Position numbers and translations under genes: made by a program. Shown here piece after piece: positions 1 through 64,000 of a stretch of DNA of 64,000 bases; the stretch's first letter is position 1; the number at the start of each line of letters is the position of its first letter. The stretch comes from Candidatus Dormiibacterota bacterium (GTDB lineage: Bacteria > Chloroflexota > Dormibacteria > CF-121): positions 1,082 through 65,081 of the forward strand of contig DAIPYJ010000007.1 in assembly GCA_036782775.1 (NCBI GenBank). The letters are read 5' to 3'. The notes below the pieces were generated by a model. It was not told the DNA's origin. It did no database searches and saw nothing but the letters and a program-made list of their open reading frames with translations.

Positions 1-171
1 GTCCGGCAGGGTGTACTCCATTTGCTTGAACCGGACATCGTGCATCCGGGCGGCATAGACGTGGCAGCCGACCAACTGCGCGCCAGTCGCCTTGGCCAGG
101 CGGACCGCCACCTCGATCGCGGCATTGGAATGGTCAGAGTTGTCGAGGGGCACATAGATCTTGCGGTACAC
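1..171 (-). CDS. universal stress protein (UspA family), N-terminal part; gene continues beyond window start
   Basis: Reverse-complement of 1-171 reads VYRKIYVPLDNSDHSNAAIEVAVRLAKATGAQLVGCHVYAARMH..., a typical Usp N-terminus. GTG start at 169-171 with GGAGGG RBS (plus-strand ccctcc at 178-183). Confidence 0.6.
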   Translation of the reverse strand, partial: MYRKIYVPLDNSDHSNAAIEVAVRLAKATGAQLVGCHVYAARMHDVRFKQMEYTLPD

Positions 172-270
172 CGCGCTTCCCTCCTACAGTGGCGCCCGAG
201 CTTGACTTGATATTGGCAGACCACGACTATCGCCGCAACGCCTGCCGATTCCATGATAGTGAGGGTCGGT

Positions 271-1197
271 CTAAGCTACCGCAAAAATTCCCCAGGCGCT
301 GCTCACGGACTGGCCGGGCTCCAACCGAATCAGGCCCAGGCCCGATTGGAAGGCGTTCGGGGCGCAGGTCATCGGCTCGAGCCCGAGACCCTTGCGGCGA
401 CGGGAAACGTCAGGGATGGTGTCCCCGGTGAACACCATTACGTAGCCATAGGCGCGATCCATCCACAGCGTGGTTTGGCGCCTCGTGTCTTCGCTCGCCG
501 CGACCAGCCGCGTCAAACCGTCGGCGTCCGGCACCAGGCTGGTAAAGGCGGTGTCGATGCGTGTTCCCCCGATGTGCCGCGGCTCGAGAAAGTCGAACTC
601 AGAATCCTTGACCTGGCTCAGCCGGCCGGTCGGGATTTGCCGTTCGTCGACGTCGATCGACAGCAGCGCCGGCAGCCGCATCGTCAGGGTGTCGATCCGG
701 TCGGTCCCCAGCGAGAGATATGGGTGCGCGCCGGCGCCATATGGGAGCGGCCGGTCGCCGGCATTGGTCGCGGTCGTGCGCACCGTCAACCCCTGATCGG
801 CCAGCGTGTATTCAATGGCAAGGTCGAGCGTGAACGGATAGCCCTCCTGGGGGTGAAGCAGCAGGCTCATCAATACGCGGTCCTCCGGATCGATGGCGCC
901 TTCCCAGTTCATCCAGCGGATGAGCCCGTGGATGGCGTTGTGCTGGGTGGGCTCCGTGATCGCTGTTTGGTACGAGGTCCCCATGAACTCGTATTTGCCG
1001 TCCTGCAGCCGGTTGGGCCAGGGAATCAGGGGCGCGCCGCGCGCCACCGTGCACATCTCGTTCTCCGGGTAGCCGTCGAGGATGTCGACGCCATTGACGG
1101 TGTAGGCCCGCAGGCCGGCGCCCACCTCGGTGATGACGGCTTCCTGCCTTCCGTGCCTGATTACGTATTGATGGCCGGAGGGCGGAGGGGAAGCCAT
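271..1197 (-). CDS. aldose 1-epimerase (galactose mutarotase) family protein
   Basis: The 320-aa ORF shows family-wide resemblance. The most plausible start is the ATG at 1195-1197 (MASPPPSGHQYV...), preceded by GGGAG. The 1233 start would overlap the divergent neighbour. Confidence 0.6.
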   Translation of the reverse strand: MASPPPSGHQYVIRHGRQEAVITEVGAGLRAYTVNGVDILDGYPENEMCTVARGAPLIPWPNRLQDGKYEFMGTSYQTAITEPTQHNAIHGLIRWMNWEGAIDPEDRVLMSLLLHPQEGYPFTLDLAIEYTLADQGLTVRTTATNAGDRPLPYGAGAHPYLSLGTDRIDTLTMRLPALLSIDVDERQIPTGRLSQVKDSEFDFLEPRHIGGTRIDTAFTSLVPDADGLTRLVAASEDTRRQTTLWMDRAYGYVMVFTGDTIPDVSRRRKGLGLEPMTCAPNAFQSGLGLIRLEPGQSVSSAWGIFAVA

Positions 1198-1606
1198 GAC
1201 GCTCCCGATAATAAGGATGATGGCGCGCCTCAAGCTCGGGTTGTTCGGGACGCCGCGCGACGAGCTGGCGGCGACCGTCGATGGAGACGTACCCGAATGG
1301 ATCGAGCGCCTCTACGACAGCTTCGGCGTCACCAGTGAGAATGCGCCGGCAAGCGCCTCAGTCCTGGCGCTTGGCGAGTCCCTCCACCATCGGCTTCGCA
1401 AGCTGGCCGTGTTGCTGGCGAAGATGGAATCGCTCGGTTGGACCATCGAGCCGCATCGTTGGGAGCTGTTGGCGGTCAACGAGGCCATCGACGATTTGGA
1501 GGCGCAGCAGCAACTCGAGGACGCAGGCGTCTGGATCATCGCCCGCCAGCACGCCCCGACCGATAAGGCGGGCAACGTCCGCTGGTCGCACGGGTTGATC
1601 CCATAA
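1196..1606 (+). CDS. hypothetical protein (136 aa); start uncertain (alternative ATG 1217/1220)
   Basis: Intact ORF with good codon usage and no recognisable domain. It is divergent from the epimerase, with overlapping 5' regions and a local AT-rich patch gataataagg. Confidence 0.35.
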   Translation: MTLPIIRMMARLKLGLFGTPRDELAATVDGDVPEWIERLYDSFGVTSENAPASASVLALGESLHHRLRKLAVLLAKMESLGWTIEPHRWELLAVNEAIDDLEAQQQLEDAGVWIIARQHAPTDKAGNVRWSHGLIP

Positions 1607-1653
1607 GCGAGCCCACCGGCGCCTTTTCCGAAACCACCGTCGATCCCGATCCC

Positions 1654-2220
1654 ATGAAGCAGTTCGCCGTTTGGTTCAAGGACGCCCAGGCCGCGGGAGA
1701 GATTCTTCCGGAGGCGATGACGCTCGCGACCGCTACGCAATCAGGGGCGCCGTCCGCGCGCATGGTCTTGCTGCGCGGCACCGACGAGCGGGGCTTCGGC
1801 TTTTTTACCAACTACGACAGCCAGAAGGGCCGGGAGCTGGCCGACAATCCGCAGGCGGCGCTCGTCATCTATTGGGGCAAGCTCGGCCGCCAGGTACGCA
1901 TCACCGGTTCGGTGGTCAGACAATCCACCGAGGAGTCCGAGGCCTACTTCCACAACCGGCCGGTCGCGAGCCAGATCAGTGCGGCGATATCTCCGCAAAG
2001 CCAGGTCGTCGAAAGCCGTCGGGACCTCGAGCAGCGAGCGGCCAAGCTTGCCGACAGATATAAGAATGGCGTCGTGCCGCTGCCCGCGAACTGGGGCGGC
2101 TACCGCCTCATCCCCGAAGCGATCGAATTCTGGGTCCACCGCGAGAACCGTCTCCACGATCGGCTGAGGTATGCAAAGAAGCCCGGCGGCGGCTGGACGA
2201 TCGAACGTCTTGCGCCCTAG
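1654..2220 (+). CDS. pdxH: pyridoxamine 5'-phosphate oxidase
   Basis: 188 aa with a PNPOx signature: the FMN-binding split-barrel N-half and C-terminal ...IEFWVHRENRLHDRLRY... motif. Confidence 0.8.
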   Translation: MKQFAVWFKDAQAAGEILPEAMTLATATQSGAPSARMVLLRGTDERGFGFFTNYDSQKGRELADNPQAALVIYWGKLGRQVRITGSVVRQSTEESEAYFHNRPVASQISAAISPQSQVVESRRDLEQRAAKLADRYKNGVVPLPANWGGYRLIPEAIEFWVHRENRLHDRLRYAKKPGGGWTIERLAP

Positions 2221-2225
2221 CACCC

Positions 2226-3578
2226 GTGGCACATTGGATCTCGCTTGTACTCCGGTTGATCGTCGTCGCCGGGCTGCTGTATTCCGTGCTTTTCGCCATC
2301 CGATGGCCTCCCGACGTTTGGACCGGTGCGCTTACGCTGGCCCATCGCTTTCCCTGGCTATACAGGCTGTGGCTCCGGCGACTCGCGAGAGAAGCATTTA
2401 GAGCTCAAAACTTCAAGATCGCACGCGATCTGGCGCGGGATGCGGTGCGCCTCCATCTCCACCCGATCAGCCACGTGTCGGCTTATGACCTGCTGTTTCT
2501 AGCCCAGGCGCTGTATCGATCCGCTCACTACCATGCCGCCGCGGCCTGGTTGTCGGTATTGGACGCTTCGACGACCGATGACTACCGCATGAAGCCGTCG
2601 ATTCTCTTGTTGAGCGCCTACGCGAATAGCGCTCTGGAGCGGCATTCAGCGGCTGAGTCGGCCGTTCGGCGCGCTGAGACAGTCCCGTTCGGTTGGGACC
2701 AGTGGTACGACCGTCGAAAGCTACGATCGGTCGCCAGTCGATGGGATCTTGCCATGGCAAAGGGATATGTGGCCTACGCCGCCAGGCGGTTCGATGACGC
2801 CTTGGCCTGCTTCCGCACGGCAATGGATCTGGCCGGCGAGCTCCGGCAGCATAAACAGCTTGCTACCTTGAACAACCTGGCGGCAGCAGCGACCGACGCG
2901 GGTGATCTTTCGGCAGCGGAGAAATACGTCGGGCAGGCCGATCGGCTGGGTGGGCGCGGCGCCTGGTCAGGACAGCAGCAGTTTCTGCGAACCGCAGCGC
3001 AGTTGAGGATCGCTCAGGGTCGCCATGCAGACGCTCGAGCGCTCATCGACGCGATGGTGGCTTCCGGTCGGCCGACTCCAGCGGTTCGCGTACTTGCCGC
3101 CGAAGTGGCACTCGCCGATGGCTCGACGAAGGAGGCTCTCCAGCAACTCAGCGATCTCACGCCGCAGCAGCTTGATCCGTTCTCACGTGATCACGCCGCC
3201 ACCTTGCTCGAGCAGCTCGGGCGAATTGAGGCCCAAAACGAATCTCCTGAGACGGTTAAGGAGCTGTTCAACCGCGCTGCGGCCCTTCGGCTTCCGCCAC
3301 CGGCGCCAACGATAGCCCCCGAAGACCAGCTGCTGAAAGAAAGTCGCCGAGTACTCGCTGGGCGAAAATTCGCGCCCCTGGATCCGGCCAGAGCCGTCAT
3401 TCTTGCTGGTTGGCTCTATTTCACCTTTGGGCTATTCGGGTCGGTCCTATTTCCATGGGACCCACCGCTTCCCCTGGTCATTGCACAAGCCGGCCTGCTG
3501 ATTTTCTGGAAACGAGCCGCCCGCCCCGTCAATCGCATCTTGCTCGGCGCTAGACCGGTCAGACAGGAGACGCCATAA
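2226..3578 (+). CDS. membrane protein with TPR-like helical repeats (hypothetical)
   Basis: 450 aa. It has an N-terminal TM helix (LVLRLIVVAGLLYSVLFAI), C-terminal TM helices, and a central repetitive Ala/Leu-rich helical region. Confidence 0.5.
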   Translation: MAHWISLVLRLIVVAGLLYSVLFAIRWPPDVWTGALTLAHRFPWLYRLWLRRLAREAFRAQNFKIARDLARDAVRLHLHPISHVSAYDLLFLAQALYRSAHYHAAAAWLSVLDASTTDDYRMKPSILLLSAYANSALERHSAAESAVRRAETVPFGWDQWYDRRKLRSVASRWDLAMAKGYVAYAARRFDDALACFRTAMDLAGELRQHKQLATLNNLAAAATDAGDLSAAEKYVGQADRLGGRGAWSGQQQFLRTAAQLRIAQGRHADARALIDAMVASGRPTPAVRVLAAEVALADGSTKEALQQLSDLTPQQLDPFSRDHAATLLEQLGRIEAQNESPETVKELFNRAAALRLPPPAPTIAPEDQLLKESRRVLAGRKFAPLDPARAVILAGWLYFTFGLFGSVLFPWDPPLPLVIAQAGLLIFWKRAARPVNRILLGARPVRQETP

Positions 3579-3584
3579 GCAAAA

Positions 3585-3605
3585 GCCCCGGCGCGATGCC
3601 GGGGC
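3585..3605. terminator. bidirectional intrinsic terminator hairpin between convergent genes
   Basis: GCCCCGGC-gcgat-GCCGGGGC forms a perfect 8-bp GC stem, preceded by AAAA on the plus strand. Confidence 0.6.
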
Positions 3606-3619
3606 TCGAGGGGGAGTGC

Positions 3620-4237
3620 CTACTTGTTGCGGTAGGCGATGATCGCCGCGTCGAAGTTGTGCGAGGCGTCGTAGCGACCGGCTGCGGCCAGGCGCATTCC
3701 GGCGTGGATGTCGCTCAGCTGGCCCGCCTGGCGCTGCTTCTTGCCCGTGATCTCGAAGTACTTCGTGTTGCTATTGACGGTGATCAGCAGATCCTTGCCG
3801 TCCCGAGTGCGAATCATGATCGAGTTGCCGTTTACGGCCTGGACAGTGCCAGCCACGCGAACCCGGCCGATACGAACCCGATTCGCGTAGAGCTTGCCGT
3901 CCTTCTCGCTGAAGCGCACCGCGACGTGACTGTTGACTTCGATCTCCGACCAGCGTGCAATCCGGCCATCGATGACGACTACTGTCTTATCCGTCGAAAG
4001 AAATGTCTTGCTGCCGGCCTTCGCGTTCTTTACCGTCAACTGGGTGTCGTTGATCGCCGTCACAGTCCCGCCGAAGAGATCTTTCCGCGCCTTCGCCGCC
4101 GCCTTCGCCTTGGGAGCTGCCGTCGCCGATGGCGTCCCCCCCGGAGCCGCCAGCACGCCCGTCGTGAGCGCACCGGCCAGCACGCCCGCCGTCACGAGTC
4201 CTGCCACCGCCTTACCGATGAGTGCCTTGCCGAACAT
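3620..4237 (-). CDS. secreted or lipid-anchored hypothetical protein
   Basis: 205 aa. It has an N-terminal signal/TM segment and Ala/Lys-rich linker, then a beta-rich domain. Confidence 0.45.
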   Translation of the reverse strand: MFGKALIGKAVAGLVTAGVLAGALTTGVLAAPGGTPSATAAPKAKAAAKARKDLFGGTVTAINDTQLTVKNAKAGSKTFLSTDKTVVVIDGRIARWSEIEVNSHVAVRFSEKDGKLYANRVRIGRVRVAGTVQAVNGNSIMIRTRDGKDLLITVNSNTKYFEITGKKQRQAGQLSDIHAGMRLAAAGRYDASHNFDAAIIAYRNK

Positions 4238-4390
4238 GTGTCTTTCGACCTCCTGGTTAATTCGCTTCGATTTGCGCCGCTTTCGACGAGGCCATCGTCG
4301 CGCCGGCGGCTGAAGGAATTGGCAGGAACGCCTTAGAGGTCGCTGAGACCGAAGGAAAGGGAGGACCCTTTCGGATCCTCCCTCTTGCGA

Positions 4391-5416
4391 CTAGTGGAAG
4401 TACTCGCTCATCGCGGTCGCGTTGGCCGCCTCGCCGAGCGCGCTCAGGCTCCAGGCGTCCTCAATGGTGCGCAGCAGGCTGTAATGTGTTTCGTTAATGG
4501 TCGAGCGCAGCCCGACCACCACGTTCGGGGCAATCACCAGCGTTGCCACTTGACCACCCGCGGCGTTGCCGCAGCATCCGGCGCTGGTTGAGCCCTCGTC
4601 CCAGGTGATCAGCAGGACGCCGCCGTTCTGGAACGCGGATGACCCGAGGATGCTGGGCACGACGCTGGCGAGCCAGGCATCACCGGTCGCAACCGAGCAA
4701 TCGTGCATGTCGTTACACATGTTGGGAGTGATCCACGAAAAGTTCGGGACGGTGTTGGCGGCGAGGTCGGCACCGAACTGGCTGAAGGGAACGACGTGGG
4801 TGCTGCAGCGCGCCGCGTTGGTCCGGATGTCGTCGTAATAGATGAAGGGATCGTGCTTCTGCATGTACGGATAGGCATCGCCGACGAAGCAGCTGGACGG
4901 CATGCTCTCCATGTAGGCCTTCCAGGAGCGTCCGCTCGCCTCGATCTGGTCGGACAGGTTGGTCGAGTTGACAAAGCAGGTGGTGCAATCTGTCCCAATC
5001 CCAAACGTGCTACCGGCCGTCAGCGCGAGGTAGTTGGGAAGACTCGGATGACTGATGGCGAAGTAGTTGGCGGCCAGCGCCTGTCCATTCGCCAGGCTGT
5101 TGATGTACGGGGCGGCTCCGTTGCCAACGATGCTGGCTGCCTCTTCGTTCTCCATCACGATAACGAAGACGTGCGAAAAATTTGGTACCGCGCCTGACGC
5201 CGAGGGTATCGGCGTTGGTGTGGGCGTTGGTGTTGGTGTCGGCGTGGGAGTTGGCGTTGCGGTCACCGTTGGCGTCGGCGTTGGGCCAGGGCGATGGTGT
5301 TTCTGCCAGCCCGGCGAGGCATTGTGGCCTTGCGCTTCGGCGCTGAGGGTCGCCAGCGAGAGACTCGCGAGAAGGACGGCGGAAACGACGGCTGTGACGG
5401 CAAGTGTCCGCTTCAT
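4391..5416 (-). CDS. secreted phosphoesterase-family protein (PLC/acid-phosphatase AcpA-like) with Pro-Thr linker
   Basis: Signal peptide, then a (PT)n linker, then VFVIVMENEE...HPSLPNYLALTAGST... The fold resembles PF04185 phosphoesterases, but the canonical ENRSFDHYFG motif is replaced. Confidence 0.45.
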   Translation of the reverse strand: MKRTLAVTAVVSAVLLASLSLATLSAEAQGHNASPGWQKHHRPGPTPTPTVTATPTPTPTPTPTPTPTPIPSASGAVPNFSHVFVIVMENEEAASIVGNGAAPYINSLANGQALAANYFAISHPSLPNYLALTAGSTFGIGTDCTTCFVNSTNLSDQIEASGRSWKAYMESMPSSCFVGDAYPYMQKHDPFIYYDDIRTNAARCSTHVVPFSQFGADLAANTVPNFSWITPNMCNDMHDCSVATGDAWLASVVPSILGSSAFQNGGVLLITWDEGSTSAGCCGNAAGGQVATLVIAPNVVVGLRSTINETHYSLLRTIEDAWSLSALGEAANATAMSEYFH

Positions 5417-5724
5417 CCGCCCACCCTATGGGCCGGTTTCTAGTCCGACAATCGAATGCCTTTATAGCTTCGAGGAGCGGCCTGCTGACCGAAAACCGCG
5501 GCCAGCGAATGTCATGTTGCACGCTCCGCGATCCGCCGGAGCCTCTGCGTAAACGGAGACAAATCGGGCCTTAACGGCTCCTTTGCCAATCCGAAACCGC
5601 GCGACAACGAGGCGGGCGTGGCACGGGTTGCCGTTTGTGCCGACGAGATTGCCATTTTGAAGGTCCTGTTACGGCGCGGATCACGTTACGTGCTCCGTAG
5701 CTTTGCGACCCTATCGTCGGGCGC

Positions 5725-6909
5725 GTGGGGTCTCCGATCGCGCTTCATCTGGCGGACACCGAGAGCCTGCCCGAGCCGTTGGAGGCCGACGACCGAAGCT
5801 TGGCCGGTGATTACGGCCCGATCACCTCGCTCCTGAACGACGACGGCATCAGCGAGGTGATGGTCAACGGCCCCTCGCAGGTCTATGTCGAGCGGAAGGG
5901 TCAGCTGACGCTGACCGACGTCACCTTCTCCTCGAACGACGAGCTGATCCGGGTGATTCGGGAGATCGCCGCCTTCGTCGGGCGCCGGATCGACGAAGAC
6001 TCCCCGATGGTCGACTGCCGGCTGCCGGACGGATCCCGGGTCAACGCGATCATCCCGCCGCTCGCCATCGACGGGGCGTCCTTGACCATCCGCAAGTTTG
6101 CCAAGGACCCGTACACCGTCCAGGACCTGATCAGCTTTGGGACCTTGACGGCCGAGGCCGCCGGCTTCCTCGAGGCGTGCGTCAAAGCGCATTTCAACGT
6201 CCTGGTCGCCGGCGGCACCGGGTCCGGCAAAACCACCACGCTCAACGTGCTTTCGTCGTTCATCCCCGACAACGAACGCGTCGTCACCATCGAGGATGCC
6301 GCCGAACTGCAGCTGAGGCAGCCGCACAAGGTGCGCCTGGAGTCGCGTCCGGCGCGCATCGACGGCAGCGGCCGGATCTCAATCCGCGACCTGGTCGTCA
6401 ACTCGCTGCGGATGCGGCCCGACCGCATTGTCATCGGCGAGTGCCGCAGCGGCGAAGCCCTCGACATGCTGCAGGCGATGAACACCGGCCATGACGGCTC
6501 CCTGACCACCATCCACGCGAACTCGCCGCGCGACACGCTGGCGCGGCTGGAGACCCTGGTGCTGATGTCCGGCGTCGATCTGCCGCAGCGCGCCATCCGG
6601 GAGCAGATCGCCTCTGCCATCCACATGATCGTTCAGCAGTCGCGCTTGCGCGATGGCTCGCGGCGCATCACGAACATCACGGAGATCGTCGGCCGCGAAG
6701 GCGACACGATCACCCTTCAGGACGTCTTCCTCTTCGAGGAGAACGGCCTCGATGGCAACGGGCGTATCCAGGGCAAGCTGAGCCCGACCGGCATCCGACC
6801 GAACGCGATGGCGAAGATCTACTCCAAGAAGGTGGCGATCTCACCGGCGCTCGCCGCCCTCTTCCCCGACCGCAAGGCGCCGGATTTTACTTTGGGGGTG
6901 CGCCGATGA
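5725..6909 (+). CDS. cpaF: CpaF/TadA-family secretion ATPase (Flp/Tad pilus or T2/T4 secretion ATPase), orphan
   Basis: T2SSE domain with Walker A AGGTGSGKTT, plus the Asp box and His box (HANSPRDTLARL). The start may lie further upstream in frame. Confidence 0.75.
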   Translation: MGSPIALHLADTESLPEPLEADDRSLAGDYGPITSLLNDDGISEVMVNGPSQVYVERKGQLTLTDVTFSSNDELIRVIREIAAFVGRRIDEDSPMVDCRLPDGSRVNAIIPPLAIDGASLTIRKFAKDPYTVQDLISFGTLTAEAAGFLEACVKAHFNVLVAGGTGSGKTTTLNVLSSFIPDNERVVTIEDAAELQLRQPHKVRLESRPARIDGSGRISIRDLVVNSLRMRPDRIVIGECRSGEALDMLQAMNTGHDGSLTTIHANSPRDTLARLETLVLMSGVDLPQRAIREQIASAIHMIVQQSRLRDGSRRITNITEIVGREGDTITLQDVFLFEENGLDGNGRIQGKLSPTGIRPNAMAKIYSKKVAISPALAALFPDRKAPDFTLGVRR

Positions 6910-7205
6910 TCGCCGATCACAGCGAGCCGATCGACACCGAGACCGTTCGCGACATCGCTGCCGACCTGCGTGGCGAGCTCGACCGGGTCCAGGAGCAGAT
7001 GGCCGAGCTGACCAAGGAGCACAAGCGGGCGGTCGCGCTCAAGCACATCTTCGGGGTGGACCCGCTGACCCGCGACCGCTTCAACCATCTGCATACCCAC
7101 ATCGACCAGTACCCCGGCAAGATGGCGGAGCTGCGCGAGGAAGAGCGATTGCTGTCCCGCTGGCTTGACCGTTGCCGCGATCTGATTCAGCCGAAAGCCG
7201 CCTAA
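6906..7205 (+). CDS. small hypothetical protein translationally coupled to the CpaF-like ATPase
   Basis: ATGA stop/start overlap at 6906-6909. It encodes a 99-aa charged helical protein with no TM. Confidence 0.4.
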   Translation: MIADHSEPIDTETVRDIAADLRGELDRVQEQMAELTKEHKRAVALKHIFGVDPLTRDRFNHLHTHIDQYPGKMAELREEERLLSRWLDRCRDLIQPKAA

Positions 7206-7314
7206 CCGAAGCACGATCTGACAGCCACCCTGGGCTATTCCTTGACAACCGCGCGTTCAAGATGCTTTGTTTGTAGGCAGGGTCAGAGCTGGGGTTCTTG
7301 CGGAGGGCTCAATC

Positions 7315-8922
7315 GTGAAACGAACGTTCCTTGCCATTGTTTCTCTAGCCACGCTCGCCGTTGCGGCGCTTCCGGTCAGCGTGTTGGCGGACACGATCGC
7401 CACGGACATGGCGGCACCCGTTCCGGCCGGCTCGGGACAAGGCGGACCCGGCGGTGGCGGTCCCGGTCCCGGTGGCGGTCCGGGCGGTGGGGGAGGGATG
7501 TTCCCGCCGGCCCCGCCGTACGTTTCGGCATCCTGCCATGGGCCAAATAACGATGGAACGGTGTACGCCAGCCAGGAAGACACCTGCACCTTGATCGCCA
7601 GCGGCATCCTTCATTCGAGCAACCGGCTGATCGTGATCCCGAACGGCCCGATGGGTGGCGAATCGATCAGGGGTTGTGGAGCAAGCTCAGGACTGACCAT
7701 GGCAACGGAGAACTTCGAACGGCAGGGTTTTGATCCGGTTTCCTGTAGCTTCACGGTCCTGAGCGGCGTTACGGTGTTCCCAGGCGAGGTCGTCGGCAGC
7801 GAGCGCTTCACGATCGATGCCTTCACCTCGCCCGGCGCGATCGTCAGGTTGGCGGTCAACGGTTGCAGTGACGGGCCCGGGAGCGCTTGCGGCGGAACCG
7901 TTGAGGTCACCGCTGGTGGTCCAGGCGGCGTTGTCAGCAGCGATCCACCCTTCAGCGTCTCCATGATCCGGGCAACCGCCAGCGAAGGGCAGCCATTCAG
8001 CGGCGCGGTCGCGCGGATCTCCGACGCCGATCCGACCGCGTCGTCCTCTGAATACGTCGCGGATATCTCCTGGGGCGACGCGACACCGCAAGTGCAAGCC
8101 AGCCTGGACGGTTGGAATATTTCCGGCAGCCACATCTATCTCGAAGAGGGAACCTATTTCGTCACCGTGACCGTGACCGACCGGGACCTCGACCACACCA
8201 TCTCCGTTTCCGATTGGTCCGTCACGGTCGCCGATGCACCGCTCCATCCCAGTGGTACGAGCAGTGCATCGAATGGCACAAGCATTGCCAGCACCAATCC
8301 ATTAACCGCGACGCTAGCGAGCTTCTCCGATGACGATCCGAATGGCACGGTCGCGGACTACACCGCCACGGTCAACTGGGGTGACGGCATGACTTCCGCT
8401 GGCAACGTCCAACCTGGTGCGACCGGATTCGACGTCCTCGGCGGCCACAGTTACGCCGCCCTTGGGCCTTACACGGTGATGGTGCATGTCTGCGACGTCG
8501 GCGGCGCCTGCATGGACACGAGAGCGAACGTGCTCGTCTTCGCCCCCACCTCGGGTGGCAACTTCGTGATCGGCGATGGCAACACGACGGCCGGCTCGAG
8601 TGTGACCTTCTGGGACGCGCAATGGGCGACGTCTAATAGCCTCTCGGGCGGGGCAGCACCGGCTGACTTCAAGGGCTTTGCCGACAGCCCGAACGGCCTC
8701 CCTTCCTGCGGTGATACCTGGTCGACGACGCCCGGGAACAGCGCGCATCCACCCGACACGGTACCGAGCTACACCGCGATGATCATGACCAGCGCCGTGA
8801 CAAGCGATTCGGCGCGCATCTCGGGAACGGGCGGGAAAATCGTGAGCGTAAAAACCGATCCAGGATATGCCTCGGATCCCGGGCATATCGGGACGGGGAC
8901 GATCGTCGCCGTGCTCTGCTAG
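7315..8922 (+). CDS. secreted Gly/Pro-rich protein with tandem PKD-like domains
   Basis: GGAGGG RBS, then GTG at 7315. Signal peptide VKRTFLAIVSLATLAVAALPVSVLA, then a (GGP)n region. Two PKD-type repeats follow: ...ISWGDATP...GSHIYLEEGTYFVTVTVTDRD and ...VNWGDGMTS...GGHSYAALGPYTVMVHVCD. Confidence 0.65.
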   Translation: MKRTFLAIVSLATLAVAALPVSVLADTIATDMAAPVPAGSGQGGPGGGGPGPGGGPGGGGGMFPPAPPYVSASCHGPNNDGTVYASQEDTCTLIASGILHSSNRLIVIPNGPMGGESIRGCGASSGLTMATENFERQGFDPVSCSFTVLSGVTVFPGEVVGSERFTIDAFTSPGAIVRLAVNGCSDGPGSACGGTVEVTAGGPGGVVSSDPPFSVSMIRATASEGQPFSGAVARISDADPTASSSEYVADISWGDATPQVQASLDGWNISGSHIYLEEGTYFVTVTVTDRDLDHTISVSDWSVTVADAPLHPSGTSSASNGTSIASTNPLTATLASFSDDDPNGTVADYTATVNWGDGMTSAGNVQPGATGFDVLGGHSYAALGPYTVMVHVCDVGGACMDTRANVLVFAPTSGGNFVIGDGNTTAGSSVTFWDAQWATSNSLSGGAAPADFKGFADSPNGLPSCGDTWSTTPGNSAHPPDTVPSYTAMIMTSAVTSDSARISGTGGKIVSVKTDPGYASDPGHIGTGTIVAVLC

Positions 8923-9608
8923 ATCTCGACCGCGCGCACGATGAAGTCGCGGCTGCCGTCCCAGGTCCAGCAGGTTTGCAGCGTCAGGGTCGATTGGGCG
9001 GTGGAGCCCAGCGGCCAGAGCTGCGTGTTGCTGACGATGGTGGTTGACGTCACCCGATAGGTGTGCACTCGGCCCGATGGGTCGCCGTACTCGACGATGT
9101 CACCGGCGTGCAGCGCCAGGATGGGCGTGAAGATCCCCGGGTTGTGCGCCATCACATAGATGTTGTTGGCGCCGGCGCAGCTCCAGCGCCAGGTGCCCCA
9201 CCGCGGGACGGCGGCCCGTCCCAAACAGTCGCTGTACCAGCCCACTGGTTGATTGAGGCCAAGGCGAGGAATCACGATGTTGTTGGCGTGGACGGCGGCC
9301 GGAGCCGGACGAGCGGGAGCAGGGGCGGCAGGCGCAGTGGAGATCGGGGCGACACCCGGCGCCGAAACGGCTGGCGATGATGTCACCAGGGCCGCGACCA
9401 CCGTCGAGGCCGCCAGGGCGCTGGCTTGCCGCTGGACGAGCTGGCGGACGATCTGCCGCTCGCTTACTACCAGGCCGGCGTCCTTGACGCCGCGAGCGGC
9501 CTGGGGCGCGGCCGACGCTGGATGAGAGAGCAAGAGAGGGACGGTCATCAACCACAGCGCGATGCCTCCCAGCAGCGGAGCGCGCCAGCGACGCCAGACC
9601 TTGCCCAT
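8919..9608 (-). CDS. sortase-family transpeptidase (class E/F-like)
   Basis: N-terminal membrane anchor, then Ala/Pro linker and the catalytic region ...NIYVMAHNPGIF...LHAGDIVEY...HTYRV...TLTLQTC (TLxTC Cys motif). Confidence 0.7.
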   Translation of the reverse strand: MGKVWRRWRAPLLGGIALWLMTVPLLLSHPASAAPQAARGVKDAGLVVSERQIVRQLVQRQASALAASTVVAALVTSSPAVSAPGVAPISTAPAAPAPARPAPAAVHANNIVIPRLGLNQPVGWYSDCLGRAAVPRWGTWRWSCAGANNIYVMAHNPGIFTPILALHAGDIVEYGDPSGRVHTYRVTSTTIVSNTQLWPLGSTAQSTLTLQTCWTWDGSRDFIVRAVEI

Positions 9609-9712
9609 GGGTGTCGCAACGCGGTTGCGCGGGCGAGGTTTGCGGGATTTACCCGATCGTTACCGGGTGGACATGCCCCACCCTCCCAGACGAGGTGGGG
9701 GGAGGTAAATGA

Positions 9713-10099
9713 TCAGGCAGCCTGCGATTGCGCGGGGTTCACGTAGCGTCCAACCAGCGCGATCAGATCCTCGAGCTCGTAGGGCTTGGTCAAGCATTCG
9801 GCGCAGCCCGCTGCCAGCGCTGTCTCGCGATCGCCGACCATCGCATGCGCGGTGATCGCCACCACCGGGATGGCGGCGGTCATCGGATCGGCCTTGAGCG
9901 CCTTGGTCGCCTCCCATCCGTTCATCTCGGGAAGAGAGAGGTCCATCAGGACCAGGCCGGGGTGCAAGCGGCGCGCCATCTCGACCGCCTCACGCCCGTT
10001 GCGCGCCAGTTCGCAGCTAAAGCCGCGCGAGCGCAGCACCTTGAGCGCCATGCGCTGCATGGTCGCGTCGTCTTCGACGAGCAGGACCAATTGGTTCAT
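9713..10099 (-). CDS. single-domain response regulator (CheY-like receiver)
   Basis: LVLLVEDDATMQRMA...LVLMDLSLPEMNGWE...K. ATGA overlap with the upstream kinase gene. Confidence 0.8.
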   Translation of the reverse strand: MNQLVLLVEDDATMQRMALKVLRSRGFSCELARNGREAVEMARRLHPGLVLMDLSLPEMNGWEATKALKADPMTAAIPVVAITAHAMVGDRETALAAGCAECLTKPYELEDLIALVGRYVNPAQSQAA

Positions 10100-12834
10100 G
10101 CCGCTTCTCCCTGCGGTTTACTTTGCCCGATCAGCTGTCGCACGGCGTTAACAAGTCCTTCGCGATCGACCGTGCCTTTAGCGACGAATCGCTGAACGTT
10201 GTCACCGAGGGTCATCGCATCCTCAGGCGTCAGCTCCTTGGCGCTCACGATCATCACCGGAATGCCGGCTGTCTCCGGACGGGCCCGCATCCGGGCGGCA
10301 ACCTCGAAGCCACTCATGCCGGGCATCATCAGGTCGAGCAGCACCAGGTCGGGCGGCGACTCGGCAATCAGGGCCATGGCCTCGGTGCCGCTGGTGCTGA
10401 CGATCACCTCCGCCTGCTCGTCGCTCAGGATTCGGGTCAACAAGATGCGCGCCTCCGAATCGTCGTCGACGACCAGCACCCGCTTGCCGGCAAGCTCGGG
10501 CAACAGGCGCCGCACCTTGGTGATCAGCGCCTCGCGGTGATAAGGCTTGCCGAGGTAATCCGAAGCGCCGAGCGCGAACACGAGCCGCTGGTCCTCCACG
10601 ATCGTGACCACCAGCACCGGGATGCCGGCGGTGCGGGGATCCTCGTGCAGCTTCTCGAGCACCCACCACCCGGAGGCATCGGGCATCTGGATGTCGAGCG
10701 TGATCAGAATCGGCCGGCTCTCGCGTGCCAGCTGCAACGCGTCGGTGCCGTTGGAGGCCTGCACCGTCTTCCAGCCTTCCTGCTCGAGGTGTCGCGCAAT
10801 CAACTGCCGGACGCTCGGGTCGTCGTCGACCACCAGGATCGCGCCTCCCGGCAGCCCCTGGTTGGGACGGCGCGAGGAAGGACGCGGAGCGGCCAAGGGG
10901 ATCTGCTGCGCCGGAGAGGCGAAGACCGGCACTGTGAAGGTGAAGGTCGCACCCATGCCGGGCTCGCTGATGACGGTGATGGCGCCGCCATGCATCTCGA
11001 CCAGGCGCCGCACGATGCTCAATCCCAGCCCGGTTCCACCGTGCCGTCGGGTGCTGCTGCCGTCGCCCTGGACGAACTCATCGAAGATCACCTTCTGCGC
11101 CTCGGCCGAGATGCCGATGCCGGTGTCCTTGACCGCGATCCGAACCATTCGGCCGGACGGCTGCGCTATGACCTCGATATGCCCGCGGTCGGTGAATTTC
11201 ACCGCGTTGGAAAGCAGGTTGATCAGGATCTGCTTGAGGCGCACGGGGTCGGCCTCGACCGCCGGCAGGCCGCTCGGGAAGCGGGTGTCGATGCGCAGCC
11301 CTTTCTCCTGGGCCAGCGGGCTGATGCTTTCCAGCACGCCGCCAACGAGTGATGGCAGCTCGACGCGCTCGACCGTGAGCTCCATCTTGCCGGCCTCGAT
11401 CTTGCTCAGGTCGAGGATCTGATTGATCAGCGCCAGCAGGGACTGGCCGCTCTTGTTGACCTGCTGGATGTCCTCCTGCTGCTCGTCGTTGATCGGGCCG
11501 TCGACGCCGTCGAGCAGGATCTGCGAGAAGCCGATGATCGCTGAGAGCGGCGTGCGCAGCTCGTGAGAAACGTTGGCGAGGAACTCGGATTTGAGCTTGT
11601 TGGCCCGGGCCAGTTCCTGGTTGGCTGCCTGCAATTCCGAGGTGCGCTGCGTGACTTTCTCCTCCAATGTCTGGTAGGCAGCGCTCAGCTGCAGCGCCAT
11701 CTGGTTGAAGGTCTGCGCCAGCTCGCGCAGCTCTTGCGCGGCGAAGCGTTCTTTCACCGTCACCGGCGTCTTCAAATCGCCCTGCGCGATGCGGCCGGCG
11801 GCGCGGGTGAGCTCGACCACCGGCCGGCTGATCCAGGTGGCGGCGACGAAGCCGAGCAGCAGCGCGAGGATGATCGCGACCAGCAACCACTCGAGCGTGC
11901 TCAGGATCAGAGGCGTCAGCTCTGAGCGAAGGTCGGCGACCGGTTGCGAGACCCAGACTTTCCAGCCCACGACGGGGACGGTGGCAAATCCCGCGACACG
12001 AGGGATGTTGCCATCCGGGTCGGTGTACCAGACGACGCCGGTGTCGTGGCCAATCGCCTGCTGGAAGATGCCCGACGACGACAGGTCCTTGCCTTCAGCC
12101 CGCCAGTCGGCCCGCGGATGGGCGATGACGCGACCCTGCCGGTCGACCACGACCGCCTGGCCGTTGGCGCCGATCTGGCTAAAGGTGGACAGCCGCTGCA
12201 CTTCCGACAGGTCGACCGTACCGGCGAGATAGCCGACCAGGTTGCGCTGGCTGTTGAGGATCGGGACCGCGATCACGACCGCACCGACGCTGGCATCACC
12301 ACGGGTGCGGATCATGTCGGAGTACTTGGGCCCGATGCGACCTGGATTGAGAACCTGCTTGACGTAATTCCACTGGCTGTAGTCGACGCCCACGCCGGTC
12401 GGCGGCGCAGCCGCGACCGCGACTCCGGACAGATTGCCGACGTAGAGCTGCAGCAGCGACGGTTGGGCGGCGTGCGCAGCCGCCAGCTCCTGGTTGAGGT
12501 GGGCCGGATTGAAGCTGCTGTCGTTGAGGTGCGCGATGCTGCTGTCGTTGTCCGATTGGATTTGGAGCGCGGTGCTCTCGAGCGCTGATTTCTGGTCGTT
12601 GAGGTAGCCGTAGATCGCCTCCGCGAGGCTGGCCGCCATCGGCTCGTGTTTCTGCTGGATGTCCGCGTTCTGGGTCGCGAAGAGTGCGGAGATCCGCTGG
12701 GCGCCGAAGAAGATCAGCGGAACGACGCCGACCAGCAGAAAGCCGACGCTGATGTACCAGCGCAGGCTGTGAAAGGCCTGGCCACGCGGTCTCGGCGGCG
12801 CGCCCACATGCCAGTAACGGCTTGCCCGAGACAA
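10096..12834 (-). CDS. hybrid sensor histidine kinase (TM, extracellular Cache-like, HAMP, HisKA, HATPase, two receiver domains)
   Basis: H-box ELRTPLSAIIGF and G-box GTGLGLSIVRRLVEMHGG. Two receiver blocks: ILVVDDDPSV...LITLDIQMPDASGW and VLVVDDDSEA...LVLLDLMMPGMSGF. Confidence 0.8.
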   Translation of the reverse strand: MSRASRYWHVGAPPRPRGQAFHSLRWYISVGFLLVGVVPLIFFGAQRISALFATQNADIQQKHEPMAASLAEAIYGYLNDQKSALESTALQIQSDNDSSIAHLNDSSFNPAHLNQELAAAHAAQPSLLQLYVGNLSGVAVAAAPPTGVGVDYSQWNYVKQVLNPGRIGPKYSDMIRTRGDASVGAVVIAVPILNSQRNLVGYLAGTVDLSEVQRLSTFSQIGANGQAVVVDRQGRVIAHPRADWRAEGKDLSSSGIFQQAIGHDTGVVWYTDPDGNIPRVAGFATVPVVGWKVWVSQPVADLRSELTPLILSTLEWLLVAIILALLLGFVAATWISRPVVELTRAAGRIAQGDLKTPVTVKERFAAQELRELAQTFNQMALQLSAAYQTLEEKVTQRTSELQAANQELARANKLKSEFLANVSHELRTPLSAIIGFSQILLDGVDGPINDEQQEDIQQVNKSGQSLLALINQILDLSKIEAGKMELTVERVELPSLVGGVLESISPLAQEKGLRIDTRFPSGLPAVEADPVRLKQILINLLSNAVKFTDRGHIEVIAQPSGRMVRIAVKDTGIGISAEAQKVIFDEFVQGDGSSTRRHGGTGLGLSIVRRLVEMHGGAITVISEPGMGATFTFTVPVFASPAQQIPLAAPRPSSRRPNQGLPGGAILVVDDDPSVRQLIARHLEQEGWKTVQASNGTDALQLARESRPILITLDIQMPDASGWWVLEKLHEDPRTAGIPVLVVTIVEDQRLVFALGASDYLGKPYHREALITKVRRLLPELAGKRVLVVDDDSEARILLTRILSDEQAEVIVSTSGTEAMALIAESPPDLVLLDLMMPGMSGFEVAARMRARPETAGIPVMIVSAKELTPEDAMTLGDNVQRFVAKGTVDREGLVNAVRQLIGQSKPQGEAA

Positions 12835-12886
12835 CTTTGCGGTCGGTTCACCGCCGCTCCGTCACGGGATCGTTACCCTTGAGCGC

Positions 12887-13609
12887 GTGGCAGGACTTGG
12901 CGCCAGAGAGCGCGCGCGACTGGCGGTCGAGCGGTTGAAACCGGCCTACCCCGCGGTCTCCGAGCTGGACCATGAAAACCCCTTCCAGATGCTGATGGCG
13001 ACCATCCTGTCGGCGCAGACCACCGACCGTGCCGTCAACGGCGTGACGCCGGCGCTCTTCAAGCGATACCCGGATGCGGCCGCGCTGGCGCACGCCGACC
13101 CACGCAGCGTGGAGCGCATCATCAAGCCCACCGGCTTCTTCCACGTCAAGGCGAAGACGATCATCGCCTGCAGTGCCGCGCTGGTCGAGCGTTTCCAGGG
13201 CCAGGTTCCCCCGCGGATGGAGGATCTCGTCACCCTTCCGGGGGTCGGCCGGAAGACGGCCAACGTCGTGCTTGGCGTCGCCTTCGACATTCCCGGCTTT
13301 GCCGTGGACACCCACGTCACCCGCCTCACTCACCGGCTGAGGTTGACCCGCTCATCCGATCCGGTGAAGATCGAGGCGCGGGTCACCAAGTTGATTCCCC
13401 CATCCGAGTGGACCGGCTTCAGCCTGCGCTTGATCCTCCACGGGCGGCGGATTTGCATCGCGCGGGCGCCCCGCTGTCCGGAATGCGTCATGAACGACTT
13501 CTGCCCAACCTCGACGGTGCGGCCGGACAGGGCCTTGACAGCCGCAAAGCCGCGGACAAGGATGGCTCATGGAGCAACGGCCGCCAAACGTTCCGGTGTC
13601 CGCGTCTAG
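12887..13609 (+). CDS. nth: endonuclease III (DNA glycosylase/AP lyase)
   Basis: HhH-GPD motif LVTLPGVGRKTANVV and C-terminal 4Fe-4S Cys cluster (CIARAPRCPECVMNDFC). Confidence 0.85.
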   Translation: MAGLGARERARLAVERLKPAYPAVSELDHENPFQMLMATILSAQTTDRAVNGVTPALFKRYPDAAALAHADPRSVERIIKPTGFFHVKAKTIIACSAALVERFQGQVPPRMEDLVTLPGVGRKTANVVLGVAFDIPGFAVDTHVTRLTHRLRLTRSSDPVKIEARVTKLIPPSEWTGFSLRLILHGRRICIARAPRCPECVMNDFCPTSTVRPDRALTAAKPRTRMAHGATAAKRSGVRV

Positions 13610-14161
13610 CCCCCCGGGACAGCGCCGGCAACCGAGCGTGCTCGGCCTCCTTCTGGTGCTGGCCGGCGTTGCCCTGTTGCTGGCGCAAGTTGTCCACGTC
13701 GACCTCGGCCATTACGCCTGGCCGCTCTTCATCATCGTGCCCGGCGTCGCCCTGCTGATCATCGCCGTCAGCTCGCGTGGATTCGCAGGCGAGGGGTTGG
13801 CCATCCTGGGCAGCCTGCTCACCATCACCGGGCTCATCCTTCTCTTCCAGAAGGCCACCGACCATTTCGAGAGTTGGGCCTATGCCTGGGCCCTCGTCTT
13901 TCCCGGCGCGGTCGGGATCGGCATGATCATCTACGGAACTTACGCCGGCCGGTCCGGCAATGTGCGCGCCGGCGCGCGCGGCTGCTCGGCATCGGCCTGC
14001 TGCTCTTCTTGCTCGGCGCCGCCTTCTTCGAGGGCATCATCGGGATCGGCGGCTATCACCTCGGCCAGTCGGCCGGCGTCATCGCGGGCGTGGTGATCAT
14101 CGGCGTCGGGGCGCTGCTGCTCATCCTCAGCCTGATTTCGCGCCGCTCCACGCTTCGGTAG
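13569..14161 (+). pseudogene. polytopic membrane protein gene with apparent +1 frameshift near 13968-13976 (or a sequencing error)
   Basis: Frame 0 (13569-14096) reads as a hydrophobic membrane protein up to ...GRSGNVRAGA, then turns into Ser/Cys junk. Another frame reads RLLGIGLLLFLLGAAFFEGIIGIGGYHLGQSAGVIAGVVIIGVGALLLILSL to a stop at 14161. The switch sits in the gcgcgcgg tract. Confidence 0.4.
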
Positions 14162-14180
14162 CTCGCCTACACTAGGCGTC

Positions 14181-15224
14181 GTGCGTATCGGCGTCCTCAC
14201 CGGCGGCGGGGATGCCCCGGGCCTCAACGCCGCCATCCGCGCGGTGGCGCGGCGTGGCTTCCAGAAGGGCTTTCAGGTCAGCGGTATCAAGAACGGCTGG
14301 GCGGGCCTGCTGGGCGACGGCGATATGGATGAGTTCACGCCGGCATCGGTCCGTGGCATCCTGCCACTGGGCGGCACCATCCTCGGCACCTCGCGCACCA
14401 ATCCCATGAAGGAGAAGGGCGGCATCGACCAGGTGATGCGGCTGCTCAAGCGGCGCAGTATCGACGGCCTGGTCGCCATCGGTGGTGACGACACGCTCTC
14501 GGTCGCGGCCGCCATGAGCGACGCCGGCTTCCCGGTCGTCGGTGTCCCGAAGACGATCGACAACGACCTCTGCGTCACAGAGTTCTGCATCGGCTTCGAC
14601 ACCGCGGTCGGGATCGTCGTCGAGGCCCTCGACCGGCTCCATACCACCGCCTCGGCGCATCACCGCGTGATGGTGGTCGAGGTGATGGGCCGGGACACCG
14701 GCTGGGTCGGGATGGTCGGCGGCCTGGCGGGTGGCGCCGACATGATCATCATCCCGGAGTTTTCGGTTGAGCTCGATGCCGTCGTCGAGCATTTGAAGAA
14801 GCGCCGCTCCGAGGGCAAGGACTTCAGCATCATCGTCATCTGCGAAGGGGTCAAAATGCCTGCCCTCGAGCCGGCGATGGCGATGTCGGCGGCGGCGGAA
14901 AAGCGCGACGCCTTCGGGCACGTGCAGCTTGCCAAGCAAGGCATCGGTGATGCGCTCAGCACGCGGATCGAGGAAGCGACCGGCTTTGAAACCCGCATCA
15001 CCGTGCTGGGCCATCTGCAGCGTGGCGGCTCGCCGTCACCGGTCGACCGCATCTGGTCGACCAGGCTCGGCGTTGCGGCCACCGATCTGCTGGCCGAGGG
15101 TCGCGCCGGGGTGATCCCGATCCGCAAGAACGGGGACGTCGCCGTGGTGCCGCTGCGCGACGTGATTGCGCAGACGCGCCGGGTGCCGGGCGAGCTCTAC
15201 GACCTGCAGCAGGTCTTCGGCTAG
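14181..15224 (+). CDS. pfk: 6-phosphofructokinase (PFK-A family; GGDDT motif suggests a PPi-dependent type)
   Basis: RIGVLTGGGDAPGLNAAI..., IGGDDTLSVA, and PKTIDNDL. The start is GTG. Confidence 0.8.
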   Translation: MRIGVLTGGGDAPGLNAAIRAVARRGFQKGFQVSGIKNGWAGLLGDGDMDEFTPASVRGILPLGGTILGTSRTNPMKEKGGIDQVMRLLKRRSIDGLVAIGGDDTLSVAAAMSDAGFPVVGVPKTIDNDLCVTEFCIGFDTAVGIVVEALDRLHTTASAHHRVMVVEVMGRDTGWVGMVGGLAGGADMIIIPEFSVELDAVVEHLKKRRSEGKDFSIIVICEGVKMPALEPAMAMSAAAEKRDAFGHVQLAKQGIGDALSTRIEEATGFETRITVLGHLQRGGSPSPVDRIWSTRLGVAATDLLAEGRAGVIPIRKNGDVAVVPLRDVIAQTRRVPGELYDLQQVFG

Positions 15225-15230
15225 CGCATC

Positions 15231-15257
15231 TCCCTCTCCCCACTCGTGGGGAGAGGG
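15231..15257. terminator. bidirectional terminator or palindromic element between convergent pfk and the sensor gene
   Basis: CCCTCTCCCCA-ctcg-TGGGGAGAGGG forms a perfect 11-bp stem. Confidence 0.55.
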
Positions 15258-15276
15258 TCGGGGTGAGGAGTTTGGG

Positions 15277-17709
15277 TTAGCTCGCCTTCCGCTTCTGCTC
15301 GTATAGGGTGGCGTCCGCGGCGGCAAGCAGCTGCTCGACCGTCCGACCCTGGTCGGGAAAGGTCGCCACGCCGAGGCTCACCCCGGGAATCTCGAGCAGC
15401 TCGCGACCGGCCATGAAGCGATGGCGGGCGATGCCGTCGGTGATGCGCTGCGAGACGCTCGCGGCCGCGCTCGCGCCCGTCGAGGGCAGCAACAGCACGA
15501 ACTCGTCGCCGCCGTAGCGGGCAACCAGGTCCTCGCCGCGGACCGCGTCCATCAATGCATTGGCGACTTCGCGCAAGAGGGCGTCACCGGCGAGGTGGCC
15601 GTAGGTGTCGTTGATTCGCTTCAACTCGTCGACATCGAGAAAGATGATCGAGAACGGAAGGGCATTTTGCTGCGCGCGCGCAATCTCCTCCTCGAGGCGG
15701 TCGAGGAAAAGGCGTCGATTGAAGAGCCTGGTCAAGGGGTCATGACTCGCCTCGCGCTTGAGCCGATCATGCAGCTGCGCGACTTCCAGGTTGGAGGCGA
15801 GCTGGGAACCGACCGCCGTCATCAATCCCAGGTCGTTCTCGGAAAAGCCGTCCAACTGATCGCTCTCGACATTGAGCACGCCGACCACGCGGCCGTGGCT
15901 GACGAGGGGAAAGGTCAGCTCCGACCGGACCTTGGGGTCGAGCCCGACGTAGCGGGCGTCTTTCTGCACGTCGGGGATGAGCAACGGCGTCCCGTGCGTG
16001 AAGACCCATCCGGTGATTCCTTCTTTTAGCGAGATGGTCATGCCCGTGATGTCGCGCTCGTATCCGCTGTAGGCGCCCACACACAGCTCCGTCTGCTTGT
16101 CACTCGGCAGCAGGATCGAGACGAGGTAATAGCCCATCACATCGCGAATGATGTTCACGATGCGGGCGAGCAGCGTGGCGAGCTCGAGCACCGCGGTCGT
16201 CTCCTGGGCGATCCGGTAGATGATGCGGAGCTCACGGGAATCGGCGACGCTCAGGATGTCCGTGCGTGCGGCTGCGCTGGGCTGCGCGGCAAGTAACGTG
16301 GCTTCGAGCTCCTGGTACCAGGCGAGCGGGCGCGTGGCCCCTTCGCGCACCATCTCGATGAACCGCTGCATGATTGCGGGGTCGAGGTTGATTCCGGCAA
16401 AATGCCCGAGCTCCTCAAGGCCCTCCGCGATCGTTCGTTCTGTCCTGTGCGGCAGGTCGAAGGTCACGTTGAAGAAGGCGTTGACCACCGCAATCACGCG
16501 GGTCTCGATCGGGATCGATTCGCCGGCGATCCCGTCCGGATAGCCCTCGCCGTTGAACCACTCATGATGGGACCGGACCACCGGGGCAAGGTCGGCCAGC
16601 GGCTTGAAGCGGTGCAGCAGGTCCGCGCCGACCACGGGATGCGTCATCACGAGGGCGCGTTCCTCGACGTCGAGCCGCCCGCGTTTCCTGAGGATGGTGT
16701 CCGGCAGGCTGAGCTTGCCGAGATCCTGGAGCAGCGCGGCGTAACGTACGCGCCGGCAGCGGGCTGTATCAAATCCCAGATGTTGGGCGAAACGTTCGGC
16801 TAGTTCAGCGTGCTCGCGCGCCCGGCTCCGCAACGCTTCTCGCAGGTCGATGGCGCTGGCGAGCATCAGCACGGTCGCTTCTTCGACTTCGCGCGATTCG
16901 GCCAGCAAGCGGGCGGTTTCCAATGCCGCTGCCGTCTGGTTGGCGAACGCCATGACCGCCGGAAGATCGCCCACCTGAAGCGTCGAGCCGATGACCGTGA
17001 TGACGCCGATCGCCCGCTCCGCCACCACCAGTGGCGCCGAGATCGCCGCTTCGGCTCCCAGCGCCGCGGTGATCTGCCGCGCATTTGCCGCCTTGCCCGG
17101 CCTTGCCCCATAGGCGATCCGCGCCATGAGCTCGTCCCGGTCGCCGACGTAGTGAGGGCGAAGCGTGCGGCAGACCTCCTGAAGCGTGGGCACGCGTTCG
17201 AAGGGGAAAAAGTCGTCGCCTCGATCGGCACCGGTCAGTCCGGCTAATTCACCAGCCGGCGCGAACGTCCGTCGGTAGACGACCCGGACCCCGCGACCGT
17301 CCGGCGTGCATTCAAAGAGAAAGGTCGAGCCGCCGGCTTGCGCCAGGCGATTGCCGACGGCTTCGAAGATCGCCTTCCGCTCCAGGGTTCGGCTGGCCTG
17401 CACGCCTGCCTCGCTGAGGGCTGTCAGCAGGGGGCTCGTGCGCGAGGCCGGTTCTTCGTCGTGGGCCGGGTTGACGTCCGGCGGTCGCAGGAACTGGGTG
17501 TAGCCGGCCTCGACCAGCCGTTGCGGCTGAAAGAACCAGACGCGACCGATCTTTTCCCCGGGCAGGCGGCCGGCGCGCACCTGGCGTCGCACGACCTCCG
17601 GGTGGCGATCGATGATGGCCGCCACCTCCTCGACCGAGAGCAACCCCGGAAATTTTGCGGAGGCAGCTGGCGCGGGTTGTGTGACGCGACGCTTCACTGC
17701 AGTCTGCAA
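15277..17709 (-). CDS. multidomain c-di-GMP signalling protein: excisionase-type HTH, GAF, HD-GYP phosphodiesterase, GAF, GGDEF diguanylate cyclase
   Basis: N-terminal LSVEEVAAIIDRHPEVVRRQVRAGRLPGEKIGRVWFF (HTH). HD domain with HHEWFNGEGYPDG. Second GAF, and a C-terminal GGDEF domain (RYGGDEFVLLL). The start at 17707-17709 is TTG, so the true start is uncertain. Confidence 0.75.
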   Translation of the reverse strand: MQTAVKRRVTQPAPAASAKFPGLLSVEEVAAIIDRHPEVVRRQVRAGRLPGEKIGRVWFFQPQRLVEAGYTQFLRPPDVNPAHDEEPASRTSPLLTALSEAGVQASRTLERKAIFEAVGNRLAQAGGSTFLFECTPDGRGVRVVYRRTFAPAGELAGLTGADRGDDFFPFERVPTLQEVCRTLRPHYVGDRDELMARIAYGARPGKAANARQITAALGAEAAISAPLVVAERAIGVITVIGSTLQVGDLPAVMAFANQTAAALETARLLAESREVEEATVLMLASAIDLREALRSRAREHAELAERFAQHLGFDTARCRRVRYAALLQDLGKLSLPDTILRKRGRLDVEERALVMTHPVVGADLLHRFKPLADLAPVVRSHHEWFNGEGYPDGIAGESIPIETRVIAVVNAFFNVTFDLPHRTERTIAEGLEELGHFAGINLDPAIMQRFIEMVREGATRPLAWYQELEATLLAAQPSAAARTDILSVADSRELRIIYRIAQETTAVLELATLLARIVNIIRDVMGYYLVSILLPSDKQTELCVGAYSGYERDITGMTISLKEGITGWVFTHGTPLLIPDVQKDARYVGLDPKVRSELTFPLVSHGRVVGVLNVESDQLDGFSENDLGLMTAVGSQLASNLEVAQLHDRLKREASHDPLTRLFNRRLFLDRLEEEIARAQQNALPFSIIFLDVDELKRINDTYGHLAGDALLREVANALMDAVRGEDLVARYGGDEFVLLLPSTGASAAASVSQRITDGIARHRFMAGRELLEIPGVSLGVATFPDQGRTVEQLLAAADATLYEQKRKAS

Positions 17710-17744
17710 CGAAGGAAGCCACGGCTTCCTACGTCGTACCTGCC

Positions 17745-18755
17745 GTGGATCCGCTGCCTTCCGGCCCTATGCCGGAGCGCCGCACCATCCTGGTCACGGA
17801 TGACAGCGCCGCCAACCGCGATCTGATCTGTGGGCAGCTCTCCACGCTCGGCTTCTGGACCGAAGCGGCGACCAACGGCGAGGAGGCAATCAGCGCCGCC
17901 CGCCGGCTGAAACCGGACCTGATCCTGATGGACGTCGAGATGCCGGTGATGAACGGGCACCAGGCCTGCCGGCAGCTCAAGTCCGATCCCCAGACTGCGG
18001 ACATTCCGGTGCTGATGATGACGGGCTTCGATCCCCGGCCGGAGCGCGTCAAGATGGTCGAAGCCGGCGGCGACGACCTGATCGTGAAGCCGGTCCCGAT
18101 GCGCGACCTCCAGGTGCGCGTCCGGGCGCTGCTGCGGCTCAAGGAACTGCGCAAAGACCTGCGCAGCACGCAGGAAAGCCTTCGCGAGCTGGTCAAGCGC
18201 GAGAACCCCACTGAGTCGAAGGCGCCCTTCGACGACAGCGTGGCGCTGACTGCCCAGGCGCTGGCTCGGCTGATTGGTCTCGACGCCGAAGACCAGGAGG
18301 TCGCATTCCACGCCGGGTTGCTTCATGACATCGGGCAGATCGGCGTGCCGGAGGAACTGTTGAACAAGCAAGGCAGCTACACGCCCGAAGAGTTCGCCCA
18401 GATCCAGAAGCACACGGTGCTCGGCGCCGAGATCGCCGGACCGTTCCGTCCCGCCTCGGTGCTGGCGCCCGCCATCAGGCACCACCACGAGCGCTGGGAC
18501 GGTTCGGGCTACCCTGACAAGCTGCAGGGCCCGGCCATCCCGATGATGGCCCGCATTGTCGCCGTCGCCGACGCGTTCCACGCGATGATCATCGACCGCC
18601 CTTACCGGCCTCGGCATACCGTGGGCAAGGCGCTCGAGATCCTCGCGGCCGGCGCCGGCACGCAGTGGGACCCGCGGCTGGTCTCGGCCTTCGCGACCTC
18701 ATCGCTGCCCCAGCGCATCGCCGGTACGCCAAACGAAGAAGCAAAGATCGCGTAG
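17745..18755 (+). CDS. response regulator with HD-GYP output domain (RpfG-like c-di-GMP phosphodiesterase)
   Basis: Receiver ILVTDDSAANRDL...LILMDVEMPVMNGH...K. HD-GYP domain with HAGLLHDIGQIGVP and HHERWDGSGYPD. Confidence 0.8.
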   Translation: MDPLPSGPMPERRTILVTDDSAANRDLICGQLSTLGFWTEAATNGEEAISAARRLKPDLILMDVEMPVMNGHQACRQLKSDPQTADIPVLMMTGFDPRPERVKMVEAGGDDLIVKPVPMRDLQVRVRALLRLKELRKDLRSTQESLRELVKRENPTESKAPFDDSVALTAQALARLIGLDAEDQEVAFHAGLLHDIGQIGVPEELLNKQGSYTPEEFAQIQKHTVLGAEIAGPFRPASVLAPAIRHHHERWDGSGYPDKLQGPAIPMMARIVAVADAFHAMIIDRPYRPRHTVGKALEILAAGAGTQWDPRLVSAFATSSLPQRIAGTPNEEAKIA

Positions 18756-18831
18756 GCCGCTTCAGCGGCCCGCCCGTTTGAGTCTCTGAAGTAACTGCGC
18801 CCCGAAGGACGAGCGCATGCCCGTGGAAACA

Positions 18832-18859
18832 GTTCGGCCGGCCCGAAGGCCGGCCGAAC
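18832..18859 (-). terminator. strong intrinsic terminator downstream of pilA
   Basis: GTTCGGCCGGCC-cgaa-GGCCGGCCGAAC forms a perfect 12-bp stem. A second hairpin, GGCCGC-ttca-GCGGCC at 18763-18778, follows the convergent plus-strand gene. Confidence 0.6.
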
Positions 18860-18880
18860 CAGGGTCACAATGTCAGTCGA

Positions 18881-19294
18881 TCAGTTGAAGGTGCAGGTCG
18901 CGTTCAGGACGCCGTGGACGGTGCCCTTCGGCGGAGACGCCTTGTAGGTGAAGGTCTCGGTCGCCGGCGGAGCCTGGTGCAGCAGGTTGGCGTTGACGAG
19001 CTCGGTCGTGTTCACCGCGTCACCGGCGGCCGGGGTCGCCGTGTCGCCGCCAGCGGCGCCATCGGGATAGACGTTGTTGGTGTAGTAGTACAGGTCGACC
19101 GCGCCCTGGATGGTCGAACCGTCGGTCTTCATGGCGTTGCACGCCGCAGTCGCGTTGACGCCGGCGATGTTGAAGAGCACGATGGCGGCCAGTGCGCCCA
19201 GGATCGCGATCACGACGAGCAGTTCGACGAGGGTGAAGCCGCCCTGGCCGCGCCGGGATGCGCCACGGCCCTGCTTGAGGATTGAAAGAACCAT
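18881..19294 (-). CDS. pilA: type IV major pilin (prepilin with class III signal)
   Basis: Leader ending ...RRGQGG followed by FTLVELLVVIAILGALAAIVLF (the prepilin cleavage/methylation motif). 137 aa with two Cys in the C-terminal half. It is the last gene of the operon and is followed by a strong terminator. Confidence 0.8.
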   Translation of the reverse strand: MVLSILKQGRGASRRGQGGFTLVELLVVIAILGALAAIVLFNIAGVNATAACNAMKTDGSTIQGAVDLYYYTNNVYPDGAAGGDTATPAAGDAVNTTELVNANLLHQAPPATETFTYKASPPKGTVHGVLNATCTFN

Positions 19295-19327
19295 TGTTGT
19301 CGTATTACCTCCTTACTCACAGTCGAG

Positions 19328-19358
19328 ATTAGAGTCACTTTCTTGCGAGATCTGTAAA
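19328..19358 (-). promoter_or_regulatory. candidate internal sigma70-like promoter for pilA (weak call)
   Basis: The minus strand reads TTTACA-19 nt-TCTAAT in a locally AT-rich 70-nt gap upstream of the pilA RBS AAGGAGG. The 19-nt spacing is non-ideal. Confidence 0.2.
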
Positions 19359-19365
19359 ACGCCGG

Positions 19366-19517
19366 TCAGCGCAGTAGCAGTTGGGTCACGGCGATCGCCG
19401 CCAGCGCGACGGCCACCAGGGCGGCGGCGACCAGCAGCAGCGGTCGAGCGCGCCGGCCGAGACGGGGCGGCGCAAAGTCGACGGCGACCTGGGGCTTGCG
19501 ATCAGGCCGCGACACCG
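19366..19517 (-). CDS. tiny single-TM ORF (about 49 aa) overlapping the pilM stop; possible PilN remnant or micro-protein
   Basis: GTG start 8 nt after AAGGAGG, which lies inside the 3' end of pilM. It encodes VSRPDRKPQVAVDFAPPRLGRRARPLLLVAAALVAVALAAIAVTQLLLR, a positive N-terminus followed by one TM. Confidence 0.3.
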
Positions 19518-20413
19518 GTGTCACCTCCTTGTGACGGGCTGAGGCGAGGCTGCCAGCGCTCCTGCTGAAGGAGGCCGATTTCGGCGAAATGCGCCTGCCA
19601 GGGAAAGTCCGCGGATGCCTGCAGCCGAGTTTGCGGCGAACGAGCCTGGAAGCCGAAGCTTTGCCCGGCGCGTTCCGGTCCGCCATCGAGAAAAGCGAAG
19701 CGGCCACTCACCACAAGTGGTGTCCAGGGTCCGATGCTGATATCCGGCGCGGCGCCGCGCATGAACTTGACCAGCGCGGCCACCGAGAGGGATAGCTCCT
19801 CGAACTGCGCCTCGGCGTCGTCGGGGGGAGCGTCCAGTTGAAAGGTTCGCAAGAACCTGGGCCGGCCGCCGGCCATCAGGACCAGGGTCGCCTCGACGGC
19901 GCCCCACTCGAGCAGCAAGCCGTCGGCGACCCCCATGCCACGTGCCAGGGCCAGCGGCTTCAGGTCCATCCGTTCGACCGTGAGCCCTGCCGCGCCCAGT
20001 GCCGAGATGACGCCGTCGATCATGGCCCGCCGGGCAGCCACCAGGTAGACGGCGTATCCGCTGGCAATCCGCTGCGCCTGCCAGGCGAAATAGACATCCT
20101 CGGGATCCAGCGGAATCAACCTCCGCCCTTCAAACAGCACGGCACTGCTCAGCTCGCTGGCAGGAAGGCGGGGCAAACGAAAGTCGCGAAAGGCTGTTCC
20201 GGTCTCGGCAATGGCCACTCGCACCGTTCCGGGAGAAAATCGCTGCTCCTGGATGACGCCGCGAACCACGGCGGTCAGCAAGGGCGTCGGGATGCCATCG
20301 ACGACCGCCCCATCTGGCAAGAGCATCTCGGCATGGCGCGTGAGCTGTCGGCCGTCCGCCTCCAACAGTCGCAACTCGCGATTGCCAAGGTCGAGACCAA
20401 GCCGCCGGCTCAC
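19502..20413 (-). CDS. pilM: type IV pilus assembly protein PilM (actin-like ATPase fold)
   Basis: GTG start at 20411-20413 overlaps the upstream stop (GTGA), with GGAGG 6 nt upstream. The N-terminus VSRRLGLDLGNRELRLLEA matches the PilM signature. The longer 449-aa ORF in the track is an out-of-frame artefact upstream of this start. Confidence 0.7.
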   Translation of the reverse strand: MSRRLGLDLGNRELRLLEADGRQLTRHAEMLLPDGAVVDGIPTPLLTAVVRGVIQEQRFSPGTVRVAIAETGTAFRDFRLPRLPASELSSAVLFEGRRLIPLDPEDVYFAWQAQRIASGYAVYLVAARRAMIDGVISALGAAGLTVERMDLKPLALARGMGVADGLLLEWGAVEATLVLMAGGRPRFLRTFQLDAPPDDAEAQFEELSLSVAALVKFMRGAAPDISIGPWTPLVVSGRFAFLDGGPERAGQSFGFQARSPQTRLQASADFPWQAHFAEIGLLQQERWQPRLSPSQGGDTGVAA

Positions 20414-20847
20414 TGGTAGGCCTCCCAGGTCACGGCAGAGGTTCCGTTTCCGAGCTCCGTCACGAGGGCCGTCAAGCTCCGCGCGGTGCCGCTGGCGGTA
20501 ATCGTGAGGTTCCAGGTGGCGCCGTTGCCATGACAGGGGTTTCCTTTTCGGATGCGGGTGGTGACCGTAATTGGCGAACCGGCGTAGTTCAGGGTCACCG
20601 CACTCGTTCCAGGCGCATTGCAGCCATTGCCGTTCTTGTCGTCGATCGCTTGCATGCCATAGGCGAGCCCGGCGTCGAGCGCGTAGGTTGTGCGCGTGTC
20701 CGCCTTCACACCGGAGAGGCTGAGGAAAGCGCTGCTGGCCAGCGTCAGCGCCGCCGCAACAACGAGCAAGAAGGCGGCGACAAAGGTCATCACGATGAGC
20801 AATGCCTGGCCGGCTTCGGCGTGACGCTGAGGACGCATCAGAAGCAT
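20410..20847 (-). CDS. PilX-like / pseudopilin-like pilus assembly protein
   Basis: N-terminus MRPQRHAEAGQALLIVMTFVAAFLLVVAAALTLAS resembles the PilX_N hydrophobic segment. 145 aa. Coupled to its neighbours. Confidence 0.5.
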   Translation of the reverse strand: MLLMRPQRHAEAGQALLIVMTFVAAFLLVVAAALTLASSAFLSLSGVKADTRTTYALDAGLAYGMQAIDDKNGNGCNAPGTSAVTLNYAGSPITVTTRIRKGNPCHGNGATWNLTITASGTARSLTALVTELGNGTSAVTWEAYQ

Positions 20848-21308
20848 CCACCAGGCCGGTTACCGACGTTCAAGGTCGACGCGCTGGCGCCGGTCGTCGA
20901 CGGCTGAATGGTGACTGTGGCGTAGCAACCGATCGTCATCAGGGTGATGCTGGTGATCTCCCGGGCGGCCGTCTGGGCGCTCCCGTTGACGGTCCTGATC
21001 AGGTTGTTGCTGCCGTCCACGCTGTAGATCACGGTCGTCAGCGTCGCCGGAGCTCCATAGGTCAGGGTGATGGTGCTGACGCCGCCGGCGGTTCCGGGCA
21101 CGAGTGCATTGGCGCTGTTGAGATCCTTGACCAGGACCAGGCTGGCTTCGTTGACCGCCGTGTCGGCCGCGATCGCGCGCGCTTCCGTTGTCAGCGTCTG
21201 GTAGCCGACCAGGAAGGTGCCGGCGAGGGCGATGCTGACCACCACCATGATCGCGACGCCGACCGCCATTTCCACCAGGGTGAAGCCATGCTGCTGGCTA
21301 CGCCTCAT
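20838..21308 (-). CDS. minor pilin (prepilin-type N-terminal cleavage/methylation domain)
   Basis: MRRSQQHG then FTLVEMAVGVAIMVVVSIALAG. Confidence 0.7.
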   Translation of the reverse strand: MRRSQQHGFTLVEMAVGVAIMVVVSIALAGTFLVGYQTLTTEARAIAADTAVNEASLVLVKDLNSANALVPGTAGGVSTITLTYGAPATLTTVIYSVDGSNNLIRTVNGSAQTAAREITSITLMTIGCYATVTIQPSTTGASASTLNVGNRPGGCF

Positions 21309-21685
21309 GGTTGCTCCTTCAGAAAGAGAAGCTGCTCCCTACTACTGTTGGGACCGCTGACCGTAAGGCTGATCTCTTGCAGCCCGGCATCCGGGTTGGT
21401 GGTCTTGAAGCTGACCGGTGGTCCGGCAGCGTAGTTGAGGACTTGATAGCTGAACGAATAGCCAGCGCTGGTGAGGTTGGTATAGGTACCCGTCGTCGAG
21501 TACGCCTGACTCTTGATGTATTCGGCGTTGGAGCGGGTCAGGGTGTCAAGCTTGGTCAGTTGCTGATGGCGCGTCGCCGCGATGGTTGCCGCAGAAAACG
21601 CGCTCAGGATCGAGACGACGATGACGGCAAGCAGCGCGACCGCCACGGTGGTCTCGATCAGCGTGAAGCCGCGCTTGCGGTTCAT
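21305..21685 (-). CDS. minor pilin (prepilin-type N-terminal cleavage/methylation domain)
   Basis: MNRKRG then FTLIETTVAVALLAVIVVSILS. Its stop overlaps the downstream start. Confidence 0.7.
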   Translation of the reverse strand: MNRKRGFTLIETTVAVALLAVIVVSILSAFSAATIAATRHQQLTKLDTLTRSNAEYIKSQAYSTTGTYTNLTSAGYSFSYQVLNYAAGPPVSFKTTNPDAGLQEISLTVSGPNSSREQLLFLKEQP

Positions 21686-22908
21686 TTGATCGCCCCCACC
21701 AGCCCGTACATTGCCGAGATCAGCGAGATGGCGATAAAGCCGACGACCGCGCCGACCGCGATCGTCATCGCCGGCTCGATCATGGCCGTCATCGAGCGAA
21801 TCCGATGGTCGAGCTCTTCTTCGTAGAACTCGGCGGCCTGCTCCAGGTAGGTGTCGAGCGTTCCTGTCTCTTCACCAACGCGAACCATCTGCGTCAGCAT
21901 TGGCGGAAAGAGATGGGTGCGGAGCAGCGGGCCGGCGAAGCCTTCGCCTCCCGTCATCTGTTCCTTGACCCCGCGTAGGCCCTCCTGAAAGACGCGGTTT
22001 CCCGTGCTGGCGATCACGGCGTCGAAGGTCTGACCGAGCGGCACGCCTGCTTTCAAGACCATGGCAAGGGTTCGGGCAAAGCGGTTCAGGATCGCCGAGA
22101 GCACGATCGGGCCGAAAACGGGGATCCTGATCGCGATCACGTCCTTTCGATATCGGCCCCAATCGGTGCGGAGCGCCGCGACGGTGCCGGTGACCAGGGC
22201 GGCCAGGCCAACGCCGACTTCGAGCGCCCAGGTTTCCAGGAAGGTGACGATCCCGAGCAGAATGCGGGTCGGCAACGGTAGCTCGACCTTGAACTCGGCA
22301 AAGATGCGCACAAATGCCGGCAGCGCGAAAACCACGAGGATGATGACGACCCCGACGGCCAGCAGCAGGATGACGGTCGGATAGATCAGCGCCGATCGCA
22401 ACCGTCGCAGGGTGTTCAGGTCACGCCGGAGATAGACCGCGAGCTGTTGCAGCGTCGCCTCGAGATTTCCGGTCAGCTCGGCGACGCGGATCAGGTCGAT
22501 ATAGAGCTGAGAGAAGACGTTCGAGTGCTTGGCGAGGGCATCAGAAAGGTTGAGCCCACGTTCAAGGTCGTCGAGGATGGCAAGAATGACGCGCTTGAAG
22601 AGGGGTGAGGCCGCTTCTTCCGCCATGGTGCCAAGCGCGCGGCTCATCGGAACGCCGGCGCCGACGAAGGTTGCCAGCTGTCGAGTGAAGAGGATGATGT
22701 CGGCTTGTGAAATGCGAAACAAGGTGGGGAAGTAATCCGCCATCGTCTTGGCTGGTGGCGCCGGGTAGAGGCGGACGATCTTGAGCCCCTGCAGCCAGAG
22801 GCTCTGTTCGGCAGCGGAGCTGCCTTCGGCCTCGACCCGACCCTCGCGGCGCTCACCGTTCTCGGTGTACGCGCGATAGGCGTAGCTAGGCACCGCTGCC
22901 CTCGACAT
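21682..22908 (-). CDS. pilC: type IV pilus platform protein PilC (T2SS-F family)
   Basis: 408 aa with two T2SSF repeats and polytopic membrane topology. Confidence 0.85.
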   Translation of the reverse strand: MSRAAVPSYAYRAYTENGERREGRVEAEGSSAAEQSLWLQGLKIVRLYPAPPAKTMADYFPTLFRISQADIILFTRQLATFVGAGVPMSRALGTMAEEAASPLFKRVILAILDDLERGLNLSDALAKHSNVFSQLYIDLIRVAELTGNLEATLQQLAVYLRRDLNTLRRLRSALIYPTVILLLAVGVVIILVVFALPAFVRIFAEFKVELPLPTRILLGIVTFLETWALEVGVGLAALVTGTVAALRTDWGRYRKDVIAIRIPVFGPIVLSAILNRFARTLAMVLKAGVPLGQTFDAVIASTGNRVFQEGLRGVKEQMTGGEGFAGPLLRTHLFPPMLTQMVRVGEETGTLDTYLEQAAEFYEEELDHRIRSMTAMIEPAMTIAVGAVVGFIAISLISAMYGLVGAIK

Positions 22909-24610
22909 GGACCGACCGGATTACTTCGCTAATCGTCGTCAGGCCCTCGTCGACCTTGGCGATGCCCGCGCTTCGCAGCGTCATCATGCCTTCGCCGATG
23001 GCGCGTTCCCGTAGCGCTTCCGGCGGAGCATCACGAACCAGCAGGCGCTTGATCGCCTCGCTCATCCGCAGCACCTCGTAAACCCCGATCCGGCCGAGGT
23101 AGCCGGTGTGCGCGCACGAGGCGCACCCCGTGCCACGCCGAAACTCGGTCGCGACCCCGCCGGCGGCGCGGTAAAAACCGAGCTCATCCGCAGGCGGCTC
23201 GTAGCCTACGGCGCATTGCAGGCAGATCCGGCGCACCAGGCGCTGCGCCAGGACCCCGATCACGGCGGACGTCACCATGAACGATTCGATGCCCATTTCG
23301 ATAAATCGATAGATGGCGCCGATGGCGTCGGTGGCATGGAGGGACGAGAGAACCAGGTGGCCGGTGAGCGCCGACTGCACCGAGATCTCGGCCGTCTCCT
23401 TGTCGCGGATCTCGCCGACCAGGATGGCGTCCGGGTCCTGCCGGAGGATGGCGCGCAAGCCATTGGCGAAGCTGATCCCAGCCAGACGGTTGATCTGGAT
23501 CTGGTTGACGCCTTCGAAGGTGTATTCGACCGGATCCTCGATCGTCATGATGTTGCGCTCGACATGGTCGAGCTCGTTGAGCGAGGAATAGAGCGTGGTC
23601 GTCTTGCCACTTCCGGTCGGCCCGCTGACGAGCACCATGCCGTAAGGCGATCGGATCAACGAACGGTAGCCGTCAAGGGCCGAGGGCGCGAAGCCGAGGC
23701 TATCGAGGCCGAGGATCGATCGCGACCGTTCGAGCAGCCGGAGCACGACCTTCTCGCCCCAGATGGTCTCGATCGTTCCGACCCGGATGTCGAGGGGCCG
23801 TCCTTCGACGGTTGTCTGGATCTGGCCGTCCTGGCTGTGCCGGCGGTCGACGATATCGAGGTTGGCGAGCAGCTTGACGCGGGAGGCGATCGGCGCCGCC
23901 AGCGTCGCGGGCAGCCGGGTCGCCTCATGCAGGACGCCGTCGATGCGAAAGCGAACCCGCAGATGATCTTGCTGCGGCTCGATGTGGATGTCGGAAGCGC
24001 GCTCCTCGGCGCCTTCGGCAATGATCAGGTCGACGATCTGCACCACCGGCGCATCCTTGTTGACTTCGGCCAGACGGCGGCTCGGCCCCGCAGGCCGAAG
24101 CGTTTCCTCGAAGGAGCGGACGTGACGGTCGACGCCGGTTCGCAGCTTGTAGAACTGTCCGATCGCCTGCTCGATCTCCGAGCGCACGCCCAGCAGCGGC
24201 TTGATCCGTTTCCGCGTCAGCACCTTCAGCTCGGCGAACAGGGCCAGGTCGCCGGGGTCGACGGTGGCAACCTCCAGCTCGTCCTTGTCGAGACGGACCG
24301 GCAGGATGGCATGCTCGCGGGCGTAGGCCTCGGGGATGAGCGCCAGCGCATCTTTCTCGACTCGGGTACGCGTGAAATCGATCAGCGGCACCTTGAAGTG
24401 CTGGCTGAGCACGCGCGCCAGCGCCTTTTCCTCAACCAGCCCCTGGGCCAGCAGGACCTGCCCAAGCGGCTGTCGGCGCCGCCGCTGCTCGCCCAAGGCG
24501 GCGTCGAGCTGTTCGAGGGTCAGCAACCCGTTCTCGAGCAGCAGCTCTCCCAGTCGTTTATCCTGCCGAAGCCCGAGGCCGCTGGTTGGTTGACGTTCGA
24601 CCGCGCTCAC
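22886..24610 (-). CDS. pilB: type IV pilus assembly (extension) ATPase PilB/GspE
   Basis: N-terminal GSPII_E_N domain (LLENGLLTLEQLDAALGEQ), Walker A GPTGSGKTTTLYS, and a CxxC...CxxC tetracysteine motif. GTG start overlaps the upstream stop (GTGA). Confidence 0.85.
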   Translation of the reverse strand: MSAVERQPTSGLGLRQDKRLGELLLENGLLTLEQLDAALGEQRRRRQPLGQVLLAQGLVEEKALARVLSQHFKVPLIDFTRTRVEKDALALIPEAYAREHAILPVRLDKDELEVATVDPGDLALFAELKVLTRKRIKPLLGVRSEIEQAIGQFYKLRTGVDRHVRSFEETLRPAGPSRRLAEVNKDAPVVQIVDLIIAEGAEERASDIHIEPQQDHLRVRFRIDGVLHEATRLPATLAAPIASRVKLLANLDIVDRRHSQDGQIQTTVEGRPLDIRVGTIETIWGEKVVLRLLERSRSILGLDSLGFAPSALDGYRSLIRSPYGMVLVSGPTGSGKTTTLYSSLNELDHVERNIMTIEDPVEYTFEGVNQIQINRLAGISFANGLRAILRQDPDAILVGEIRDKETAEISVQSALTGHLVLSSLHATDAIGAIYRFIEMGIESFMVTSAVIGVLAQRLVRRICLQCAVGYEPPADELGFYRAAGGVATEFRRGTGCASCAHTGYLGRIGVYEVLRMSEAIKRLLVRDAPPEALRERAIGEGMMTLRSAGIAKVDEGLTTISEVIRSVHVEGSGA

Positions 24611-24798
24611 GCCGCGGCTCGGATCGGCCCTCGGAGCTGCTTGCGGATCTCTTCGAGCATCTCCGGCGTAAAGCGAAGATGCCGGCCTGGAGTACGAAAC
24701 GCCGCCTGGATGTCGCCACGGTTCACCGCTCGGATCAAGGTCGACTTGCTGATGCCCAGCACGCGGGCGGCTTCGGACGTCGACAGGGCCGGCTTCAT
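24607..24798 (-). CDS. excisionase/MerR-like HTH DNA-binding protein (63 aa) embedded in the pilus operon
   Basis: LSTSEAARVLGISKSTLIRAVNRGDIQAAFRTPGRHLRF is an HTH_17/excisionase-family fold. Its stop overlaps the pilB GTG start. Confidence 0.6.
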   Translation of the reverse strand: MKPALSTSEAARVLGISKSTLIRAVNRGDIQAAFRTPGRHLRFTPEMLEEIRKQLRGPIRAAA

Positions 24799-24842
24799 CA
24801 GCTCTCCAAGCGGAGCAAACGCGTCAACTGCCGCAAACTTGC

Positions 24843-25928
24843 TTAGGCGGCCAGGCGGCGCAGTTCCTCAGGGTGCTGGCTCCGGGTGGCCGCGAGGTTG
24901 TAATCGATCAGACCGGCGCGGATGAGGTCGCTGAGACTTCGCTCCATGGTGTTCATGCCCTCCTTGGCGCTCGTCTCCAGCACGTTGCGCAACTGGCGGG
25001 TTTTCCCCTCCTTGATCAGGTTCTGGACCGCGATCGTGTTGAGCAGAACCTCGAAGGCGGCGACTCGGCCCGGCCCGTCGCGCCGAGGCAGCAGCTGCTG
25101 ATAGATCACCGCCGCCAGCGTGCTCGACAATTGAATGCGGACCTGCTGTTGCTGCTCCGCCGGGAAGACGTCGACGATGCGGTCGACGGCCTGGGTGGTG
25201 TCGTTGGTATGCAAGGTCGCCAGCACCAGGTGGCCGGTTTCGGCGATCGTGATCGCCGCCGCGATCGTCTCGAGGTCGCGCATCTCACCCACCAGGAGCA
25301 CGTCGGGAGTCTGGCGCAGGGCGGCGCGCAGGGCGTCCGAAAAGGAGGCGACGTCCGCGCCCACCTCCCGTTGCTCGACAATACTGCGCTGATGCCGGTA
25401 GACATACTCGATCGGATCCTCGATCGTGATCACGTGGCAGGGCCGGTTGGCGACGATGTCGCTCACCATGGCGGCCAGCGTCGAGGACTTGCCCGACCCG
25501 GTTGGACCGGTGACCAGGATCAGTCCCTGGTTGAGCTTGGTGAGCCCGCGGACCACCACCGGCACGCCCAGCTGGTCGAAATTCGGAATCTGGTAGGGGA
25601 TGAGCCGCAGGGCCAGCCCGACCGAGCCCCGCTGCATGAAGGCGTTGATCCGGAAGCGCGCCTCGCCGCGCCAGTTGAAGGAGAAATCGAGATCGCGGCG
25701 CTCCTGGAACTGCTTCCAGCGCTCCCCCGACAGCACTTCGCGCGCCATCTGCTCGATCTGCTCGGGGCGCAGCGGCTGCGGCGCGATCGGGACGAGCGCG
25801 CCGTCCTTGCGCATGGTGGGCGGCGCCCCGGCGGAGAGGACGAGGTCGGACGCCGCCTGCTCCAGGAGGACCTGCAGATAGGCGTCAATCGTCAGGGCTG
25901 GCTGGGCTGGCTGGCCGGAGGGCGCCAT
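24843..25928 (-). CDS. pilT: twitching-motility retraction ATPase PilT
   Basis: Walker A GPTGSGKSST, plus the AIRNLIRE-like motif (IAVQNLIKEGK) and His box. 361 aa. Confidence 0.85.
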   Translation of the reverse strand: MAPSGQPAQPALTIDAYLQVLLEQAASDLVLSAGAPPTMRKDGALVPIAPQPLRPEQIEQMAREVLSGERWKQFQERRDLDFSFNWRGEARFRINAFMQRGSVGLALRLIPYQIPNFDQLGVPVVVRGLTKLNQGLILVTGPTGSGKSSTLAAMVSDIVANRPCHVITIEDPIEYVYRHQRSIVEQREVGADVASFSDALRAALRQTPDVLLVGEMRDLETIAAAITIAETGHLVLATLHTNDTTQAVDRIVDVFPAEQQQQVRIQLSSTLAAVIYQQLLPRRDGPGRVAAFEVLLNTIAVQNLIKEGKTRQLRNVLETSAKEGMNTMERSLSDLIRAGLIDYNLAATRSQHPEELRRLAA

Positions 25929-26347
25929 TGATCGACATCCTGTGCAACCTCCTCGGCGCAGCCTTCTTGCTTCCGCTGGGGAGTGCCCTTGGCAGCTTCT
26001 TTGAGGTGGTTCTCGATCGCGTGCCGCGCGGCGAATCGCTGCTCTGGCCCCCCTCCCATTGCCGCATCTGCAACCGGCGGCTGACGCCCGACGAGCTGGT
26101 GCCCGTGATCAGCTACCTGGCGCAGCATGGGCGCTGCCGAGGCTGCGACACGAGGATCGGCCGCGGCGTCCCGATTCGCGAGGGGCTGAGCGGGCTGGCG
26201 CTGGGTCTTCCCTGGCTGCTGGCCGGCTGCCAGTATCCGTCGATCGCGCTTGGTGTTGGCATCGTCGCGCTCCTCGTGATCTGGATCGCTCGCGGGCTCA
26301 CCCAGGGTCCCTTGCCGCGGACGCCGGACAGAACCAAAAGCAATTAA
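25928..26347 (+). CDS. pilD: prepilin peptidase N-terminal (Zn-ribbon, DiS-P-DiS) domain only; the A24 catalytic domain is absent or truncated
   Basis: LGSALGSFFEVVLDRVP...SHCRICNRRL...VPVISYLAQHGRCRGCDTRI...IRE matches the PilD N-domain, including both CxxC pairs. The ORF stops at TAA 26345-26347 after 139 aa. The TTG start shares a base with the pilT start codon. Confidence 0.6.
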   Translation: MIDILCNLLGAAFLLPLGSALGSFFEVVLDRVPRGESLLWPPSHCRICNRRLTPDELVPVISYLAQHGRCRGCDTRIGRGVPIREGLSGLALGLPWLLAGCQYPSIALGVGIVALLVIWIARGLTQGPLPRTPDRTKSN

Positions 26348-26377
26348 GGCTGCCGACCGACGTTACCTGTAACGGTT

Positions 26378-27232
26378 GTGAAACTGACGGGCCCGCTGCT
26401 GCGCGAAGTCGTCGGCATCCGGCGAATCGTCGCGCTGGCGATTCTGCTCGCGGCGGTAGCCGCCGTCGCTTACCTGGAGCGGTCGGTCGCCGGTGACATC
26501 GATCTCCGTCTGGTCTATTTCTTGATCGTCCTCTCGGGCGCGATGCTGCTGCCGCGGATGGTCGCGTTGAGCGTGGCGGCGGCGGTCGCGGTCGTCAGCG
26601 TCGGGGTTAGTGGCGCCCAGGGCATGAGCCTGGCTATCAACGGCGTCACCCATCTGCTGATGTACGGCTACGCGGCGCTGCTCACCAACAACTGGGAGCA
26701 GGAACGCCGGCGCCTGATGCGGATGAGCCGGGTCGACGACCTCACCGGGCTCTACAACCTGCGCGCTCTCAAGGAGCAACTGCCGATCTGGCTGGGACCG
26801 GCGGCGCGGACCGGCCGGCGCATGACGGTGATGATGATGGACATCGACGGCTTCAAAGAGGTCAACGACCGGCTCGGCCATGGTACCGGCAACGAGCTGC
26901 TCAAAGAAGTCGCCAACCTGCTTCGCTTCGCCGTGCGCATCGGCGACGAACCCTTCCGCTTCGGGGGCGACGAGTTCGTCTTGCTGCTGGCCGACGCCGA
27001 CGCCGACGGAGCCATGGTGGTCGGGACCCGCATCCAGGACATCTACCGCTCCATGGGACAGACGCTCCGCGGCACCAATATCGACGTCTCGTTCAGCGTC
27101 GGTCTCGCGATTTTTCCCGATGATGGCGCCACCCCTGAGCTGCTGCTGGCGCGCGCCGATCAAGCGCTCTATCAGGCGAAGCGGAGCGGCGCCGGCAAGA
27201 TCGCCCGTTACCGCGAATCTGCCGCCGCCTGA
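26378..27232 (+). CDS. membrane-anchored GGDEF diguanylate cyclase (possibly the downstream part of a disrupted fusion with the preceding ORF)
   Basis: About 110 aa of TM helices, then a GGDEF domain (RFGGDEFVLLL, with an intact RxxD-like I-site region). The GTG start has no SD and is in frame with the upstream ORF, 10 codons past its TAA. Confidence 0.65.
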   Translation: MKLTGPLLREVVGIRRIVALAILLAAVAAVAYLERSVAGDIDLRLVYFLIVLSGAMLLPRMVALSVAAAVAVVSVGVSGAQGMSLAINGVTHLLMYGYAALLTNNWEQERRRLMRMSRVDDLTGLYNLRALKEQLPIWLGPAARTGRRMTVMMMDIDGFKEVNDRLGHGTGNELLKEVANLLRFAVRIGDEPFRFGGDEFVLLLADADADGAMVVGTRIQDIYRSMGQTLRGTNIDVSFSVGLAIFPDDGATPELLLARADQALYQAKRSGAGKIARYRESAAA

Positions 27233-27238
27233 ACCTCT

Positions 27239-28258
27239 CTAGCGGCAAGTCCAGGACTGCGTGAGCGCAGGCGCAGAGTAGAACGGGCTGATGAAAATCA
27301 ACTGGACGGTGCCCGACGAGTTGGGGTGCACATAGCTGTCGGTGATCACGTGCGCGTTCGTGTCGCCGGCCGCGACCACCAGCGAACCCGAGTGGACGGT
27401 GACCACGCTGTTGCCGCTACTGTTCGTGTCTTTGTAGATCCAGGTATATCTCACGGTGCCCCCCGGGCCGCCGGCCTGCATCCGGAAGGTGCCGGTGGTG
27501 TTAACGGTGGTCATGGTGCATTTGTCCGAGCCGTTCTGTGAGAGGCTCGCACTGTCCGACGCGCTGGCGATCGCGAACGGCCCTGAGGGTGTGGGTGTTG
27601 GAGTCGGTGTGGGTGTGGGTGTTGGTGTTGGGGTCGGAGTGGGTGTGGGCGTGGGCGTCGGCGTTGGTGTGGGCGTCGGCGTCGGCGTGGGGGTGGGCGT
27701 TGGAGTTGGCGTGGGCGTGGGCGTCGGCGTGGGCGTCGGCGCTGCGCTCGGCGTCGGAGAAGCGCCGGGCGTCGGCGAGGCGCTCGGGCTGGGCGATGGG
27801 GAGGCGCTCGGGCTGGCGGACGCGCTCGGCGACGGCGACGCACCGGCCGATGGCGAGGCGGTTGGGCTCGACGACGCCGATGGTCTCGGACTGCTGCTGC
27901 CGGAGGTCGAGGCTGCCGGCGTCGTGCTCGGCCGCAACGCGATCAGCGGACGCGAGGTCGTGTTAGGCCGCGCGGCGAAAAATCGCGGTGGCAGGTTGAA
28001 GGTCGGGACCAACAACCAGAAGGGAGCGTGGGGGTCGTCGGCAAAGTAGAGGCTCGCGTCCGGCTCAGCGGCGCTGCCGCTGGCGTCGATCCGGAAAGGA
28101 CCGACTTCCCAATCGGGTGGGATGGCGCGCACCAGGAAGAAGAGGACGATCAGGCCGAAGAAGAACAAGAGGAAGCCGAACTTCCGGCGCCGCTTGCGCT
28201 CGTCCGCCTGCTCTTCTTCCGTCTGCGGTTGGATGGCGCGCCTGAATGGGAGTCGCAT
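27239..28258 (-). CDS. membrane-anchored protein with long Ser/Pro/Thr linker and small C-terminal beta domain (hypothetical)
   Basis: N-terminal basic stretch plus one TM (FGFLLFFFGLIVLFFLV), about 110 aa of (SP)/(PT) repeats, and a Cys-containing C-terminal domain. Confidence 0.5.
   Translation of the reverse strand: MRLPFRRAIQPQTEEEQADERKRRRKFGFLLFFFGLIVLFFLVRAIPPDWEVGPFRIDASGSAAEPDASLYFADDPHAPFWLLVPTFNLPPRFFAARPNTTSRPLIALRPSTTPAASTSGSSSPRPSASSSPTASPSAGASPSPSASASPSASPSPSPSASPTPGASPTPSAAPTPTPTPTPTPTPTPTPTPTPTPTPTPTPTPTPTPTPTPTPTPTPTPTPTPSGPFAIASASDSASLSQNGSDKCTMTTVNTTGTFRMQAGGPGGTVRYTWIYKDTNSSGNSVVTVHSGSLVVAAGDTNAHVITDSYVHPNSSGTVQLIFISPFYSAPALTQSWTCR
27589..27740. repeat. hexanucleotide tandem repeat (GGNGTNGG)n encoding a (PT)n linker
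   Basis: The repeat ggtgtgggtgttgg... is visible directly. A shorter copy of the same repeat type lies at about 5211-5290 inside the phosphoesterase gene. Confidence 0.8.
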
Positions 28259-28375
28259 CCTGCGCCCACGCTACTGCGAGGCGATTACGGCACTTGTTTC
28301 GCGCGTGGCCGCGCAGCCATGGCGCGGTGACAGCCTTGTCGCAGGAGATTTACAAGCTTGCTGCTGCGAGCGGGA

Positions 28376-28723
28376 TCAGCCCGGCGGCCAGGCCATGCCC
28401 CGTCCGCCGAGCAGGTGCAGATGCAAGTGGTAGACGCTCTGTCCCGCTTGCGGCCCTTTGTTCAGCACCAGGCGATATCCCTCGCGGTCGACCTTACGCT
28501 CGTCGGCGATCTGGTTCGCCACCGCGAACATCCGAGACAGCATGGCGGAATGGTCGCCGCTCAACTCGTGGACCGACGGGATGTGCTCCTTCGGAATGAT
28601 CAAGACGTGCGTCGGCGCCACCGGCCGGATATCCTCGAACGCAACCACCCCTTCGTCGCGGAACACTTCCTTTGCCGGGATCTCCTTGTTGAAGATCTTG
28701 CAGAACAAGCAGTCTTCGGGCAT
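28376..28723 (-). CDS. HIT-family (histidine triad) nucleotide hydrolase
   Basis: CLFCKI... and HLHLHLLGG (the HxHxHxx motif). Confidence 0.85.
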   Translation of the reverse strand: MPEDCLFCKIFNKEIPAKEVFRDEGVVAFEDIRPVAPTHVLIIPKEHIPSVHELSGDHSAMLSRMFAVANQIADERKVDREGYRLVLNKGPQAGQSVYHLHLHLLGGRGMAWPPG

Positions 28724-28732
28724 GCGGCCAGC

Positions 28733-29962
28733 TTACGCGCAGAGCAGCCCGTCGGCCACGCTCGCGACCGGCTCGACGCGAGCCAGCGCCCCCAGCGTCT
28801 GCGCCCGTTCGGGCGCGTAAACCGTGATGTAGTTATCGCTCAGCCCGCGAACGCGATGGGGCAGGCGTCGGTCCCAGACGACGTCGAGGGGCCGCCCGAC
28901 AAAGCGCGCCTCATAAGCGCGGCGCTGCTCCTCCGCCTGGGACTGCAGCCGATGACTGCGCTCCCGACTCACCGGGTCGTCGACTGGCAGCCCGAGTCGT
29001 GGAGCAGCGGTTCCCGCGCGCGGCGAGTAGCGGAAGACGTGCATGCCGCTCAAGCCGGCTTCCTCCGCAATCGACCGCGTTTGCGCAAAGTCCTCGTCGG
29101 TCTCACCGGGAAAGCCGACGATAACATCGGCGGTGATCGCCAGCTCGGGTGATTGCCGACGAAGCGCCGTCGCCAGCCGAAGATAGTCGGCCCGGCGATA
29201 GAGCCGGCCCATTCGTTTCAGAACGCGATCGCTTCCCGACTGCAGCGGGATATGCAGATGGCGGCAAAAGCGAGGTTCCCCAGCGAGTTCGATCAGGTCG
29301 GGGGTGAAGTCGTTCGCATTGACCGAGCTCAGCCGCAGACGCGCGGGAGCGATGGCGTCGAGCAGGCGCCGAACCAGGCCGGCCAGCGTTTCGCCTCGCT
29401 CCCGACCGAAGGAGCCGAGGTCGACGCCCGTGAGCACGACCTCGCCGTATCCGTCGGCGACTGCCTGGCGCGCGCGTTCGACCAGGTGGTTCGAATCGTC
29501 GCTGACCGACTGGCCGCGGGTTCGCCAGACGATGCAGTAGGTGCAGCGGTGGTTACAGCCGTCCTGCACTTTGAGAAAGAACCGCGACCGGCTGAACGCG
29601 CTCGACCCGGCCGCTTCGCCAGGCGAGAAGTTGGCGCTGATGTAGTCGAAAATCTCGCGTTTTCGAGCATTCGAAAAACTGATGTCGGCCGACGGCACTG
29701 CCGATAGGCGCGGAGTCGGATTGTCGACGTGACAGCCGGTCAGCACGATGTGGGTGGAAGGCTGTCGTCGTCGAAGGCCGTGGACCATCGTGCGCAGCTT
29801 GCGGTCCGCCTGCGCCGTCACCGTACAGCTGTTGATGACGCAGATCTCGGCGCCCTCCTGGTCCTCTGAGACGGTAAAACCGGCACGGGCGAGGCGATCA
29901 CCGAGCTCGACCATCTCCGCGAAATTGACCTTGCAGCCGAGCGTTTGCAGCGCGACCTTCAT
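28733..29962 (-). CDS. MiaB/RimO-family radical-SAM methylthiotransferase (MtaB-like)
   Basis: MKVALQTLGCKVNFAEME (MTTase N-domain), a CxxxCxxC radical SAM cluster, and a TRAM-like C-terminus. ATG at 29960-29962 overlaps the rsmE stop (ATGA). Confidence 0.75.
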   Translation of the reverse strand: MKVALQTLGCKVNFAEMVELGDRLARAGFTVSEDQEGAEICVINSCTVTAQADRKLRTMVHGLRRRQPSTHIVLTGCHVDNPTPRLSAVPSADISFSNARKREIFDYISANFSPGEAAGSSAFSRSRFFLKVQDGCNHRCTYCIVWRTRGQSVSDDSNHLVERARQAVADGYGEVVLTGVDLGSFGRERGETLAGLVRRLLDAIAPARLRLSSVNANDFTPDLIELAGEPRFCRHLHIPLQSGSDRVLKRMGRLYRRADYLRLATALRRQSPELAITADVIVGFPGETDEDFAQTRSIAEEAGLSGMHVFRYSPRAGTAAPRLGLPVDDPVSRERSHRLQSQAEEQRRAYEARFVGRPLDVVWDRRLPHRVRGLSDNYITVYAPERAQTLGALARVEPVASVADGLLCA

Positions 29963-30669
29963 GATCGTTGGACGAGGATAGCAGCGGCCACGATCGGCGC
30001 CAGCCGCGCCCGCAAGATCCGCGGGCCAAGGTGCACTTCGATGCCGCCGCGCTCGCGCATCAGCGATCGCTCCTCGTCGCTCCAACCACCTTCCGGACCG
30101 ATCGCCAGCGCGTAGGCGGGAACCCTGTCAACCGCAACCAGTGCCCTGGTTGCTCGCGGGTCCAGCACGAGCAACTGATTCATTCCCGCGACCGCGTCGA
30201 CGGCGGCCTCGAGCGAGATCGGCCCGCGCAGCTCCGGCGCCCGGCCGCGATGGCTCTGTTCGGCGGCCGAGACCGCAATCGTTTGCCAGCGGCTGAGGCG
30301 GCTGGCAGCCGGACGGGCAATCGAGCGCGCCGCCTGCACGGCGATCACCTGGCTGACGCCGACCGCGGTCGCGGACTCGATCACTGCGTCGAAGTCCGGA
30401 TTCGGCAGCACCGCCTGGAGCAAGGTCACGCTCACCGACGGCTCACCGCCGATCGGCCGCCGTTCCAGCACCTGGGCTTTGACCGTCCCGTCGGCGACCT
30501 CGGACACCGCGACGTGATGCTCGATGCCCTCGGCCACCACCACGCCCTGCTCGCCAACTCGAACCCGAAGCACCCGCGCCAGGTGATGGCCCTTGCCGCC
30601 CGAGATCACGAGCTGATCGGTTTGTGGGCGGGTCTGGTCGAGCAGCAGCCAGAACAATGCCGTGCCCAT
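29959..30669 (-). CDS. rsmE: 16S rRNA (uracil1498-N3)-methyltransferase RsmE
   Basis: Shows the RsmE family pattern, including the C-terminal ...LAIGPEGGWSDEE motif. The ATG at 30667-30669 is preferred over the TTG at 30687. Confidence 0.7.
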   Translation of the reverse strand: MGTALFWLLLDQTRPQTDQLVISGGKGHHLARVLRVRVGEQGVVVAEGIEHHVAVSEVADGTVKAQVLERRPIGGEPSVSVTLLQAVLPNPDFDAVIESATAVGVSQVIAVQAARSIARPAASRLSRWQTIAVSAAEQSHRGRAPELRGPISLEAAVDAVAGMNQLLVLDPRATRALVAVDRVPAYALAIGPEGGWSDEERSLMRERGGIEVHLGPRILRARLAPIVAAAILVQRS

Positions 30670-30686
30670 GCTATCCGTCCACGCCA

Positions 30687-32864
30687 ATGGAAGGCTCTGC
30701 TATTGGCGTTGTATCCCGCAGCATGGCGCAGCCCGAGCTGCCTCGCGACCTCCACCGCGCGACCTTCAAGATCGCCGCCGTCTCTTTCTGGGCGGTCTCG
30801 GCGCTCGTCATGGCGAGCAGCTACGTCGCCAGCAGCGTGCCGGTCAACTACGCAGTCGAGTGGGCGATCACCGCCCTCGCCGTCGTCGCCGGCCTGGTGT
30901 GCTGGTTTCTTCCCTGGCAGCAGATCCCGCTGACGTGGTTTGTTCCCATCGTGTTTGGTGGGCTCGGGATGGAGACCATCGGCGTCTTCGCCACCGGCGG
31001 AACCCACTCTCACTTAACCGTCCTCTATCTGGTCGTGCTCGTCTTCACCGCCTCGATGCTGGCCTTCAGGGTGGCGCTCGCGGTGCTCGCCTACTCGATC
31101 CTCGCGGGCGTGCTGCCGCTCGTCGTCGACGGATGGGATGGCACCTACGTCCGCGCCTACATCATGCTGATCGCCTCGATGGTGATTTGCGCCTTCATTC
31201 CGGCACTGGTGCGGCGCGCGCTTCGGGAGGAGAACCAGCTGGCTGAGCGTCGCCGCGAGGAGCTCGAAGCCAGCTATCTCGCGACCATCGAGGCGCTGGC
31301 CACCGCGCTGGATGCGAAGGACCGGCATACCGAAGCGCACTCCCGCGAGACAGCTGCCCTTTCTCGAGCCGTCGGCCGCCGGTTGGGGCTCGAGGAAGAA
31401 CGATTGCGGTTTCTCGAGTACGCCGCGCTGCTCCACGACATCGGCAAGATCGGGATTCCCGGCTATGTGCTCAACAAGCCGGGGGCGCTCGATGCGGAGG
31501 AGATGGCGATCATGCGCGAGCATCCGGTGATCGGTGAGCGGATCGTCGCCTCGGTCCCATTTCTGAAGCGCATCCGGCCCATCGTCCGGGCCGAGCACGA
31601 GCGCTGGGACGGCGGCGGCTATCCGGATCGGCTGAACGGCGAGGCAATCCCGGTCGAAGCTCGCATCATCCACGCCTGCGATGCCTTTCAGGCGATGTCG
31701 AGCAACCGGCCGTATCGCCGGGCACAGCCGCTCGACTGGATCCTCAAAGAGATTCGCGGCCAGGCCGGCAAGCAGTTCGATCCCGCCGTCGCCGAGGCGT
31801 TACTGGCGGTGATCGAGGAGCGCGAGGTCGTCATCCAGGGCACCGCCGAATCCAACGATCACGAAGACCGGCCGCTCCCCGAGGCGCATTCGTGGACGCA
31901 GCACCTCGATGCGATCCAGCAGCTGGGAGCGCGGCTCTCGAGCGTGGTGGACGTGCCCGAGGTTTGCCAGACGATCGGGCAGGCCATCACCGAGCTGCTC
32001 CCCTACGACCAGTGCCGCGTCTACCTCCTGGAAGACGACCGCCGAACCCTTCGGGCTGCCTACTTCAGCGACAGCAATCGCGACGAGTACGAAGGGGTCA
32101 CCGAAGAAACGCTGGCGGCCCAAATCGGTGAAGGCATCACCGGTTGGGTGGCGGAGACCAAGCAGGGCGCGCTGGTCGGCGACACCGAGCGCCATCCCAG
32201 GGCGGTGCACATCCCGGGAACAACCGAGACCGAGGAATCGATGCTGGCGGTGCCCGTGATCTTCGAGGAGCGCCTGATCGGCGTCATCGTCATCGTCAAG
32301 GTGGGCCTGCACCAGTACAACGGCGACCATCTCCGCCTGTTGACGATCCTCGCCAATCAGGCGGCCGTTTCCATTCAGAACGCGCGCTTGATCGAGCGGC
32401 TGGAAACCACCGCGCGGACCGACCCGCTGACCGGGCTGGCCAACCGGCGGGCGTTCGAGCAGGAGCTCGAAGAGCATCTGGGAGCTGTGCCTAGCCAGCC
32501 GTTCGCCGTGATCATGCTCGACCTGGACGACCTCAAACAGGTGAACGACGAGGATGGCCACGCGGCCGGCGATGCCGTCTTGAAGCGGGTGGCCTCAGTG
32601 CTCGGCGATGGGCTGCGTGAGGGAGACATCGTGACCCGCTGGGGTGGCGACGAATTCGTCTTGCTGCTCCCGGGAATGGATCAGGTCGGTGCCTTGTCGA
32701 TGGCCCGGCGAGTCAGTGGGACGCTATTGGGATCCGAGCACGGCGGCCGATCCGTCTCCGTGTCGATCGGGATCGCGGTCTTCCCCTCGGACGGCACGAC
32801 GGCGGACGCGCTGCTTGCCGCCGCCGACCGCTCGATGTACGCCGAGAAGCGGCAGGTCGCCTAA
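30687..32864 (+). CDS. membrane sensor with HD-GYP, GAF and GGDEF domains
   Basis: Seven or so N-terminal TM helices. HD-GYP domain (LLHDIGKIGIP, EHERWDGGGYPDRL), then GAF and GGDEF (RWGGDEFVLLLPG). Start is ambiguous (30687 or 30723). Confidence 0.75.
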   Translation: MEGSAIGVVSRSMAQPELPRDLHRATFKIAAVSFWAVSALVMASSYVASSVPVNYAVEWAITALAVVAGLVCWFLPWQQIPLTWFVPIVFGGLGMETIGVFATGGTHSHLTVLYLVVLVFTASMLAFRVALAVLAYSILAGVLPLVVDGWDGTYVRAYIMLIASMVICAFIPALVRRALREENQLAERRREELEASYLATIEALATALDAKDRHTEAHSRETAALSRAVGRRLGLEEERLRFLEYAALLHDIGKIGIPGYVLNKPGALDAEEMAIMREHPVIGERIVASVPFLKRIRPIVRAEHERWDGGGYPDRLNGEAIPVEARIIHACDAFQAMSSNRPYRRAQPLDWILKEIRGQAGKQFDPAVAEALLAVIEEREVVIQGTAESNDHEDRPLPEAHSWTQHLDAIQQLGARLSSVVDVPEVCQTIGQAITELLPYDQCRVYLLEDDRRTLRAAYFSDSNRDEYEGVTEETLAAQIGEGITGWVAETKQGALVGDTERHPRAVHIPGTTETEESMLAVPVIFEERLIGVIVIVKVGLHQYNGDHLRLLTILANQAAVSIQNARLIERLETTARTDPLTGLANRRAFEQELEEHLGAVPSQPFAVIMLDLDDLKQVNDEDGHAAGDAVLKRVASVLGDGLREGDIVTRWGGDEFVLLLPGMDQVGALSMARRVSGTLLGSEHGGRSVSVSIGIAVFPSDGTTADALLAAADRSMYAEKRQVA

Positions 32865-33328
32865 GCCGAAAGGCCGGCACGCTCGCCGATCGACCAGGCG
32901 GCGAGATCCCGGCTCAGCGTGTTGAGCGTCAGGTCGGCATGGACGACGTAATCGTTCGGCTCGGTGCAAAAACCCGCGGCCGCGAACGCACGGGCGTTCT
33001 GGGTCGAGAGGATGATCACCGGCAGCATCTTTGTCGATGGGTCGCTTCGCAGTGCGCGGAGCGTCGCCATCGCTGTCTCTTCGTGACGCTGCGTATCGAG
33101 AAAGACGAGCTCAGGTCGAATGGTTGTCGCCATTTGCATCGCGTCTTCACCCGGCGTCACGATCGTCACGGCGTAGCCGTCGAGTTCAAGTTTGAGCTTG
33201 TACATCTCGGCGACATCGGGATCGTCCTCGATGAAGAGCACGCGGATCGTGTCGTCGGCGACGTGGGATGTTGTAGCCAAGGGTGCCTCCTGCCTCAGCG
33301 CGTACCGCGACTGCCGTCCTTGCTCCAA
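32861..33328 (-). CDS. single-domain response regulator receiver protein
   Basis: IRVLFIEDDPDVAEMY...LVFLD...K is receiver-like. The start is uncertain. Confidence 0.5.
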   Translation of the reverse strand: MEQGRQSRYALRQEAPLATTSHVADDTIRVLFIEDDPDVAEMYKLKLELDGYAVTIVTPGEDAMQMATTIRPELVFLDTQRHEETAMATLRALRSDPSTKMLPVIILSTQNARAFAAAGFCTEPNDYVVHADLTLNTLSRDLAAWSIGERAGLSA

Positions 33329-33371
33329 CTATCCGGCCGAAAGGCTCGGCGTGTCAATGGTGCAGTCGCTG

Positions 33372-34109
33372 CTACTCCGCCTGGTAGGGTTGCCGCACTT
33401 CCTCGGGGAGCTCGTACCAGCTGATGCGATCGCCGACGCGCGCACGCAGCTTCCATTTCACCGACTTCGGCTGCGCCTCGATCTGCTCCCAGATCGCATC
33501 CAGCCGTTGATTGATCAGGGCGCCGTCGACGGCAAGCTCGGCCGCCGCGGTGCGCACTTTTTGCGTGTTCAGTTGCAGTGTTCGATACAATCCCCAATCC
33601 TCCGCGGTGAGCCGCGCAAGGTATTTCGCATTGATCGCATCGTCGTCATGCTCGGCCACGGCGTGATCGAGGAGAAGGGCGATCGAATCCACGAGGTCCT
33701 TCATGTTGACCTCGTAGACCTGCAGCTTGCTGATCAAGAGGTCGACCGGCGTCAGGGTCGGGCCATCGTGCCCGAGGCGGCCACCGAGCTCAACGACGTG
33801 GCACATCTTCATCCGGTCGATGAAGACGTCGACCTGGCGCCCATTTGCGGCGTCGAGATAGAGCAGGCGTTGATGCCCGTTCAGCAGGTTGAAGCGCGCC
33901 TCGCCTTCGTAACCCAGCGAGTCAAAGAGCTTTTGGACGGCCGGTCGCTGCTTGGCCGGCGCGACGAAATCGAGGTCGCCATACTTGCGCTTCAGCGGCG
34001 GTCGCCGGGCGCTCGGTGAATGCAGGTTGATGGCGGCCCCGCCGACCAGTTTCAAGTGCAGGCCCGCCGCTTTCGCCGCGGCGGCGACACGTTCGCCCTC
34101 GGCGACCAC
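33372..34109 (-). CDS. nucleotidyltransferase-fold protein (hypothetical)
   Basis: LVGGAAINLH...KYGDLDFV matches the minimal hGG...DxD NTase motif. No further assignment is possible. Confidence 0.35.
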   Translation of the reverse strand: MVAEGERVAAAAKAAGLHLKLVGGAAINLHSPSARRPPLKRKYGDLDFVAPAKQRPAVQKLFDSLGYEGEARFNLLNGHQRLLYLDAANGRQVDVFIDRMKMCHVVELGGRLGHDGPTLTPVDLLISKLQVYEVNMKDLVDSIALLLDHAVAEHDDDAINAKYLARLTAEDWGLYRTLQLNTQKVRTAAAELAVDGALINQRLDAIWEQIEAQPKSVKWKLRARVGDRISWYELPEEVRQPYQAE

Positions 34110-34144
34110 GTCGGCGAGAGGGACGCTGATTTCGGTCGCCAGCT

Positions 34145-35614
34145 TCAGCGCTCCTCGACGTCGATGATGATCGTCTTCAGGTCGGTCATCTGCTCGATCG
34201 CGCGGTGGCCGCCGACCCGGCCAATCCCGCTTTCCTTACCGGCGCGGCCACCGAAGGGGATGTGTGCCTCCCAGTAGTTGGATGATTCGTTGACGTTGAC
34301 CCAGCCCGTCTCGAGCCGCTTGGCGAAGCGCAAGGCGCGATCGATATCGCGCGTGTAGACCGACCCAAGCAGGCCGTAGGGTGAGTCGTTCGCAATCTGC
34401 AGCGCATCGGACTCATCAGCAAAAGGAATGATCGGCGCGATCGGCCCGAAGGTCTCTTCCCGGCTGACCCGCATCGCGGGCGACACGTCGCGCAGCACCG
34501 TCGCTTCGTAAAAGAGCCGGGTCGGAAAGCCTTCCGCGCGATGACCGCCGACCACGACCTTCGCGCCGCGTTCAACCGCATCGGCGACGTGCTCGTCCAT
34601 CTTGGTGGCGACGCCCTCGTTGTTGAGCGGGCCCATGGTGGTCTGGTCATCGAAGGGATCGCCAAGCCTGGTTCCGCCGGACAGCGCCTGCTCTAGCTTG
34701 TCGATGAACTCGTCCTGCGCGGCCCGCTGGACCAGGATCCGCTCTCCGGCGGTGCAGCTCTGGCCGGCGCAGAGGAAGCAGCCCGTGATCGTTCCCGCGA
34801 CGGCGCGATCAAGGCTGGCGTCGTCGAAGACGACGATCGGGCCATTGCCTCCGAGCTCGAGCATGACGTGCTTGCCGGCGGCGCGGCTGGCCACCGACCG
34901 GCCGGTCCTAGTCGAGCCGACGAATCCGACGCCGGCAACCAGCGGATGCCCGGCGATTTCGTCGCCGACGACCGGGCCGGGACCGGTGACGAGGTTGATC
35001 GCTCCGGCGGGCAGATCGGCCTCCGCGAAGCATTCCATCAGCTTCACCGAGATGGCAGCGGTCGAGGGCGCCGGCGTCCAGACGACGGTGTTGCCGCCGG
35101 CGAGCGCCGGCGCGATCACCTCGGTCGCCATCGTCAGCGGCCAGTTCCAGGGGGTGATCACGGAGTAGACGCCGCGAGGCACGCGCAGCGTGAAAACCAG
35201 CTTGTTGCGCGCCGCCGAGGGGATGACGTTCGTCTCCAGGCGCCTGATGTCCTCGGCGGCGATCTTGAAGTACTCGATCGCCTCTCCCACCTCGCCCACC
35301 GCCTCTGCCTTGTACGGCTTGCCCTGATCGAGCGTCAGCCAGTGGGCCAGGTCGTCCCGGTGGCGCTCCATGATGTCGGCGATGCGGTGCAGCAACGCGG
35401 CCCGCTCGAAGGCACCGAGCTCAGCCATGGCCGGCCGGGCGCGGTAGGCTTCCTTGACCGCGCGCTCCGCGTCCTCGCGGTTGCCCGTCGGAATGGTGGC
35501 GATCACGTCGCCGCTCGCCGGGCTGGTCGCCTCGAAGGTCTCGCCACTCCGGGAGTCGACCCACTGTCCGCCGATAAACATCTTCATGGTTTGGGTCTTT
35601 TCGACGAGCTTCAT
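34145..35614 (-). CDS. NAD(P)-dependent aldehyde dehydrogenase (betaine-aldehyde dehydrogenase candidate, GbsA-like)
   Basis: ALDH superfamily with catalytic Cys in FLCAGQSCTAG and the Glu motif ELGGNGP. Confidence 0.75.
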   Translation of the reverse strand: MKLVEKTQTMKMFIGGQWVDSRSGETFEATSPASGDVIATIPTGNREDAERAVKEAYRARPAMAELGAFERAALLHRIADIMERHRDDLAHWLTLDQGKPYKAEAVGEVGEAIEYFKIAAEDIRRLETNVIPSAARNKLVFTLRVPRGVYSVITPWNWPLTMATEVIAPALAGGNTVVWTPAPSTAAISVKLMECFAEADLPAGAINLVTGPGPVVGDEIAGHPLVAGVGFVGSTRTGRSVASRAAGKHVMLELGGNGPIVVFDDASLDRAVAGTITGCFLCAGQSCTAGERILVQRAAQDEFIDKLEQALSGGTRLGDPFDDQTTMGPLNNEGVATKMDEHVADAVERGAKVVVGGHRAEGFPTRLFYEATVLRDVSPAMRVSREETFGPIAPIIPFADESDALQIANDSPYGLLGSVYTRDIDRALRFAKRLETGWVNVNESSNYWEAHIPFGGRAGKESGIGRVGGHRAIEQMTDLKTIIIDVEER

Positions 35615-35633
35615 GCCCTGTTACTCAGCCTCC

Positions 35634-37088
35634 TCAGACTCTCGCATGCAGGATCGCATCCTTCCGCACTTCCATAAACGCCTGGAGCTGCTCATCGATT
35701 CCCGAGTCGAGACCGGGATCCGCGTAGTCCTTGAGCAGCTGCTTCCACTTCTCGTTGGCGACCCGGTCCGCGGTGCGGGCGCCCATCCGCTGCCAGCGAT
35801 CATAGTTCTCGGTCGAGGAGATCATGGGCCGGTAGAAGCCGCTTCGGTAATGGCGCATCGTGTGCTCCGAGCCGAGGTGATGACCGCCAGGGCCGACCTC
35901 GCGGATTCCGTCCATGGCGAAGCCTTCCTCGTCGAACGGCATGCCTTTCTCGAGCATCCACTCGAACATGCGCAAGGCCTCGACGTCGATGATGAACTTT
36001 TCGTAGGAGGCCAGCAACGCGCTCTCCAGCCAGCCCGCCGCGTGCAGCACAAAGTGCACGCCGCCGAGCACCGTCGGCCACATGCACATCAGCGACTCGT
36101 AGGCGGCCTGCGCGTCCGGCGCTTTGGAGGAAGTCAGCGCTCCGCCGCCGCGAAATGGAATCTTGTAGTGGCGCGCCATCTGGGCGCTGGCCAGGATGCC
36201 CATCGCCGACTCCGGCGTCCCGAACGCCGGGCTGCCCGACTGCATGTCGACATTGGTGAGAAAGGAGCCGTAGATGCAGGGCGCGCCCGGCCGGATCAGC
36301 TGGATCAGGGCGATCCCGGCCAGCGCTTCGGCGGTCTGCTGCGCCAGCGTGCCGGCGAGGCCCATCGGCGACATCGCGCCCGCCATCAAGAAGGGCGTGA
36401 CGATCGCCGGCTGGCCCGCCGCCGCATATTCCATCAGCGCTCCAAGCATTCGATCGTCGTAGCGCAGCGGGCTGTTGACGTTGATCAGCGCCAGCAGGGC
36501 CGGCGTCTTCTCGATGTTGGCGCGGCCCTTGAAGAGGATGGATGCCATCTCGATCGAATCGCGCGCGTTCTCCTCCGAGATGACGCTCCCCATGAACGGT
36601 TTGTCGGTCCACCGGATGTGCGAGTAGACCATGTCGAGGTGCCGCGTTTCGAGCGGCAGGTCCTCGGGCTCGACGATCGTGCCACCGGCGCAATGCAGCT
36701 GCGGCGTTGCCTGCGCCATCTTGTCGAAGTTGGTGAAGTCGGTGATCGACGGATTGCGCCTCCCACGGTCGAGGTCGGTGATGAACGGCGGTCCGTAGAC
36801 CGGCGCGTTGACCATGTGGTTGCCACCGATCGTGATCGTGTTTTTCGGATTGCGCGCCTGCACCTCGAAGCTCGGCGGCAGCGTTTTGATGGCTTCCTCG
36901 ATGAAGGCCCGGTCGAAACGAACGCGCTGGTCCTCCACCTTCAGGCCGGCGCGGCGATAGATGTCGAGCGCGCGGGGATGGAGGAAGTCGATGCCGATCT
37001 CCTCGAGGATCCCCATCGCGTGGTCGTGAATCTGCTGCACCTGCTCCCGGGAGAGCAGGTCATAGCGGGTCAGCGTATTAGTCCACAT
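35634..37088 (-). CDS. MttB-superfamily methyltransferase without pyrrolysine (quaternary-amine:corrinoid methyltransferase, MtgB-like)
   Basis: 484 aa from the ATG at 37086-37088 (5 nt after the upstream stop). The N-terminus LSREQVQQIHDHAMGILEEIGIDF is typical of the MttB family. The ORF is uninterrupted, with no in-frame amber codon. Confidence 0.7.
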   Translation of the reverse strand: MWTNTLTRYDLLSREQVQQIHDHAMGILEEIGIDFLHPRALDIYRRAGLKVEDQRVRFDRAFIEEAIKTLPPSFEVQARNPKNTITIGGNHMVNAPVYGPPFITDLDRGRRNPSITDFTNFDKMAQATPQLHCAGGTIVEPEDLPLETRHLDMVYSHIRWTDKPFMGSVISEENARDSIEMASILFKGRANIEKTPALLALINVNSPLRYDDRMLGALMEYAAAGQPAIVTPFLMAGAMSPMGLAGTLAQQTAEALAGIALIQLIRPGAPCIYGSFLTNVDMQSGSPAFGTPESAMGILASAQMARHYKIPFRGGGALTSSKAPDAQAAYESLMCMWPTVLGGVHFVLHAAGWLESALLASYEKFIIDVEALRMFEWMLEKGMPFDEEGFAMDGIREVGPGGHHLGSEHTMRHYRSGFYRPMISSTENYDRWQRMGARTADRVANEKWKQLLKDYADPGLDSGIDEQLQAFMEVRKDAILHARV

Positions 37089-37093
37089 GCCGA

Positions 37094-38311
37094 TCAGGAG
37101 CCGGCGTGCGCCAGCTGCCGCGCGACCTTGCGGTGGCGGCCGGCCTCGAAGGCGCGCGCGTAGATCCTTTCGTAGTTCTTGGCATCGACGTCCCGCGGGT
37201 TGCCGATCGTCTGTGAATCTTCCTCGGCTTTCTTGGCGAGCAGTGGAATTTCCTCTTCGGCAAACCCGAGCTCGTTGAGCGACGGGATGTCGAGGTCCTC
37301 GGTGAGCCGGTAGACGTACTCGACGGCGGCCTCGGCCGCCTGCCACATCGTCTTGTTCGTCAGGTCGAGGTTCAGCGCCTGCGCGATGCGGGCGAAGCGC
37401 TCCGGTTCGCCCGAATAGTTGTATTCCATGACCGGTGCCAGCAGCCGCCCGGTGAGCGCCCCATGCGGCGCGTCGTGCACGCCTCCGGCGCTCTGGCTCA
37501 TGGCGTGGGCGGCGCCGGCGGAGTCAGTGCCGTAGGCGAGGCCGGCGAGCATCGCCGCCATGCTCATGTGGTAGCGAGCCTCGAGGTTGTGCCCCTGCGA
37601 GTAGGCAACCCGCAGCCAGCGCGCGCAGTATTCCATCGCGTGCAGCGCGACGGCGTCGGTGAACGGCTGATGGTAGGCCATCGTGTAGCACTCGATGGCG
37701 TGCGTCAACGCGTCCATCCCGGTTCCGGCGGTGACGCCCGACGGCAGATTGACGCTCAGTTGCGGGTCGATCAGCGCCACCCAGGCGGCGATGTTCGGCA
37801 TGCCACCGACGTTGAACTTGATCTTCCGGTCGGGGTCGGTGATGACCGCCCATAGGGTCACCTCACTTCCCGTTCCGGCGGTGGTGGGGACGGCGACCAG
37901 CGGTGGAATGCGCGAATGGATGGGCTGTTTGCCCCACTCGTAGTCGACGATGCTGCCGCCGTGCACGGCGACCACCCCGATCCCCTTGGCGCAGTCGATC
38001 GAGCTCCCGCCGCCGATGGCGACCATCCCGTCGCAGCGCTCGCTCTTGTAATAGGCGGCGCCCGCATCGACCAGCCGGATGGCAGGGTTGGCGCGCACCT
38101 GGTCGTAGGTGACAGGGTCGAGACCGGCGGCGCGAAGCGGCTGGAGTGCTTCCTCGAGCAATCCCGCTTTGACGATGCCCTGGTCGGTGACGACCAGCGG
38201 GCGTTTGACGTTGAGCGCGGCCGTCTCCGAGCCGAGCTGGCCGATCGCGCCGATGGCGTGCGCCATCCGGGTTGGCGATTGGTAGGCCTTCAGGACATTG
38301 TCAAGCACCAA
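37094..38311 (-). CDS. iron-containing (type III) alcohol dehydrogenase (choline dehydrogenase candidate, GbsB-like)
   Basis: Fe-ADH motifs GGGSSIDCAKG and the His cluster HAIECYTMAYHQP...HAM. Confidence 0.75.
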   Translation of the reverse strand: MVLDNVLKAYQSPTRMAHAIGAIGQLGSETAALNVKRPLVVTDQGIVKAGLLEEALQPLRAAGLDPVTYDQVRANPAIRLVDAGAAYYKSERCDGMVAIGGGSSIDCAKGIGVVAVHGGSIVDYEWGKQPIHSRIPPLVAVPTTAGTGSEVTLWAVITDPDRKIKFNVGGMPNIAAWVALIDPQLSVNLPSGVTAGTGMDALTHAIECYTMAYHQPFTDAVALHAMEYCARWLRVAYSQGHNLEARYHMSMAAMLAGLAYGTDSAGAAHAMSQSAGGVHDAPHGALTGRLLAPVMEYNYSGEPERFARIAQALNLDLTNKTMWQAAEAAVEYVYRLTEDLDIPSLNELGFAEEEIPLLAKKAEEDSQTIGNPRDVDAKNYERIYARAFEAGRHRKVARQLAHAGS

Positions 38312-38377
38312 CGAAATTCATCCTCCTTCGATTTGACGCACGGGCGGAGCACTTGCGCTCCGCCCTTTTCTCGACGA

Positions 38378-40009
38378 TTACTCGACTGGAATCTCGCGAT
38401 GGATCGCACGCAGGTCGATGCCTTGCGAGCGACGGTAGAAGAAGGCGCCAACGTAGACGATGAGCGCGAGCGCGTACATCGCTCCGAGGTAGATAAACGA
38501 CTTCGAGTTGTTCAAGCCGTAGGTGGAGTTCGTCAACCAGGCCCACAGGTTGAAGACGAGGAAGATCCCCATGACCGCCGCCGACAGCGTGATCACCGGC
38601 ACGCCGGCGATGCGAAGGTCCCTGATCGGCGAGTTGTTGAAGATATGCGGCCGTCTCCAGGGCAGGATCGCGGAGGCGACGATCGTCCCCAGGTAGGTGA
38701 CGGCGATGACGAGGGTGGCGTCGAGGACCAGGGTGCTGAATCCGTTCAGGTAGGCGTACAGCGCGCTGACCACCAGCGCCGGGACCACCATCAAGAGCAG
38801 CGCGCCGTAGGGGACGCGTCGCTTGGCCGAGATGTTTGCGGCCCACTCCGGGAGCACGCGGTCGAAGGCCGCGGCAAAGATGACGCGAGTCGAGGAGAGG
38901 AAGAGTGTGCCGGACCAGCCCCAGAACCAGACGCTCATGACCGCGAGGAGGACGAACTGGAAAGCGCGGTTGTCGACCAGCCAGCCGGTCAGCATCACCG
39001 GATGCGGCCAGATTGGAATCGGCGCGTTCGGGACCCCGTTGATGTTGTTGTAGAGAGCGGCCTGAAAGAATTCCCAGCCGATCGTCTTGGCGAAGAGCAG
39101 TAGGACCACCGCGGACAGAATGACGGTCGCCCAGAGGCCCCAAAACATGCTGCTGAAGATGCGCCGGTAATCGCGCGTCCCCCGAACTTCGCCATAGAGC
39201 GTGGCCCCCCAGTTGGGCCAGAGCAGATAGAAGAGGAGGAAGGGGACGATGGTCGCGGTTGGGAGCAGGTCAAAGGCATTGAAGCCGGTCTTGCCGTAGC
39301 CCGCCTTGACCGCGACGTCGATCGTCTTCTGATAGACGTCGCCGCTGGTGCCGAAAATGGCGGCCGATTGCTTATTGATGGCTGCCTGCATCGCGTGCTG
39401 GTCGTTGAAGAGCAGCAGCAGCGCCATAACAGCCAGTCCCGCCAGCCCGACGTAGAAACAGAACTTCTGGATGCGGGCGTAGCCTTCCATGCCCATGGTG
39501 ACGTAGACGCTCACGAACGCCAGCACGATCAGGCAGGCGACGAAAAGGCCCGTCCCGGTGCTGGGGCTGAAGAAGGTAGCCCAGTCAGTGCGGCCGATGG
39601 TCGCCGTCAACGGAGCCAGCACCTGCTGGTTGAGGATGCCGGCATAAATCGGCGTCCAGTGCCAGAGGATGAACCACCAGCCCGTCATCGAGAGGACGAA
39701 GGCCGGGCCACCTCCGAGCACGCGGCTCTGCCAGGTGTAATCTCCGCCGGCCCGCGGCATCGCCGCCACCAGGGCCGCATAGGTGATGACCAGGAATGAG
39801 ACGAAGACACCCGTACCAGCCAGGGCAACCAGAACATTGCCGCCGCTGACGGCGCTGATAAACCCGAACGCGCCAAATCCAAGCGCGACGAGGTTGACCG
39901 ACATGAATGAATAGACGAAGGCGTCGAAGCCGGACCACGCCTTGACGAGGCCGGTGGCGTTGCGTAAGAACAGCGTCTGCCGCGGCGGAGCTGCTGTCGT
40001 TGTCGCCAT
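38378..40009 (-). CDS. APC-superfamily permease (candidate choline/quaternary-amine importer)
   Basis: 543 aa with 12-14 TM helices and the amino-acid-permease fold (FDAFVYSFMSVNLVALGFGAF...). Confidence 0.65.
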   Translation of the reverse strand: MATTTAAPPRQTLFLRNATGLVKAWSGFDAFVYSFMSVNLVALGFGAFGFISAVSGGNVLVALAGTGVFVSFLVITYAALVAAMPRAGGDYTWQSRVLGGGPAFVLSMTGWWFILWHWTPIYAGILNQQVLAPLTATIGRTDWATFFSPSTGTGLFVACLIVLAFVSVYVTMGMEGYARIQKFCFYVGLAGLAVMALLLLFNDQHAMQAAINKQSAAIFGTSGDVYQKTIDVAVKAGYGKTGFNAFDLLPTATIVPFLLFYLLWPNWGATLYGEVRGTRDYRRIFSSMFWGLWATVILSAVVLLLFAKTIGWEFFQAALYNNINGVPNAPIPIWPHPVMLTGWLVDNRAFQFVLLAVMSVWFWGWSGTLFLSSTRVIFAAAFDRVLPEWAANISAKRRVPYGALLLMVVPALVVSALYAYLNGFSTLVLDATLVIAVTYLGTIVASAILPWRRPHIFNNSPIRDLRIAGVPVITLSAAVMGIFLVFNLWAWLTNSTYGLNNSKSFIYLGAMYALALIVYVGAFFYRRSQGIDLRAIHREIPVE

Positions 40010-40083
40010 GTTTACCTCCGTTTGGATTGATTCCCGCAGTACGCTCTGATCAACGCTGCGTTTTTGCTTTAGATCTTCACCTC

Positions 40084-41016
40084 CTAGCCGTTGACCAGCT
40101 GGTAGTTCTTGATGCCTTTTTTCTGGTCGAGCTCGATGACTGACGCCAGCAAGAGGCCTTCTTCGTAAGCGCTGCCGGGATTGATGGCCAGGGTTTTTCC
40201 GATACGCGTGATCCCCTTGCCTTCGTGGATGTGGCCGTGGAGCGAAAGCAGCGGCTGGTATTTATCGATCGCCTCGCGAACCGCCATCGAGCCCACATGC
40301 CGGAGCGCCCGGCCGCCGTGCATCGGACGCAGATTCTCATCCAAAGCCGGCGCCTCGTCGAGATTGGTTCCGTAGGGGGGCGGATGAAAGTTGAAGATCG
40401 CGCGGCTCATGTCCTTGATCTCCCGGATCATCGGCTCCATCCGTTTCGTCAGCTCTTCCTCGGGCGCCTCGCGATAGGTGTGCCAGGGTGTTGGATTGGC
40501 CCACCCCGACGCGATCATCTCGTAGCCGCCGATATCGATACACCGTCCCTCCGCCAGCTCAACCCGCTTCGCATTTGCGATGACCTCATCGATCTCGATC
40601 TCGTCATCGTTGCCGGGAGCCACGAAGACACGGATCTTGCTGTCTTTGAGCTTCTCCTCGGCGAGTTGCATCCAGCGCTCGACCGTCTTGCACATCTCTT
40701 CGGTGAAGAGGGTCTGAACCTTCTGCGGATCCTGCTCGAGCTCGGCGACCTGCGCCGACGTCATTCGAACCGGGTAGTAGCCCTTGCGCTGGACCTGAGT
40801 CTCCACATCGGCAACCTCATCGCGATGCACCCGCTGTGAGACGCCGGACAGGGTCAGCTCATAGCTGTCGCCATCCTCGACCAGCGGGATCATGGCTTTG
40901 CCTGTCATGTCGCCGCCGCAGATCAGGACGTCGGCGTTGAAGAACTTTGCGGCATTGAGGAATTTGCGCCAGCAGACCTCCGATCCGTGCAGGTCGGTCG
41001 CGTAGAAAACTCTCAC
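40084..41016 (-). CDS. metallophosphoesterase (calcineurin-like)
   Basis: Shows the pattern MRVFYATDLHGS...GGDMTGK...GNDD...HGHIHEG. Confidence 0.7.
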   Translation of the reverse strand: MRVFYATDLHGSEVCWRKFLNAAKFFNADVLICGGDMTGKAMIPLVEDGDSYELTLSGVSQRVHRDEVADVETQVQRKGYYPVRMTSAQVAELEQDPQKVQTLFTEEMCKTVERWMQLAEEKLKDSKIRVFVAPGNDDEIEIDEVIANAKRVELAEGRCIDIGGYEMIASGWANPTPWHTYREAPEEELTKRMEPMIREIKDMSRAIFNFHPPPYGTNLDEAPALDENLRPMHGGRALRHVGSMAVREAIDKYQPLLSLHGHIHEGKGITRIGKTLAINPGSAYEEGLLLASVIELDQKKGIKNYQLVNG

Positions 41017-41025
41017 CTCTTCCTC

Positions 41026-41673
41026 CTACAGCACTTTCCGAATCGCTTGCTCGAAGCCGCTGACGTGCTGGCGCATCAGCACGGCCGCCCGATCGCCGTC
41101 ACGGGCCACGATCGCCGCCAGCAGCTGGCGATGCTCTTCCACCGCCGCCTTGAGGCGCACCCCCCGGTCGAGCGCGAGGAACCAGATGCGCAGGCTCAGG
41201 TTGAAGTTCTCTTCCAGCATCGTCGTGAGAAAGCTGTTGCGGGTTGCCTGGTAAACCTGCCCGTGGATCTGCTGGTCGAGGCGCATCAGCGTGTGCACGT
41301 CCGAGTCATCGATCGTGTCGAGCTCGGCCATCAGGCTTTCCATCCGAGCCCGCTCGCGGGCGGTGGCGCGCTCGGCGGCCAGGCGCGCGGCACACCCTTC
41401 CAGCTCGATCCGGACTTCGGTCAGCCGGTGCAGGTCGGTGAGGTTGATGTCGCAGACGAAGGTGCCGCGGTGAGGAACGAAGCTGACCAGGTTCTCGTGC
41501 GCGAGACGCTGCAAGGCCTCGCGAATGGGCGTCCGTCCCAATCCGAGCTGCTCGCGCAGGCGGCCCTCCTCGATCACCGAGCCCGGGGCCAGTTGCAAGG
41601 TCACGATCTGATCCCGGATCAACAGGTAGGCTCGCTCGCTCTGCGAGCGTGCGGATGCCGATTGCAGCACGAC
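41026..41673 (-). CDS. GntR-family transcriptional regulator (FadR/FCD subfamily)
   Basis: Winged HTH ...AYLLIRDQIVTLQLAPGSVIEEGRLREQLGLGRTPIREALQRL..., then an FCD domain. A GTG start near 41671 is preferred over the long ORF. Confidence 0.7.
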   Translation of the reverse strand, partial: VVLQSASARSQSERAYLLIRDQIVTLQLAPGSVIEEGRLREQLGLGRTPIREALQRLAHENLVSFVPHRGTFVCDINLTDLHRLTEVRIELEGCAARLAAERATARERARMESLMAELDTIDDSDVHTLMRLDQQIHGQVYQATRNSFLTTMLEENFNLSLRIWFLALDRGVRLKAAVEEHRQLLAAIVARDGDRAAVLMRQHVSGFEQAIRKVL

Positions 41674-41753
41674 CGTGTGCAACGGCGCGCTGGTCGAGCG
41701 CGGCCGCAGCGGACGAGCGGTTCTTAGTTCGCTCGCCAAGGCTTCCCCTCCCT

Positions 41754-41789
41754 TGTATATCGGCCGTACATCACGGATATATCGGCCGT
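41754..41789. promoter_or_regulatory. candidate GntR operator / divergent promoter region
   Basis: Direct repeats ATATCGGCCGT at 41757-41767 and 41779-41789, 22 nt apart. The first is embedded in TGTA-N9-TACA. The region has AT-rich TATAT boxes. Confidence 0.35.
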
Positions 41790-41866
41790 TCCGAACGCTA
41801 GCACGAGGTCGAAGAGTGGTCAAGGACTTTTGTGCGAAAACCGAGGCAGCGTGCTATGAAAGACGA

Positions 41867-42301
41867 ATGCCGACGGTGCATTTCCAGGTTGAGACCGATC
41901 AGCCACCCGAACGGGTCCTGGCGCTGCTAACGGACTTCAGTGATCGCCGGCCGGAGCTGTATGGAAACATCGATCGGGGCCATTTCAAGGTGCATGGCCA
42001 GGGCCCGGGTTGGGCGGACGTCACTGAGGGGAACGTTTTGGCCTGGGAGCGCAGCCATTACGACTGGGATGCCTCGAGTGGGCAGGTCACCGTCCAAACC
42101 GTCGAGTCGGACAGCTGGCGTCCGGGGAGCCGCTGGGAATATCGCCTGCAGCCTCGGGCGAACGGTGGCACGCAGGTCGACGTCACGGTCGTTCGGCTGC
42201 CGCGCACCCTGCGCGGTCGGCTGATCGCGATCGGCCTCCCCTTCCTGGGGCGCCGGGTCCTCCGGCGCGATCTGGAGCGCGTCCTTCGCACGAGCCAGTA
42301 G
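41867..42301 (+). CDS. SRPBCC (START/Bet v1-like polyketide-cyclase fold) family protein
   Basis: About 144 aa. It has the typical pattern: a hydrophobic N-terminus, then a Trp-rich beta-grip region. Confidence 0.5.
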   Translation: MPTVHFQVETDQPPERVLALLTDFSDRRPELYGNIDRGHFKVHGQGPGWADVTEGNVLAWERSHYDWDASSGQVTVQTVESDSWRPGSRWEYRLQPRANGGTQVDVTVVRLPRTLRGRLIAIGLPFLGRRVLRRDLERVLRTSQ

Positions 42302-42345
42302 TTCGATACCCTCCGCCCCCCTGGGGCGTTGCATGGAGGAAGCGG

Positions 42346-43302
42346 ATGGCAAGCGTTGAGCGGCTCCGAACGGCGGGCGCTCGACCGTTCCCAGGGAGGC
42401 GGCTTGCCATCCGTCTCGCGCTTGCGATCATCCTCCTTGTGGTGCTGATTTATGCGGCGGTCTCGCTGGGCATGGCCTATCAGCTCACGCTGGGCAACCA
42501 CAAGCCGCTCGGCGCCGACGGCAGCATCGTCGAGACGCCGTTCGAGAACGTCAGCTTCCCAAGCCGAGTCGATGCCATCACCTTGCGTGGCTGGCTCTTC
42601 AGGGCGCCGTCGCTGACCGGGCGAAGCGCGGTCATCGTGCACGGCTTCCGGCAGAACCGGGTGAATGCCGACCTCGATGCCGTCGATCTGAGCAAAAGCC
42701 TGCTGGCGCATGGCTATGACGTCCTGCTCTTCGACCTGCGGTCCTGCGGGACCAGCAGTGGGGACCGGTTCACGCTCGGCACCCTCGAACCGCGGGACCT
42801 GCTTGGCGCCTATGACTTCTTGCTGAGACGGCACTACAGCCCCGGAAAGATGGCGATCATCGGCGACAGCGAGGGAGCCGCGACCGTGATCGGCGCCGCC
42901 AAGGACCTCGGCGCGGTGGGCGCGCTGGTGGCGGATAGCAGCTTTGCCGAGCTCAAGCCGATCATCGACATGCACCTGCCGCAGAACACCAGCCTTCCGC
43001 CGATCTTCTTTCCAGGCGGCGAGATTGCCAGCGAGCTGTTTGGCCTCGATCCGTTCCTGCGGCCGGTGGACGAGATTCGGGCGCTACCCTCGCGAGCCTT
43101 CCTCTTTTTCCATGGAAGCGCCGACGGCTACGTTCCGCTCTCCCATGCCAGAGAACTGAAAGATGCGTCGGCGAATCCAGAGTCAGAGCTGGTGATCGTC
43201 ACCGGAGCTGACCACGTGAAGAGCTACCGGACGAATCCGACTCTCTATCTTGCGAGGCTCTACCAATTCCTCGACCAGCAGATCGCCGAGCGCGGCGGCT
43301 GA
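42346..43302 (+). CDS. membrane-anchored alpha/beta hydrolase
   Basis: N-terminal TM. Nucleophile elbow GDSEG, plus HG (oxyanion) and a C-terminal His. Confidence 0.7.
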   Translation: MASVERLRTAGARPFPGRRLAIRLALAIILLVVLIYAAVSLGMAYQLTLGNHKPLGADGSIVETPFENVSFPSRVDAITLRGWLFRAPSLTGRSAVIVHGFRQNRVNADLDAVDLSKSLLAHGYDVLLFDLRSCGTSSGDRFTLGTLEPRDLLGAYDFLLRRHYSPGKMAIIGDSEGAATVIGAAKDLGAVGALVADSSFAELKPIIDMHLPQNTSLPPIFFPGGEIASELFGLDPFLRPVDEIRALPSRAFLFFHGSADGYVPLSHARELKDASANPESELVIVTGADHVKSYRTNPTLYLARLYQFLDQQIAERGG

Positions 43303-43307
43303 CAGGC

Positions 43308-43952
43308 TTAGTCTGCGAGGTTGGCCCAGGAGGGGGTCGCAACGGTAAGGAACTCGCCAGCGCCGGGAGCCATGACGAGCGCGACGAGCGCCGTCGAGAT
43401 CCGGTCTGCCCCGAGGACGAAATCCACGCAGCCGCTCGCGATCGCGCTGGCGGGCATCTGGTGACTGTCAGCCGTGGATGGGTCCTGGGCAAGGGTGCGG
43501 CCGCCGGCTCGCTTGACTGCGCGCACTCCCCGGGTGCCGTCCCGACCGGTGCCGCTCAAAATCACGGCGATGGTGGCCGAGCCGTGCTTCGCCGATGCAC
43601 TGCAGAGGAGTTCGTCGCCGTCATGGGCAGTGCCGTCCGTGTGGCACAAGAGGAGGCAATCGGAGCTATCGAGCCGAGCCGTCTCGCCGGGGGGGATGAC
43701 GGTCACCCCGGCCTGCGCTAACCGGCCGTTGCCGCCGGTTCGAACCGGCAGCCGGGTGCGGGAGGCGAGCAGCCGCGTGAGCCGATCCAGATCATCGGTG
43801 GCGCGCGCGTGGCGGACGACGAGCACCGGCAGCGGAAAATTGGCTGGGAGTCCTCCGAGCACGGCGGCCATCGGCTCCAGGCCGCCGAGCGAACTGACCA
43901 TCACCACCACGCCCGTTCCCGAAGTTCGTGGCTTATGTACGGCGGCTGACAT
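43308..43952 (-). CDS. stand-alone CheB-type protein-glutamate methylesterase catalytic domain
   Basis: VVMVSSLGG (Ser), LVVRHA (His) and ILSGTGRDG...TLAQDPSTADSHQMP (Asp) match the CheB_methylest triad blocks. There is no receiver domain. Confidence 0.65.
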   Translation of the reverse strand: MSAAVHKPRTSGTGVVVMVSSLGGLEPMAAVLGGLPANFPLPVLVVRHARATDDLDRLTRLLASRTRLPVRTGGNGRLAQAGVTVIPPGETARLDSSDCLLLCHTDGTAHDGDELLCSASAKHGSATIAVILSGTGRDGTRGVRAVKRAGGRTLAQDPSTADSHQMPASAIASGCVDFVLGADRISTALVALVMAPGAGEFLTVATPSWANLAD

Positions 43953-44001
43953 TGTTTGCTGAATCTTATCATCCTGCGTCAGCGACCGTACAGATGCGGG
44001 T

Positions 44002-44751
44002 ATGGTGATTTGCATGGTGCGTGCCGCCGCTCGCTCCGACGAAGCGACGGATCTCGAGCTTCGCGAAAACGCCATCTTGGCCGAATTGCCGGTGGGTGAG
44101 CTGGATGCACTGCGTCCCCGACTGCAGCTGATGGATGTCGAGCCCCGCAAGTCGGTATACGACCCGGGAAAACGCATTTCGCACGTCTACTTCCCAACCA
44201 GCGCCGTCTTTTCGCTGGTGGCGATGGCCGGGAGCGGGGCAAGCGTGGAGGTCGCCACCACCGGTCGGGAAGGGATGGTGGGCTTGCCGATCTTCCTGGG
44301 AGCAATGACCAGCCCGCACTCCGCCTTCTGTCAGGTTTCCGGACGCGCGGCTCGCTTGCCCGCGAACGATTTGCTCGCGGTTCTCGGCCGGAACCCGTCG
44401 CTGCACCAGGTCTTGAATCGATTCACGCAAGCAATGATGGTGCAGATCGCCCAGAACGTCCTCTGCAACAACACGCATACGACCGAGCAGCGTTTATGCC
44501 GCTGGTTGCTTACGACCGAGGATCGTGTCGCCAGGCCGACCTTCCAGATAACGCAGGAGTTCATGGCCCAGATGCTCGGTGTTCGACGTCCAACCGTTTC
44601 GGACACCGCCGGCCGCCTGCAGGACCGGGGCCTCATCCGCTACAGCCGCGGCGTCATGACCATCGTTGACCGCGCGAAGATGGAGAAGGCAACCTGTGAC
44701 TGCTATCGCATCGTTAAGGGGGAGTTCGACCAGATCATGCGGCGGAAGTAA
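44002..44751 (+). CDS. Crp/Fnr-family transcriptional regulator
   Basis: cNMP-binding-like beta-roll, then a C-terminal HTH (FQITQEFMAQMLGVRRPTVSDTAGRLQDRGLI). Confidence 0.75.
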   Translation: MVICMVRAAARSDEATDLELRENAILAELPVGELDALRPRLQLMDVEPRKSVYDPGKRISHVYFPTSAVFSLVAMAGSGASVEVATTGREGMVGLPIFLGAMTSPHSAFCQVSGRAARLPANDLLAVLGRNPSLHQVLNRFTQAMMVQIAQNVLCNNTHTTEQRLCRWLLTTEDRVARPTFQITQEFMAQMLGVRRPTVSDTAGRLQDRGLIRYSRGVMTIVDRAKMEKATCDCYRIVKGEFDQIMRRK

Positions 44752-44777
44752 GCGAATCCTCGGCTGACCCCTGGCTG

Positions 44778-44792
44778 TTGCGCCTGACGCAA
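44778..44792. promoter_or_regulatory. inverted repeat TTGCG-N5-CGCAA upstream of the DMGDH gene (candidate Crp/Fnr-family site)
   Basis: Perfect 5-bp arms. It is centred about 46 nt upstream of a putative TSS (TATGCT -10 at 44819-44824, RBS AGGAGGGG at 44845-44852). Confidence 0.3.
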
Positions 44793-44858
44793 TCCTCGAC
44801 GGCGTCATATTTCCTCGCTATGCTTTCCCTCTAACGCGTCCTTAGGAGGGGATCGTCT

Positions 44859-47375
44859 ATGGCCAGCCTGCCCTCGCAGGCGCGAGTCGTCGTCATCGGC
44901 GCCGGGATCGTCGGCAACAGCATGGCCTATCACCTGGCGCGCCTCGGCTGGAAGGACCTCGTGCTGATCGACAAGGGCCGCATGCCGAACCCGGGCGGAT
45001 CCACCGGCCATGCCTCGAACTTCATCTTCCTGACCGACCACTCAAAGGAGATGACGCTGTTCACGCTCGACAGCGTCAACCAGTACAAGGAGCTCGGGGT
45101 CTTTACCAGGAGCGGCGGCATCGAGGTCGCCCGCACCGCCGAGCGCGTGGACGAGCTGAAGCGCCGGATGGCGTCCAGCAAGGCCTGGGGGATCGACGCC
45201 TCGCTGGTGACGCCCGCCGAAGTCAAAGAATTGGTTCCCTACATCAACGAGGACATCATCCTTGGCGGCTTCTATACCGAAGGCATCGGCACCGTCGACT
45301 CCTTGCGCGGCGGCACCATCATGCGCGAGCGCGCCGAGCAGATGGGGGCGCTGACCGTGATGCCGCAGACCGAAGTCACCGGCATCACGGTGCAGAACGG
45401 TCGCGTGACAGGCGTGCAGACGGACAAGGGCGAAATTTCGGCCGAGTATGTCGTCATCTCCTGCGGCATCTGGAGTCCGCGGTTGGCGCGGATGGCGGGG
45501 GCATCGATCCCGCTCAGCCCGGCGGTTCATCAGATGATCAGCGTCGGCCCGGTGCCTCTCTTCGCCGATACCGTCGGCGAGATCAAATACCCCATCGTCC
45601 GCGACATGGACACCAACGGCTACGAGCGCCAGCATGGCAGCGACATGGAAGTCGGCTCCTATGACCACCGACCGATCCTCTGGGATCCGGACGACATCCC
45701 GTCGATCGAGCAGTCGAAGCTGTCGCCCACCGAACTGCCCTTCACCAAGGAAGACTTTGACGAATCGCTCGAGCACGCGCTCGAGCTGATGCCCGACATC
45801 CTGGGCGATCCGAATGTTGGCATCCGTCACTCGATCAACGGTCTCCTGTCGCTTACGCCTGACGGCTTTCCCCTGCTGGGCGAAACCGCGGAGGTCAAGG
45901 GCCTCTGGTCGGTAGCGGCGATCTGGATCAAGGAAGCGCCTGGGATCGCGCGCTGCGTCGCCGAATGGATGACGAGCGGCGTGTCCGAGATCGACCCATC
46001 AGGGTCCGATGTTGCGCGCTTTTACGAGCACCAGAAGACGAAGGTCCATGTCAACGGCCGCACCGCCGAAGGCTTCAACAAGACCTACGGCATCGTCCAT
46101 CCACGCGAGCAGTGGGAATCGAATCGTCGGGTTCGGCTCAGCCCCTTCTACGAACGGGAGAAAGCCCTCGGAGCGTTCTTCTTCGAGACCGCCGGCTGGG
46201 AACGGCCGCACTGGTACGAATCGAACAAGAAGCTCCTCGACGAGTACGGCGATCGTGTCATGCCCCGCCGTTACGAGTGGGACGCGCGCTGGTGGTCCCC
46301 GATCATCAACGCCGAGCATCTCGCGATGCGAGACCGGGTCGCGATGGTCGACCTGTCCGCCTTCGCCGTCTTCGACGTCGCCGGCACCTGCGCGCTGGAG
46401 ACGATGCAAAATCTGTGCGTCGTCCAGATGAATGTCCCGGTTGGACGGGTCGTCTATACGTCGCTGCTCAATCCCGCGGCCGGCATCAAGGCCGACCTGA
46501 CCGTGATGCGGCTTGGGATCAATCACTTCCGGGTTGTGACCGGCGGCGCCGACGGCCCGCGGGACAAGAAGTGGTTTCAGGACCACCTGCCGGACGATGG
46601 CGCCGTGCAGCTGACCGACCTGACCAACAGCTGGGCGACGATCGGCGTCTGGGGCCCGCGTGCGCGTGACGTGATCTCGTCGATTACCGACGCCGACGTC
46701 TCGAACGACGGGTTTCCTTTCGGCACCTGTCGCACCATCGACCTTGGCCCGGTGCGGGTGCTCGCCTCGCGTATCTCGTATGTCGGAGAGCTCGGCTGGG
46801 AGATCTACGTGCCCTTCGAACAGGGCGCCCGCGTGTGGGATTCGATCTGGGAGACCGGCCAGCCGCACGGGATCGTTCCCGCCGGCATCGGCGTCTATGG
46901 AACGACCGGGCGAATCGAAAAGTGCTATCGCGCCTACGGATTCGAGCTGGAGCAGGAATTCAACCTGGTCGAGACCGGTCTGGCTCGGCCGCTGGTGAAG
47001 CCGCAGGACTTCATCGGGAAAGATGCCTATCTCAAGCAGCGCGCCGAACCGGCAGCCGCGATTCTGTCTACGCTGACGGTCGACGACAACATCTCGCGCT
47101 CCGGATTCAAGCGCTACATGCAGGGACGGGAACCAGTCCTGGGCCGCGATGGCCAGCGGCTGGTCGACAGGCACGGCCGCGGCTCCTATGTGACGAGCGC
47201 GGGCTCGGGACCGTCGGTCGGAAAGACCATCCTCATGAGCTTCTTGCCCCCGGAGCAGGCGAAAGTCGGCAACAAACTCTGTGTCGAGTATTTCGGCGAC
47301 CAGTATCCGGTGACCGTTGCCGTCGCCGGCCCGACGCCCCTATTCGATCCCCAGAACACCCGCGTCCGAAGTTGA
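44859..47375 (+). CDS. dimethylglycine/sarcosine dehydrogenase-family enzyme (FAD DAO domain plus folate-binding GcvT domain)
   Basis: 838 aa. N-terminal VVVIGAGIVGNSMAYHLA, then a C-terminal aminomethyltransferase folate-binding domain. Confidence 0.8.
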   Translation: MASLPSQARVVVIGAGIVGNSMAYHLARLGWKDLVLIDKGRMPNPGGSTGHASNFIFLTDHSKEMTLFTLDSVNQYKELGVFTRSGGIEVARTAERVDELKRRMASSKAWGIDASLVTPAEVKELVPYINEDIILGGFYTEGIGTVDSLRGGTIMRERAEQMGALTVMPQTEVTGITVQNGRVTGVQTDKGEISAEYVVISCGIWSPRLARMAGASIPLSPAVHQMISVGPVPLFADTVGEIKYPIVRDMDTNGYERQHGSDMEVGSYDHRPILWDPDDIPSIEQSKLSPTELPFTKEDFDESLEHALELMPDILGDPNVGIRHSINGLLSLTPDGFPLLGETAEVKGLWSVAAIWIKEAPGIARCVAEWMTSGVSEIDPSGSDVARFYEHQKTKVHVNGRTAEGFNKTYGIVHPREQWESNRRVRLSPFYEREKALGAFFFETAGWERPHWYESNKKLLDEYGDRVMPRRYEWDARWWSPIINAEHLAMRDRVAMVDLSAFAVFDVAGTCALETMQNLCVVQMNVPVGRVVYTSLLNPAAGIKADLTVMRLGINHFRVVTGGADGPRDKKWFQDHLPDDGAVQLTDLTNSWATIGVWGPRARDVISSITDADVSNDGFPFGTCRTIDLGPVRVLASRISYVGELGWEIYVPFEQGARVWDSIWETGQPHGIVPAGIGVYGTTGRIEKCYRAYGFELEQEFNLVETGLARPLVKPQDFIGKDAYLKQRAEPAAAILSTLTVDDNISRSGFKRYMQGREPVLGRDGQRLVDRHGRGSYVTSAGSGPSVGKTILMSFLPPEQAKVGNKLCVEYFGDQYPVTVAVAGPTPLFDPQNTRVRS

Positions 47376-47388
47376 GCCAACTCACTTT

Positions 47389-47414
47389 TCCCTCCCCCCG
47401 CATGCGGGGGGAGG
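47389..47414. repeat. perfect 26-nt palindrome CCCTCCCCCCGCATGCGGGGGGAGGG between the DMGDH and etfB genes
   Basis: Visible directly in the sequence. It belongs to the same family as the element at 15231-15257. Confidence 0.8.
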
Positions 47415-47430
47415 GTCAGGGTGGGGGGCT

Positions 47431-48204
47431 ATGAATATCCTCGTCTGCGTCAAGCGGGTTCCCGCCACCGCCGGCCACATTGCCCTCACGGCAGATGCGC
47501 AGGACATCGACACGCGCTACCTGGGCTTCACGATCTCCCCGCATGAGGAATGCGCGGTTGAAGAAGCGGTTCGGCTGATCGAGAAACACGGCGGCAGCAG
47601 CACGGTGTTGACGCTGGGCCCCGAAGTTGCGATCGATCAGCTACGCGACGCGATGGCGTTGGGCATCGACCGAGCGATCCTGCTGCAAACCGATGGGCGC
47701 GAATGGGATCCGATCGCAACCGCCGACGCGATCATGGAGTCGATTCGGACGGATCAGGCCGCCGGCATGAGCTACGACTTGATCATGTTCGGCAATGAGT
47801 CGGCGGACAGCGCCGGCTACCAGATCGGCGTGCGCGTTGCCGAGGCCCTTGATCTTCCCTGTGTGACGGGCATCAAGGCGCTTCAGGTCAACGACTCAAC
47901 CCTCGAGGTGCGCAGGCAGACGGAATCGGGCTGGGAGCGAGCTGGACTTTCGTTGCCAGCTGTCCTCACGGTAAAGGAGGGGCTGAATCTGCCGCGTTAT
48001 CCCTCGTTGCCGGGACGCCTGAAGGCGAAAAAGAAAGACATCGAACGCCGGACTCCGCAGTGGAAGGACGGTGGCCTGGAAAAAGTGCGGCTCAAGCTGC
48101 CTGTTCAGGCCAGCCACACAGTCGAAATGCTCGGCAAGACAGGCGAGGTTGGGGTTGAACTGATTGAACTGTTCCAGCGGCTCCAGCTGTTGGAGCGGCG
48201 ATGA
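47431..48204 (+). CDS. etfB: electron transfer flavoprotein beta subunit
   Basis: MNILVCVKRVP... is the EtfB N-terminus. Its stop overlaps the etfA start. Confidence 0.85.
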   Translation: MNILVCVKRVPATAGHIALTADAQDIDTRYLGFTISPHEECAVEEAVRLIEKHGGSSTVLTLGPEVAIDQLRDAMALGIDRAILLQTDGREWDPIATADAIMESIRTDQAAGMSYDLIMFGNESADSAGYQIGVRVAEALDLPCVTGIKALQVNDSTLEVRRQTESGWERAGLSLPAVLTVKEGLNLPRYPSLPGRLKAKKKDIERRTPQWKDGGLEKVRLKLPVQASHTVEMLGKTGEVGVELIELFQRLQLLERR

Positions 48205-49184
48205 TCCTCGCCTTCCTGGAGCACGTCAGCGGTGCGCCAACCGCCCTCTCTTTAGAGGTGCTGACGATGGGCCGACGACTCGCAGAGAGTATGGAGACCG
48301 GGCTCGAGGCGGTCGTGATCGGCGCCGGCGGGAGGTCGGCGGCCGGACTCCTCAGCTCCTACGGAGTGAGCTCCCTGCATGTGGCGGAAAATGCTGAGCT
48401 CGCTGACTACGCTCCCACCGCCTGGGCTCAGGCACTCGTGGAATTAGTTGAGGAAACCGCACCCCGGATCGTCATCGGGACGGCCAGCGACCGGGGCAGC
48501 GAGGTCATGGCCCACCTCGGAGCGCGCCTTCAGCTGGCGCTCGCGGCCAATTGCACCGAGATCACGCCCGGAGATCCAATGCTGGTAACCCGGCAGCGCT
48601 GGGGTGGGAGTCTGCTGGAAGAGGCGCGATTGACCGGCGAAGTCAAGCTCGTGACGCTCGCCCCTCACGCGCTGGTGGCCGAGGCATCGGCCAAACGAAC
48701 GGAGGTGGTTGCGCGTCCGTGGACCGCGGTCATCCAGGAGAAAGACTTGCGGGTGCGGCTCGTGCCAGAGGTCGAGATCGATACCGGAAAGGTTTCCCTG
48801 GCGCAGGCGCGCGTCGTGGTCGGCGGTGGCCGCGGCGTTGGCAGTGCGGAAGGATTTGCCGCGCTCGAAGAGCTCGCCGGCTATCTCGGCGGCGCGGTCG
48901 GGTGCTCGCGTGCCGTCACGAGCCTCGGATGGCGACCGCATAGCGACCAGGTGGGACAGACCGGCACACGCATCGCGCCGGATCTCTACATCGCGGCCGG
49001 CATCAGCGGCGCCATTCAGCATATGGTGGGCTGCCGCGCGGCCAAGCACATCCTCGCCATCAATACTGACGCGAACGCGCCGATCGTGGCACAGGCGGAC
49101 TACGCCGTGATCGGCGACGTGCACAAGGTGCTCGCCTCGGTCAACGAGGAGATCCGCAAGCTGAAAGCGACTCCAGTCGGCTAG
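48201..49184 (+). CDS. etfA: electron transfer flavoprotein alpha subunit
   Basis: EtfA FAD-binding C-terminal domain (...PDLYIAAGISGAIQH...). Confidence 0.85.
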   Translation: MILAFLEHVSGAPTALSLEVLTMGRRLAESMETGLEAVVIGAGGRSAAGLLSSYGVSSLHVAENAELADYAPTAWAQALVELVEETAPRIVIGTASDRGSEVMAHLGARLQLALAANCTEITPGDPMLVTRQRWGGSLLEEARLTGEVKLVTLAPHALVAEASAKRTEVVARPWTAVIQEKDLRVRLVPEVEIDTGKVSLAQARVVVGGGRGVGSAEGFAALEELAGYLGGAVGCSRAVTSLGWRPHSDQVGQTGTRIAPDLYIAAGISGAIQHMVGCRAAKHILAINTDANAPIVAQADYAVIGDVHKVLASVNEEIRKLKATPVG

Positions 49185-49193
49185 GAGCAGCTG

Positions 49194-49706
49194 ATGACCG
49201 CGGTCCGCGTCGAGCAGGTGACGCGCGAATGGGCGGAGGCTCTGGCGGAAGGCGACGCCGTCTTCACTGAGCGGTTTGGGATCCCGGTCGAACCCGGATG
49301 GTTCGGCTTCCGAGAGGCGATCGACTTCATCCTCAAGACCGGCCGGGGCGAAGTGCCGGCGGCCTGGGGCCCGCATCTCTACTTCGATGCGGATGGCGCG
49401 CTGGTCGGCAACGGTGGTTGGAAAGGGCCGCCGGTAAATGGAAGCGCCGAGATCGGCTACGCGGTCGCGCCCAGCCGTCAGGGCCGCGGGATCGCAACCG
49501 CGGCGGTCCGAACCTTCATCGACCAGGCGAAGAGTGCGGGCCTTCAGGTCGTGGTCGCCCACACCTTGCCGCGCGAATCGCCATCGACAAGCGTGCTCAA
49601 GCATTGCGGCTTCAGACAGGTCGGAGAGTCGATCGACCCGGACGAGGGCGAGGTCTGGCGCTGGGAGCTGCCGCTCAGGCCCGTCCAGCCATCAACTGTT
49701 CGATAG
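49194..49706 (+). CDS. GNAT-family N-acetyltransferase
   Basis: Acetyl-CoA-binding motif RQGRGIATAAV. Confidence 0.6.
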   Translation: MTAVRVEQVTREWAEALAEGDAVFTERFGIPVEPGWFGFREAIDFILKTGRGEVPAAWGPHLYFDADGALVGNGGWKGPPVNGSAEIGYAVAPSRQGRGIATAAVRTFIDQAKSAGLQVVVAHTLPRESPSTSVLKHCGFRQVGESIDPDEGEVWRWELPLRPVQPSTVR

Positions 49707-50202
49707 CACTGGGCAGCGTCGTTTCGAAGTCGATGAGCTTCGCCCACTCAGGGATGATGCTGATACGCGCCATCTGTTTGTAGAGTGCGCGCACCTGGGT
49801 CTCGAATTCGCTCCATTGCTCGCGTGGCACGTACCTGAACGACGCCTCCAGATATTCAGGTGGCACTCCATCAACCACTTCGATTCGCGCCGTGCCTCGG
49901 ACCAGCAAGATTCGCGGCGGCTGGGTTTCGGTATCAACGGTGAACGCAACTCGCGGATTGGAGGTCAGCGCCTTGACTTTAGGCGCGTTCGCGGATGTGC
50001 AGACGATGAACTGCTCGCCTTTCAAGATGTAGCCGATGGGCACGACTCGCGGGTAACCGTCGGGTCCCATGTAGCCGAGGCGGCATACGAAATGCGATGC
50101 CATCAGCTCTTGTGCAATCGGTGTTTCGAGGACTTTTGCTACGGCCTTTCTGTCCACGAGATCTACGCTAGCAATCCCACGGCTCCGACTGCCGTCCACC
50201 AC
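49675..50202 (-). CDS. pyridoxamine 5'-phosphate oxidase-like (FMN/F420-binding split-barrel) family protein
   Basis: PPOX-class fold pattern (FVCRLGYMGPDGYPRVVPIGY...). Confidence 0.55.
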   Translation of the reverse strand: MVDGSRSRGIASVDLVDRKAVAKVLETPIAQELMASHFVCRLGYMGPDGYPRVVPIGYILKGEQFIVCTSANAPKVKALTSNPRVAFTVDTETQPPRILLVRGTARIEVVDGVPPEYLEASFRYVPREQWSEFETQVRALYKQMARISIIPEWAKLIDFETTLPSAIEQLMAGRA

Positions 50203-50216
50203 GCTAGCCTGCTGAT

Positions 50217-50978
50217 ATGACCGTCAAGCTCGATCGTCACGGCAGCATCCTCCTGGTTACCATCGACCGTCCCGATCGACGTAACGCCGTTGATCGAGCC
50301 ACCGCGAACCAGCTGTCGAAGGCGTTTCGGGCGTTTGACGCCGACCATTCCTTGCGGATTGCCGTCCTTACCGGAGCGGGAGGCCATTTCTGTGCGGGCT
50401 TCGACCTGAAGGCGCTCGCCGGAGGTGGCGGTCCAGTTGTGGGCGAGGGCGATGGACCGATGGGACCAACCTACCTGCAACTTTCGAAGCCGGTGATCGC
50501 GGCGATCGAAGGTTATTGCGTCGCCGGCGGAATGGAGCTTGCGCTGTGGTGCGATCTACGTGTCGCGGCCGAGGACGCGACCTTTGGGATCTTCAATCGC
50601 CGCTTTGACGTCCCACTCGTCGATGGCGGCACCGTCCGTCTGGCTCGGATTGCAGGCCAGGGTCTGGCGATGGATCTCATCCTGACGGGCCGCACTCTCC
50701 GCGCTCAAGAAGCGTTCGAGCACGGCCTCGTCAATCGGTTGGCGAAGCCTGGCGATGCGCTGAGTCAGGCGCTCGAACTTGCGACGCGCATCTCGAAGTT
50801 CCCGCAGTCAGGCCTCCGCAATGACCGGCAATCGCTGCTCGAACAATGGGGCTTACCTCTCGATCAGGCGCTCCGCAATGAGTTGCGCTGGGGCCGTCGC
50901 ACCATGGACAGTGGAGAGGCAATCGAAGGCGCGAAGCGCTTCTCGCAGGGAGAAGGCCGGGGCGGCGCCGACACATAG
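50217..50978 (+). CDS. enoyl-CoA hydratase/isomerase (crotonase) family protein
   Basis: ILLVTIDRPDRRNAVD...AGFDL... is the crotonase fold. Confidence 0.75.
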   Translation: MTVKLDRHGSILLVTIDRPDRRNAVDRATANQLSKAFRAFDADHSLRIAVLTGAGGHFCAGFDLKALAGGGGPVVGEGDGPMGPTYLQLSKPVIAAIEGYCVAGGMELALWCDLRVAAEDATFGIFNRRFDVPLVDGGTVRLARIAGQGLAMDLILTGRTLRAQEAFEHGLVNRLAKPGDALSQALELATRISKFPQSGLRNDRQSLLEQWGLPLDQALRNELRWGRRTMDSGEAIEGAKRFSQGEGRGGADT

Positions 50979-51108
50979 CGCCTGATCTCCGCTGCCGAAG
51001 GAACATCCGCCGTGCCTGACTTCCCCGAGAACCAGCTCTCCTAACGCCTCCCCCGACGAGCTGACCGGTCTTGCGGGCTGAGAAATCGTGCGCTAGACTT
51101 GTTGTGCC

Positions 51109-51912
51109 ATGAGCACCAGTTTTGCTATGCGCAACAAGGTGCAATCACTGGACCGGGCCCTGGAGATCTTGAAGCTGCTCGGCAGCGAGCCCGAAATGCG
51201 GGTGACCGATCTCGCGCGGCGTCTGGAGGTCCACAAATCGACCGTTTTCCGGCTGCTGGCCACCCTTCAGGAGCATGGGTTGGTCGAGCAGAACCCTTCA
51301 ACCGAGCGCTATCGGCTTGGCTACGGACTGGTCCGGCTCGCCGGGTCTGTGGTTGCGGAACTGGATCTGGCGCGCGCCTCTCGCCCGGTGCTCGAAGAGC
51401 TCGCCGCCCGCACCGGGGAAACGGTGAACCTTGCGATTTTGCAGGGCGATCAGGTCATCAACATCGAACAGATCGCCGCGCCGAACCTGGTGGTCAACGT
51501 CAACTGGGTCGGGAAACAGACGCCGCTGCATGCCACCTCGAACGGGAAAGTTCTGCTCGCGCACCTCGGCGCGGAGGAGCGCCGCCGTTTATTGGGCCGG
51601 TCGCTGCCTCGCCTCACGCCGCGGACGATCACCGATCCCAGGGTGCTCGAGAAGCAGCTGGCGCGCGTGCTCGATGACGGCTATGCCTTCACCCTCGAAG
51701 AGCTCGAACTGGGCTTGAATGCGGTCGCCGCTCCGGTGTTTGCGCCCGACGGCCGGGTGCTGGCGGCGGTGAGCGTCGCGGGCCCCTCCTACCGGGTCAC
51801 GCCACACCGGCTCACCGAGCTGGGAGAAACGACGAAAGAGGCAGGCGAGGCGATCTCGCGTCGACTCGGGTACATCCCACGCGGGGAATCCCCGCGAACC
51901 CTGACAGTCTGA
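51109..51912 (+). CDS. IclR-family transcriptional regulator
   Basis: N-terminal HTH (LDRALEILKLLGSEPEMRVTDLARRLEVHKSTVFRLLATL) with a C-terminal IclR effector domain. Confidence 0.8.
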   Translation: MSTSFAMRNKVQSLDRALEILKLLGSEPEMRVTDLARRLEVHKSTVFRLLATLQEHGLVEQNPSTERYRLGYGLVRLAGSVVAELDLARASRPVLEELAARTGETVNLAILQGDQVINIEQIAAPNLVVNVNWVGKQTPLHATSNGKVLLAHLGAEERRRLLGRSLPRLTPRTITDPRVLEKQLARVLDDGYAFTLEELELGLNAVAAPVFAPDGRVLAAVSVAGPSYRVTPHRLTELGETTKEAGEAISRRLGYIPRGESPRTLTV

Positions 51913-51928
51913 AAGCAGGAGGAGGAGC

Positions 51929-52645
51929 ATGAGTCGCGAGGAGGAGATTCGGCAGGAGCTGTTCGATCACACGCTGAACGGTCATGCGCCCGAGGTCAAG
52001 GCGCTGACGCAGGAAGCCTTGCAGCTGGGGATGGATCCGATGGACATCCTCTTCAAGGCGCTGATCCCATCGTTGGAAGAGGTCGGACGCCGTTTCGAGA
52101 AGGGCGACTTCTTCGTTCCCGAGATGCTGATCGCCGCGCGGGCGATGCAGGGCGCGCTGGTCATCCTGCGACCCCTGATCGCGGAAACCGGTGCCAAGCC
52201 GATCGGAAAGATCGTGATCGGGACGGTCAAGGGTGACATCCACGACATCGGCAAGAACCTGGTGATCATCATGCTCGAGGGCGCCGGTTTCGAAGTCGTC
52301 GACCTCGGCGTCAACTGCCCGCCCGAGAAATTCGTCGAGGCCGTGCGCGCCAACGAGCCCCACATCGTTGGCTTCTCCGCCTTCCTCACCACGACCATGC
52401 CGATGTTCAAGGTCAACATCCAGGCGCTCGAGAAAGCCGGACTCAGGGACAAAGTTGTCGTCATGGTCGGCGGCGCCCCGGTCACCGAGGAATACGCCAA
52501 GCTGGCGGGGGCGGATCACTATTCGCCGGATGCTTCGATCGCCACCCGGACCGCGAAACAGATCGTGGGCGCGGCGCAGGCCGCCGAAAATGCGGCCTTG
52601 ACCCAGGCGGTCGAGCTCATCGATAAGACGCTGCGGAAGGGCTAA
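51929..52645 (+). CDS. cobalamin-binding corrinoid protein of a methyltransferase system (MtgC/MtbC-like)
   Basis: B12-binding cap helix domain, then a Rossmann domain with the DxHxxG motif (GDIHDIGKNLV). Confidence 0.75.
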   Translation: MSREEEIRQELFDHTLNGHAPEVKALTQEALQLGMDPMDILFKALIPSLEEVGRRFEKGDFFVPEMLIAARAMQGALVILRPLIAETGAKPIGKIVIGTVKGDIHDIGKNLVIIMLEGAGFEVVDLGVNCPPEKFVEAVRANEPHIVGFSAFLTTTMPMFKVNIQALEKAGLRDKVVVMVGGAPVTEEYAKLAGADHYSPDASIATRTAKQIVGAAQAAENAALTQAVELIDKTLRKG

Positions 52646-52648
52646 GCC

Positions 52649-53023
52649 GTGAAGCTGGCCGAGCGCCTCGTGCTCGCCGTCGAGAAGCCGCTCAAGGAGG
52701 CGGTCTGGGACTGCCGCATGTGCGGCCAATGCATTCTGCATTCCACCGGGCTCAGCTGTCCGATGCGCTGTCCCAAGAACCTGCGCAACGGTCCGTGCGG
52801 CGGCGTCCGAGCAGACGGGAACTGCGAAGTTTTTCCTGACAAGCGTTGCGTCTGGGTCGAGGCCTGGGAGGGCTCTCGAAAGATGCCGCTCTGGCGCGAC
52901 CACATCCAGCATCTGCAGAAGCCCGTCGACTGGCAGCTGCAGGGAACGTCGTCCTGGATCAACCTGGTCAGCGGGCGCGACGCCGGGGCGCCGATGGGAT
53001 GGGACCCTCATGCGGGCCACTAG
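52649..53023 (+). CDS. metV: MetV-like small zinc-ribbon protein (MTHFR C-terminal-like domain)
   Basis: CRMCGQCIL...CPMRCPKNLRNGPCGG is a Cys-rich motif characteristic of MetV/PF12225. It overlaps the metF start. Confidence 0.55.
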   Translation: MKLAERLVLAVEKPLKEAVWDCRMCGQCILHSTGLSCPMRCPKNLRNGPCGGVRADGNCEVFPDKRCVWVEAWEGSRKMPLWRDHIQHLQKPVDWQLQGTSSWINLVSGRDAGAPMGWDPHAGH

Positions 53024-53984
53024 CCGCCTCGCCGATTTGCTGCATGACGGTCAGTTCGTCGTCACGGCCGAACTCACCTCCAGCGACAGTGCCGATCCCG
53101 AGGTGGTTGCCCGCAACGGCGAGATGCTGCGCGGCGTCGTCGACGCCATCAACTGCACCGACAACACTGGCGCCCATGTCCACCTCTCGGCGATCGCCGC
53201 CGCTCACCTGCTGGTGGAGCGCGGCATCGAACCGATCATGCAGGTGACAGTCCGCGATCGGAATCGCCTCGCGCTGCAGGCAGACCTGTTGGGTGCGGCC
53301 GCCCTCGGTGTTCGCAACATCGTCGTGATGAGCGGGGACGATGTGACCGCCGGCGACCATCCCGATGCCCGGCGGATCTACGACATCGACTCAATGCAGT
53401 TGATCGAGGTCGCAGCCGGCATGCGCGACCGCGCCGTCTATCTGAGCGGTCGCAAGCTTGGCCAGCCGCCGGCATTCTTCATCGGCGCCGTCGAGAACCC
53501 ATTTGCGCCGCCGCTCGAATTCCGTCCGTTGCGGTTGCAGAAAAAGGTCCGGGCTGGAGCGCAGTTCATCCAGACGCAGCTGGTCTTTGACGTGCCCATC
53601 TTCACCCGCTTCATGCGGATGGTCGACGACCTCGGCCTGCTCGACCAGGTCTTCATCATCCCGTCGATTGGGATCCCGCGTTCCGCTCGTGGGGCGCGCT
53701 TCATGAAGGAGAAGGTCCCGGGGTTACATGTGCCTGATGCCGTAATTGACCGGATGGAGAGGACGCCGCCAGCGCGGCAGGCGGAGGAAGGGATCGCGAT
53801 TGCCGTCGAGCTGGTCAGCGAGATTCGGCAGATCCGCGGCATCGCGGGGGTGCATCTGATCGGCATCAAATGGGAGGAAGGCGTCGCTCGGGTCGCCGAG
53901 GCCGCCGGCCTCCTGCCACGTCCAACCCATGAACCGCTTCCTTTTCCCTCCCCCGCTCGCGGCGGCGGACAGGGAAGGGGCTAA
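53010..53984 (+). CDS. metF: 5,10-methylenetetrahydrofolate reductase
   Basis: Shows the MTHFR TIM-barrel pattern (...NCTDNTGAHVH..., FIQTQLVFD). The 3' end runs through a CCCTCCCC/GGGAAGGGG-like low-complexity element. Confidence 0.75.
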   Translation: MRATSRLADLLHDGQFVVTAELTSSDSADPEVVARNGEMLRGVVDAINCTDNTGAHVHLSAIAAAHLLVERGIEPIMQVTVRDRNRLALQADLLGAAALGVRNIVVMSGDDVTAGDHPDARRIYDIDSMQLIEVAAGMRDRAVYLSGRKLGQPPAFFIGAVENPFAPPLEFRPLRLQKKVRAGAQFIQTQLVFDVPIFTRFMRMVDDLGLLDQVFIIPSIGIPRSARGARFMKEKVPGLHVPDAVIDRMERTPPARQAEEGIAIAVELVSEIRQIRGIAGVHLIGIKWEEGVARVAEAAGLLPRPTHEPLPFPSPARGGGQGRG

Positions 53985-54907
53985 TGGAAACGACGCTCCG
54001 CTCCCGCTCGAAGGAGGTTGTGATCTCGATCGATCGGCCCTTCGTGATGATCGGTGAGCGAATCAACCCAACCGGCCGCAAGGTGCTCGCCGCCGAAATG
54101 AAGCTGGGCCGGATGGATCGGGTCAAGGCTGATGCGATTGCGCAGGTCGAAGCCGGCGCGCAGATGCTGGATGTCAACGCGGGTGTGCCCGGCATCGACG
54201 AGCCGGCGCTGCTGGTCGCGGCGATTCGCGCCGTGGGTGAGGTGACCGATGTGCCGCTCTGCATCGACTCATCCGTGATCGAGGCGCTGGAGGCTGCCCT
54301 CGCCGTCTACGAGGGCAAGGCGCTGGTGAACTCGGTGACGGCCGAAGGCGAGCGAATGGACCGCATCCTGCCCCTGGTGAAGAAATACGGCGCGGCGGTC
54401 ATCGGCATGAGCAACGACGAGACAGGCATCACCATGGTTCCGCAGGAGCGGGTCGAGATCGCGCGTCGCATCATCGAGCGCGCCAAGTATTACGGCATTC
54501 CCCAGGAAGACGTCGTCATCGATCCGATCGCGATGACCGTCGCCGCGGATCCGCAGGCCGGTCTGATCACGCTGGAGACCATGCGCCTCATCAAGGAACA
54601 GCTCGGGAACAACATGACCTGCGGTGCCTCGAACGTCTCGTTCGGGCTGCCGGAGCGGCATCTGCTGAACGCCGCCTTCTTCCCGGTGGCGATGCACGCC
54701 GGCTTGAGCTGCGCCATCACCAATCCGTTAGTGCCCGAGGTGCGAAAGGCGGTGCTGGCTTCCGACCTCCTGCTGGGCCACGACGAGTACGCCATGCGGT
54801 GGATTTCCGATTTCCGCACCGAGCAGAAGAAAAGAGCCTCCCTCCCTGACCCTCCTCCCGCTACGCAGGGAGAGGGAATTGGAAGGCTGGCGGTCAAGCC
54901 GGGATGA
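53984..54907 (+). CDS. pterin-binding methyltransferase (methylcorrinoid:tetrahydrofolate methyltransferase, MtgA/AcsE-like)
   Basis: DHPS-like pterin-binding barrel (INPTGRK..., NSVTAEGERM, CGASNVSFGLPER). Confidence 0.7.
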   Translation: METTLRSRSKEVVISIDRPFVMIGERINPTGRKVLAAEMKLGRMDRVKADAIAQVEAGAQMLDVNAGVPGIDEPALLVAAIRAVGEVTDVPLCIDSSVIEALEAALAVYEGKALVNSVTAEGERMDRILPLVKKYGAAVIGMSNDETGITMVPQERVEIARRIIERAKYYGIPQEDVVIDPIAMTVAADPQAGLITLETMRLIKEQLGNNMTCGASNVSFGLPERHLLNAAFFPVAMHAGLSCAITNPLVPEVRKAVLASDLLLGHDEYAMRWISDFRTEQKKRASLPDPPPATQGEGIGRLAVKPG

Positions 54908-56730
54908 TCCAGAAGAAGCTGGAGGTCGTCTACCAGCCCTTTGATAAATCGACGCGAGTCCCACCCGGGACGACGCTGTTCTCGGCGGCGCATTGGATCG
55001 GGCTGCCGATCGATTCGACCTGCGGCGGCCGCGGCACCTGCGGCAAGTGCAAGGTGCAGATCGTCGACGGAACGGCCGAGATCACAGCCGCCGATCGCAA
55101 ACAGCTGCGACAGAGCGAGCTGGACGGAAGCTGGCGGCTCTCCTGCCAGGCGAAGGTTTACCAGGACACGACGGTCAAGGTTCCCGAGCTGCTGCGGGTG
55201 CCCAAAGCCGCGACCATGGGCGTCAACCGGCTCGTTCTGCTCGACCCGAATGTCCGCAAGGTGTATCTCGAGCTGAGCGAGCCGACGCTCGAGGACCAGC
55301 GCAGCGACGTCGAGCGGCTGCAGGACGCATTGACGGCAGAAGGCTTCGACATGAAGGCGGACCTTGATGTGCTCCGCACGCTGCCCGCTCTGTTGCGCGC
55401 CGCAGACTTTCGGGTCACGGCCGTTCTTGGCGGCGATCAGCTGATCGCGGTCGAAGCGGGCGATACCCGCGACGAGAGCTACGGCGTCGCCTTTGACCTG
55501 GGCACCACGACCGTCGTTGGGACGCTGATGAACCTCCGAACCGGGATGGCCGAGGCCGTGGCCTCGACCTTGAATGGGCAGGCGGCCTTCGGGGCGGACG
55601 TGATCTCGCGGATCAGCCACGGGATGCAGGGCGAGGAGGCACGGGTCGAACTACGGGCGGCCGTCCTGCGCACGATCAATGACCTGCTGGCCGATCTCTA
55701 CGAGCGTGCCGGCGTCGATCGCGAGCGCGTCTACGAGACGGTCGTGGTCGGGAACGCGACGATGCTGCACCTCCTGCTCGGCATCGACGCCACGCCCATC
55801 TCGATGATGCCGTTCGCGCCGACCTTTCGCGAGCCGCTTTATCTGCCCGCTCGCGAAGTCGGACTCGACATCCACGCCAATGGTTATGTGCAGACGTTGC
55901 CCATCATCGGTGCCTACGTGGGCGCCGACATCGTCGCCGGCGTGGTCGCGACTGGACTCGCGCGCGAGGACAAACTGCGGGTCTTCGTCGATGTCGGAAC
56001 GAATGGCGAGATCGTCCTCGGCTCGAACAAGCGCGTCCTCTGCACCGCGGCCCCCGCCGGACCCGCCTTCGAGGGCAGCCAGATCAAATGTGGCATGCGA
56101 GCCACCGACGGCGCGATCGAGGGCGTTACCCTGACCGATCGTGTCGAGCTGCAGGTGATCGGCGGCGATGTCACGCCCCGAGGCATCTGTGGGTCCGGCT
56201 TGGTCGATGCCGTCGCCCAACTCCTGGTTGCTGGTCTGCTCGATGCCAGCGGCAAGCTCAAGAGCAGGGAAGAGGTGCCCGAGCATCCCCTGTCGGACCG
56301 ACTCATCAGCGTCGAGGGCGTTCGCGCGTTTCTCCTTGCCGAGAACGTCTACCTCAGCCAGCGCGACGTCCGCGAGCTGCAGTTCGCGAAAGGATCGATC
56401 GCAACCGGCATCAAAGTATTGATGGACGTCCTGGGCGTCGCCGCCGCCGACCTCGACGAGGTTCTGCTCGGTGGGTCGTTCGGCTCGTACCTCAACCCGG
56501 AGAGCGCCAAGATCATCGGCCTCGTGCCGCCGGTCCATGTCGACAAGATCCTGTCCGTCGGGAATACGGCCGGCGAGGGAGCCAAGATGTCGTTGCTTTC
56601 ATTCCGCGAGCGACAGGTTGCCTTTGAGCTGCCGCAGAAGATCGAGTACGTCGAGCTCTCCGGCCGCTCCGATTTCAACGACTCCTTCGTCTCGGTCCTT
56701 CGCTTTCCAGATCTGGAGGATGTCGCATGA
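54904..56730 (+). CDS. RamA/RACo-type ATP-dependent reductive activase of corrinoid proteins (2Fe-2S ferredoxin plus ASKHA domain)
   Basis: N-terminal plant-type ferredoxin motif CGGRGTCGKCKV...C. A long DUF4445/ASKHA ATPase domain follows (FDLGTTTVVG..., VDVGTNGEIVLG). Confidence 0.75.
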   Translation: MIQKKLEVVYQPFDKSTRVPPGTTLFSAAHWIGLPIDSTCGGRGTCGKCKVQIVDGTAEITAADRKQLRQSELDGSWRLSCQAKVYQDTTVKVPELLRVPKAATMGVNRLVLLDPNVRKVYLELSEPTLEDQRSDVERLQDALTAEGFDMKADLDVLRTLPALLRAADFRVTAVLGGDQLIAVEAGDTRDESYGVAFDLGTTTVVGTLMNLRTGMAEAVASTLNGQAAFGADVISRISHGMQGEEARVELRAAVLRTINDLLADLYERAGVDRERVYETVVVGNATMLHLLLGIDATPISMMPFAPTFREPLYLPAREVGLDIHANGYVQTLPIIGAYVGADIVAGVVATGLAREDKLRVFVDVGTNGEIVLGSNKRVLCTAAPAGPAFEGSQIKCGMRATDGAIEGVTLTDRVELQVIGGDVTPRGICGSGLVDAVAQLLVAGLLDASGKLKSREEVPEHPLSDRLISVEGVRAFLLAENVYLSQRDVRELQFAKGSIATGIKVLMDVLGVAAADLDEVLLGGSFGSYLNPESAKIIGLVPPVHVDKILSVGNTAGEGAKMSLLSFRERQVAFELPQKIEYVELSGRSDFNDSFVSVLRFPDLEDVA

Positions 56731-57320
56731 AAAAAGACGTCGCCCTCCTGATTTGCGGCGCGCTGGGCAAGGAGGTGAAGACGATCGTCGACCAGCACGG
56801 CTGGGACGTCGATATCTATGGCGTACCGGCGATGCACCACTTCTATCCGAAGAAGATCGTCGAGGCTGTCGACCGGCGGCTGAGCGACTTGTCCAGGCGC
56901 TATGAGCGCGTGGTCGTCGTCTACGGCGACTGCGGCACGGCCGGTAGTCTCGAGCCGGTTCTCGACCGGCATCGAGCCGTCCGCTTACCGGGCCCCCACT
57001 GCTACGAGATGTTCGCCGGCGCGGCCGAATTCGAGCGGCTCTCGGAGGAACAGCCCGCGACTTTCTTTCTCACCGACTGGCTGGTCCGAAACTTCGAGCG
57101 CGCGATCGTACGCGGGCTCGGGCTCGATCGCTATCCAGAGCTCAAGTCCGCCTACTTCCAGAACTACACCGACTGCGTCTACCTGGCCCAGTTCCCCATG
57201 GATACCCTTCGGGAAAAGGCTGTCGAGATCGCGCAATATCTCGAGCTGCCGCTGGAAATCAGGAGCGTCGGCTTTGGCGAACTCGAAACGCGGCTGGCGG
57301 CCCTGGTGGAGGCGGCGTGA
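56727..57320 (+). CDS. DUF1638-family protein (commonly linked to corrinoid methyltransferase clusters)
   Basis: 197 aa. Family assignment is from overall resemblance. It is coupled at both ends. Confidence 0.45.
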   Translation: MKKDVALLICGALGKEVKTIVDQHGWDVDIYGVPAMHHFYPKKIVEAVDRRLSDLSRRYERVVVVYGDCGTAGSLEPVLDRHRAVRLPGPHCYEMFAGAAEFERLSEEQPATFFLTDWLVRNFERAIVRGLGLDRYPELKSAYFQNYTDCVYLAQFPMDTLREKAVEIAQYLELPLEIRSVGFGELETRLAALVEAA

Positions 57321-57613
57321 TGGCGACCTATCAGGTCATGTTCTGGAAGCACATCCCCGCGCAGATCAAAGCCTGGGACGAGCAGGGAGAGGTCAAGCGC
57401 ATGCTGCCTGATCGATTTCAGGCCGCCATCGATGCCTACGCCATGAAGGATGGCTCGACGGATATGGACAGCTACCTCGAGGCGTGGCGATGGAGCGAGC
57501 CGCAGCAGCGAGCTGGATCGGCAGAGGAGGTGGCCGGCGTGCTGGTCAACGAGCTCGATCGCGACAACCCACGGTCGAAGCTGATGAATCCATCGGCGGA
57601 GGAGGGACGATGA
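57317..57613 (+). CDS. small hypothetical protein (98 aa) coupled between the DUF1638 gene and fhs
   Basis: ORF with overlapping stop/start at both ends and no recognised domain. Confidence 0.35.
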   Translation: MMATYQVMFWKHIPAQIKAWDEQGEVKRMLPDRFQAAIDAYAMKDGSTDMDSYLEAWRWSEPQQRAGSAEEVAGVLVNELDRDNPRSKLMNPSAEEGR

Positions 57614-59286
57614 GCCAGGCAGCGCAAAAGTTCGACCTCGTGCGACCCCAGCGCCTGAGGCCGGTGATGGAGGTCGGCAAGGAATTCGGCTTGCTCGAGT
57701 CTGAGCTCATTTCCTACGGCCCCTACAAGGCGAAGATCAGCCTCGACGTCCTGAAGCGGCTGGAAAACCGACCCGATGGGCGACTCGTCGTCGTCACGGC
57801 GATCACACCGACGCGTGCTGGCGAAGGCAAGACGACGAGCGCCATCGGCCTGACCGAGGGCCTTGGCCGGATCGGGGCCAATGTCGCGCTCTGCCTGAGG
57901 CAGCCGTCGACCGGACCGCTGTTCGGGATCAAGGGCGGTGGTACCGGCGGCGGGATGGCCCAGATCGTGCCGATGGAAGAGATCAACCTGCACTTCACCG
58001 GCGACATTCACGCCGTCGAGGCGGCGCACAACCTCTTGGCCGCCGTTATCGATTCGGCAATTTTCCATGGGCAGCTCGAGATCGGACCGAGCTTTATCAC
58101 GTGGCCGCGCACGCTTGATGTCAACGATCGCGCGCTGCGCCATATCGTCACCGGCCTCGGCGGCGATGAGCATGGCGTGCCCCGCGAATCGAGCTTCATC
58201 ATCGCGGCCGCCTCGGAGATCATGGCGATCCTCGCGCTGGCCAGCGATCTGGAAGACTTGCGCCGGCGCGTCGGCCGGATCATCGTTGGCCAACGGAAGG
58301 ACGGAAGCTTCGTGACAGCGGAGGACCTGCGGGTTGCCGGAGCGATGACGGTGCTGCTGAGAGATGCGCTGCTGCCGAACATCGTGCAGACGATGGAGGG
58401 TCAGCCCACCCTGGTTCACGCCGGTCCATTCGGCAACATCGCCCACGGCAACAACTCGCTGCTGGCCGACCAGATCGCCCTCAAGCTGGCCGACATTGTC
58501 GTCACCGAGGCCGGGTTCGGCGCGGATCTCGGACTGGAGAAGTTCGCGCACATTGTTGCCCGTTATGGCCACCTCAAGCCAGCCGCAGCGTTAGTGGTCG
58601 CGACCGTTCGGGCGCTGAAATCCCACGGCGGAGTGCCGCTCGCGAAACTTGGCAGCGAAGACGTCGACGCCCTGCGGCGCGGCGCCGAAAACCTTGCTGC
58701 GCACATCGACATCGTGAAGGCCTTCGGAATGCGTAGCGTCGTCGCCATCAATCGCTTTCCCAGTGATACGGATCGCGAGCTGGATGAGCTGGTCCAACTC
58801 GCACTGCAGTTCGGCGCCGACGCAGCCGTCGTCAACGATGGTTTTGGCCGAGGTGGCGATGGTGCGGTCGAGTTGGCGCATGCGGTCGAGCAGGTCACCA
58901 GCAAGGGCAGCAACTTCGCGCCGCTCTATCCGGAAGGCACGCCGATCCGCGAGCAGATCCTTACCCTGGCCCAGCGGGTCTATGGCGCGGCGGACGTCGA
59001 GTTCCTGCCCGAATGTCAGAAGCGCATCGACTGGCTAACGCAGCAGGGGATGGGCGCGCTGCCGGTCTGCATGTCGAAGACGCACCTCTCGCTTTCCCAC
59101 GATCCCTCCTTGAAGGGGCGGCCGCGTGGCTTCACGATGCCGATCCGGAATGTCTACCCTTCAGCTGGCGCGGGCTTCATCGTGGCGCTCGCGGGCGACA
59201 TCCAGCTGATGCCTGGACTGGGCAAGGAACCTGCCTATACGCGAATCGACATCGACGCCGATGGCACGATACGCGGGCTGACCTAA
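57610..59286 (+). CDS. fhs: formate--tetrahydrofolate ligase
   Basis: ITPTRAGEGKTTSAIGL P-loop with FTHFS family-wide conservation. The ATG at 57610 overlaps the upstream stop (ATGA); the longer track ORF is rejected. Confidence 0.85.
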   Translation: MSQAAQKFDLVRPQRLRPVMEVGKEFGLLESELISYGPYKAKISLDVLKRLENRPDGRLVVVTAITPTRAGEGKTTSAIGLTEGLGRIGANVALCLRQPSTGPLFGIKGGGTGGGMAQIVPMEEINLHFTGDIHAVEAAHNLLAAVIDSAIFHGQLEIGPSFITWPRTLDVNDRALRHIVTGLGGDEHGVPRESSFIIAAASEIMAILALASDLEDLRRRVGRIIVGQRKDGSFVTAEDLRVAGAMTVLLRDALLPNIVQTMEGQPTLVHAGPFGNIAHGNNSLLADQIALKLADIVVTEAGFGADLGLEKFAHIVARYGHLKPAAALVVATVRALKSHGGVPLAKLGSEDVDALRRGAENLAAHIDIVKAFGMRSVVAINRFPSDTDRELDELVQLALQFGADAAVVNDGFGRGGDGAVELAHAVEQVTSKGSNFAPLYPEGTPIREQILTLAQRVYGAADVEFLPECQKRIDWLTQQGMGALPVCMSKTHLSLSHDPSLKGRPRGFTMPIRNVYPSAGAGFIVALAGDIQLMPGLGKEPAYTRIDIDADGTIRGLT

Positions 59287-59293
59287 CTGGCCG

Positions 59294-59752
59294 GTGCCGC
59301 AGCAAAGCGCCGGCCTGATCCTGCATCGCGTTCGAGACGGACGGCAGGAGGTGTTGCTCGTGCACCCGGGCGGGCCGTTCTGGCAGAAGCGGGACGACGG
59401 CGCGTGGTCGATTCCAAAAGGTGAGCTCGGCGAAAATGAGGGCGGCATCGATGTGGCAAAACGAGAATTCGAGGAAGAGCTCGGGGTCAAGCCGCCGGAG
59501 GGCGAATTTACGACCCTGGGTTCGGTGCGGCAGGCGGGCGGAAAAGTGGTAAATGCGTGGGCACTCCAGGGAGATCTCGACGTGACGCGAATTCATAGCA
59601 ACGTCTTTGAGATCGAATGGCCGCCTCGGTCGCGGAGAATGCGACAGTTTCCGGAAGTGGACCGCGCCGGATGGTTCGCGCTCGACGCGGCACGCCGCAA
59701 GCTCGTTGCTGCGCAGGCCGAGTTCATCGATCGCCTCGAGGCCTTGGCGTGA
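59294..59752 (+). CDS. NUDIX hydrolase
   Basis: Nudix box GELGENEGGIDVAKREFEEELGV. Confidence 0.8.
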   Translation: MPQQSAGLILHRVRDGRQEVLLVHPGGPFWQKRDDGAWSIPKGELGENEGGIDVAKREFEEELGVKPPEGEFTTLGSVRQAGGKVVNAWALQGDLDVTRIHSNVFEIEWPPRSRRMRQFPEVDRAGWFALDAARRKLVAAQAEFIDRLEALA

Positions 59753-61482
59753 CGTTCGCGGAGCTCAGCACCTACCTCGATCGGCTCGAGGCGACGTCGA
59801 AGCGCAATGAGCTCGTGAAAATCTTGTCCGAGCTGTACACAAAGAGCTCGGCCGAGGAAATCCAGCCGCTGAGCTATCTGATCCAGGGCCGTCTCGTTCC
59901 CTTCTTCGAGCCGCTCGAAATCGGCCTCGGCGAGAAGCTGGTCGAGGCGGCGATCGCCGAGGCATACGGCCGGCCGAGGGAAGAAGTGGCCAAGCAGTTC
60001 GGTCGCATCGGCGACCTCGGCTTGGTGGCCGCCGAGCTTGCCGGGTCCGGATCGGGATCCGAGGTGTCGCTGCTGGAGGTCCATGCGCGGCTCACTGAGA
60101 TCGCCGAAGCGGCTGGGGCGGGATCGGTCGAGAAGAAGCGTGGCGGCTTCGCTGCGCTGCTCAAACACGTCGACGCCGTGTCTGCCAAGCACCTGGTCCG
60201 AATGGCGCTCGGCAAGTTGCGGCTCGGGATCGGCGAGCCGACCGTGCTCGATGCGCTCTCCTTCGCGAAGAAAGGCGATCGGAGCTTGAGGCCCATCCTC
60301 GAATCGGCCTACAACCGCACCTCCGACCTTGGCATGATCGCGCGCACTTTCTGGGAAAGCGGCGAGGAGGCAGTCACCGCGCTCAAGGTGACCGTCGGCC
60401 GCCCGATTCGGAGCCAGCTTGCCGAACGGCTGCCCAATCCCGAAGCCGTGATCAAGCGGCTGGGGCTGGTCGCCGTGCAGCCGAAGTACGACGGCATCCG
60501 GGTCCAGATCCACAAGCAGGGCGACGAGGTCCGCATCTTCTCCCGAAACCTCGAGGACTTCACCTTGATGTTTGCGGAGCTGACGGCCGCCGCCCGCACC
60601 TTGAAGGAGGAGACGCTCATCCTGGACGGAGAAGCGATCGCCTACAGCAAAGAAGCCGAAGAATACATGCCGTTCCAGCAGACCGCCAGCCGCCGTCGCG
60701 TGCATGGCATCGAAGAGGCGACAAAAGAATTGCCGCTGGTCGCCTTTATCTTCGACATTCTCTATCGCGATGGAAAGGATCTCACCGAGCTGCCCTACGA
60801 GCGGCGCCTCGCCCTTGTCGACGAAGTCATCAAGGGATCGACCGTTTTCCTACCGGCACCGATCATCAAGACCGATTCGGTCGAGGTCCTGACCAAAACG
60901 CTGCTCGACAATATCAGCCAGGGCCTCGAGGGTGTGGTCGTCAAGCGGCCGGATTCGCCCTACCAGGCCGGCGCTCGCAACTTCAACTGGGTCAAGCTGA
61001 AGCGTCACACCAGTGGCGAGCTCAACGATACCGTCGACCTCGTCCTGCTGGGCTACTACTTCGGGAAAGGCAAACGAGCGGCCTTCGGCGCCGGCGCGCT
61101 ACTGGCCGGTGTCTACGACGCGGAGAAAGATCGGTTCGAGACCATCACCAAGCTCGGCACCGGTTTATCGGATGCCGAGTGGCGAGAAGTCCATCAGCGG
61201 GCCGACAAGTTGCAGGTCGATCACAAGCCGGCGCGAGTGGAAGCGATCCTTCAGCCTGATGTCTGGCTTCAGCCCGAGGTTGTGGTCGAAGTCCTCGCGG
61301 ATGAGATCACGCCGAGCCCGCGTCACACCGCAGGCATGGAAGGTGATCAGCCGGGCTTTGCCCTTCGCTTCCCCCGGATCGTGTCGTTTCGAAACGCCGA
61401 CAAGCGGCCCGAAGATGCGACCACCGTCAAAGAAATCGCCGAACTATTTCGCCAGCAGCGAGAGAAAAAAGTCCCCGCCTAA
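59749..61482 (+). CDS. lig: ATP-dependent DNA ligase
   Basis: GTG start overlapping the NUDIX stop (GTGA). Motif I KYDGIR, plus an OB-fold C-terminus. Confidence 0.8.
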   Translation: MTFAELSTYLDRLEATSKRNELVKILSELYTKSSAEEIQPLSYLIQGRLVPFFEPLEIGLGEKLVEAAIAEAYGRPREEVAKQFGRIGDLGLVAAELAGSGSGSEVSLLEVHARLTEIAEAAGAGSVEKKRGGFAALLKHVDAVSAKHLVRMALGKLRLGIGEPTVLDALSFAKKGDRSLRPILESAYNRTSDLGMIARTFWESGEEAVTALKVTVGRPIRSQLAERLPNPEAVIKRLGLVAVQPKYDGIRVQIHKQGDEVRIFSRNLEDFTLMFAELTAAARTLKEETLILDGEAIAYSKEAEEYMPFQQTASRRRVHGIEEATKELPLVAFIFDILYRDGKDLTELPYERRLALVDEVIKGSTVFLPAPIIKTDSVEVLTKTLLDNISQGLEGVVVKRPDSPYQAGARNFNWVKLKRHTSGELNDTVDLVLLGYYFGKGKRAAFGAGALLAGVYDAEKDRFETITKLGTGLSDAEWREVHQRADKLQVDHKPARVEAILQPDVWLQPEVVVEVLADEITPSPRHTAGMEGDQPGFALRFPRIVSFRNADKRPEDATTVKEIAELFRQQREKKVPA

Positions 61483-61516
61483 TACAGCCGCTAGCGATGA
61501 AGCGCCTGTCCAGGCG

Positions 61517-61759
61517 CTAGCGTCGATGTGATGAGGAACGATCGCCGATTTTGAACCATCGCTTTCCTCCGCTAATTCCGAGAACGATCAACCCCAGAAT
61601 TGCGAATGCGGCCAAGAATATGCCTGCCAGTTGGGCGCCTACGCGGACAGCTCCATTAGGCGTAATTCCGAGCATGACGACCAGCAAGGTAGCGATTAAG
61701 GCGCCAAGCAGGAAACAACCACCAATGGCAGCGACCGTCCAGGCTAACCACTCTTTCAA
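61517..61759 (-). CDS. small membrane protein (hypothetical)
   Basis: Two TM helices in 80 aa. Confidence 0.3.
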   Translation of the reverse strand: MKEWLAWTVAAIGGCFLLGALIATLLVVMLGITPNGAVRVGAQLAGIFLAAFAILGLIVLGISGGKRWFKIGDRSSSHRR

Positions 61760-61765
61760 TGTCTC

Positions 61766-62905
61766 TCAGCCGATGATCCGCGCGGAGCCGAAGCCGGCGG
61801 AGAGCAGGTGATCCGCCTCGAAGCGGCGGGGGTCGAATTGGCGTAATCCTGGATCGATGTCTTTACCCAGGACGAGGGAGGCGGTGTGCCGACCAAGCGC
61901 GGGGCCGAGCTTGAACCCGTGACCGCTGGTGCCCGCGTCGACGATCACGCCAGGTGCGATCTCGCCGATCACCGGCTGCCAGTCGGGGCTGACGTCGTAG
62001 ACACTCGCCCAACCGCCTCGGGCATCGGCCTGTGCCAGGGAGGGAAAGCGTTTGGTGATGCCCGATGCCATCCGACCGATCTCTTCGGGTGTGACCGATG
62101 CGCTAAAGGCATCCGGATCCGCTTGCGGCTCGCTGGTGAGGGGGCCCGCGAGAAACAGATCGCTGCCTTCGGGTTTCATGTAGTACCCCTCTGGGATGTC
62201 GGCAAGCGCGCAGGGAAGCGGCTTCGCTCTGTTCCAGCCGAAGGTCGCCACCCAGTGCCGCTCCACCGTGAGCGGCAGATCGACATTCAGCTGGCGCGCC
62301 AGGCTGCGCGTCCACGGGCCGGCGGCGATCAGGAGTCGTTCGCATTCGGTGCGGTCGCCGTCGCTCGTGACGATGATGGCACCGCCCCCGCCCCTTCGTT
62401 CAATCGCCGCCACGTTGGTGTGAAGCCGCGAACGTAGGCCCAGTTCCACCGCCCGCTGAAACAGGCCCTGCGTGGTGGCAACCGGGTCGGCATACCCGGC
62501 GTTGACTTCGAGGGCGGCGATCGAGATGCCTTCGGGATCCATTTCGCGATATGCCCGGCCGAGCGCAGACGGCTCGAACAGTTGGACCTCGGTGCCAACC
62601 TCGGCCAGCATGGCGGCCGTCTCGTGAACATGGCCCAGTTCCTCGGGTCCCATCAGGTAGAGGTCGCCGGTCTGGCGGAAGCCGGCGTCGCGTCCACCCG
62701 AGACCTCGGCGAAATTCGCGAACATCTGCAGGCTGTCGTGCGCGACTTCGGCGATGAAGCGATTGGTGTAAAACGCTCGGCAGATGGCGCTCGACCGCCC
62801 GGTCGGGCCGCTCGCCGGCCCACCGCGTTCGAAGAGCGTGGCGCTGACGCCCATCCCGGCCAGGTGGTAGCCGGCACTCACGCCGTGGATGCCGCCACCG
62901 ATGAT
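61766..62905 (-). CDS. FAD-dependent oxidoreductase, DAO family (sarcosine oxidase/glycine oxidase-like)
   Basis: N-terminal VGIIGGGIHGVSAGYHLA dinucleotide fold and C-terminal GTSGHGFK. The only in-frame start with an RBS is CTG at 62903-62905 (AAGGAGG then 6 nt); an in-frame TAA lies just upstream. Confidence 0.55.
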   Translation of the reverse strand: MIGGGIHGVSAGYHLAGMGVSATLFERGGPASGPTGRSSAICRAFYTNRFIAEVAHDSLQMFANFAEVSGGRDAGFRQTGDLYLMGPEELGHVHETAAMLAEVGTEVQLFEPSALGRAYREMDPEGISIAALEVNAGYADPVATTQGLFQRAVELGLRSRLHTNVAAIERRGGGGAIIVTSDGDRTECERLLIAAGPWTRSLARQLNVDLPLTVERHWVATFGWNRAKPLPCALADIPEGYYMKPEGSDLFLAGPLTSEPQADPDAFSASVTPEEIGRMASGITKRFPSLAQADARGGWASVYDVSPDWQPVIGEIAPGVIVDAGTSGHGFKLGPALGRHTASLVLGKDIDPGLRQFDPRRFEADHLLSAGFGSARIIG

Positions 62906-62975
62906 GCCTACCTCCGCAGTTTGCAGCTGACGCCTCCTTTAACTACGGCCATTCGCTGGCCATATATATAAAGGT

Positions 62976-63725
62976 ATGGTCGAAGTCGACCCCGACTGGT
63001 GGCGGACATGGTTTGGCCCCAGCTACCTGGCGCTCTATGACGAGTACTTGCAAGAGCGCACGCCCGGCGAGGTGGACCAGCTCGAGGCGCTGCTGCATCT
63101 CGAGCCGCCGCTCCGGATCCTCGACCTGCCCTGCGGCCATGGGCGTCATGCGATCGAACTCGCCCGCCGTGGCTATGACGTCACGGGCATCGATCTTTCG
63201 CCATCGATGCTGGAGGTCGCCCGCAAGCGCGCGCTCACCGCGGGCGTCTCGGTGCGTTTCCTGGAAGGCGACATGCGTGAGCCCATCGGCGAACCGGCGT
63301 TCGACCTGGTCCTGAACCTGTTCACCAGCCTGGGTTATTTCTCCGATCCCGCGGACGACCGCAGGGTTGCGGAGAGCGCCGCGGCGGCGCTCAAGCCAAA
63401 GGGCCGTTTGCTGGTCGAGGTGATCAACGGCGAACGGGTCATGATGAATTTTCAGGAACGCGAGTGGTTTCCGGTCGGCGACGCGACCGTGCTCGAACGC
63501 CGAAGCCTCGACCGGGCAAGCCGGCGGATGACCGTCCAGCGGACCGTTCACCGTAAGGGGCACGACGAAGTCAACCACCACGTCGTTCGGTTGTATGGCG
63601 CCACCGAGTTGGTTTCCCTCCTCAAGGCCGCCAGCTTCATGCGAATCGAGCTCTATGGAGACTGGGACGGATCTACCGCGACACCCGAGAGTCTGCGCGT
63701 GCTCGCGGTCGCGAGTCGCGCTTAG
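62976..63725 (+). CDS. class I SAM-dependent methyltransferase
   Basis: Motif I ILDLPCGHGRH and motif post-I DVTGIDLS. Confidence 0.75.
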   Translation: MVEVDPDWWRTWFGPSYLALYDEYLQERTPGEVDQLEALLHLEPPLRILDLPCGHGRHAIELARRGYDVTGIDLSPSMLEVARKRALTAGVSVRFLEGDMREPIGEPAFDLVLNLFTSLGYFSDPADDRRVAESAAAALKPKGRLLVEVINGERVMMNFQEREWFPVGDATVLERRSLDRASRRMTVQRTVHRKGHDEVNHHVVRLYGATELVSLLKAASFMRIELYGDWDGSTATPESLRVLAVASRA

Positions 63726-64000
63726 TCTCCTTCGTCCTTTTCCTTGCAGGCGGCGGGCGGAGGCGTCTCCTGGATCACCGTGATCTGGATTGTCTCTGTG
63801 ATCGTGATCGTCACCGTCTGGCAGGTGATGGTCACCGTGCCGGCGGTCTGGCCGTTGCCGAGAGCCAGGATCTCGATCAGCTGCAGGTCTGACAGCTCGT
63901 TGTCTTCGTCCTGCTGGCTGACGTAGGTCAGATGCGCGAAGCGGTCCTCATCACTCTTAACGGCCGCAACCAGCGGTGCCACGCTCGAGTGCAGTTGCGT
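63722..64000 (-). CDS. hypothetical protein, C-terminal part (gene continues beyond window end)
   Basis: ORF open to the window edge. Its C-terminus is encoded by imperfect gtgatcgtgatc/gtcaccgtc repeats. Confidence 0.25.
   Translation of the reverse strand, partial: TQLHSSVAPLVAAVKSDEDRFAHLTYVSQQDEDNELSDLQLIEILALGNGQTAGTVTITCQTVTITITETIQITVIQETPPPAACKEKDEGD

Follow-up and report, generated by a model that had tools for sequence, protein, structure and literature searches.

A predicted choline and glycine betaine catabolic locus with an MtgB-like methyltransferase in an uncultured soil Dormibacterota

Gene content of the locus

We analyzed a 64 kb stretch of DNA (the window) from an uncultured soil Candidatus Dormibacterota. 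Genes for an APC permease, a type-III Fe-alcohol dehydrogenase (Fe-ADH), an MttB-superfamily protein and an aldehyde dehydrogenase (ALDH) follow one another on its minus strand, in the order given by an earlier sequence-only reading, and their reading frames contain no internal stops (Table 1). The MttB gene starts (ATG, 37088) 5 nt past the stop of the Fe-ADH gene (TGA, 37096-37094; spacer tcggc), also as that reading had it, and spacers of 66 nt and 19 nt lie between the APC and Fe-ADH genes and between the MttB and ALDH genes, respectively. While these four genes stand, the co-directional run extends further than had been described and takes in three more genes: a GntR/FCD regulator and a metallophosphoesterase upstream, and a nucleotidyltransferase-fold gene downstream (spacers: regulator to metallophosphoesterase, 9 nt; metallophosphoesterase to APC, 74 nt; ALDH to nucleotidyltransferase-fold gene, 35 nt). 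The regulator is kept at the same position in relatives.

The Fe-ADH gene has a ribosome binding site (AAGGAGGA) 9 nt ahead of its TTG start. The GC-rich hairpin in front of it recurs at the equivalent site in four related loci (L004, L015, L033 and L035), where the stem sequences differ yet stay complementary; no U-run follows the hairpin on the coding strand. For the permease, the NCBIfam scan gave no model above cutoff, and we propose from its context that it imports choline. The AlphaFold2 model of the metallophosphoesterase (pLDDT 91) has the uncharacterised proteins aq_1956 and TT1561 as nearest structures, and the enzyme is a candidate phosphocholine or phosphodiester hydrolase. Its identity is 79-91% across all orthologous loci and 50% in a cluster of the Firmicute Acididesulfobacillus acetoxydans. 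The nucleotidyltransferase-fold protein (pLDDT 80) is nearest to MenT1 and ANT(2'')/LnuA-type nucleotidyltransferases, with TM scores of 0.4-0.5, and its gene is likewise kept in relatives and in A. acetoxydans.

On the plus strand, the corrinoid protein and ETF genes named by the earlier reading are real. The corrinoid gene lies 14.8 kb from the MttB gene. Its product carries a DIHDIG His-ligand motif (residues 103-108) and, among NCBIfam models, scores best against "glycine betaine-specific corrinoid protein MtgC" (195 bits, under the cutoff of 370). The pterin-binding methyltransferase exceeds the cutoff of NF005719 (312 bits, cutoff 259), and the MetV-like and MetF proteins share 46-63% identity with proteins of the Sinorhizobium meliloti and Paracoccus clusters. 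The dimethylglycine oxidase homologue matches the Arthrobacter globiformis N,N-dimethylglycine oxidase 1pj5 over its full length (572 bits, residues 6-837), and mammalian DMGDH with about 320 bits; it is predicted to act on dimethylglycine. Judged from sequence, the minus-strand genes are probably the choline-entry arm of a choline/glycine-betaine catabolic island of about 26 kb (33.4-59.3 kb).

Table 1. Features of the choline/glycine-betaine region (window coordinates)
Feature	Position	Strand	Evidence
Pol-beta-fold nucleotidyltransferase-like protein, final gene of the run	33372..34109	-	weak PF14907 match
NAD(P)-dependent ALDH, proposed betaine-aldehyde dehydrogenase	34145..35614	-	489 aa, PF00171, 514 bits
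Non-pyrrolysine MttB-superfamily methyltransferase, MtgB-like, proposed glycine betaine:corrinoid methyltransferase	35634..37088	-	484 aa
Type-III Fe-ADH, GbsB-type predicted choline dehydrogenase (choline to betaine aldehyde)	37094..38311	-	405 aa, PF00465 + PF25137
GC-rich stem-loop, APC-to-ADH spacer	38342..38365	.	9-bp stem
APC-superfamily permease, proposed choline importer	38378..40009	-	543 aa, PF13520, 67 bits
Cytoplasmic calcineurin-type metallophosphoesterase	40084..41016	-	weak PF14582/PF00149 matches
GntR/FCD-family transcriptional regulator, head of the run	41026..41823	-	PF00392 + PF07729
Dimethylglycine oxidase/dehydrogenase homologue	44859..47375	+	DAO + FAO_M + GCV_T + GCV_T_C
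ETF beta	47317-48204	+	PF01012
ETF alpha	48201-49184	+	PF00766
IclR-family regulator heading corrinoid cluster	51109..51912	+	PF09339 + PF01614
Corrinoid (B12-binding) protein, MtgC-like	51929..52645	+	PF02607 + PF02310
MetV-like zinc-ribbon protein	52646-53023	+	PF12225
MetF methylene-THF reductase	53010-53984	+	PF02219
Pterin-binding methyl-corrinoid:THF methyltransferase, MtgA/MtgD-like	53984..54907	+	PF00809
RACo/RamA-type reductive activase of corrinoid proteins	54904-56730	+	Fer2 + RACo linker, middle and C-terminal domains
DUF1638 protein	56727-57320	+	PF07796
Formate-tetrahydrofolate ligase	57484..59286	+	PF01268, 777 bits

The dehydrogenases and the methyltransferase

HMM searches with PF06253, PF00465 and PF00171, which the sequence-only reading had suggested, gave strong matches for all three enzymes. 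The Fe-ADH reached 577.6 bits against NCBIfam NF053866 ("choline dehydrogenase GbsB"), for which the curated equivalog cutoff is 550; ErcA (333 bits) was the second-best model, and the description of the enzyme as GbsB-like holds. The corresponding description of the ALDH as GbsA-like does not: the protein falls far short of both betaine-aldehyde dehydrogenase (BADH) equivalog cutoffs (TIGR01804, 389 vs 669 bits; NF009725, 372 vs 593 bits), and its closest solved relative is the E. coli succinate-semialdehyde dehydrogenase GabD (3jz4, 372 bits, compared to about 300 for BADHs). Leu replaces the Arg of the GabD motif FRNAGQTC. We propose a BADH role for this enzyme purely from its context.

The MttB protein belongs to the MttB superfamily, as had been claimed (PF06253 over the full length, 660.6 bits, profile positions 25-498 of 500). 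It also lacks pyrrolysine, again in line with the earlier claim, since its 484-codon reading frame contains no amber codon and the pyrrolysine position of MttB (7xcl) is occupied by L318 (CTG). The NCBIfam Pyl-MttB equivalog gave 315 bits (cutoff 525), and the E-value was 6e-145 against the glycine-betaine methyltransferase structures 2qne/9yce compared to 1e-40 against Pyl-MttB. Identity amounts to 49% with Desulfitobacterium hafniense MtgB (DhMtgB; full length) and to 48% with an S. meliloti MtgB-cluster protein (PDB 4YYC).

Four glycine-betaine contacts have been defined experimentally in DhMtgB (Y97, R312, H348 and F356; PMC13080624). Three of them are kept in the window protein (Y98, R313 and H349). 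The fourth is replaced by A357, and a Trp (W353) precedes it by four residues, the same arrangement as in 4YYC. Among 117 diverse MttB-family members, an aromatic residue occurs at position 352 only in 39, at 356 only in 50, and at both in none, so the two are mutually exclusive. We hypothesize that Trp353 stands in for the lost aromatic residue at 356, where the exchange F356L in DhMtgB raises the Km several hundred-fold (PMC13080624). In comparisons made without the sequences of MtcB, MtpB, MtyB, MthB and Phaeobacter inhibens MtgB1, DhMtgB represented one of the three or four closest clusters at 50% identity, and neighbor joining placed the window protein in a Trp-type group with weak bootstrap values (9-41%). 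Glycine betaine is the predicted substrate of the protein.

The protein could instead act on another acidic quaternary amine; candidates are carnitine, proline betaine and gamma-butyrobetaine, as well as some soil osmolyte yet to be characterised. In that case, the Fe-ADH and ALDH would serve a different alcohol/aldehyde pair, and the cluster would be a locus for mixed osmolyte catabolism and not a linear choline pathway. Specificity in the superfamily changes near 50% identity and is not fixed by the 49% observed here, because MtyB and MtcB prefer different substrates at 53% identity (PMC8604678). The loss of F356, an ALDH that cannot be assigned to BADH, a second Dormibacterota MttB clade at 74-77% identity and the frequent occurrence of several MttB paralogues without known substrate in genomes with this system (PMC12478193) point in the same direction. 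However, the Fe-ADH matches the GbsB equivalog, and the Tyr/Arg/His triad and relocated Trp are those of the S. meliloti protein encoded beside a betaine transporter and bmt. In most relatives, dimethylglycine oxidase/DMGDH homologues are encoded inside the operon or next to it, and an OpuA-type betaine transporter adjoins the A. acetoxydans genes. We consider this alternative unlikely.

Conservation and the proposed pathway

We compared 35 species-representative Dormibacterota loci with an MttB orthologue (80-91% identity). The Fe-ADH gene lies immediately upstream of the MttB gene in 33 of them, the remaining two beginning at a contig edge, and the ALDH gene follows the MttB gene directly in 18 loci and after one intervening DMGDH-like gene in 13. 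The arrangement is therefore not due to chance. The view that the MttB gene was inserted between the dehydrogenase genes agrees with a related locus (L084), in which Fe-ADH is directly followed by ALDH without MttB, as expected of a self-standing choline-to-betaine unit. Many relatives carry one or two DMGDH/SARDH-like genes within the operon, and the corrinoid cluster divergently adjoins it in loci L001, L004, L033-L035 and L059. It is very improbable that the four genes are mere neighbors without a common pathway, an idea to which the conserved permease-ADH hairpin and the distance of the corrinoid genes lend some weight, given the intergenic gaps of only 5-74 nt, the adjacency in 33/35 species genomes and the regrouping of the same families in another order in another phylum.

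A PF01633 choline/ethanolamine-kinase-family gene lies directly upstream of the Fe-ADH gene in 25/35 orthologous loci, and a Pkinase-family gene occurs in the L085 neighborhood. Both would fit a route that begins with the phosphorylation of choline. The MttB protein would demethylate the phosphocholine, yielding dimethylaminoethanol phosphate, after which the metallophosphoesterase would remove the phosphate and the Fe-ADH and ALDH would convert dimethylaminoethanol to dimethylglycine for DMGDH/ETF. Such a route has a precedent in Eubacterium limosum MthB, whose sole substrate is the phosphocholine that the neighboring kinase MthK produces (PMC12155760). It gives a role to the cytoplasmic metallophosphoesterase, present in every version of the module, and explains the position of the MttB gene between those for ADH and ALDH. 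However, no kinase homologue is encoded in the whole window, although the window MttB is 91% identical to that of a kinase-containing locus (L005), and the A. acetoxydans cluster is likewise without a kinase. The Fe-ADH exceeds the GbsB choline-dehydrogenase cutoff, and Y98 is kept while MthB reportedly lacks the conserved aromatic pair (PMC13080624). In comparisons that left MthB aside, the DhMtgB and S. meliloti MtgB types are the nearest sequence neighbors; the choline-expressed MttB-family proteins of Eubacterium maltosivorans, for their part, are at most 30% identical to MthB (PMC12155760). The phosphocholine route thus seems quite improbable to us.

The module found across phyla comprises the metallophosphoesterase, Pol-beta-fold nucleotidyltransferase, APC permease, GbsB-type ADH, MttB protein, ALDH and often a choline-kinase-family gene. 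It may act on a choline derivative that carries a phosphate or nucleotidyl group, off the simple line from choline via betaine to dimethylglycine, and the metallophosphoesterase and nucleotidyltransferase-fold enzyme would then make or remove the activating group. One version could be an aerobic counterpart of the MthB route, with demethylation first and ADH and ALDH then converting dimethylaminoethanol to dimethylglycine. We regard a derivative of this kind as an unlikely substrate.

Instead, we favor, at a probability of roughly 70% and based on sequence, homology and conserved context, a pathway from choline via glycine betaine to dimethylglycine by B12-dependent demethylation. The reading is well supported by inference because it combines the GbsB match, the likeness to MtgB, a full set of partner proteins and the ADH-MttB synteny. 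Choline would enter through the APC permease and be oxidized to betaine aldehyde by the GbsB-type Fe-ADH and to glycine betaine by the ALDH. The MtgB-like protein would then transfer one N-methyl group to the corrinoid protein at 51929-52645 in its Co(I) state, with dimethylglycine as the other product, and the pterin-binding methyltransferase would pass the methyl group on to tetrahydrofolate. MetV/MetF would oxidize methyl-THF to methylene-THF, with formate-THF ligase completing C1 oxidation, and the RACo activase (with DUF1638) would re-reduce inactive Co(II). The dimethylglycine oxidase/dehydrogenase homologue would demethylate dimethylglycine, its electrons passing through ETF to respiration. 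With choline oxidized first, the MttB protein would receive an acidic quaternary amine, as bound in the superfamily by a conserved Arg/His pair, which would explain the position of mtgB between the two dehydrogenase genes.

Several observations count against this pathway. The metallophosphoesterase and nucleotidyltransferase-fold protein, both conserved, have no place in the scheme, and the kinase-family gene that precedes the ADH gene in most relatives is superfluous to it. Further points are the change of F356 to Ala, an identity to DhMtgB (49%) that leaves specificity unfixed, the weak bootstrap values of the neighbor-joining tree, an ALDH closer to succinate-semialdehyde dehydrogenase, and the 14.8 kb between mtgB and the corrinoid gene.

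Comparison with known systems

The combination had been called unusual for an aerobe, a view contradicted by the homologous MtgBCD, RamA, DUF1638 and MetF2 proteins shown in aerobic Ruegeria pomeroyi and Phaeobacter inhibens. Aerobic cobalamin-dependent betaine demethylation was published in 2025 for marine and root-nodule bacteria, as the MtgBCD(E) glycine-betaine demethylase of R. pomeroyi (PMC12478193), P. inhibens (bioRxiv 10.64898/2025.12.19.695462) and also S. meliloti. MtgC and MtgD are shared there with the homocysteine methyltransferase MtgE as a split methionine synthase (PMC12478193). The part of 4YYC that aligns recurs without any difference within a protein of the S. meliloti cluster, whose content (cobalamin-binding protein, DUF1638, MetV, MetF, MT2 methyltransferase, ASKHA activase, bmt and a betaine ABC transporter) matches the MtgBCDE cluster of PMC12478193.

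The window shares seven components with these Alphaproteobacterial systems (MtgB, MtgC, MtgD, the RamA/ASKHA activase, DUF1638, MetF2 and a MetV-like partner), at 33-63% identity to S. meliloti and Paracoccus cluster proteins; the counterparts of MtgC, MtgD, the RamA-type activase, DUF1638 and MetF2 are all encoded within 51929-57320. Also common to both are the Trp-352/small-356 active-site type (as in 4YYC), the linkage to dimethylglycine demethylation genes and an aerobic host, the latter presumed for Dormibacterota (PMC10608941). In contrast, the host here belongs to a different, uncultured phylum, choline would be oxidized by a GbsB-type Fe-ADH and not by BetA/BetB, and mtgB lies between the choline-oxidation genes, not beside mtgC. 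The window adds the conserved metallophosphoesterase and nucleotidyltransferase-fold genes, with GntR/FCD and IclR regulators. No MtgE (PF02574) was found among its scanned ORFs, and a link to methionine synthesis is therefore not evident here; such a gene may lie elsewhere in the genome.

MtgB, MtgC and MtgA of D. hafniense form an anaerobic glycine betaine:THF methyltransferase (PDB 2QNE/9YCE; PMC13080624). The window protein keeps Y97/R312/H348 and has Leu at the pyrrolysine position, and the three-component logic with activase is the same. It differs in Ala for F356 and Trp at 352, in a probably aerobic host and in the proposed further oxidation of dimethylglycine by the dimethylglycine oxidase/DMGDH homologue and ETF.

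GbsAB of Bacillus subtilis converts choline to glycine betaine. As there, a GbsB-equivalog Fe-ADH and an ALDH gene share one operon. However, the window ALDH is no GbsA/BADH equivalog, a GbsR-type regulator is missing, the permease is of APC type instead of OpuB/OpuC, and betaine would be a catabolic intermediate here and not an end-product osmoprotectant.

Phosphocholine demethylation by MthK/MthB/MthC/MthA of E. limosum (PMC12155760) likewise involves an MttB-family enzyme, corrinoid protein, THF methyltransferase, activase and choline-derived substrate (predicted in our case), and in many Dormibacterota relatives an adjacent choline-kinase-family gene. The window itself has ADH and ALDH without a kinase, and its MttB keeps the MtgB-type Tyr.

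The uncharacterised A. acetoxydans cluster (L080, NZ_CDGJ01000132.1) holds the same six gene families (identities: Fe-ADH 56%, APC 44%, ALDH 37%, metallophosphoesterase 50%, nucleotidyltransferase-fold protein 38%, MttB 42%), together with DUF1638 and MT2. It differs in gene order and in its strictly anaerobic host, and its MttB is of the DhMtgB type (Ile352/Tyr356) with the full Tyr/Arg/His/aromatic-356 motif. An aldehyde:ferredoxin oxidoreductase and an adjoining OpuA-type betaine ABC transporter further set it apart from the window.

Gene order and predicted functions

The minus-strand run of permease, Fe-ADH, MttB-family and ALDH genes was recovered where the sequence-only reading had placed it, free of internal stop codons, and Pfam profiles matched all four products (see table). 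With the ADH stop codon (TGA) at 37096-37094 and the MttB start codon (ATG) at 37088, the gap between these genes is indeed 5 nt. The co-directional run in fact comprises seven genes, from the GntR/FCD regulator through the nucleotidyltransferase-fold gene, with every gap measuring 5-74 nt.

Features of the window discussed in the text
Feature	Position	Strand	Remarks
PF04185 'Phosphoesterase family' protein	4391-5425	-	30 kb from operon
c-di-GMP-type signalling set	15277-18755, 26348-27232, 30624-32864		HD-GYP + GAF + GGDEF; response regulator with HD-GYP
Type IV pilus / T2SS-like block	19502-26108		PilM-like, T2SSF, 2-3 T2SSE ATPases, prepilin
Nucleotidyltransferase-fold gene	33372-34109	-	after ALDH
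ALDH	34145-35614	-	Pfam Aldedh, 514 bits
MttB-family protein, 484 aa	35634-37088	-	Pfam MTTB, 660 bits, nearly full profile
Fe-ADH	37094-38311	-	Pfam Fe-ADH + ADH_Fe_C
Stem-loop	38342-38365		APC-to-ADH spacer
APC permease	38378-40009	-	Pfam AA_permease_2
Metallophosphoesterase	40084-41016	-	precedes permease
GntR/FCD regulator	41026-41823	-	precedes metallophosphoesterase and permease
Alpha/beta hydrolase	42346-43302	+
CheB-type methylesterase domain protein	43308-44177	-
Crp/cNMP-binding regulator	44002-44751	+
DAO + FAO_M + GCV_T protein	44859-47375	+	DMG oxidase homologue
ETF beta + alpha subunits	47317-49184	+
Corrinoid cluster	51109-59286	+	compact, after ETF genes
Corrinoid protein	51929-52645	+	DIHDIG motif
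Monomeric DAO-family oxidase	61766-62881	-	adjoins methyltransferase
SAM-dependent methyltransferase	62976-63725	+	adjoins oxidase

The rest of the one-carbon pathway lies upstream of the operon on the plus strand. Among solved structures, the DAO/FAO_M/GCV_T protein matched Arthrobacter N,N-dimethylglycine oxidase best (572 bits over the full length), and mammalian DMGDH came next. The corrinoid cluster encodes, in order, an IclR regulator, the corrinoid protein, MetV-like, MetF, a pterin-binding methyltransferase, a RACo/RamA-type activase, DUF1638 and formate-THF ligase; MttB and corrinoid genes each occur once in the 64-kb window. Together, these genes would form a conserved and apparently complete route from choline via glycine betaine to dimethylglycine, with subsequent C1 oxidation and ETF-linked respiration.

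The Fe-ADH scored 577.6 bits against the NCBIfam model NF053866 'choline dehydrogenase GbsB', over the curated cutoff of 550 and with the next model at 333 bits, which upholds its description as GbsB-like. The 'GbsA-like' label for the ALDH did not hold: the protein fell well under both BADH equivalog cutoffs, and its top solved relative was E. coli GabD. A strict SSADH identity was also set aside, because the ALDH has Leu in place of the Arg in the GabD motif FRNAGQTC, a residue that presumably binds the substrate carboxylate. The ALDH is the weak link of the pathway.

In Dormibacterota, a cytoplasmic metallophosphoesterase and a nucleotidyltransferase-like protein with a Pol-beta fold accompany ADH, MttB, ALDH and APC, and the same pair occurs in the Firmicute Acididesulfobacillus acetoxydans (locus L080, 9019-9948 and 4998-5642). 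A PDB sequence search with the metallophosphoesterase returned only aq_1956 (E 0.004), and a fold search confirmed a calcineurin-like fold, the nearest structures being uncharacterised proteins, without a functional match. Fold searching with the nucleotidyltransferase-like protein resulted in modest MenT/ANT-type matches only.

The APC-to-ADH spacer contains a GC-rich stem-loop of 9 bp (GGGCGGAGC...GCTCCGCCC). Hairpins were also found in the equivalent spacer of four relatives (L004, L015, L033 and L035), their stem sequences being different yet complementary. Since no U-run follows the window hairpin on the coding strand, it may act in processing, stability or attenuation and not as a full terminator. 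An Rfam scan of the whole window gave zero families at gathering score, and thus no cobalamin, glycine or THF riboswitch; a sigma-70 promoter scan of 33-45 kb gave no matches above the level of shuffled sequence.

Genes for a CheB-type protein, a Crp-type regulator and a hydrolase separate the choline operon from the DMGDH/ETF genes; they are absent in, for example, the relative L001, where both clusters abut. Beyond the corrinoid cluster, the top NCBIfam models for the monomeric DAO-family oxidase near 62 kb were N-methyltryptophan oxidase and monomeric sarcosine oxidase, both under cutoff, and this enzyme could possibly provide a sarcosine-oxidising step. On the other side of the operon, the PF04185 protein belongs to a family that includes phospholipase C and acid phosphatases, and therefore it might free phosphocholine from phosphatidylcholine. 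The same side also carries the dense c-di-GMP-type signalling set, next to the type IV pilus block.

Active site of the MttB-family protein

Compared with solved structures, the MttB-family protein matched D. hafniense MtgB (DhMtgB, 2qne/9yce) with 486 bits and 49% identity, and the S. meliloti structure 4YYC with 480 bits and 48% identity. A pyrrolysine-containing TMA methyltransferase was rejected: the match to pyrrolysine MttB reached only 143 bits, and the pyrrolysine position aligns with L318 (codon CTG), in agreement with the non-pyrrolysine assignment made from the sequence alone. The neighbour-joining tree of 117 family members had deep-node support of 9-41% and thus cannot assign the substrate.

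A betaine-bound MtgB structure with mutagenesis identified Y97, R312, H348 and F356 as binding residues (PMC13080624). The window protein keeps three of these (Y98, R313, H349), while A357 replaces F356; four residues before A357 it carries W353, as does 4YYC at the equivalent position. Among 117 diverse family members from a 50%-identity representative library (P0121-P0269, 9yce, 4yyc), an aromatic residue was present only at DhMtgB position 352 in 39, only at 356 in 50, at neither in 28 and at both in none (Fisher 4e-13, uncorrected for phylogeny). The aromatic at 352 is mostly Trp (motif AGWLExGL), and that at 356 is Phe or Tyr (AGILxxF/Y). This mutual exclusivity suggests that a cation-pi residue can occupy either of two positions across the superfamily, the aromatic at 352 being the relocated one. 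Literature searches on 4YYC, and on gbsB together with mttB, found nothing.

Conservation and an alternative route through phosphocholine

The nearest proteins are up to 95% identical and originate from soil metagenomes and from MAGs that bear the label Candidatus Dormibacterota ('Chloroflexi' in older records). Searching 83 fetched loci with the window proteins (tblastn) yielded two groups. Clade A comprises 35 species-representative loci (MttB 80-91% identity), in which Fe-ADH lies directly upstream of MttB in 33, the remaining 2 beginning at a contig edge. ALDH follows MttB directly in 18/35 and after one inserted DMGDH-like gene in 13/35. Because the corrinoid cluster is divergent from and directly adjoins the GntR gene in several loci (L001/L059, L004/L034, L033, L035), we conclude that operon and corrinoid cluster are one unit, its two parts being separated in the window by other genes spanning about 9 kb.

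In clade B (22 loci, MttB 74-77% identity), the MttB gene lies beside DUF1638, RACo, MT2 and corrinoid genes. This second Dormibacterota clade (L037-L058, L079, L082) shares the W/A motif and also adjoins IclR but not the choline-oxidation genes, which gives mtgB two alternative homes in the lineage. The related locus L084 carries GntR, metallophosphoesterase, APC, Fe-ADH, ALDH, nucleotidyltransferase, DMGDH and ETF genes with no MttB between ADH and ALDH, and therefore supports the earlier description of MttB as inserted between the dehydrogenases. After Fe-ADH, locus L085 has only a 68-aa MttB fragment (10119-10325), which may be what is left of the inserted gene after decay. MttB proteins 76-88% identical and with the same synteny occur in MAGs under the labels Candidatus Binatus, Candidatus Acidoferrum and Verrucomicrobiia (L010, L017, L041), probably mis-binned Dormibacterota contigs rather than transfers.

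A cassette of two genes that most relatives contain (L005 4059-7383, L007 5332-8677, L084 4010-7277) is missing from the window. It encodes a second DAO/GCV_T enzyme, which shares 33% identity with the DMGDH-like protein of the window, and a PF01633 choline/ethanolamine-kinase-family protein whose top NCBIfam match is guanitoxin kinase GntI, under cutoff. E. limosum MthB demethylates phosphocholine produced by an adjacent kinase (PMC12155760), and a similar route would run from choline through phosphocholine, dimethylaminoethanol phosphate and dimethylaminoethanol to dimethylglycine. Such a route would employ every gene of the module, including the metallophosphoesterase kept in all its versions, and a PF01633 gene lies just before ADH in 25/35 clade A loci, with a Pkinase-family gene near the L085 module. 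However, the window lacks a kinase, yet its MttB shares 91% identity with the MttB of a locus that has one; the A. acetoxydans module likewise lacks a kinase, and its MttB has the full MtgB motif. The GbsB equivalog match of the ADH and the retained MtgB-type Tyr also argue against phosphocholine as the intermediate, and we consider this route improbable. The proposed conversion of choline to glycine betaine and on to dimethylglycine is well supported by homology and deep cross-phylum synteny.

Significance and relation to known systems

Candidatus Dormibacterota are abundant in soil, have no cultured representative and are thought to respire aerobically (PMC10608941). The proposed choline-to-C1 route predicts that choline and glycine betaine serve as growth substrates and that cobalamin is required; both predictions could help to direct enrichment and isotope probing. 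We see the main value in this lead, together with the active-site variant, in which the proposed shift of the aromatic from 356 to 352 can be tested.

The combination had been thought unusual for an aerobe; however, aerobic cobalamin-dependent betaine demethylation was reported in 2025 for marine and rhizobial Proteobacteria, and a Phaeobacter inhibens mutant without mtgB1 and gbcAB did not grow on betaine (bioRxiv 10.64898/2025.12.19.695462). Over its aligned part, 4YYC is identical, residue for residue, to a stretch of the protein encoded in an S. meliloti cluster with genes for a cobalamin-binding protein, DUF1638, MetV-like, MetF, an MT2 methyltransferase and an activase of the ASKHA type; bmt lies nearby, as does a betaine ABC transporter. 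This gene set recurs on a plasmid of Paracoccus methylovorus. In A. acetoxydans, the same six gene families are clustered in an order different from the window and adjoin DUF1638, MT2, an aldehyde:ferredoxin oxidoreductase and an OpuA-type betaine ABC transporter; the published description of this organism makes no reference to either choline or betaine.

The seven components encoded in the window all share 33-63% identity with S. meliloti or Paracoccus proteins, which makes this system homologous to the MtgBCD machinery already known from aerobes and not new in kind. MtgE was not found among the ORFs scanned in the 64-kb window. Compared with aerobic MtgBCD systems, the window has a GbsB-type ADH in place of BetA/BetB, an mtgB embedded in a choline-oxidation operon, GntR and IclR as regulators and two extra conserved genes. 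It widens the range of the cobalamin-dependent betaine demethylase of aerobes, recently described in marine and rhizobial Proteobacteria, to include a terrestrial phylum.

What the first reader, a model, noticed from the sequence alone, without database searches (positions are those of the whole stretch)
44778..49184. DMGDH, a perfect 26-nt palindrome, then etfB-etfA, preceded by a Crp/Fnr regulator and a TTGCG-N5-CGCAA site
Seen in sequence: an 838-aa dimethylglycine/sarcosine dehydrogenase-family gene. It is followed by CCCTCCCCCCGCATGCGGGGGGAGGG at 47389-47414, and 17 nt later by etfB-etfA. Upstream are a Crp/Fnr-family regulator gene and a perfect inverted repeat centred about 46 nt upstream of a TATGCT box. 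Inference: DMGDH passes electrons to the ETF encoded immediately downstream and feeds formaldehyde into THF through its folate-binding domain. That would supply the second demethylation step after the MttB reaction. The palindrome could act as a partial terminator or mRNA-stabilising hairpin that sets the DMGDH:ETF expression ratio.
Basis: partly seen in the sequence, partly recalled or inferred. Interest (0 to 1): 0.55.

Follow-up and report, generated by a model that had tools for sequence, protein, structure and literature searches.

The report
BoxC-type repeat inside DMGDH–ETF operon
The 26-base palindrome between a dimethylglycine-dehydrogenase gene and its electron-transfer-flavoprotein genes is one copy of a known, scattered "BoxC / intrastrand-triplex" repeat that inserted recently into a normally tight gene junction, and the nearby "Crp site" is most likely a chance palindrome.

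Summary
The genes are as described: a Crp-like gene, an 838-aa DMGDH/DMGO-family gene, then etfB and etfA. They sit in a corrinoid-dependent betaine-demethylation cluster of a soil Chloroflexota (Limnocylindria-like) MAG. The dmgdh-etfB-etfA order holds in about 77 of 80 related loci.

It is not a bespoke operon signal. It is the hairpin of a ~56-nt BoxC/PIT/TM(ECO)-type repeat: C-rich arm, G-rich arm, then a mirror G-rich third arm. Two more strong copies lie in the window (15219-15275 +, 54833-54889 -). A covariance model built only from the Chloroflexota copies finds two E. coli BoxC elements.

In 70 of 86 orthologous junctions, dmgdh and etfB overlap or lie at most 20 nt apart. The element is present only in the window and two near relatives; a fourth member of that clade has the empty TTGA site. 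Against one of those relatives the stem is identical despite 40% fourfold-site divergence, so constraint or a later arrival is possible.

The TTGCG-N5-CGCAA repeat is exact but expected by chance (P≈0.35). It never recurs. A Crp-less relative carries the homologous stretch with the palindrome broken. The Crp/CheB pair is a window-specific insertion.

The parts
44002..44751 (+). Crp/Fnr-family regulator gene. The true start is probably about 15 codons further in. It forms a window-specific inserted pair with the CheB-like gene on the opposite strand.
   Evidence: Pfam HTH_Crp_2 and cNMP_binding. Nearest non-identical homologues are only 63-65% identical and about 235 aa long; the named ones are Actinomycetota. 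Absent upstream of dmgdh in all related loci.
44778..44792 (.). Perfect 5+5 inverted repeat TTGCG-N5-CGCAA, most likely a chance palindrome.
   Evidence: Exact. Chance probability 0.35 for the spacer. No recurrence. The homologous stretch in Crp-less L165 reads TTGCGCCTGATGCGA, with the palindrome broken.
44819..44824 (+). TATGCT, a likely -10 element of the dmgdh promoter, within the conserved stretch TTTCCTCGCTATGCT.
   Evidence: Invariant in 14 relatives while the sequence upstream varies. The sigma-70 scan called no full promoter because the -35 is poor. Its function is inferred.
44844..44851 (+). AGGAGGGG ribosome-binding site of dmgdh.
   Evidence: Read from the sequence. Conserved in relatives.
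44859..47375 (+). 838-aa dimethylglycine dehydrogenase/oxidase-family flavoenzyme with a folate-binding domain.
   Evidence: Pfam DAO, FAO_M, GCV_T, GCV_T_C. PDB 1PJ5 DMGO E 1.9e-170; mammalian DMGDH about 1e-94. Thousands of homologues, the closest in Chloroflexota MAGs.
47376..47433 (+). BoxC/PIT/TM-type repeat filling the dmgdh-etfB spacer. Parts: leader 47376-47389; C-rich arm 47390-47399; loop GCATGC 47400-47405 (its outer bases extend the stem); G-rich arm 47406-47415; TCA 47416-47418; mirror third arm GGGTGGGGGG 47419-47428; CT; then the new etfB ATG 47431-47433.
   Evidence: Covariance model R1 scores 78.1 bits, E 3e-23. 10 of 10 Watson-Crick pairs and 10 of 10 purine-motif triads. Full-element RNA fold -41.2 kcal/mol, z -6.8. 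Empty site in L165, L166, L167 and L083.
47431..48204 (+). etfB (electron transfer flavoprotein beta subunit).
   Evidence: Pfam ETF. Follows dmgdh in about 77 of 80 loci.
48201..49184 (+). etfA (electron transfer flavoprotein alpha subunit). Its start overlaps the etfB stop by 4 nt.
   Evidence: Pfam ETF and ETF_alpha. Conserved synteny.
15219..15275 (+). Second copy of the same repeat, filling the spacer between the convergent phosphofructokinase and GGDEF genes.
   Evidence: R1 70.0 bits, E 1.4e-20. Sequence CCCTCTCCCCACTCGTGGGGAGAGGGTCGGGGTGAGGA. Flanking genes identified.
54833..54889 (-). Third copy, in opposite orientation, at the junction of the pterin-binding methyltransferase and RACo genes. 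It has been absorbed into the methyltransferase reading frame, adding 19 codons.
   Evidence: R1 63.1 bits, E 2.5e-18. Relatives end ...QKKAVAAS* with a GTGA/ATGA overlap; the window reads ...QKKRASLPDPPPATQGEGIGRLAVKPG*.

Best explanation
WHAT IT IS. dmgdh-etfB-etfA is a conserved Limnocylindria/Chloroflexota operon inside a corrinoid-dependent methylamine (probably betaine) demethylation cluster. The 26-nt palindrome is the Watson-Crick hairpin of a ~56-nt BoxC/PIT/TM(ECO)-type repeat. The repeat consists of a pyrimidine-rich leader, a C-rich arm, a loop, a G-rich arm, a 2-3-nt linker and a mirror-symmetric G-rich third arm. This is the class II purine-motif 'intrastrand triplex' architecture described in E. 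coli.

HOW IT GOT THERE. The element inserted recently into what is ancestrally an overlapping stop/start junction (TTGA) or a spacer of at most 15 nt. The insertion duplicated at least the TGA. dmgdh therefore kept its stop codon, and etfB gained a new ATG preceded by the G-rich third arm.

WHAT IT PROBABLY DOES (inferred, not shown).
- On the mRNA it replaces direct translational coupling with a very stable structure. An 11-12-bp GC hairpin begins 14 nt after the stop codon. It is nested in a weaker helix between the leader and the third arm.
- That outer helix could mask the G-rich Shine-Dalgarno-like stretch until a ribosome terminating on dmgdh melts the leader.
- The hairpin could shield the dmgdh segment from 3' exonucleases.
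- Any effect on the DMGDH:ETF ratio is a lineage-specific by-product or secondary co-option. It is not the ancestral design of the operon.

THE CRP SITE. TTGCG-N5-CGCAA is a chance palindrome in promoter-upstream DNA that predates the arrival of the Crp/CheB gene pair. Its left half and spacer are shared with L165. The conserved promoter element is TATGCT.
For: IDENTITY AS A DISPERSED REPEAT.
- Three strong copies in 64 kb: 78, 70 and 63 bits, E 3e-23 to 2.5e-18.
- Further copies in related MAGs: L082, L012 (four), L011 and L015, within 1.38 Mb.
- No copies in 250 kb of unrelated soil loci.
- The published TM(ECO) consensus is CCCTCNCCC-N3-6-GGGNGAGGG-N3-GGGNGAGGG. The listed E. coli copies, such as CCCTCTCCCTGTGGGAGAGGGTCGGGGTGAGGGC, match copy W1 almost base for base (PMC4666352).
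- The model built only from Chloroflexota copies hits both MG1655 BoxC elements between alx and sstT, at 34 bits and E about 4e-10. The T-rich leader aligns as well.
- The third arm obeys the triplex mirror rule: 10 of 10 triads in W2 and 8-10 of 8-10 in the other copies. It tracks the C/T state at position 6 of the C-rich arm in 8 of the 9 copies checked; L082 is the exception.
- BoxC is reported as a 56-bp repeat (PMC2267715). The insert here is 55-59 nt.

INSERTION.
- Of 86 orthologous junctions, 70 are at most 20 nt long and 11 overlap by 4 nt.
- L165, in the same clade, has AAGTTGAACATCC. The window has AAGT[TGA]GCCAAC...GGGCTA[TGA]ATATCC.
- L166, L167 and L083 are empty too.

CRP SITE.
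Against: - Window and L082 differ at 40% of fourfold-degenerate sites in dmgdh. All 24 stem bases of the element are nevertheless identical (P about 4e-6 at that rate; about 0.002 at the element's own non-stem rate of 23%). This argues either for purifying selection on the hairpin, meaning some function, or for a more recent arrival or homogenisation than the host divergence. A purely neutral passenger is therefore not a full explanation.
- Unrelated strong hairpins occupy the same junction in L016, L018, L062 and L069. This could mean the site favours hairpins.
- The literal TM(ECO) pattern is not met. Loop 1 is 8 nt if the stems are cut to 9 nt, and the W2 third arm has G where the consensus has A.
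- The TGA duplication rests on a single insertion event, shared by the window and L082.
- No transcript or protein data exist for this organism.
Confidence: 0.8

Rival explanations
1. The hairpin is a selected intercistronic signal, acting as a partial terminator, processing site or stabiliser, and it sets the DMGDH:ETF expression ratio in this operon.
For: - Very stable hairpin: -25.5 kcal/mol alone, -41.2 kcal/mol with the outer helix.
- It starts 14 nt after the stop codon.
- The stem is 24 of 24 identical to L082 despite 40% fourfold-site divergence.
- Other lineages independently carry strong hairpins at the same junction.
- From my own knowledge, E. coli REP hairpins stabilise upstream mRNA segments. 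When within about 15 nt of a stop codon they can stall terminating ribosomes (Liang, Rudd and Deutscher 2015). I could not retrieve that paper here.
Against: - Absent from 83 of 86 orthologous junctions, including L165 in the same clade.
- The same element lies between unrelated convergent genes, and in the opposite orientation at another junction. The RNA-level sequence is therefore not consistent between copies.
- No T-tract, and the terminator scan did not call it.
- E. coli PIT elements showed no promoter or terminator activity, as summarised in PMC4666352.
Confidence: 0.25
2. The Crp-like protein binds TTGCG-N5-CGCAA and controls the dmgdh-etfBA promoter.
For: - The gene is adjacent and on the same strand.
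- The perfect repeat lies 3-4 nt upstream of a weak -35-like TCGACG. It is centred about 46 nt before a notional transcription start.
- That exact motif is expected only 0.05 times per 64 kb.
Against: - Any 5+5 inverted repeat is expected in such a spacer with P = 0.35.
- No second copy in the window; the only 1-mismatch match is an unrelated site at 7298.
- No copy in the flanks of 80 Crp homologues, where the recurrent palindrome is instead ATGTCG-N6-CGACAT.
- The matches in L003 and L004 lie in non-conserved coding sequence.
- None of 87 related loci has a Crp gene upstream, yet all close relatives keep the TATGCT promoter.
- L165 carries the homologous block with a broken right half-site and no Crp.
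- The N5 spacing and the half-site fit neither the FNR box (TTGAT-N4-ATCAA) nor the CRP box (TGTGA-N6-TCACA). The recognition helix reads RRPTVSD, not E--SR or RE--R. This helix reading is my own inspection of the translation.
Confidence: 0.06
3. The G-rich arm plus the third arm act as a G-quadruplex or triplex switch that gates etfB translation or local replication and transcription.
For: - GGGGGGAGGGTCAGGGTGGGGGG is one of only three canonical G4 motifs in the window. Another of the three belongs to copy W3.
- It ends 2 nt before the etfB ATG.
- The third arm follows the triad rule in most copies.
- TM(ECO) DNA forms a stable triplex in vitro (PMC4666352).
Against: - The competing 11-12-bp GC hairpin is very stable.
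- Purine-motif triplexes do not form in RNA. In vivo DMS footprinting gave no evidence of stable triplex in E. coli (PMC4666352).
- Copies occur in both orientations relative to transcription.
Confidence: 0.1

Closest known systems
BoxC / PIT (potential intrastrand triplex) / TM(ECO) repeats of E. coli and other Proteobacteria (Bachellier et al.; Hoyne and Maher; Holder et al. 2015, PMC4666352)
   Same: - Same three-arm architecture and nearly the same sequence (CCCTCNCCC...GGGNGAGGG...GGGNGAGGG).
- Same linker type (TCG/TCA) and a T-rich leader.
- Total length about 56 nt, multi-copy and dispersed.
- Presence or absence varies between close relatives.
- A model built from the Chloroflexota copies detects the E. 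coli elements.
   Different: - The host phylum is Chloroflexota. Holder et al. reported TM(ECO) in 262 proteobacterial genomes.
- Stems are 10-12 bp rather than 9.
- In W2, position 6 is C/G/G rather than T/A/A in all three arms.
- Copies here sit in operon stop/start junctions and even inside reading frames (W3; L011). E. coli copies were reported as always intergenic.
REP/BIME and REPIN elements mobilised by RAYT transposases
   Same: Short, GC-rich, palindromic, dispersed and often just downstream of stop codons. They are able to influence mRNA stability.
   Different: - No GTAG or CGTC head motif.
- A third mirror arm is present.
- No RAYT gene was identified; this was not searched systematically.
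Intrinsic (Rho-independent) terminators
   Same: A GC-rich stem-loop just after a stop codon.
   Different: No downstream U-tract, and not called by the scan. It lies between two co-oriented genes of a conserved operon.
Dimethylglycine oxidase (Arthrobacter DMGO, 1PJ5) and mitochondrial DMGDH with ETF as acceptor
   Same: Same four-domain architecture, full-length alignment and folate-binding domain.
   Different: - Closer in sequence to the bacterial oxidase than to the mammalian dehydrogenase.
- Use of ETF is inferred only from the conserved etfBA neighbours.
- Substrate is untested, and relatives carry 33-41% identical paralogues in the same cluster.
FNR and CRP operator boxes
   Same: A palindromic TTG...CAA outline next to a Crp/Fnr-family gene.
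   Different: 15-bp site with N5 spacing and CG-rich half-sites. There is no recurrence and no conservation.

Membership tests
BoxC / PIT / TM(ECO) intrastrand-triplex repeat | Three consecutive arms: pyrimidine arm, complementary purine arm, and a third arm mirroring the purine arm (G*G:C and A/T*A:T triads). Stems 6-15 nt, loops 1-6 nt, at most 1 mismatch (the ITxF definition). | tested here: met
   W2 has 10-nt stems, loops of 6 and 3 nt, 10 of 10 Watson-Crick pairs and 10 of 10 triads. W1 scores 10/10 and 9/10. L082, L081, L011 and L012 score 8-10.
BoxC / PIT / TM(ECO) intrastrand-triplex repeat | Literal TM(ECO) pattern CCCTCNCCC-N3-6-GGGNGAGGG-N3-GGGNGAGGG. | tested here: not met
   With the stems cut to 9 nt, loop 1 is 8 nt in both W1 and W2. 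The W2 third arm is GGGTGGGGG, with G where the consensus has A, matched by the same C/G state in the other two arms. The copies are close variants rather than exact pattern matches.
BoxC / PIT / TM(ECO) intrastrand-triplex repeat | Sequence and structure similarity to bona fide E. coli elements. | tested here: met
   Model R1, built from 4 Chloroflexota copies, hits MG1655 copies #12 and #13 at 34.4 and 34.1 bits, E about 4e-10 in 4 kb.
BoxC / PIT / TM(ECO) intrastrand-triplex repeat | Multi-copy and dispersed, with copy number variable among relatives. | tested here: met
   3 strong copies and 1 weak copy in 64 kb. 4 copies in the 15-kb L012 locus and none in most other loci. 0 in 250 kb of control loci.
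BoxC / PIT / TM(ECO) intrastrand-triplex repeat | Forms an intrastrand triplex as single-stranded DNA in vitro. | not testable with these tools
   Needs CD, NMR or UV melting of the 47390-47428 oligonucleotide.
Intrinsic terminator | GC-rich stem-loop followed by a run of T. | tested here: not met
   The stem is followed by TCAGGGTGGGGGGCTATG. The scan of 43000-50500 did not report it.
REP/REPIN (RAYT-associated) | Conserved GTAG or CGTC head tetranucleotide and an associated RAYT gene. | tested here: not met
   No GTAG or CGTC head in any copy. RAYT presence was not searched genome-wide.
Crp/Fnr operator | The palindrome recurs at regulated promoters or next to orthologous regulators, and is conserved where the regulator is present. 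| tested here: not met
   A single exact copy in the window. 0 copies in the flanks of 80 homologues. Broken in the homologous DNA of L165. At chance level.
Crp/Fnr operator | Physical binding by the adjacent Crp-like protein. | not testable with these tools
   Needs EMSA or DAP-seq.
DMGDH/DMGO family flavoenzyme | DAO FAD domain, FAO_M, GCV_T folate-binding domain and GCV_T_C, aligned over the full length to characterised enzymes. | tested here: met
   Pfam. 1PJ5 aligned over residues 6-837, E 1.9e-170; 5L46 and 4PAB about 1e-94.
DMGDH/DMGO family flavoenzyme | Dimethylglycine as substrate and ETF as electron acceptor. | not testable with these tools
   Only conserved etfBA synteny and the cluster context bear on this.

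The most novel reading that the evidence does not exclude
BoxC/PIT-type three-arm repeats are a single, truly mobile family shared between Proteobacteria and Chloroflexota. They insert at stop/start junctions with a short (TGA or longer) target duplication. After insertion they are kept by selection. Here, the perfectly conserved hairpin, together with a leader:third-arm helix that masks the new etfB ribosome-binding site, forms a working intercistronic coupling and stability module. That would give these long-unexplained repeats a defined function and a visible insertion footprint.
Probability: 0.2. Interest if true: 0.6.

Novelty: new member of a known kind. Interest (0 to 1): 0.35.

Why it matters
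For the operon itself the result is deflating. The palindrome is not a designed DMGDH:ETF ratio device, and the 'Crp site' is probably noise. The regulators more likely to matter are the conserved neighbouring GntR/FCD and IclR genes and the conserved TATGCT promoter.

For the repeat family it adds three things. No function has been assigned to BoxC/PIT/TM elements, and no association with mobile elements was found in E. coli.
- A near-canonical version exists in Chloroflexota, outside the Proteobacteria in which TM(ECO) was catalogued.
- There is a clean filled-versus-empty site pair at an overlapping stop/start codon, with TGA duplicated.
- The stem is unchanged across 40% synonymous divergence.

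Together these make mobility and selection on these repeats testable.

Tried and rejected
- RFAM. No family reached its gathering score in the whole window. A permissive scan of 44700-47500 gave only a chance snoRNA hit. No riboswitch or known RNA explains either feature.
- PROMOTER AND TERMINATOR SCAN. No sigma-70 consensus promoter was called. The only terminator-like site lies inside etfA.
- RECURRENCE OF THE INVERTED REPEAT. The two exact matches in L003 and L004 looked promising because they lie upstream of the Fe-ADH gene. They fall in the C-terminal coding sequence of a DMGDH paralogue and are not conserved in L005-L007. Rejected.
- MOTIF SEARCH NEAR 80 CRP HOMOLOGUES. A de novo palindrome search gave ATGTCG-N6-CGACAT in only 5 loci. 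The window has no good copy of it near dmgdh.
- ALIGNMENT OF ALL NINE REPEAT COPIES. The MAFFT alignment was poor for the short copies. I built the model from the four copies that aligned well.
- POSSIBLE FOURTH COPY, 53933-53986. It scores only 21 bits, and the junction differs from relatives by about 7 codons. Left as uncertain.
- TARGET DUPLICATION AT COPY W3. It could not be resolved because of flank divergence.
- LIANG ET AL. 2015. I tried to retrieve this paper on REP elements near stop codons. It is not in the held text, so it is cited from memory only.
- CLADE TOPOLOGY. The neighbour-joining tree of the four closest dmgdh genes is star-like (85-87% pairwise identity). One gain cannot be separated from a gain followed by a loss.

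Full report
1. WHAT IS THERE

Pfam confirms the gene content.
- Crp-like regulator, 44002-44751 (+).
- An 838-aa DAO + FAO_M + GCV_T + GCV_T_C protein, 44859-47375 (+).
- etfB, 47431-48204, and etfA, 48201-49184.
- Downstream: a GNAT gene, an enoyl-CoA hydratase, an IclR regulator, a B12-binding corrinoid protein, DUF5981/MTHFR, a pterin-binding methyltransferase and RACo.
- Upstream on the minus strand: a non-Pyl MttB homologue, an Fe-ADH, an amino-acid permease, a metallophosphoesterase-like gene and a GntR/FCD regulator.

The etfB ATG follows after 15 nt. The inverted repeat TTGCGCCTGACGCAA is exact at 44778-44792, and TATGCT lies at 44819-44824. The repeat centre is therefore about 34 nt, not 46 nt, upstream of that box.

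2. SOURCE AND CONSERVATION OF THE OPERON

The DMGDH protein has an identical database entry on a 75-kb NCBI contig. A cluster scored at 100% identity (bit score 1946 against 1949) carries the name 'MAG TPA: FAD-dependent oxidoreductase [Candidatus Dormibacteraeota bacterium]'. The nearest relatives are Chloroflexota / Limnocylindrales MAGs.

In 80 genome loci, dmgdh is followed by etfB and etfA in about 77. Close relatives (84-88% identity) also share the GntR gene upstream and the downstream IclR-corrinoid-MTHFR-methyltransferase-RACo block.

The best solved homologue is Arthrobacter dimethylglycine oxidase 1PJ5 (E 1.9e-170, full length). Mammalian DMGDH follows at about 1e-94. The corrinoid protein's best NCBIfam hit is the glycine-betaine-specific MtgC, below its curated cut-off.

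In that reading a DMGDH-type enzyme hands electrons to the co-encoded ETF and one-carbon units to folate, downstream of an MttB-type demethylation. It is not demonstrated. Substrate and acceptor are untested, and relatives carry 33-41% identical paralogues in the same cluster.

3. THE PALINDROME IS PART OF A LARGER, REPEATED ELEMENT

A hairpin scan of the window turned up a second sequence of the same kind at 15232-15257. Both are followed by TC(A/G)GGGTG(A/G)GG.

A G-quadruplex-motif scan found only three such motifs in 64 kb. One is the finding. Another, at 54840-54859 (-), proved to be a third copy.

Alignment of the copies defines a ~56-nt unit:
- a 13-14-nt pyrimidine-rich leader;
- a C-rich arm, a loop and a G-rich arm;
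- a TC(A/G) linker;
- a second G-rich arm.

A covariance model built from four copies gave these results.
- Window: 78, 70 and 63 bits, plus one weak candidate at 53933-53986.
- 1.38 Mb of related loci: copies in L082, L012 (four), L011 and L015.
- 250 kb of unrelated soil loci: none.

4. IDENTIFICATION WITH A KNOWN FAMILY

A full-text search for the arm sequences led to Holder et al. 2015 (PMC4666352). That paper describes the E. coli BoxC / PIT / TM(ECO) motif as follows.
- The consensus is 5'-CCCTCNCCC-N3-6-GGGNGAGGG-N3-GGGNGAGGG, a class II purine-motif intrastrand triplex.
- It was found 3610 times in 262 proteobacterial genomes, and it is always intergenic in MG1655.
- No function has been assigned. 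According to the work they cite, it has no promoter or terminator activity.
- It is associated with raised local sequence variability between strains.

Their Table 1 entries, for example CCCTCTCCCTGTGGGAGAGGGTCGGGGTGAGGGC, are almost the same as copy W1 here. BoxC is listed elsewhere as a 56-bp repeat with 32 copies (PMC2267715). The insert here is 55-59 nt.

I tested membership directly in two ways.
- The model built only from Chloroflexota copies detects both MG1655 BoxC elements between alx and sstT, at 34 bits and E about 4e-10. The T-rich leader aligns as well.
- The triplex rule holds. In W2 all 10 Watson-Crick pairs and all 10 triads fit, and the other copies fit in 8-10 of 8-10 positions.
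- In 8 of the 9 copies, the third arm has G where the C-rich arm has C at position 6, and A where it has T. L082 is the exception.

The literal TM(ECO) regular expression is not met. The stems here are 10-12 bp, so loop 1 counts as 8 nt when the stems are cut to 9. I therefore file these as close variants of the family.

5. IT IS A RECENT INSERTION INTO A NORMALLY COUPLED JUNCTION

Across 86 orthologous dmgdh-etfB junctions:
- 70 are at most 20 nt long;
- 11 overlap by 4 nt;
- 12 are longer than 40 nt.

Among the closest relatives (85-87% nucleotide identity in dmgdh):
- L082 has the same element at the same place;
- L081 has a shorter family member with a different stop codon and leader;
- L165 has the empty site AAGTTGAACATCC, in which the TGA stop overlaps a TTG start.
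L166, L167 and L083 (81-83% identity) are also empty.

The filled site reads AAGT[TGA]GCCAAC...GGGCTA[TGA]ATATCC. At least TGA is therefore duplicated. dmgdh keeps its stop codon, and etfB acquires an ATG (GTG in L082).

Copy W3 tells a similar story. Relatives end the methyltransferase gene with ...QKKAVAAS* overlapping the RACo start. The window has 57 extra in-frame bases, which are the element in reverse orientation, extending the protein by 19 residues.

6. DOES IT DO ANYTHING?

As RNA, the core hairpin folds at -25.5 kcal/mol. The full element folds at -41.2 kcal/mol because the leader pairs, largely through G-U pairs, with the third arm. There is no T-tract, and the terminator scan did not call it.

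Copies occur in both orientations relative to transcription. This speaks against a function that depends on the RNA sequence of the G-rich tail.

One result argues against simple neutrality. Window and L082 differ at 40% of fourfold-degenerate sites in dmgdh and at 23% of non-stem positions in the element, yet at none of the 24 stem positions. Three explanations remain open:
- the stem is under constraint;
- the element arrived, or was homogenised, later than the host split;
- imperfect copies are lost quickly.

Unrelated strong hairpins occupy the same junction in L016, L018, L062 and L069.

My working model is inferred and untested. The insertion replaced stop/start overlap coupling with structure-mediated coupling: a ribosome terminating 14 nt before the hairpin melts the leader:third-arm helix and frees the G-rich Shine-Dalgarno-like stretch just before the new ATG. 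The hairpin may also protect the dmgdh segment from 3' exonucleases, by analogy with REP elements.

7. THE CRP-LIKE GENE AND THE INVERTED REPEAT

No related locus has a Crp-family gene upstream of dmgdh. Relatives have a TMEM164-like gene, an alpha/beta-hydrolase or GntR there instead. The window has the hydrolase (42346-43302), then a CheB-like gene (-) and the Crp-like gene (+). That pair is therefore a window-specific insertion.

The Crp-like protein's nearest non-identical homologues are only 63-65% identical, and those with organism names are Actinomycetota.

The evidence on the repeat itself is as follows.
- Statistically it is unremarkable: P = 0.35 for any perfect 5+5 repeat in a shuffled spacer, and 1.17 such repeats per 107 nt across the window.
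- It does not recur in the window.
- It is not found in the flanks of 80 Crp homologues.
- The two matches in L003 and L004 lie in non-conserved coding sequence.
- Most tellingly, Crp-less L165 carries the homologous stretch GTTGCGCCTGATGCGATTCTCGACGG. The left half and spacer therefore predate the Crp gene, and the right half is not conserved.

What is conserved is TATGCT, invariant in 14 relatives inside TTTCCTCGCTATGCT, together with the AGGAGG ribosome-binding site.

8. VERDICT

- The metabolic inference is plausible.
- The palindrome belongs to a known family of dispersed repeats and is not an operon-specific regulator, although a secondary effect in this sub-lineage remains possible.
- The Crp-site reading is not supported.

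Novelty: a new member of a known kind, namely a BoxC-type repeat in Chloroflexota with a clear filled/empty site pair.

Noticed in passing
window 15219-15275 (+): A second copy of the BoxC-type repeat fills the whole 52-nt spacer between the convergent phosphofructokinase gene (14181-15224 +) and an HD-GAF-GGDEF gene (15277-17709 -).
   Followed up: yes
window 54833-54889 (-): A third copy, in reverse orientation, inserted at the methyltransferase/RACo stop-start junction. It is read through in frame and adds 19 residues (RASLPDPPPATQGEGIGRL...) to the pterin-binding methyltransferase relative to all close relatives.
   Followed up: yes
window 53933-53986 (+): A weak match (21 bits, E 1e-4) to the repeat model at the MTHFR/methyltransferase TAATG junction, with a leader resembling those of W3 and E. 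coli. The MTHFR C-terminus is about 7 codons longer than in relatives. It may be a decayed copy.
   Followed up: partly
L011 1426-1466 (-): A BoxC-type element sits in frame inside the coding sequence of a DMGDH paralogue. It lies in the variable loop before the conserved G-YVTSA motif and encodes PSPSPASGGGQGGG.
   Followed up: partly
window 43303-44757: The CheB-methylesterase-like gene (-) and the Crp-like gene (+) form a divergent pair. The pair is absent from all related loci and lies between the hydrolase gene and the dmgdh promoter. The longest ORFs overlap by 176 nt, so both true starts are probably further in.
   Followed up: partly
window 38312-38377 (minus strand): A GC hairpin, GGGCGGAGCGCAAGTGCTCCGCCC, lies in the 66-nt spacer between the permease and Fe-ADH genes. 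L011 has a different but equally paired hairpin (GAGGGCGGAGGCGCGAGCTTCCGCCCTC) at the same place.
   Followed up: no
L026, L027, L039, L044, L050, L054: 40-55 nt upstream of dmgdh: More distant loci have a divergent IclR gene upstream. They share a conserved TTGCAA-N3-4-(T/C)GCAA stretch that looks like a direct repeat of TGCAAC, preceded by GTGTCGCAGATGTGACAAC. It is a candidate IclR operator.
   Followed up: no
L016, L018, L062, L069: dmgdh-etfB spacers: Unrelated strong hairpins occupy the same junction in other lineages (z -6.8, -5.9, -4.8 and -3.6). Those in L016 and L018 are AT-rich palindromes.
   Followed up: partly
Holder et al. reported no association with phages in E. coli.
   Followed up: no
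L085-L164: upstream of Crp homologues: A recurrent palindrome, ATGTCG-N6-CGACAT, occurs in 5 of 80 loci. CCAAAG-N3-CTTTGG occurs downstream in 6 loci. These may be family-specific sites.
   Followed up: no
window 27580-27700: A GT-rich imperfect tandem repeat (GGTGTGGGTGTT...). On the opposite strand it would encode a Pro/Thr-rich linker. It contains one of the three G4-type motifs in the window.
   Followed up: no
L012 1784-1833 and 1888-1938: Two repeat copies lie 104 nt apart and share both leader (CCGCTCTTTCTCT) and downstream flank (TCCAGCCGAAAAGCGCTCGCCTCG). A ~100-nt unit containing the element has therefore been duplicated in tandem.
   Followed up: no

Follow-up and report, generated by a model that had tools for sequence, protein, structure and literature searches.

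The stretch of DNA analysed here (the window, 64 kb) comes from an uncultured soil bacterium of the Dormibacterota. Between positions 51109 and 59286 it carries nine co-directional open reading frames, all on the plus strand, which follow a promoter-like element:

51071-51099, plus strand: promoter-like element (TTGCGG, 17 nt, TAGACT), ending 9 nt 5' of the iclR ATG; putative function
51109-51912, plus strand: IclR-family regulator, first operon gene (IclR_C 162.6 bits, HTH_IclR 71.1 bits)
51929-52645, plus strand: corrinoid (cobalamin-binding) protein, MtgC-like (B12-binding_2 71 bits, B12-binding 98.7 bits)
52649-53023, plus strand: MetV-like small Cys-rich MTHFR subunit, GTG start (PF12225 90.9 bits)
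53010-53984, plus strand: methylenetetrahydrofolate reductase MetF, MetVF type (PF02219 111 bits)
53984-54907, plus strand: methyl-THF:corrinoid methyltransferase, MtgD/MtgA-like (Pterin_bind 97.4 bits)
54904-56730, plus strand: ATP-dependent reductive activase of corrinoid proteins, RACo/AcsV-type (Fer2, RACo_linker, Raco_middle, RACo_C_ter)
56727-57320, plus strand: DUF1638 protein (DUF1638 Pfam domain)
57320-57613, plus strand: PF13769 ("Virulence_fact") protein, 97 aa (Pfam; coordinates from gene calls in near-identical MAG contigs)
57610-59286, plus strand: formate-tetrahydrofolate ligase Fhs, 558 aa (FTHFS 777 bits)

The nine-gene operon is confirmed. Coordinates and junction lengths agree with the tightly spaced or overlapping plus-strand genes of the preliminary description: in gene order the junctions are gaps of 16 and 3 nt, followed by overlaps of 14, 1, 4, 4, 1 and 4 nt. 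GC3 values of 0.78 to 0.85 across the nine frames are coding-like, and the domains predicted earlier are present in every gene, above the Pfam gathering thresholds. Together with the NCBIfam and PRK profile scores, these matches uphold the component assignments overall, with corrections to the type of the activase, the small ORF, and the start of fhs (57610 in place of 57484, according to gene calls in near-identical MAG contigs). The order of the module genes is kept in other Dormibacterota MAGs, so the arrangement is not a product of chance. In an alignment of seven Dormibacterota relatives, TTGC-N17-TAnAnT and the GTTGTGC that follows it are invariant, while the remaining intergenic sequence 5' of iclR is unconserved; with this element so close to the ATG, the first gene would have little or no leader. 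Beyond the operon, a NUDIX gene begins 7 nt past fhs and is overlapped by 4 nt by an ATP-dependent DNA-ligase gene, an arrangement present only in contigs of the same species.

The corrinoid protein combines the cap and Rossmann B12 domains with a DxHxxG motif (DIHDIG, residue 103), and its B12-binding fold is thereby borne out; its best NCBIfam models, MtgC_2 and MtbC, both score below cutoff. The pterin-binding protein likewise keeps its original assignment as a methyltransferase, passing PRK07535 (methyl-THF:corrinoid methyltransferase) with 312 bits against a cutoff of 259. Dihydropteroate synthase was rejected as its identity, since the corresponding model (cutoff 162.6) gives only 28.5 bits. 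The next protein, with 2Fe-2S cysteines at Cys40/46/49/81, had been called RamA; it is indeed a 2Fe-2S/ASKHA reductive activase, but of the RACo/AcsV type, scoring 455 bits with AcsV, its best NCBIfam model (cutoff 800), versus 124 bits with methanogen RamA, TIGR04270 (cutoff 500). Its layout of N-terminal 2Fe-2S ferredoxin, linker, middle domain and ASKHA ATPase is identical to that of RACo, and its score under the AcsV cutoff indicates that it is not the CODH/ACS-linked orthologue. The small ORF, first listed as a 98-aa unknown, encodes 97 aa and belongs to PF13769. It is a conserved partner of DUF1638, a pairing of which we found no mention in the literature consulted. Phaeobacter needs its RamA-like and DUF1638 proteins genetically (PMC5764234), and here the DUF1638 and PF13769 proteins may assist in maintaining the corrinoid.

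Two further groups of genes in the window bear on the function of this operon:

34145-35614, minus strand: aldehyde dehydrogenase, probable betaine-aldehyde dehydrogenase (Aldedh 514 bits)
35634-37088, minus strand: non-pyrrolysine MttB-superfamily methyltransferase, MtgB-like, probable glycine betaine:corrinoid methyltransferase (PF06253 662 bits)
37094-38311, minus strand: GbsB-type (iron-ADH) choline dehydrogenase (NF053866 CholDhdGbsBBac 577.6 bits, cutoff 550; Fe-ADH Pfam domains)
38378-40009, minus strand: APC-superfamily permease, probable choline/betaine importer judging from operon position (AA_permease_2 67 bits)
40084-41016, minus strand: conserved 310-aa protein, p310 (weak metallophosphoesterase-like match only)
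41026-41823 (start uncertain), minus strand: GntR/FCD regulator (GntR and FCD domains), heading the minus-strand operon with p310
44859-47375, plus strand: DMGDH/sarcosine-dehydrogenase-type flavoenzyme (DAO, FAO_M, GCV_T, GCV_T_C architecture)
47431-48204, plus strand: EtfB (ETF domain)
48201-49184, plus strand: EtfA (ETF_alpha domain)

The MttB homologue is the only PF06253 gene within the window and, as initially described, lies outside the nine-gene operon, sharing its own with the GbsB-type dehydrogenase, the aldehyde dehydrogenase and the permease. It is 49% identical to Desulfitobacterium hafniense MtgB (PDB 2QNE/9YCE; 486 bits, against 142 bits for true TMA MttB). Four residues of the D. 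hafniense enzyme bind glycine betaine: R312 and H348, which hold its carboxylate, the aromatic Y97, and F356, whose exchange for Leu (F356L) raises the Km about 800-fold (PMC13080624). Three of the four are kept here, as Y98, R313 and H349; the fourth, F356, has given way to A357, and one helical turn before it lies W353. This W353/A-or-G357 signature is common to 32 of the 32 module-linked homologues examined and is also found in PDB 4YYC. Glycine betaine is the probable substrate, with the caveat that one of the four experimentally defined binding residues is not conserved. Another quaternary amine (for example proline betaine, a carnitine-type betaine or a choline derivative) might be demethylated instead, the iron-ADH and the aldehyde dehydrogenase then acting before or after the MttB homologue on a different amino-alcohol or aldehyde. 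The exchanged phenylalanine and the nearby tryptophan would suit such a substrate, as would the retention of the Arg and His in family members that use other acidic quaternary amines; in addition, the specificity of MtgB in the aerobic clade is putative. A specific NCBIfam match was sought for the permease and none was found, and the BADH models give the aldehyde dehydrogenase 372-389 bits, below their cutoffs, so that its probable substrate is taken from its context. We nevertheless regard a different amine as unlikely: in the PDB the MttB homologue is nearest to the two D. hafniense MtgB entries, the Fe-ADH scores above the GbsB choline-dehydrogenase cutoff, the DMGDH-type enzyme, which acts on what betaine demethylation leaves behind, clusters with the module in three phyla, and the signature extends to proteobacterial homologues whose loci adjoin ProVWX-type betaine transporters and GlxA-family regulators.

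That a gene so distant would be the partner of the corrinoid module had been proposed from this one window, and adjacency or fusion of the two loci recurs in relatives. The GntR-p310-permease operon adjoins IclR-MtgC divergently in the relatives L010 and L011, and MttB abuts the module in some 20 other Dormibacterota loci. Six Actinomycetota loci hold a single cluster, DMGDH-EtfBA-IclR-MtgC-DUF1638-PF13769-MtgD-RACo-MttB-GbsB(-ALDH); there, and in L006-L008, DMGDH-EtfB-EtfA is found directly 5' of IclR. This comparative synteny supports a functional link, and MttB probably belongs with the module. The rival view, that the loci are independent, their nearness coincidental and the module in the service of other methyl donors through paralogues encoded elsewhere, could draw on the differing regulators, on the roughly 9.3 kb of partly unrelated genes between them (hydrolase, CheB, Crp, GNAT, ECH) and on Ruegeria, where up to seven MttB paralogues rely on one MtgC (PMC12478193). 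Given the adjacent or directly fused loci of relatives and other phyla, and the single PF06253 gene of the window, we hold it to be very improbable. The preliminary description went further, to one betaine-catabolic regulon. The functional link is supported; a common regulon is not established, since one locus has a GntR and the other an IclR regulator and a search for an operator common to both found none. The IclR gene, first behind the conserved promoter-like element and adjoining the module in 28 of 80 related loci, probably controls its own operon; its top NCBIfam model, BhcR, gives 209 bits, under the cutoff of 350, and no ligand is therefore assigned.

The folate branch is of the MetVF type. 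The MetV-like protein has 124 aa with 8 Cys, and its gene lies directly 5' of metF with an overlap, as in Azoarcus and Paracoccus; MetF gives 193 bits with the MTHFR half of PRK08645 and 58.7 bits with the NAD(P)H-dependent MetF model TIGR00676, the former being the closer match. Fhs exceeds the cutoff of NF010030 (739.9 bits, cutoff 652). FolD and PurU are absent from the 64-kb window by tblastn, in which the query matched other loci as a positive control; the earlier remark on FolD was thus correct, and the term "complete" for this module was an overstatement, the oxidation route being incomplete as encoded in the window. In Azoarcus, Rhodocyclaceae and one alphaproteobacterial MAG the module has linked PurU and FolD genes; in Anaerolineales Fhs comes after it. 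As the irreversible deformylase PurU, with FolD, substitutes for Fhs in the proteobacterial versions, an oxidative flux of methyl-THF is supported. The host we take to be an aerobe, from its taxon and from the ETF- and DAO-type enzymes in the window. It counts against an oxidative role that MetVF-type enzymes are reported (PMC8760232, PMC8515935) from strict anaerobes and in the reductive direction, the acetogen enzyme being an iron-containing heterodimer with reduced ferredoxin as the proposed donor. In the Dormibacterota pair, as in that of Clostridium ljungdahlii, a Cys-rich MetV (PF12225) immediately precedes MetF (PF02219); the Dormibacterota pair differs from acetogen MetVF in its short MetV, its presumably aerobic host and its proposed direction.

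A reductive flux would suit a split cobalamin-dependent methionine synthase, to which the MttB link would be secondary: Fhs would activate formate, MetVF make methyl-THF from methylene-THF, the pterin methyltransferase load the corrinoid protein, and a homocysteine methyltransferase (MtgE) encoded elsewhere complete methionine. The reactions of MetF and Fhs can run either way, segments of MetH are matched by the corrinoid and pterin proteins, and in Phaeobacter and Ruegeria MtgC, MtgD, RamA-like and DUF1638 proteins make up a split methionine synthase without which no methionine is formed. The system of Phaeobacter inhibens (Price et al. 2018, PMC5764234) has, like the present one, separate corrinoid, pterin-binding, ferredoxin-DUF4445 (RACo-like) and DUF1638 genes. 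Its PF02574 homocysteine methyltransferase subunit, however, was found neither in the 64-kb window nor beside the module in relatives (including L021), and the neighbouring genes here (MttB, DMGDH, Fhs) are catabolic, the module being tied in four phyla to MttB, GbsB, DMGDH-ETF and betaine transporters. With the irreversible PurU in the place of Fhs in proteobacteria, a mainly or solely anabolic role appears quite improbable, though the module may serve both purposes, as it does in Ruegeria.

The reading we favour, with a probability of about 0.72, is cobalamin-dependent demethylation of a quaternary amine, choline-derived glycine betaine, coupled to folate oxidation and split over two nearby loci. 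The permease would import choline, which the GbsB-type and aldehyde dehydrogenases would convert to glycine betaine. The MtgB-like protein would transfer one methyl group to the corrinoid Co(I), and the remaining dimethylglycine would be demethylated further by the ETF-linked DMGDH-type enzyme. From the corrinoid, the pterin-binding methyltransferase would carry the methyl to tetrahydrofolate; MetVF may then yield methylene-THF, a FolD encoded elsewhere formyl-THF, and Fhs formate and ATP. Corrinoid oxidised to Co(II) would be returned to Co(I) by the activase, using ATP and its 2Fe-2S cluster. Of this scheme, the genes present, their families and motifs and the conserved synteny are observed, whereas substrates, flux direction, regulation and the parts played by DUF1638 and PF13769 are inferences.

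Aerobic use of such an anaerobic-type module, as suggested in the preliminary description, is supported, and the idea was already published in 2025: in Ruegeria, MtgB/MtgC/MtgD, MetF2, RamA-like and DUF1638 proteins demethylate betaine aerobically (Mausz et al., PNAS 2025, PMC12478193). MtgB, MetF2, RamA-like and DUF1638 proteins were induced, and such genes form operons in other bacteria according to the same authors. Annotated versions of this cassette also exist in Azoarcus and Paracoccus plasmids. The present case is consequently a further, unexceptional instance, from an uncultured lineage of soil bacteria. Ruegeria pomeroyi shares the proposed flow from pfam06253 MtgB through MtgC and the pterin-binding MtgD to methyl-THF, MetF2 and THF-linked C1 oxidation, as well as the RamA-like activase, DUF1638 and nearby DMG/sarcosine demethylation genes. 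Here, in contrast, a single tight operon also holds the MetV-like subunit, PF13769 and Fhs, choline oxidation would proceed by a GbsB-type iron ADH and not BetA, and no MtgE is near. The main text of PMC12478193 names neither MetV, PF13769, Fhs nor Dormibacterota. The novelty is modest and lies in the host lineage, the DUF1638-PF13769 pairing, the Trp-for-Phe exchange in the MtgB betaine pocket and the Fe-S type of MetVF. With D. hafniense MtgB/MtgC/MtgA (Picking et al. 2026, PMC13080624) the system shares a non-pyrrolysine MttB-superfamily TIM-barrel with corrinoid and methyl-THF methyltransferase partners; there methyl-THF is fed to acetogenesis or anaerobic respiration, whereas oxidation in a presumed aerobe is proposed here. 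Bacillus subtilis GbsAB has in common with the choline locus a type III iron ADH (GbsB equivalog cutoff passed) and an aldehyde dehydrogenase in the same operon, the latter sub-BADH-cutoff here; betaine is the end-product osmoprotectant in Bacillus, and beside a demethylase would be a catabolic intermediate.

The central idea of the preliminary description, that a methyl-transfer module of anaerobic type serves betaine catabolism, proves right but has already been published (PMC12478193, 2025). The aerobic MtgBCD system reported there (Mausz et al. 2025) consists of MtgB (pfam06253), MtgC, MtgD, a MetF paralogue, a RamA-like activase, and DUF1638; all these parts, together with genes for DMG and sarcosine demethylation, lie together in a 26-kb part of the window. 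The MtgB candidates, MetF2, the RamA-like protein, and DUF1638 were found to be induced, and in many bacteria the genes of aerobic betaine demethylation stand in operons near those for DMG and sarcosine (PMC12478193). The main text of that paper mentions neither Dormibacterota nor Chloroflexota, nor MetV, PF13769, or Fhs. In our window the parts are divided between two loci:

51109-59286, plus strand: nine-gene operon (IclR-MtgC-MetV-MetF-MtgD-RACo-DUF1638-PF13769-Fhs)
57320-57613, plus strand: small ORF of the operon (PF13769)
57610-59286, plus strand: Fhs, last gene of the operon
35634-37088, minus strand: MttB homologue (MtgB-like methyltransferase)
40084-41016, minus strand: 310-aa protein of the MttB locus
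MttB locus, co-directional, minus strand: GntR regulator, 310-aa protein, APC permease, iron alcohol dehydrogenase, MttB homologue, aldehyde dehydrogenase, 245-aa unknown protein

The operon is genuine and well conserved. All nine predicted ORFs were found and show the GC bias at third codon positions that marks genuine genes in this window of 65% GC, and the families foreseen for them scored above the Pfam gathering threshold: IclR; B12-binding cap plus B12-binding; PF12225; MTHFR; Pterin_bind; Fer2 with three RACo domains; DUF1638; and FTHFS. The small ORF, previously listed as an unknown, belongs instead to PF13769 ('Virulence_fact'); its limits and those of Fhs are taken from the genes called in two MAG contigs that are nearly identical to the window. 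The junctions are, in order, gaps of 16 and 3 nt and then overlaps of 14, 1, 4, 4, 1, and 4 nt. Two contigs of MAG GCA_036567485.1 encode proteins identical to the corrinoid protein and to the MttB homologue, and the nearest named proteins come from soil MAGs labelled 'Candidatus Dormibacteraeota' and 'Chloroflexi bacterium'. From the lineage (Dormibacterota, which we take to be aerobic) and from the ETF-linked and DAO-type flavoenzymes we infer an aerobic lifestyle for the host. Past Fhs, on the same strand, follow a NUDIX hydrolase gene (after a 7-nt gap) and an ATP-dependent DNA ligase gene (overlapping by 4 nt) at 59294-61482. They were considered as operon members and rejected because their linkage is found only in the same-species contigs L001 and L002 and not in the relatives' loci L005-L011.

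The corrinoid protein combines a PF02607 cap (71.2 bits) with a following PF02310 Rossmann-like domain (98.7 bits), both above their gathering thresholds, and its DxHxxG motif for base-off/His-on cobalamin ligation reads DIHDIG (residues 103-108). It did not reach the cutoffs of the named NCBIfam MtgC models of anaerobe/archaeal type (NF047996, 194.8 versus 370 bits; NF047995, 155.3 versus 310 bits), in line with the report that aerobic MtgC forms a clade of its own (PMC12478193). The pterin-binding protein matches the methyl-THF:corrinoid methyltransferase model, as predicted (PRK07535, 312.1 bits; cutoff 259), and its identity as a dihydropteroate synthase is excluded (TIGR01496, 28.5 against 162.6 bits). 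The activase carries a 2Fe-2S ferredoxin domain, a linker, a middle domain, and an ASKHA ATPase, its four Pfam domains standing in RACo order, with the cluster cysteines Cys40/46/49/81 at the N-terminus. The earlier label "RamA" does not hold for it: the methanogen RamA model TIGR04270 gave 124.2 bits versus a cutoff of 500, and the protein is RACo/AcsV-like. RamA bears C-terminal 4Fe-4S motifs; the activase of the window, in contrast to methanogen RamA, has an N-terminal 2Fe-2S domain.

Directly 5' of the PF02219 metF gene, and overlapping it by 14 nt, is the gene of the Cys-rich PF12225 protein MetV, which holds 8 Cys. By profile scores MetF is nearer to the PRK08645 type (fused with homocysteine methyltransferase) than to NAD(P)H-dependent MetF. 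Acetogen MetVF enzymes (PMC8760232, PMC8515935) are iron-containing, carry Fe-S and flavin cofactors, and are NAD(P)H-independent, with reduced ferredoxin as the proposed donor; the MetF of the window resembles them in being likewise paired with a MetV-like subunit. In Ruegeria pomeroyi the uncharacterised protein SPO1861, encoded beside metF2 (SPO1862), was induced on glycine betaine (proteomics of Dataset S1 in PMC12478193) and could be a MetV-like subunit. The Fhs protein is an equivalog-level match to NF010030 (739.9 versus 652 bits). FolD, PurU, and homocysteine methyltransferase were all sought in the window and none was found, bearing out the earlier remark on FolD.

The MttB homologue is encoded by an uninterrupted ORF of 484 aa with no in-frame UAG (hence of the non-pyrrolysine type), and contains a full-length PF06253 TIM barrel (662.7 bits). 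Residues 5-475 align to 2QNE, and it shares 49% identity (486 bits) with Desulfitobacterium hafniense MtgB (2QNE, 9YCE) versus a score of 142 bits with true trimethylamine MttB. In D. hafniense MtgB, glycine betaine is bound by Y97, F356, R312, and H348 (Picking et al., PMC13080624). The carboxylate-binding R312 and H348 and the aromatic Y97 are kept in our protein as R313, H349, and Y98; the second cation-pi aromatic, F356, is absent, its place being taken by Ala357 with Trp353 four residues earlier. The stretch LHAAGWLE[S/G][A/G]L, in the region of residues 349-357, is common to PDB 4YYC and to every module-linked MttB homologue examined (32 of 32): the F356 position is Ala or Gly in these homologues, and the Trp four residues before it is invariant. 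At this one tested residue, F356, the protein departs from the biochemically defined MtgB group. Judged on its context, glycine betaine is most likely its substrate.

That context includes the iron alcohol dehydrogenase, which is a GbsB choline dehydrogenase at equivalog level (NF053866, 577.6 against a cutoff of 550 bits). The 310-aa protein, situated between the GntR and permease genes, gave no informative match, just a weak metallophosphoesterase-like one; a part in freeing choline from phosphoesters is conjecture. In the relatives' loci L010 and L011 this protein is 90-91% identical, above its neighbours (permease 63-65%, GntR 79%). Between the MttB locus and the module lie genes for a DMGDH/sarcosine-dehydrogenase-type enzyme, EtfB, and EtfA, besides unrelated genes. 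A perfect 26-nt GC-rich palindrome, CCCTCCCCCCGCATGCGGGGGGAGGG, occupies positions 47390-47415, past the DMGDH stop (47375) and ahead of the etfB start (47431), and may form an intercistronic stem-loop. Downstream of the module a DAO flavoprotein, similar to monomeric sarcosine oxidase and N-methyltryptophan oxidase, is encoded on the minus strand at 61766-62881; it may catalyse the pathway's sarcosine step. Loci L006-L008 and L011 likewise have DAO-type genes after Fhs.

The two loci were compared in relatives by scanning one genome per species for relatives of PF13769 and mapping all window proteins onto the resulting 84 loci. Close Dormibacterota relatives have the same order (IclR-MtgC-MetV-MetF-MtgD-RACo-DUF1638-PF13769-Fhs), with DMGDH-EtfBA directly 5' of IclR in L006-L008. 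In L010 and L011 the genes for the permease, the 310-aa protein, and GntR adjoin IclR divergently; the 9.3-kb spacer of the window is therefore variable. More distant Dormibacterota carry MtgC-MtgD-RACo-DUF1638-PF13769, a convergent MttB (75% identical), and an ABC transporter upstream. These two Dormibacterota architectures, the type with MetV-MetF and Fhs (L005-L011) versus the shorter one (L012-L037), belong to separate lineages, no genome in the sample having both. Six Actinomycetota loci (Gaiella, Thermoleophilia, and others) present the order DMGDH-EtfBA-IclR-MtgC-DUF1638-PF13769-MtgD-RACo-MttB-GbsB(-ALDH) on one strand. A megablast search of the operon against plasmids returned short matches alone (100-230 nt, in the corrinoid gene), which led to annotated cassettes in Azoarcus and Paracoccus. 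On Azoarcus pAZKH, DMGDH-ETF-ProVW-PurU adjoins MtgC-DUF1638-'virulence factor'-MetV-MetF-MtgD-RACo-ProX, and in Paracoccus aminovorans MttB adjoins the same cassette. Recurrent linkage across four phyla thus supports a functional link between the module and the MttB locus. In some versions of the module PurU and FolD replace Fhs, which supports the oxidative direction of the pathway.

If this reading is right, cobalamin-dependent demethylation of betaine and choline is not confined to marine Proteobacteria but reaches the Dormibacterota, which are abundant in soil and uncultured, and is also found in soil Actinomycetota and in Anaerolineales; it would then entail a demand for vitamin B12 and supply energy from methyl groups in oligotrophic soils. 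The concept itself, established in 2025, is unchanged. Two candidate parts are absent from the published models, namely MetV as an Fe-S subunit of the enzyme that would oxidise methyl-THF, and the DUF1638-PF13769 pair, and the compact operon could guide reconstitution work.

Three features merit further attention: this pair, the Trp-for-Phe pocket variant, and the electron acceptor of MetVF. DUF1638 has residues invariant across phyla (Cys10, Cys69, Cys92, His38, and His91); as to its function, it had no sequence match in the PDB, and a fold search gave generic flavodoxin-like or periplasmic-binding-protein-like matches. The PF13769 gene lies directly 3' of DUF1638 in 60 of the 71 loci with enough upstream sequence (among L005-L084), and such loci span Dormibacterota, Anaerolineales, Actinomycetota, and Alpha-, Beta-, and Gammaproteobacteria. 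For the 97-aa PF13769 protein a confident AF2 model found no match among solved structures, and our literature search returned no mention of the family. Neither the DUF1638-PF13769 unit nor the Trp-for-Phe variant of MtgB is mentioned in the literature found. We tentatively propose, with a probability of roughly one in three, that DUF1638 and PF13769 form a new accessory unit of two proteins that serves split corrinoid methyltransferase systems where bacteria are exposed to oxygen, the Trp-for-Phe MtgB pocket being a mark of the aerobic clade. Possible roles of the unit are cobalamin loading, protection, or electron relay to the RACo-type activase. An Acidobacteriota-type subgroup of PF13769 occurs without the module.

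For the promoter, phylogenetic footprinting was more useful than a consensus scan: across 50-62 kb, sigma-70 promoter and terminator consensus hits did not exceed the number expected from shuffled sequence. In the region 51071-51111 a -35/-10-like element, TTGC-N17-TAnAnT, is conserved in seven relatives; its end lies 9 nt upstream of the iclR ATG, which suggests that the operon would begin with a leaderless iclR. A candidate autoregulatory site is the GTGC-N5-GCAC inverted repeat that spans the iclR start codon within GTTGTGCCATGAGCAC. As an operator common to both loci it was rejected, occurring as a single copy in the window, no more than chance. No shared operator having been found in the window, a common regulon of the two loci is not demonstrated. 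An Rfam scan of the whole window detected neither a cobalamin riboswitch nor any other RNA family.

Elsewhere, the gene content suits a soil bacterium of Terrabacteria type. The window encodes an F420-type PPOX protein and is dense in cyclic-di-GMP genes: two HD-GYP-GAF-GGDEF paralogues, a REC-HD-GYP, and a GGDEF protein (15277-17709, minus strand; 30624-32864, 17745-18755, and 26378-27232, plus strand). Scattered among them are genes for ATPases and platform proteins of type IV pili (5725-6909, 21682-25928) and one for a sortase (8919-9608).
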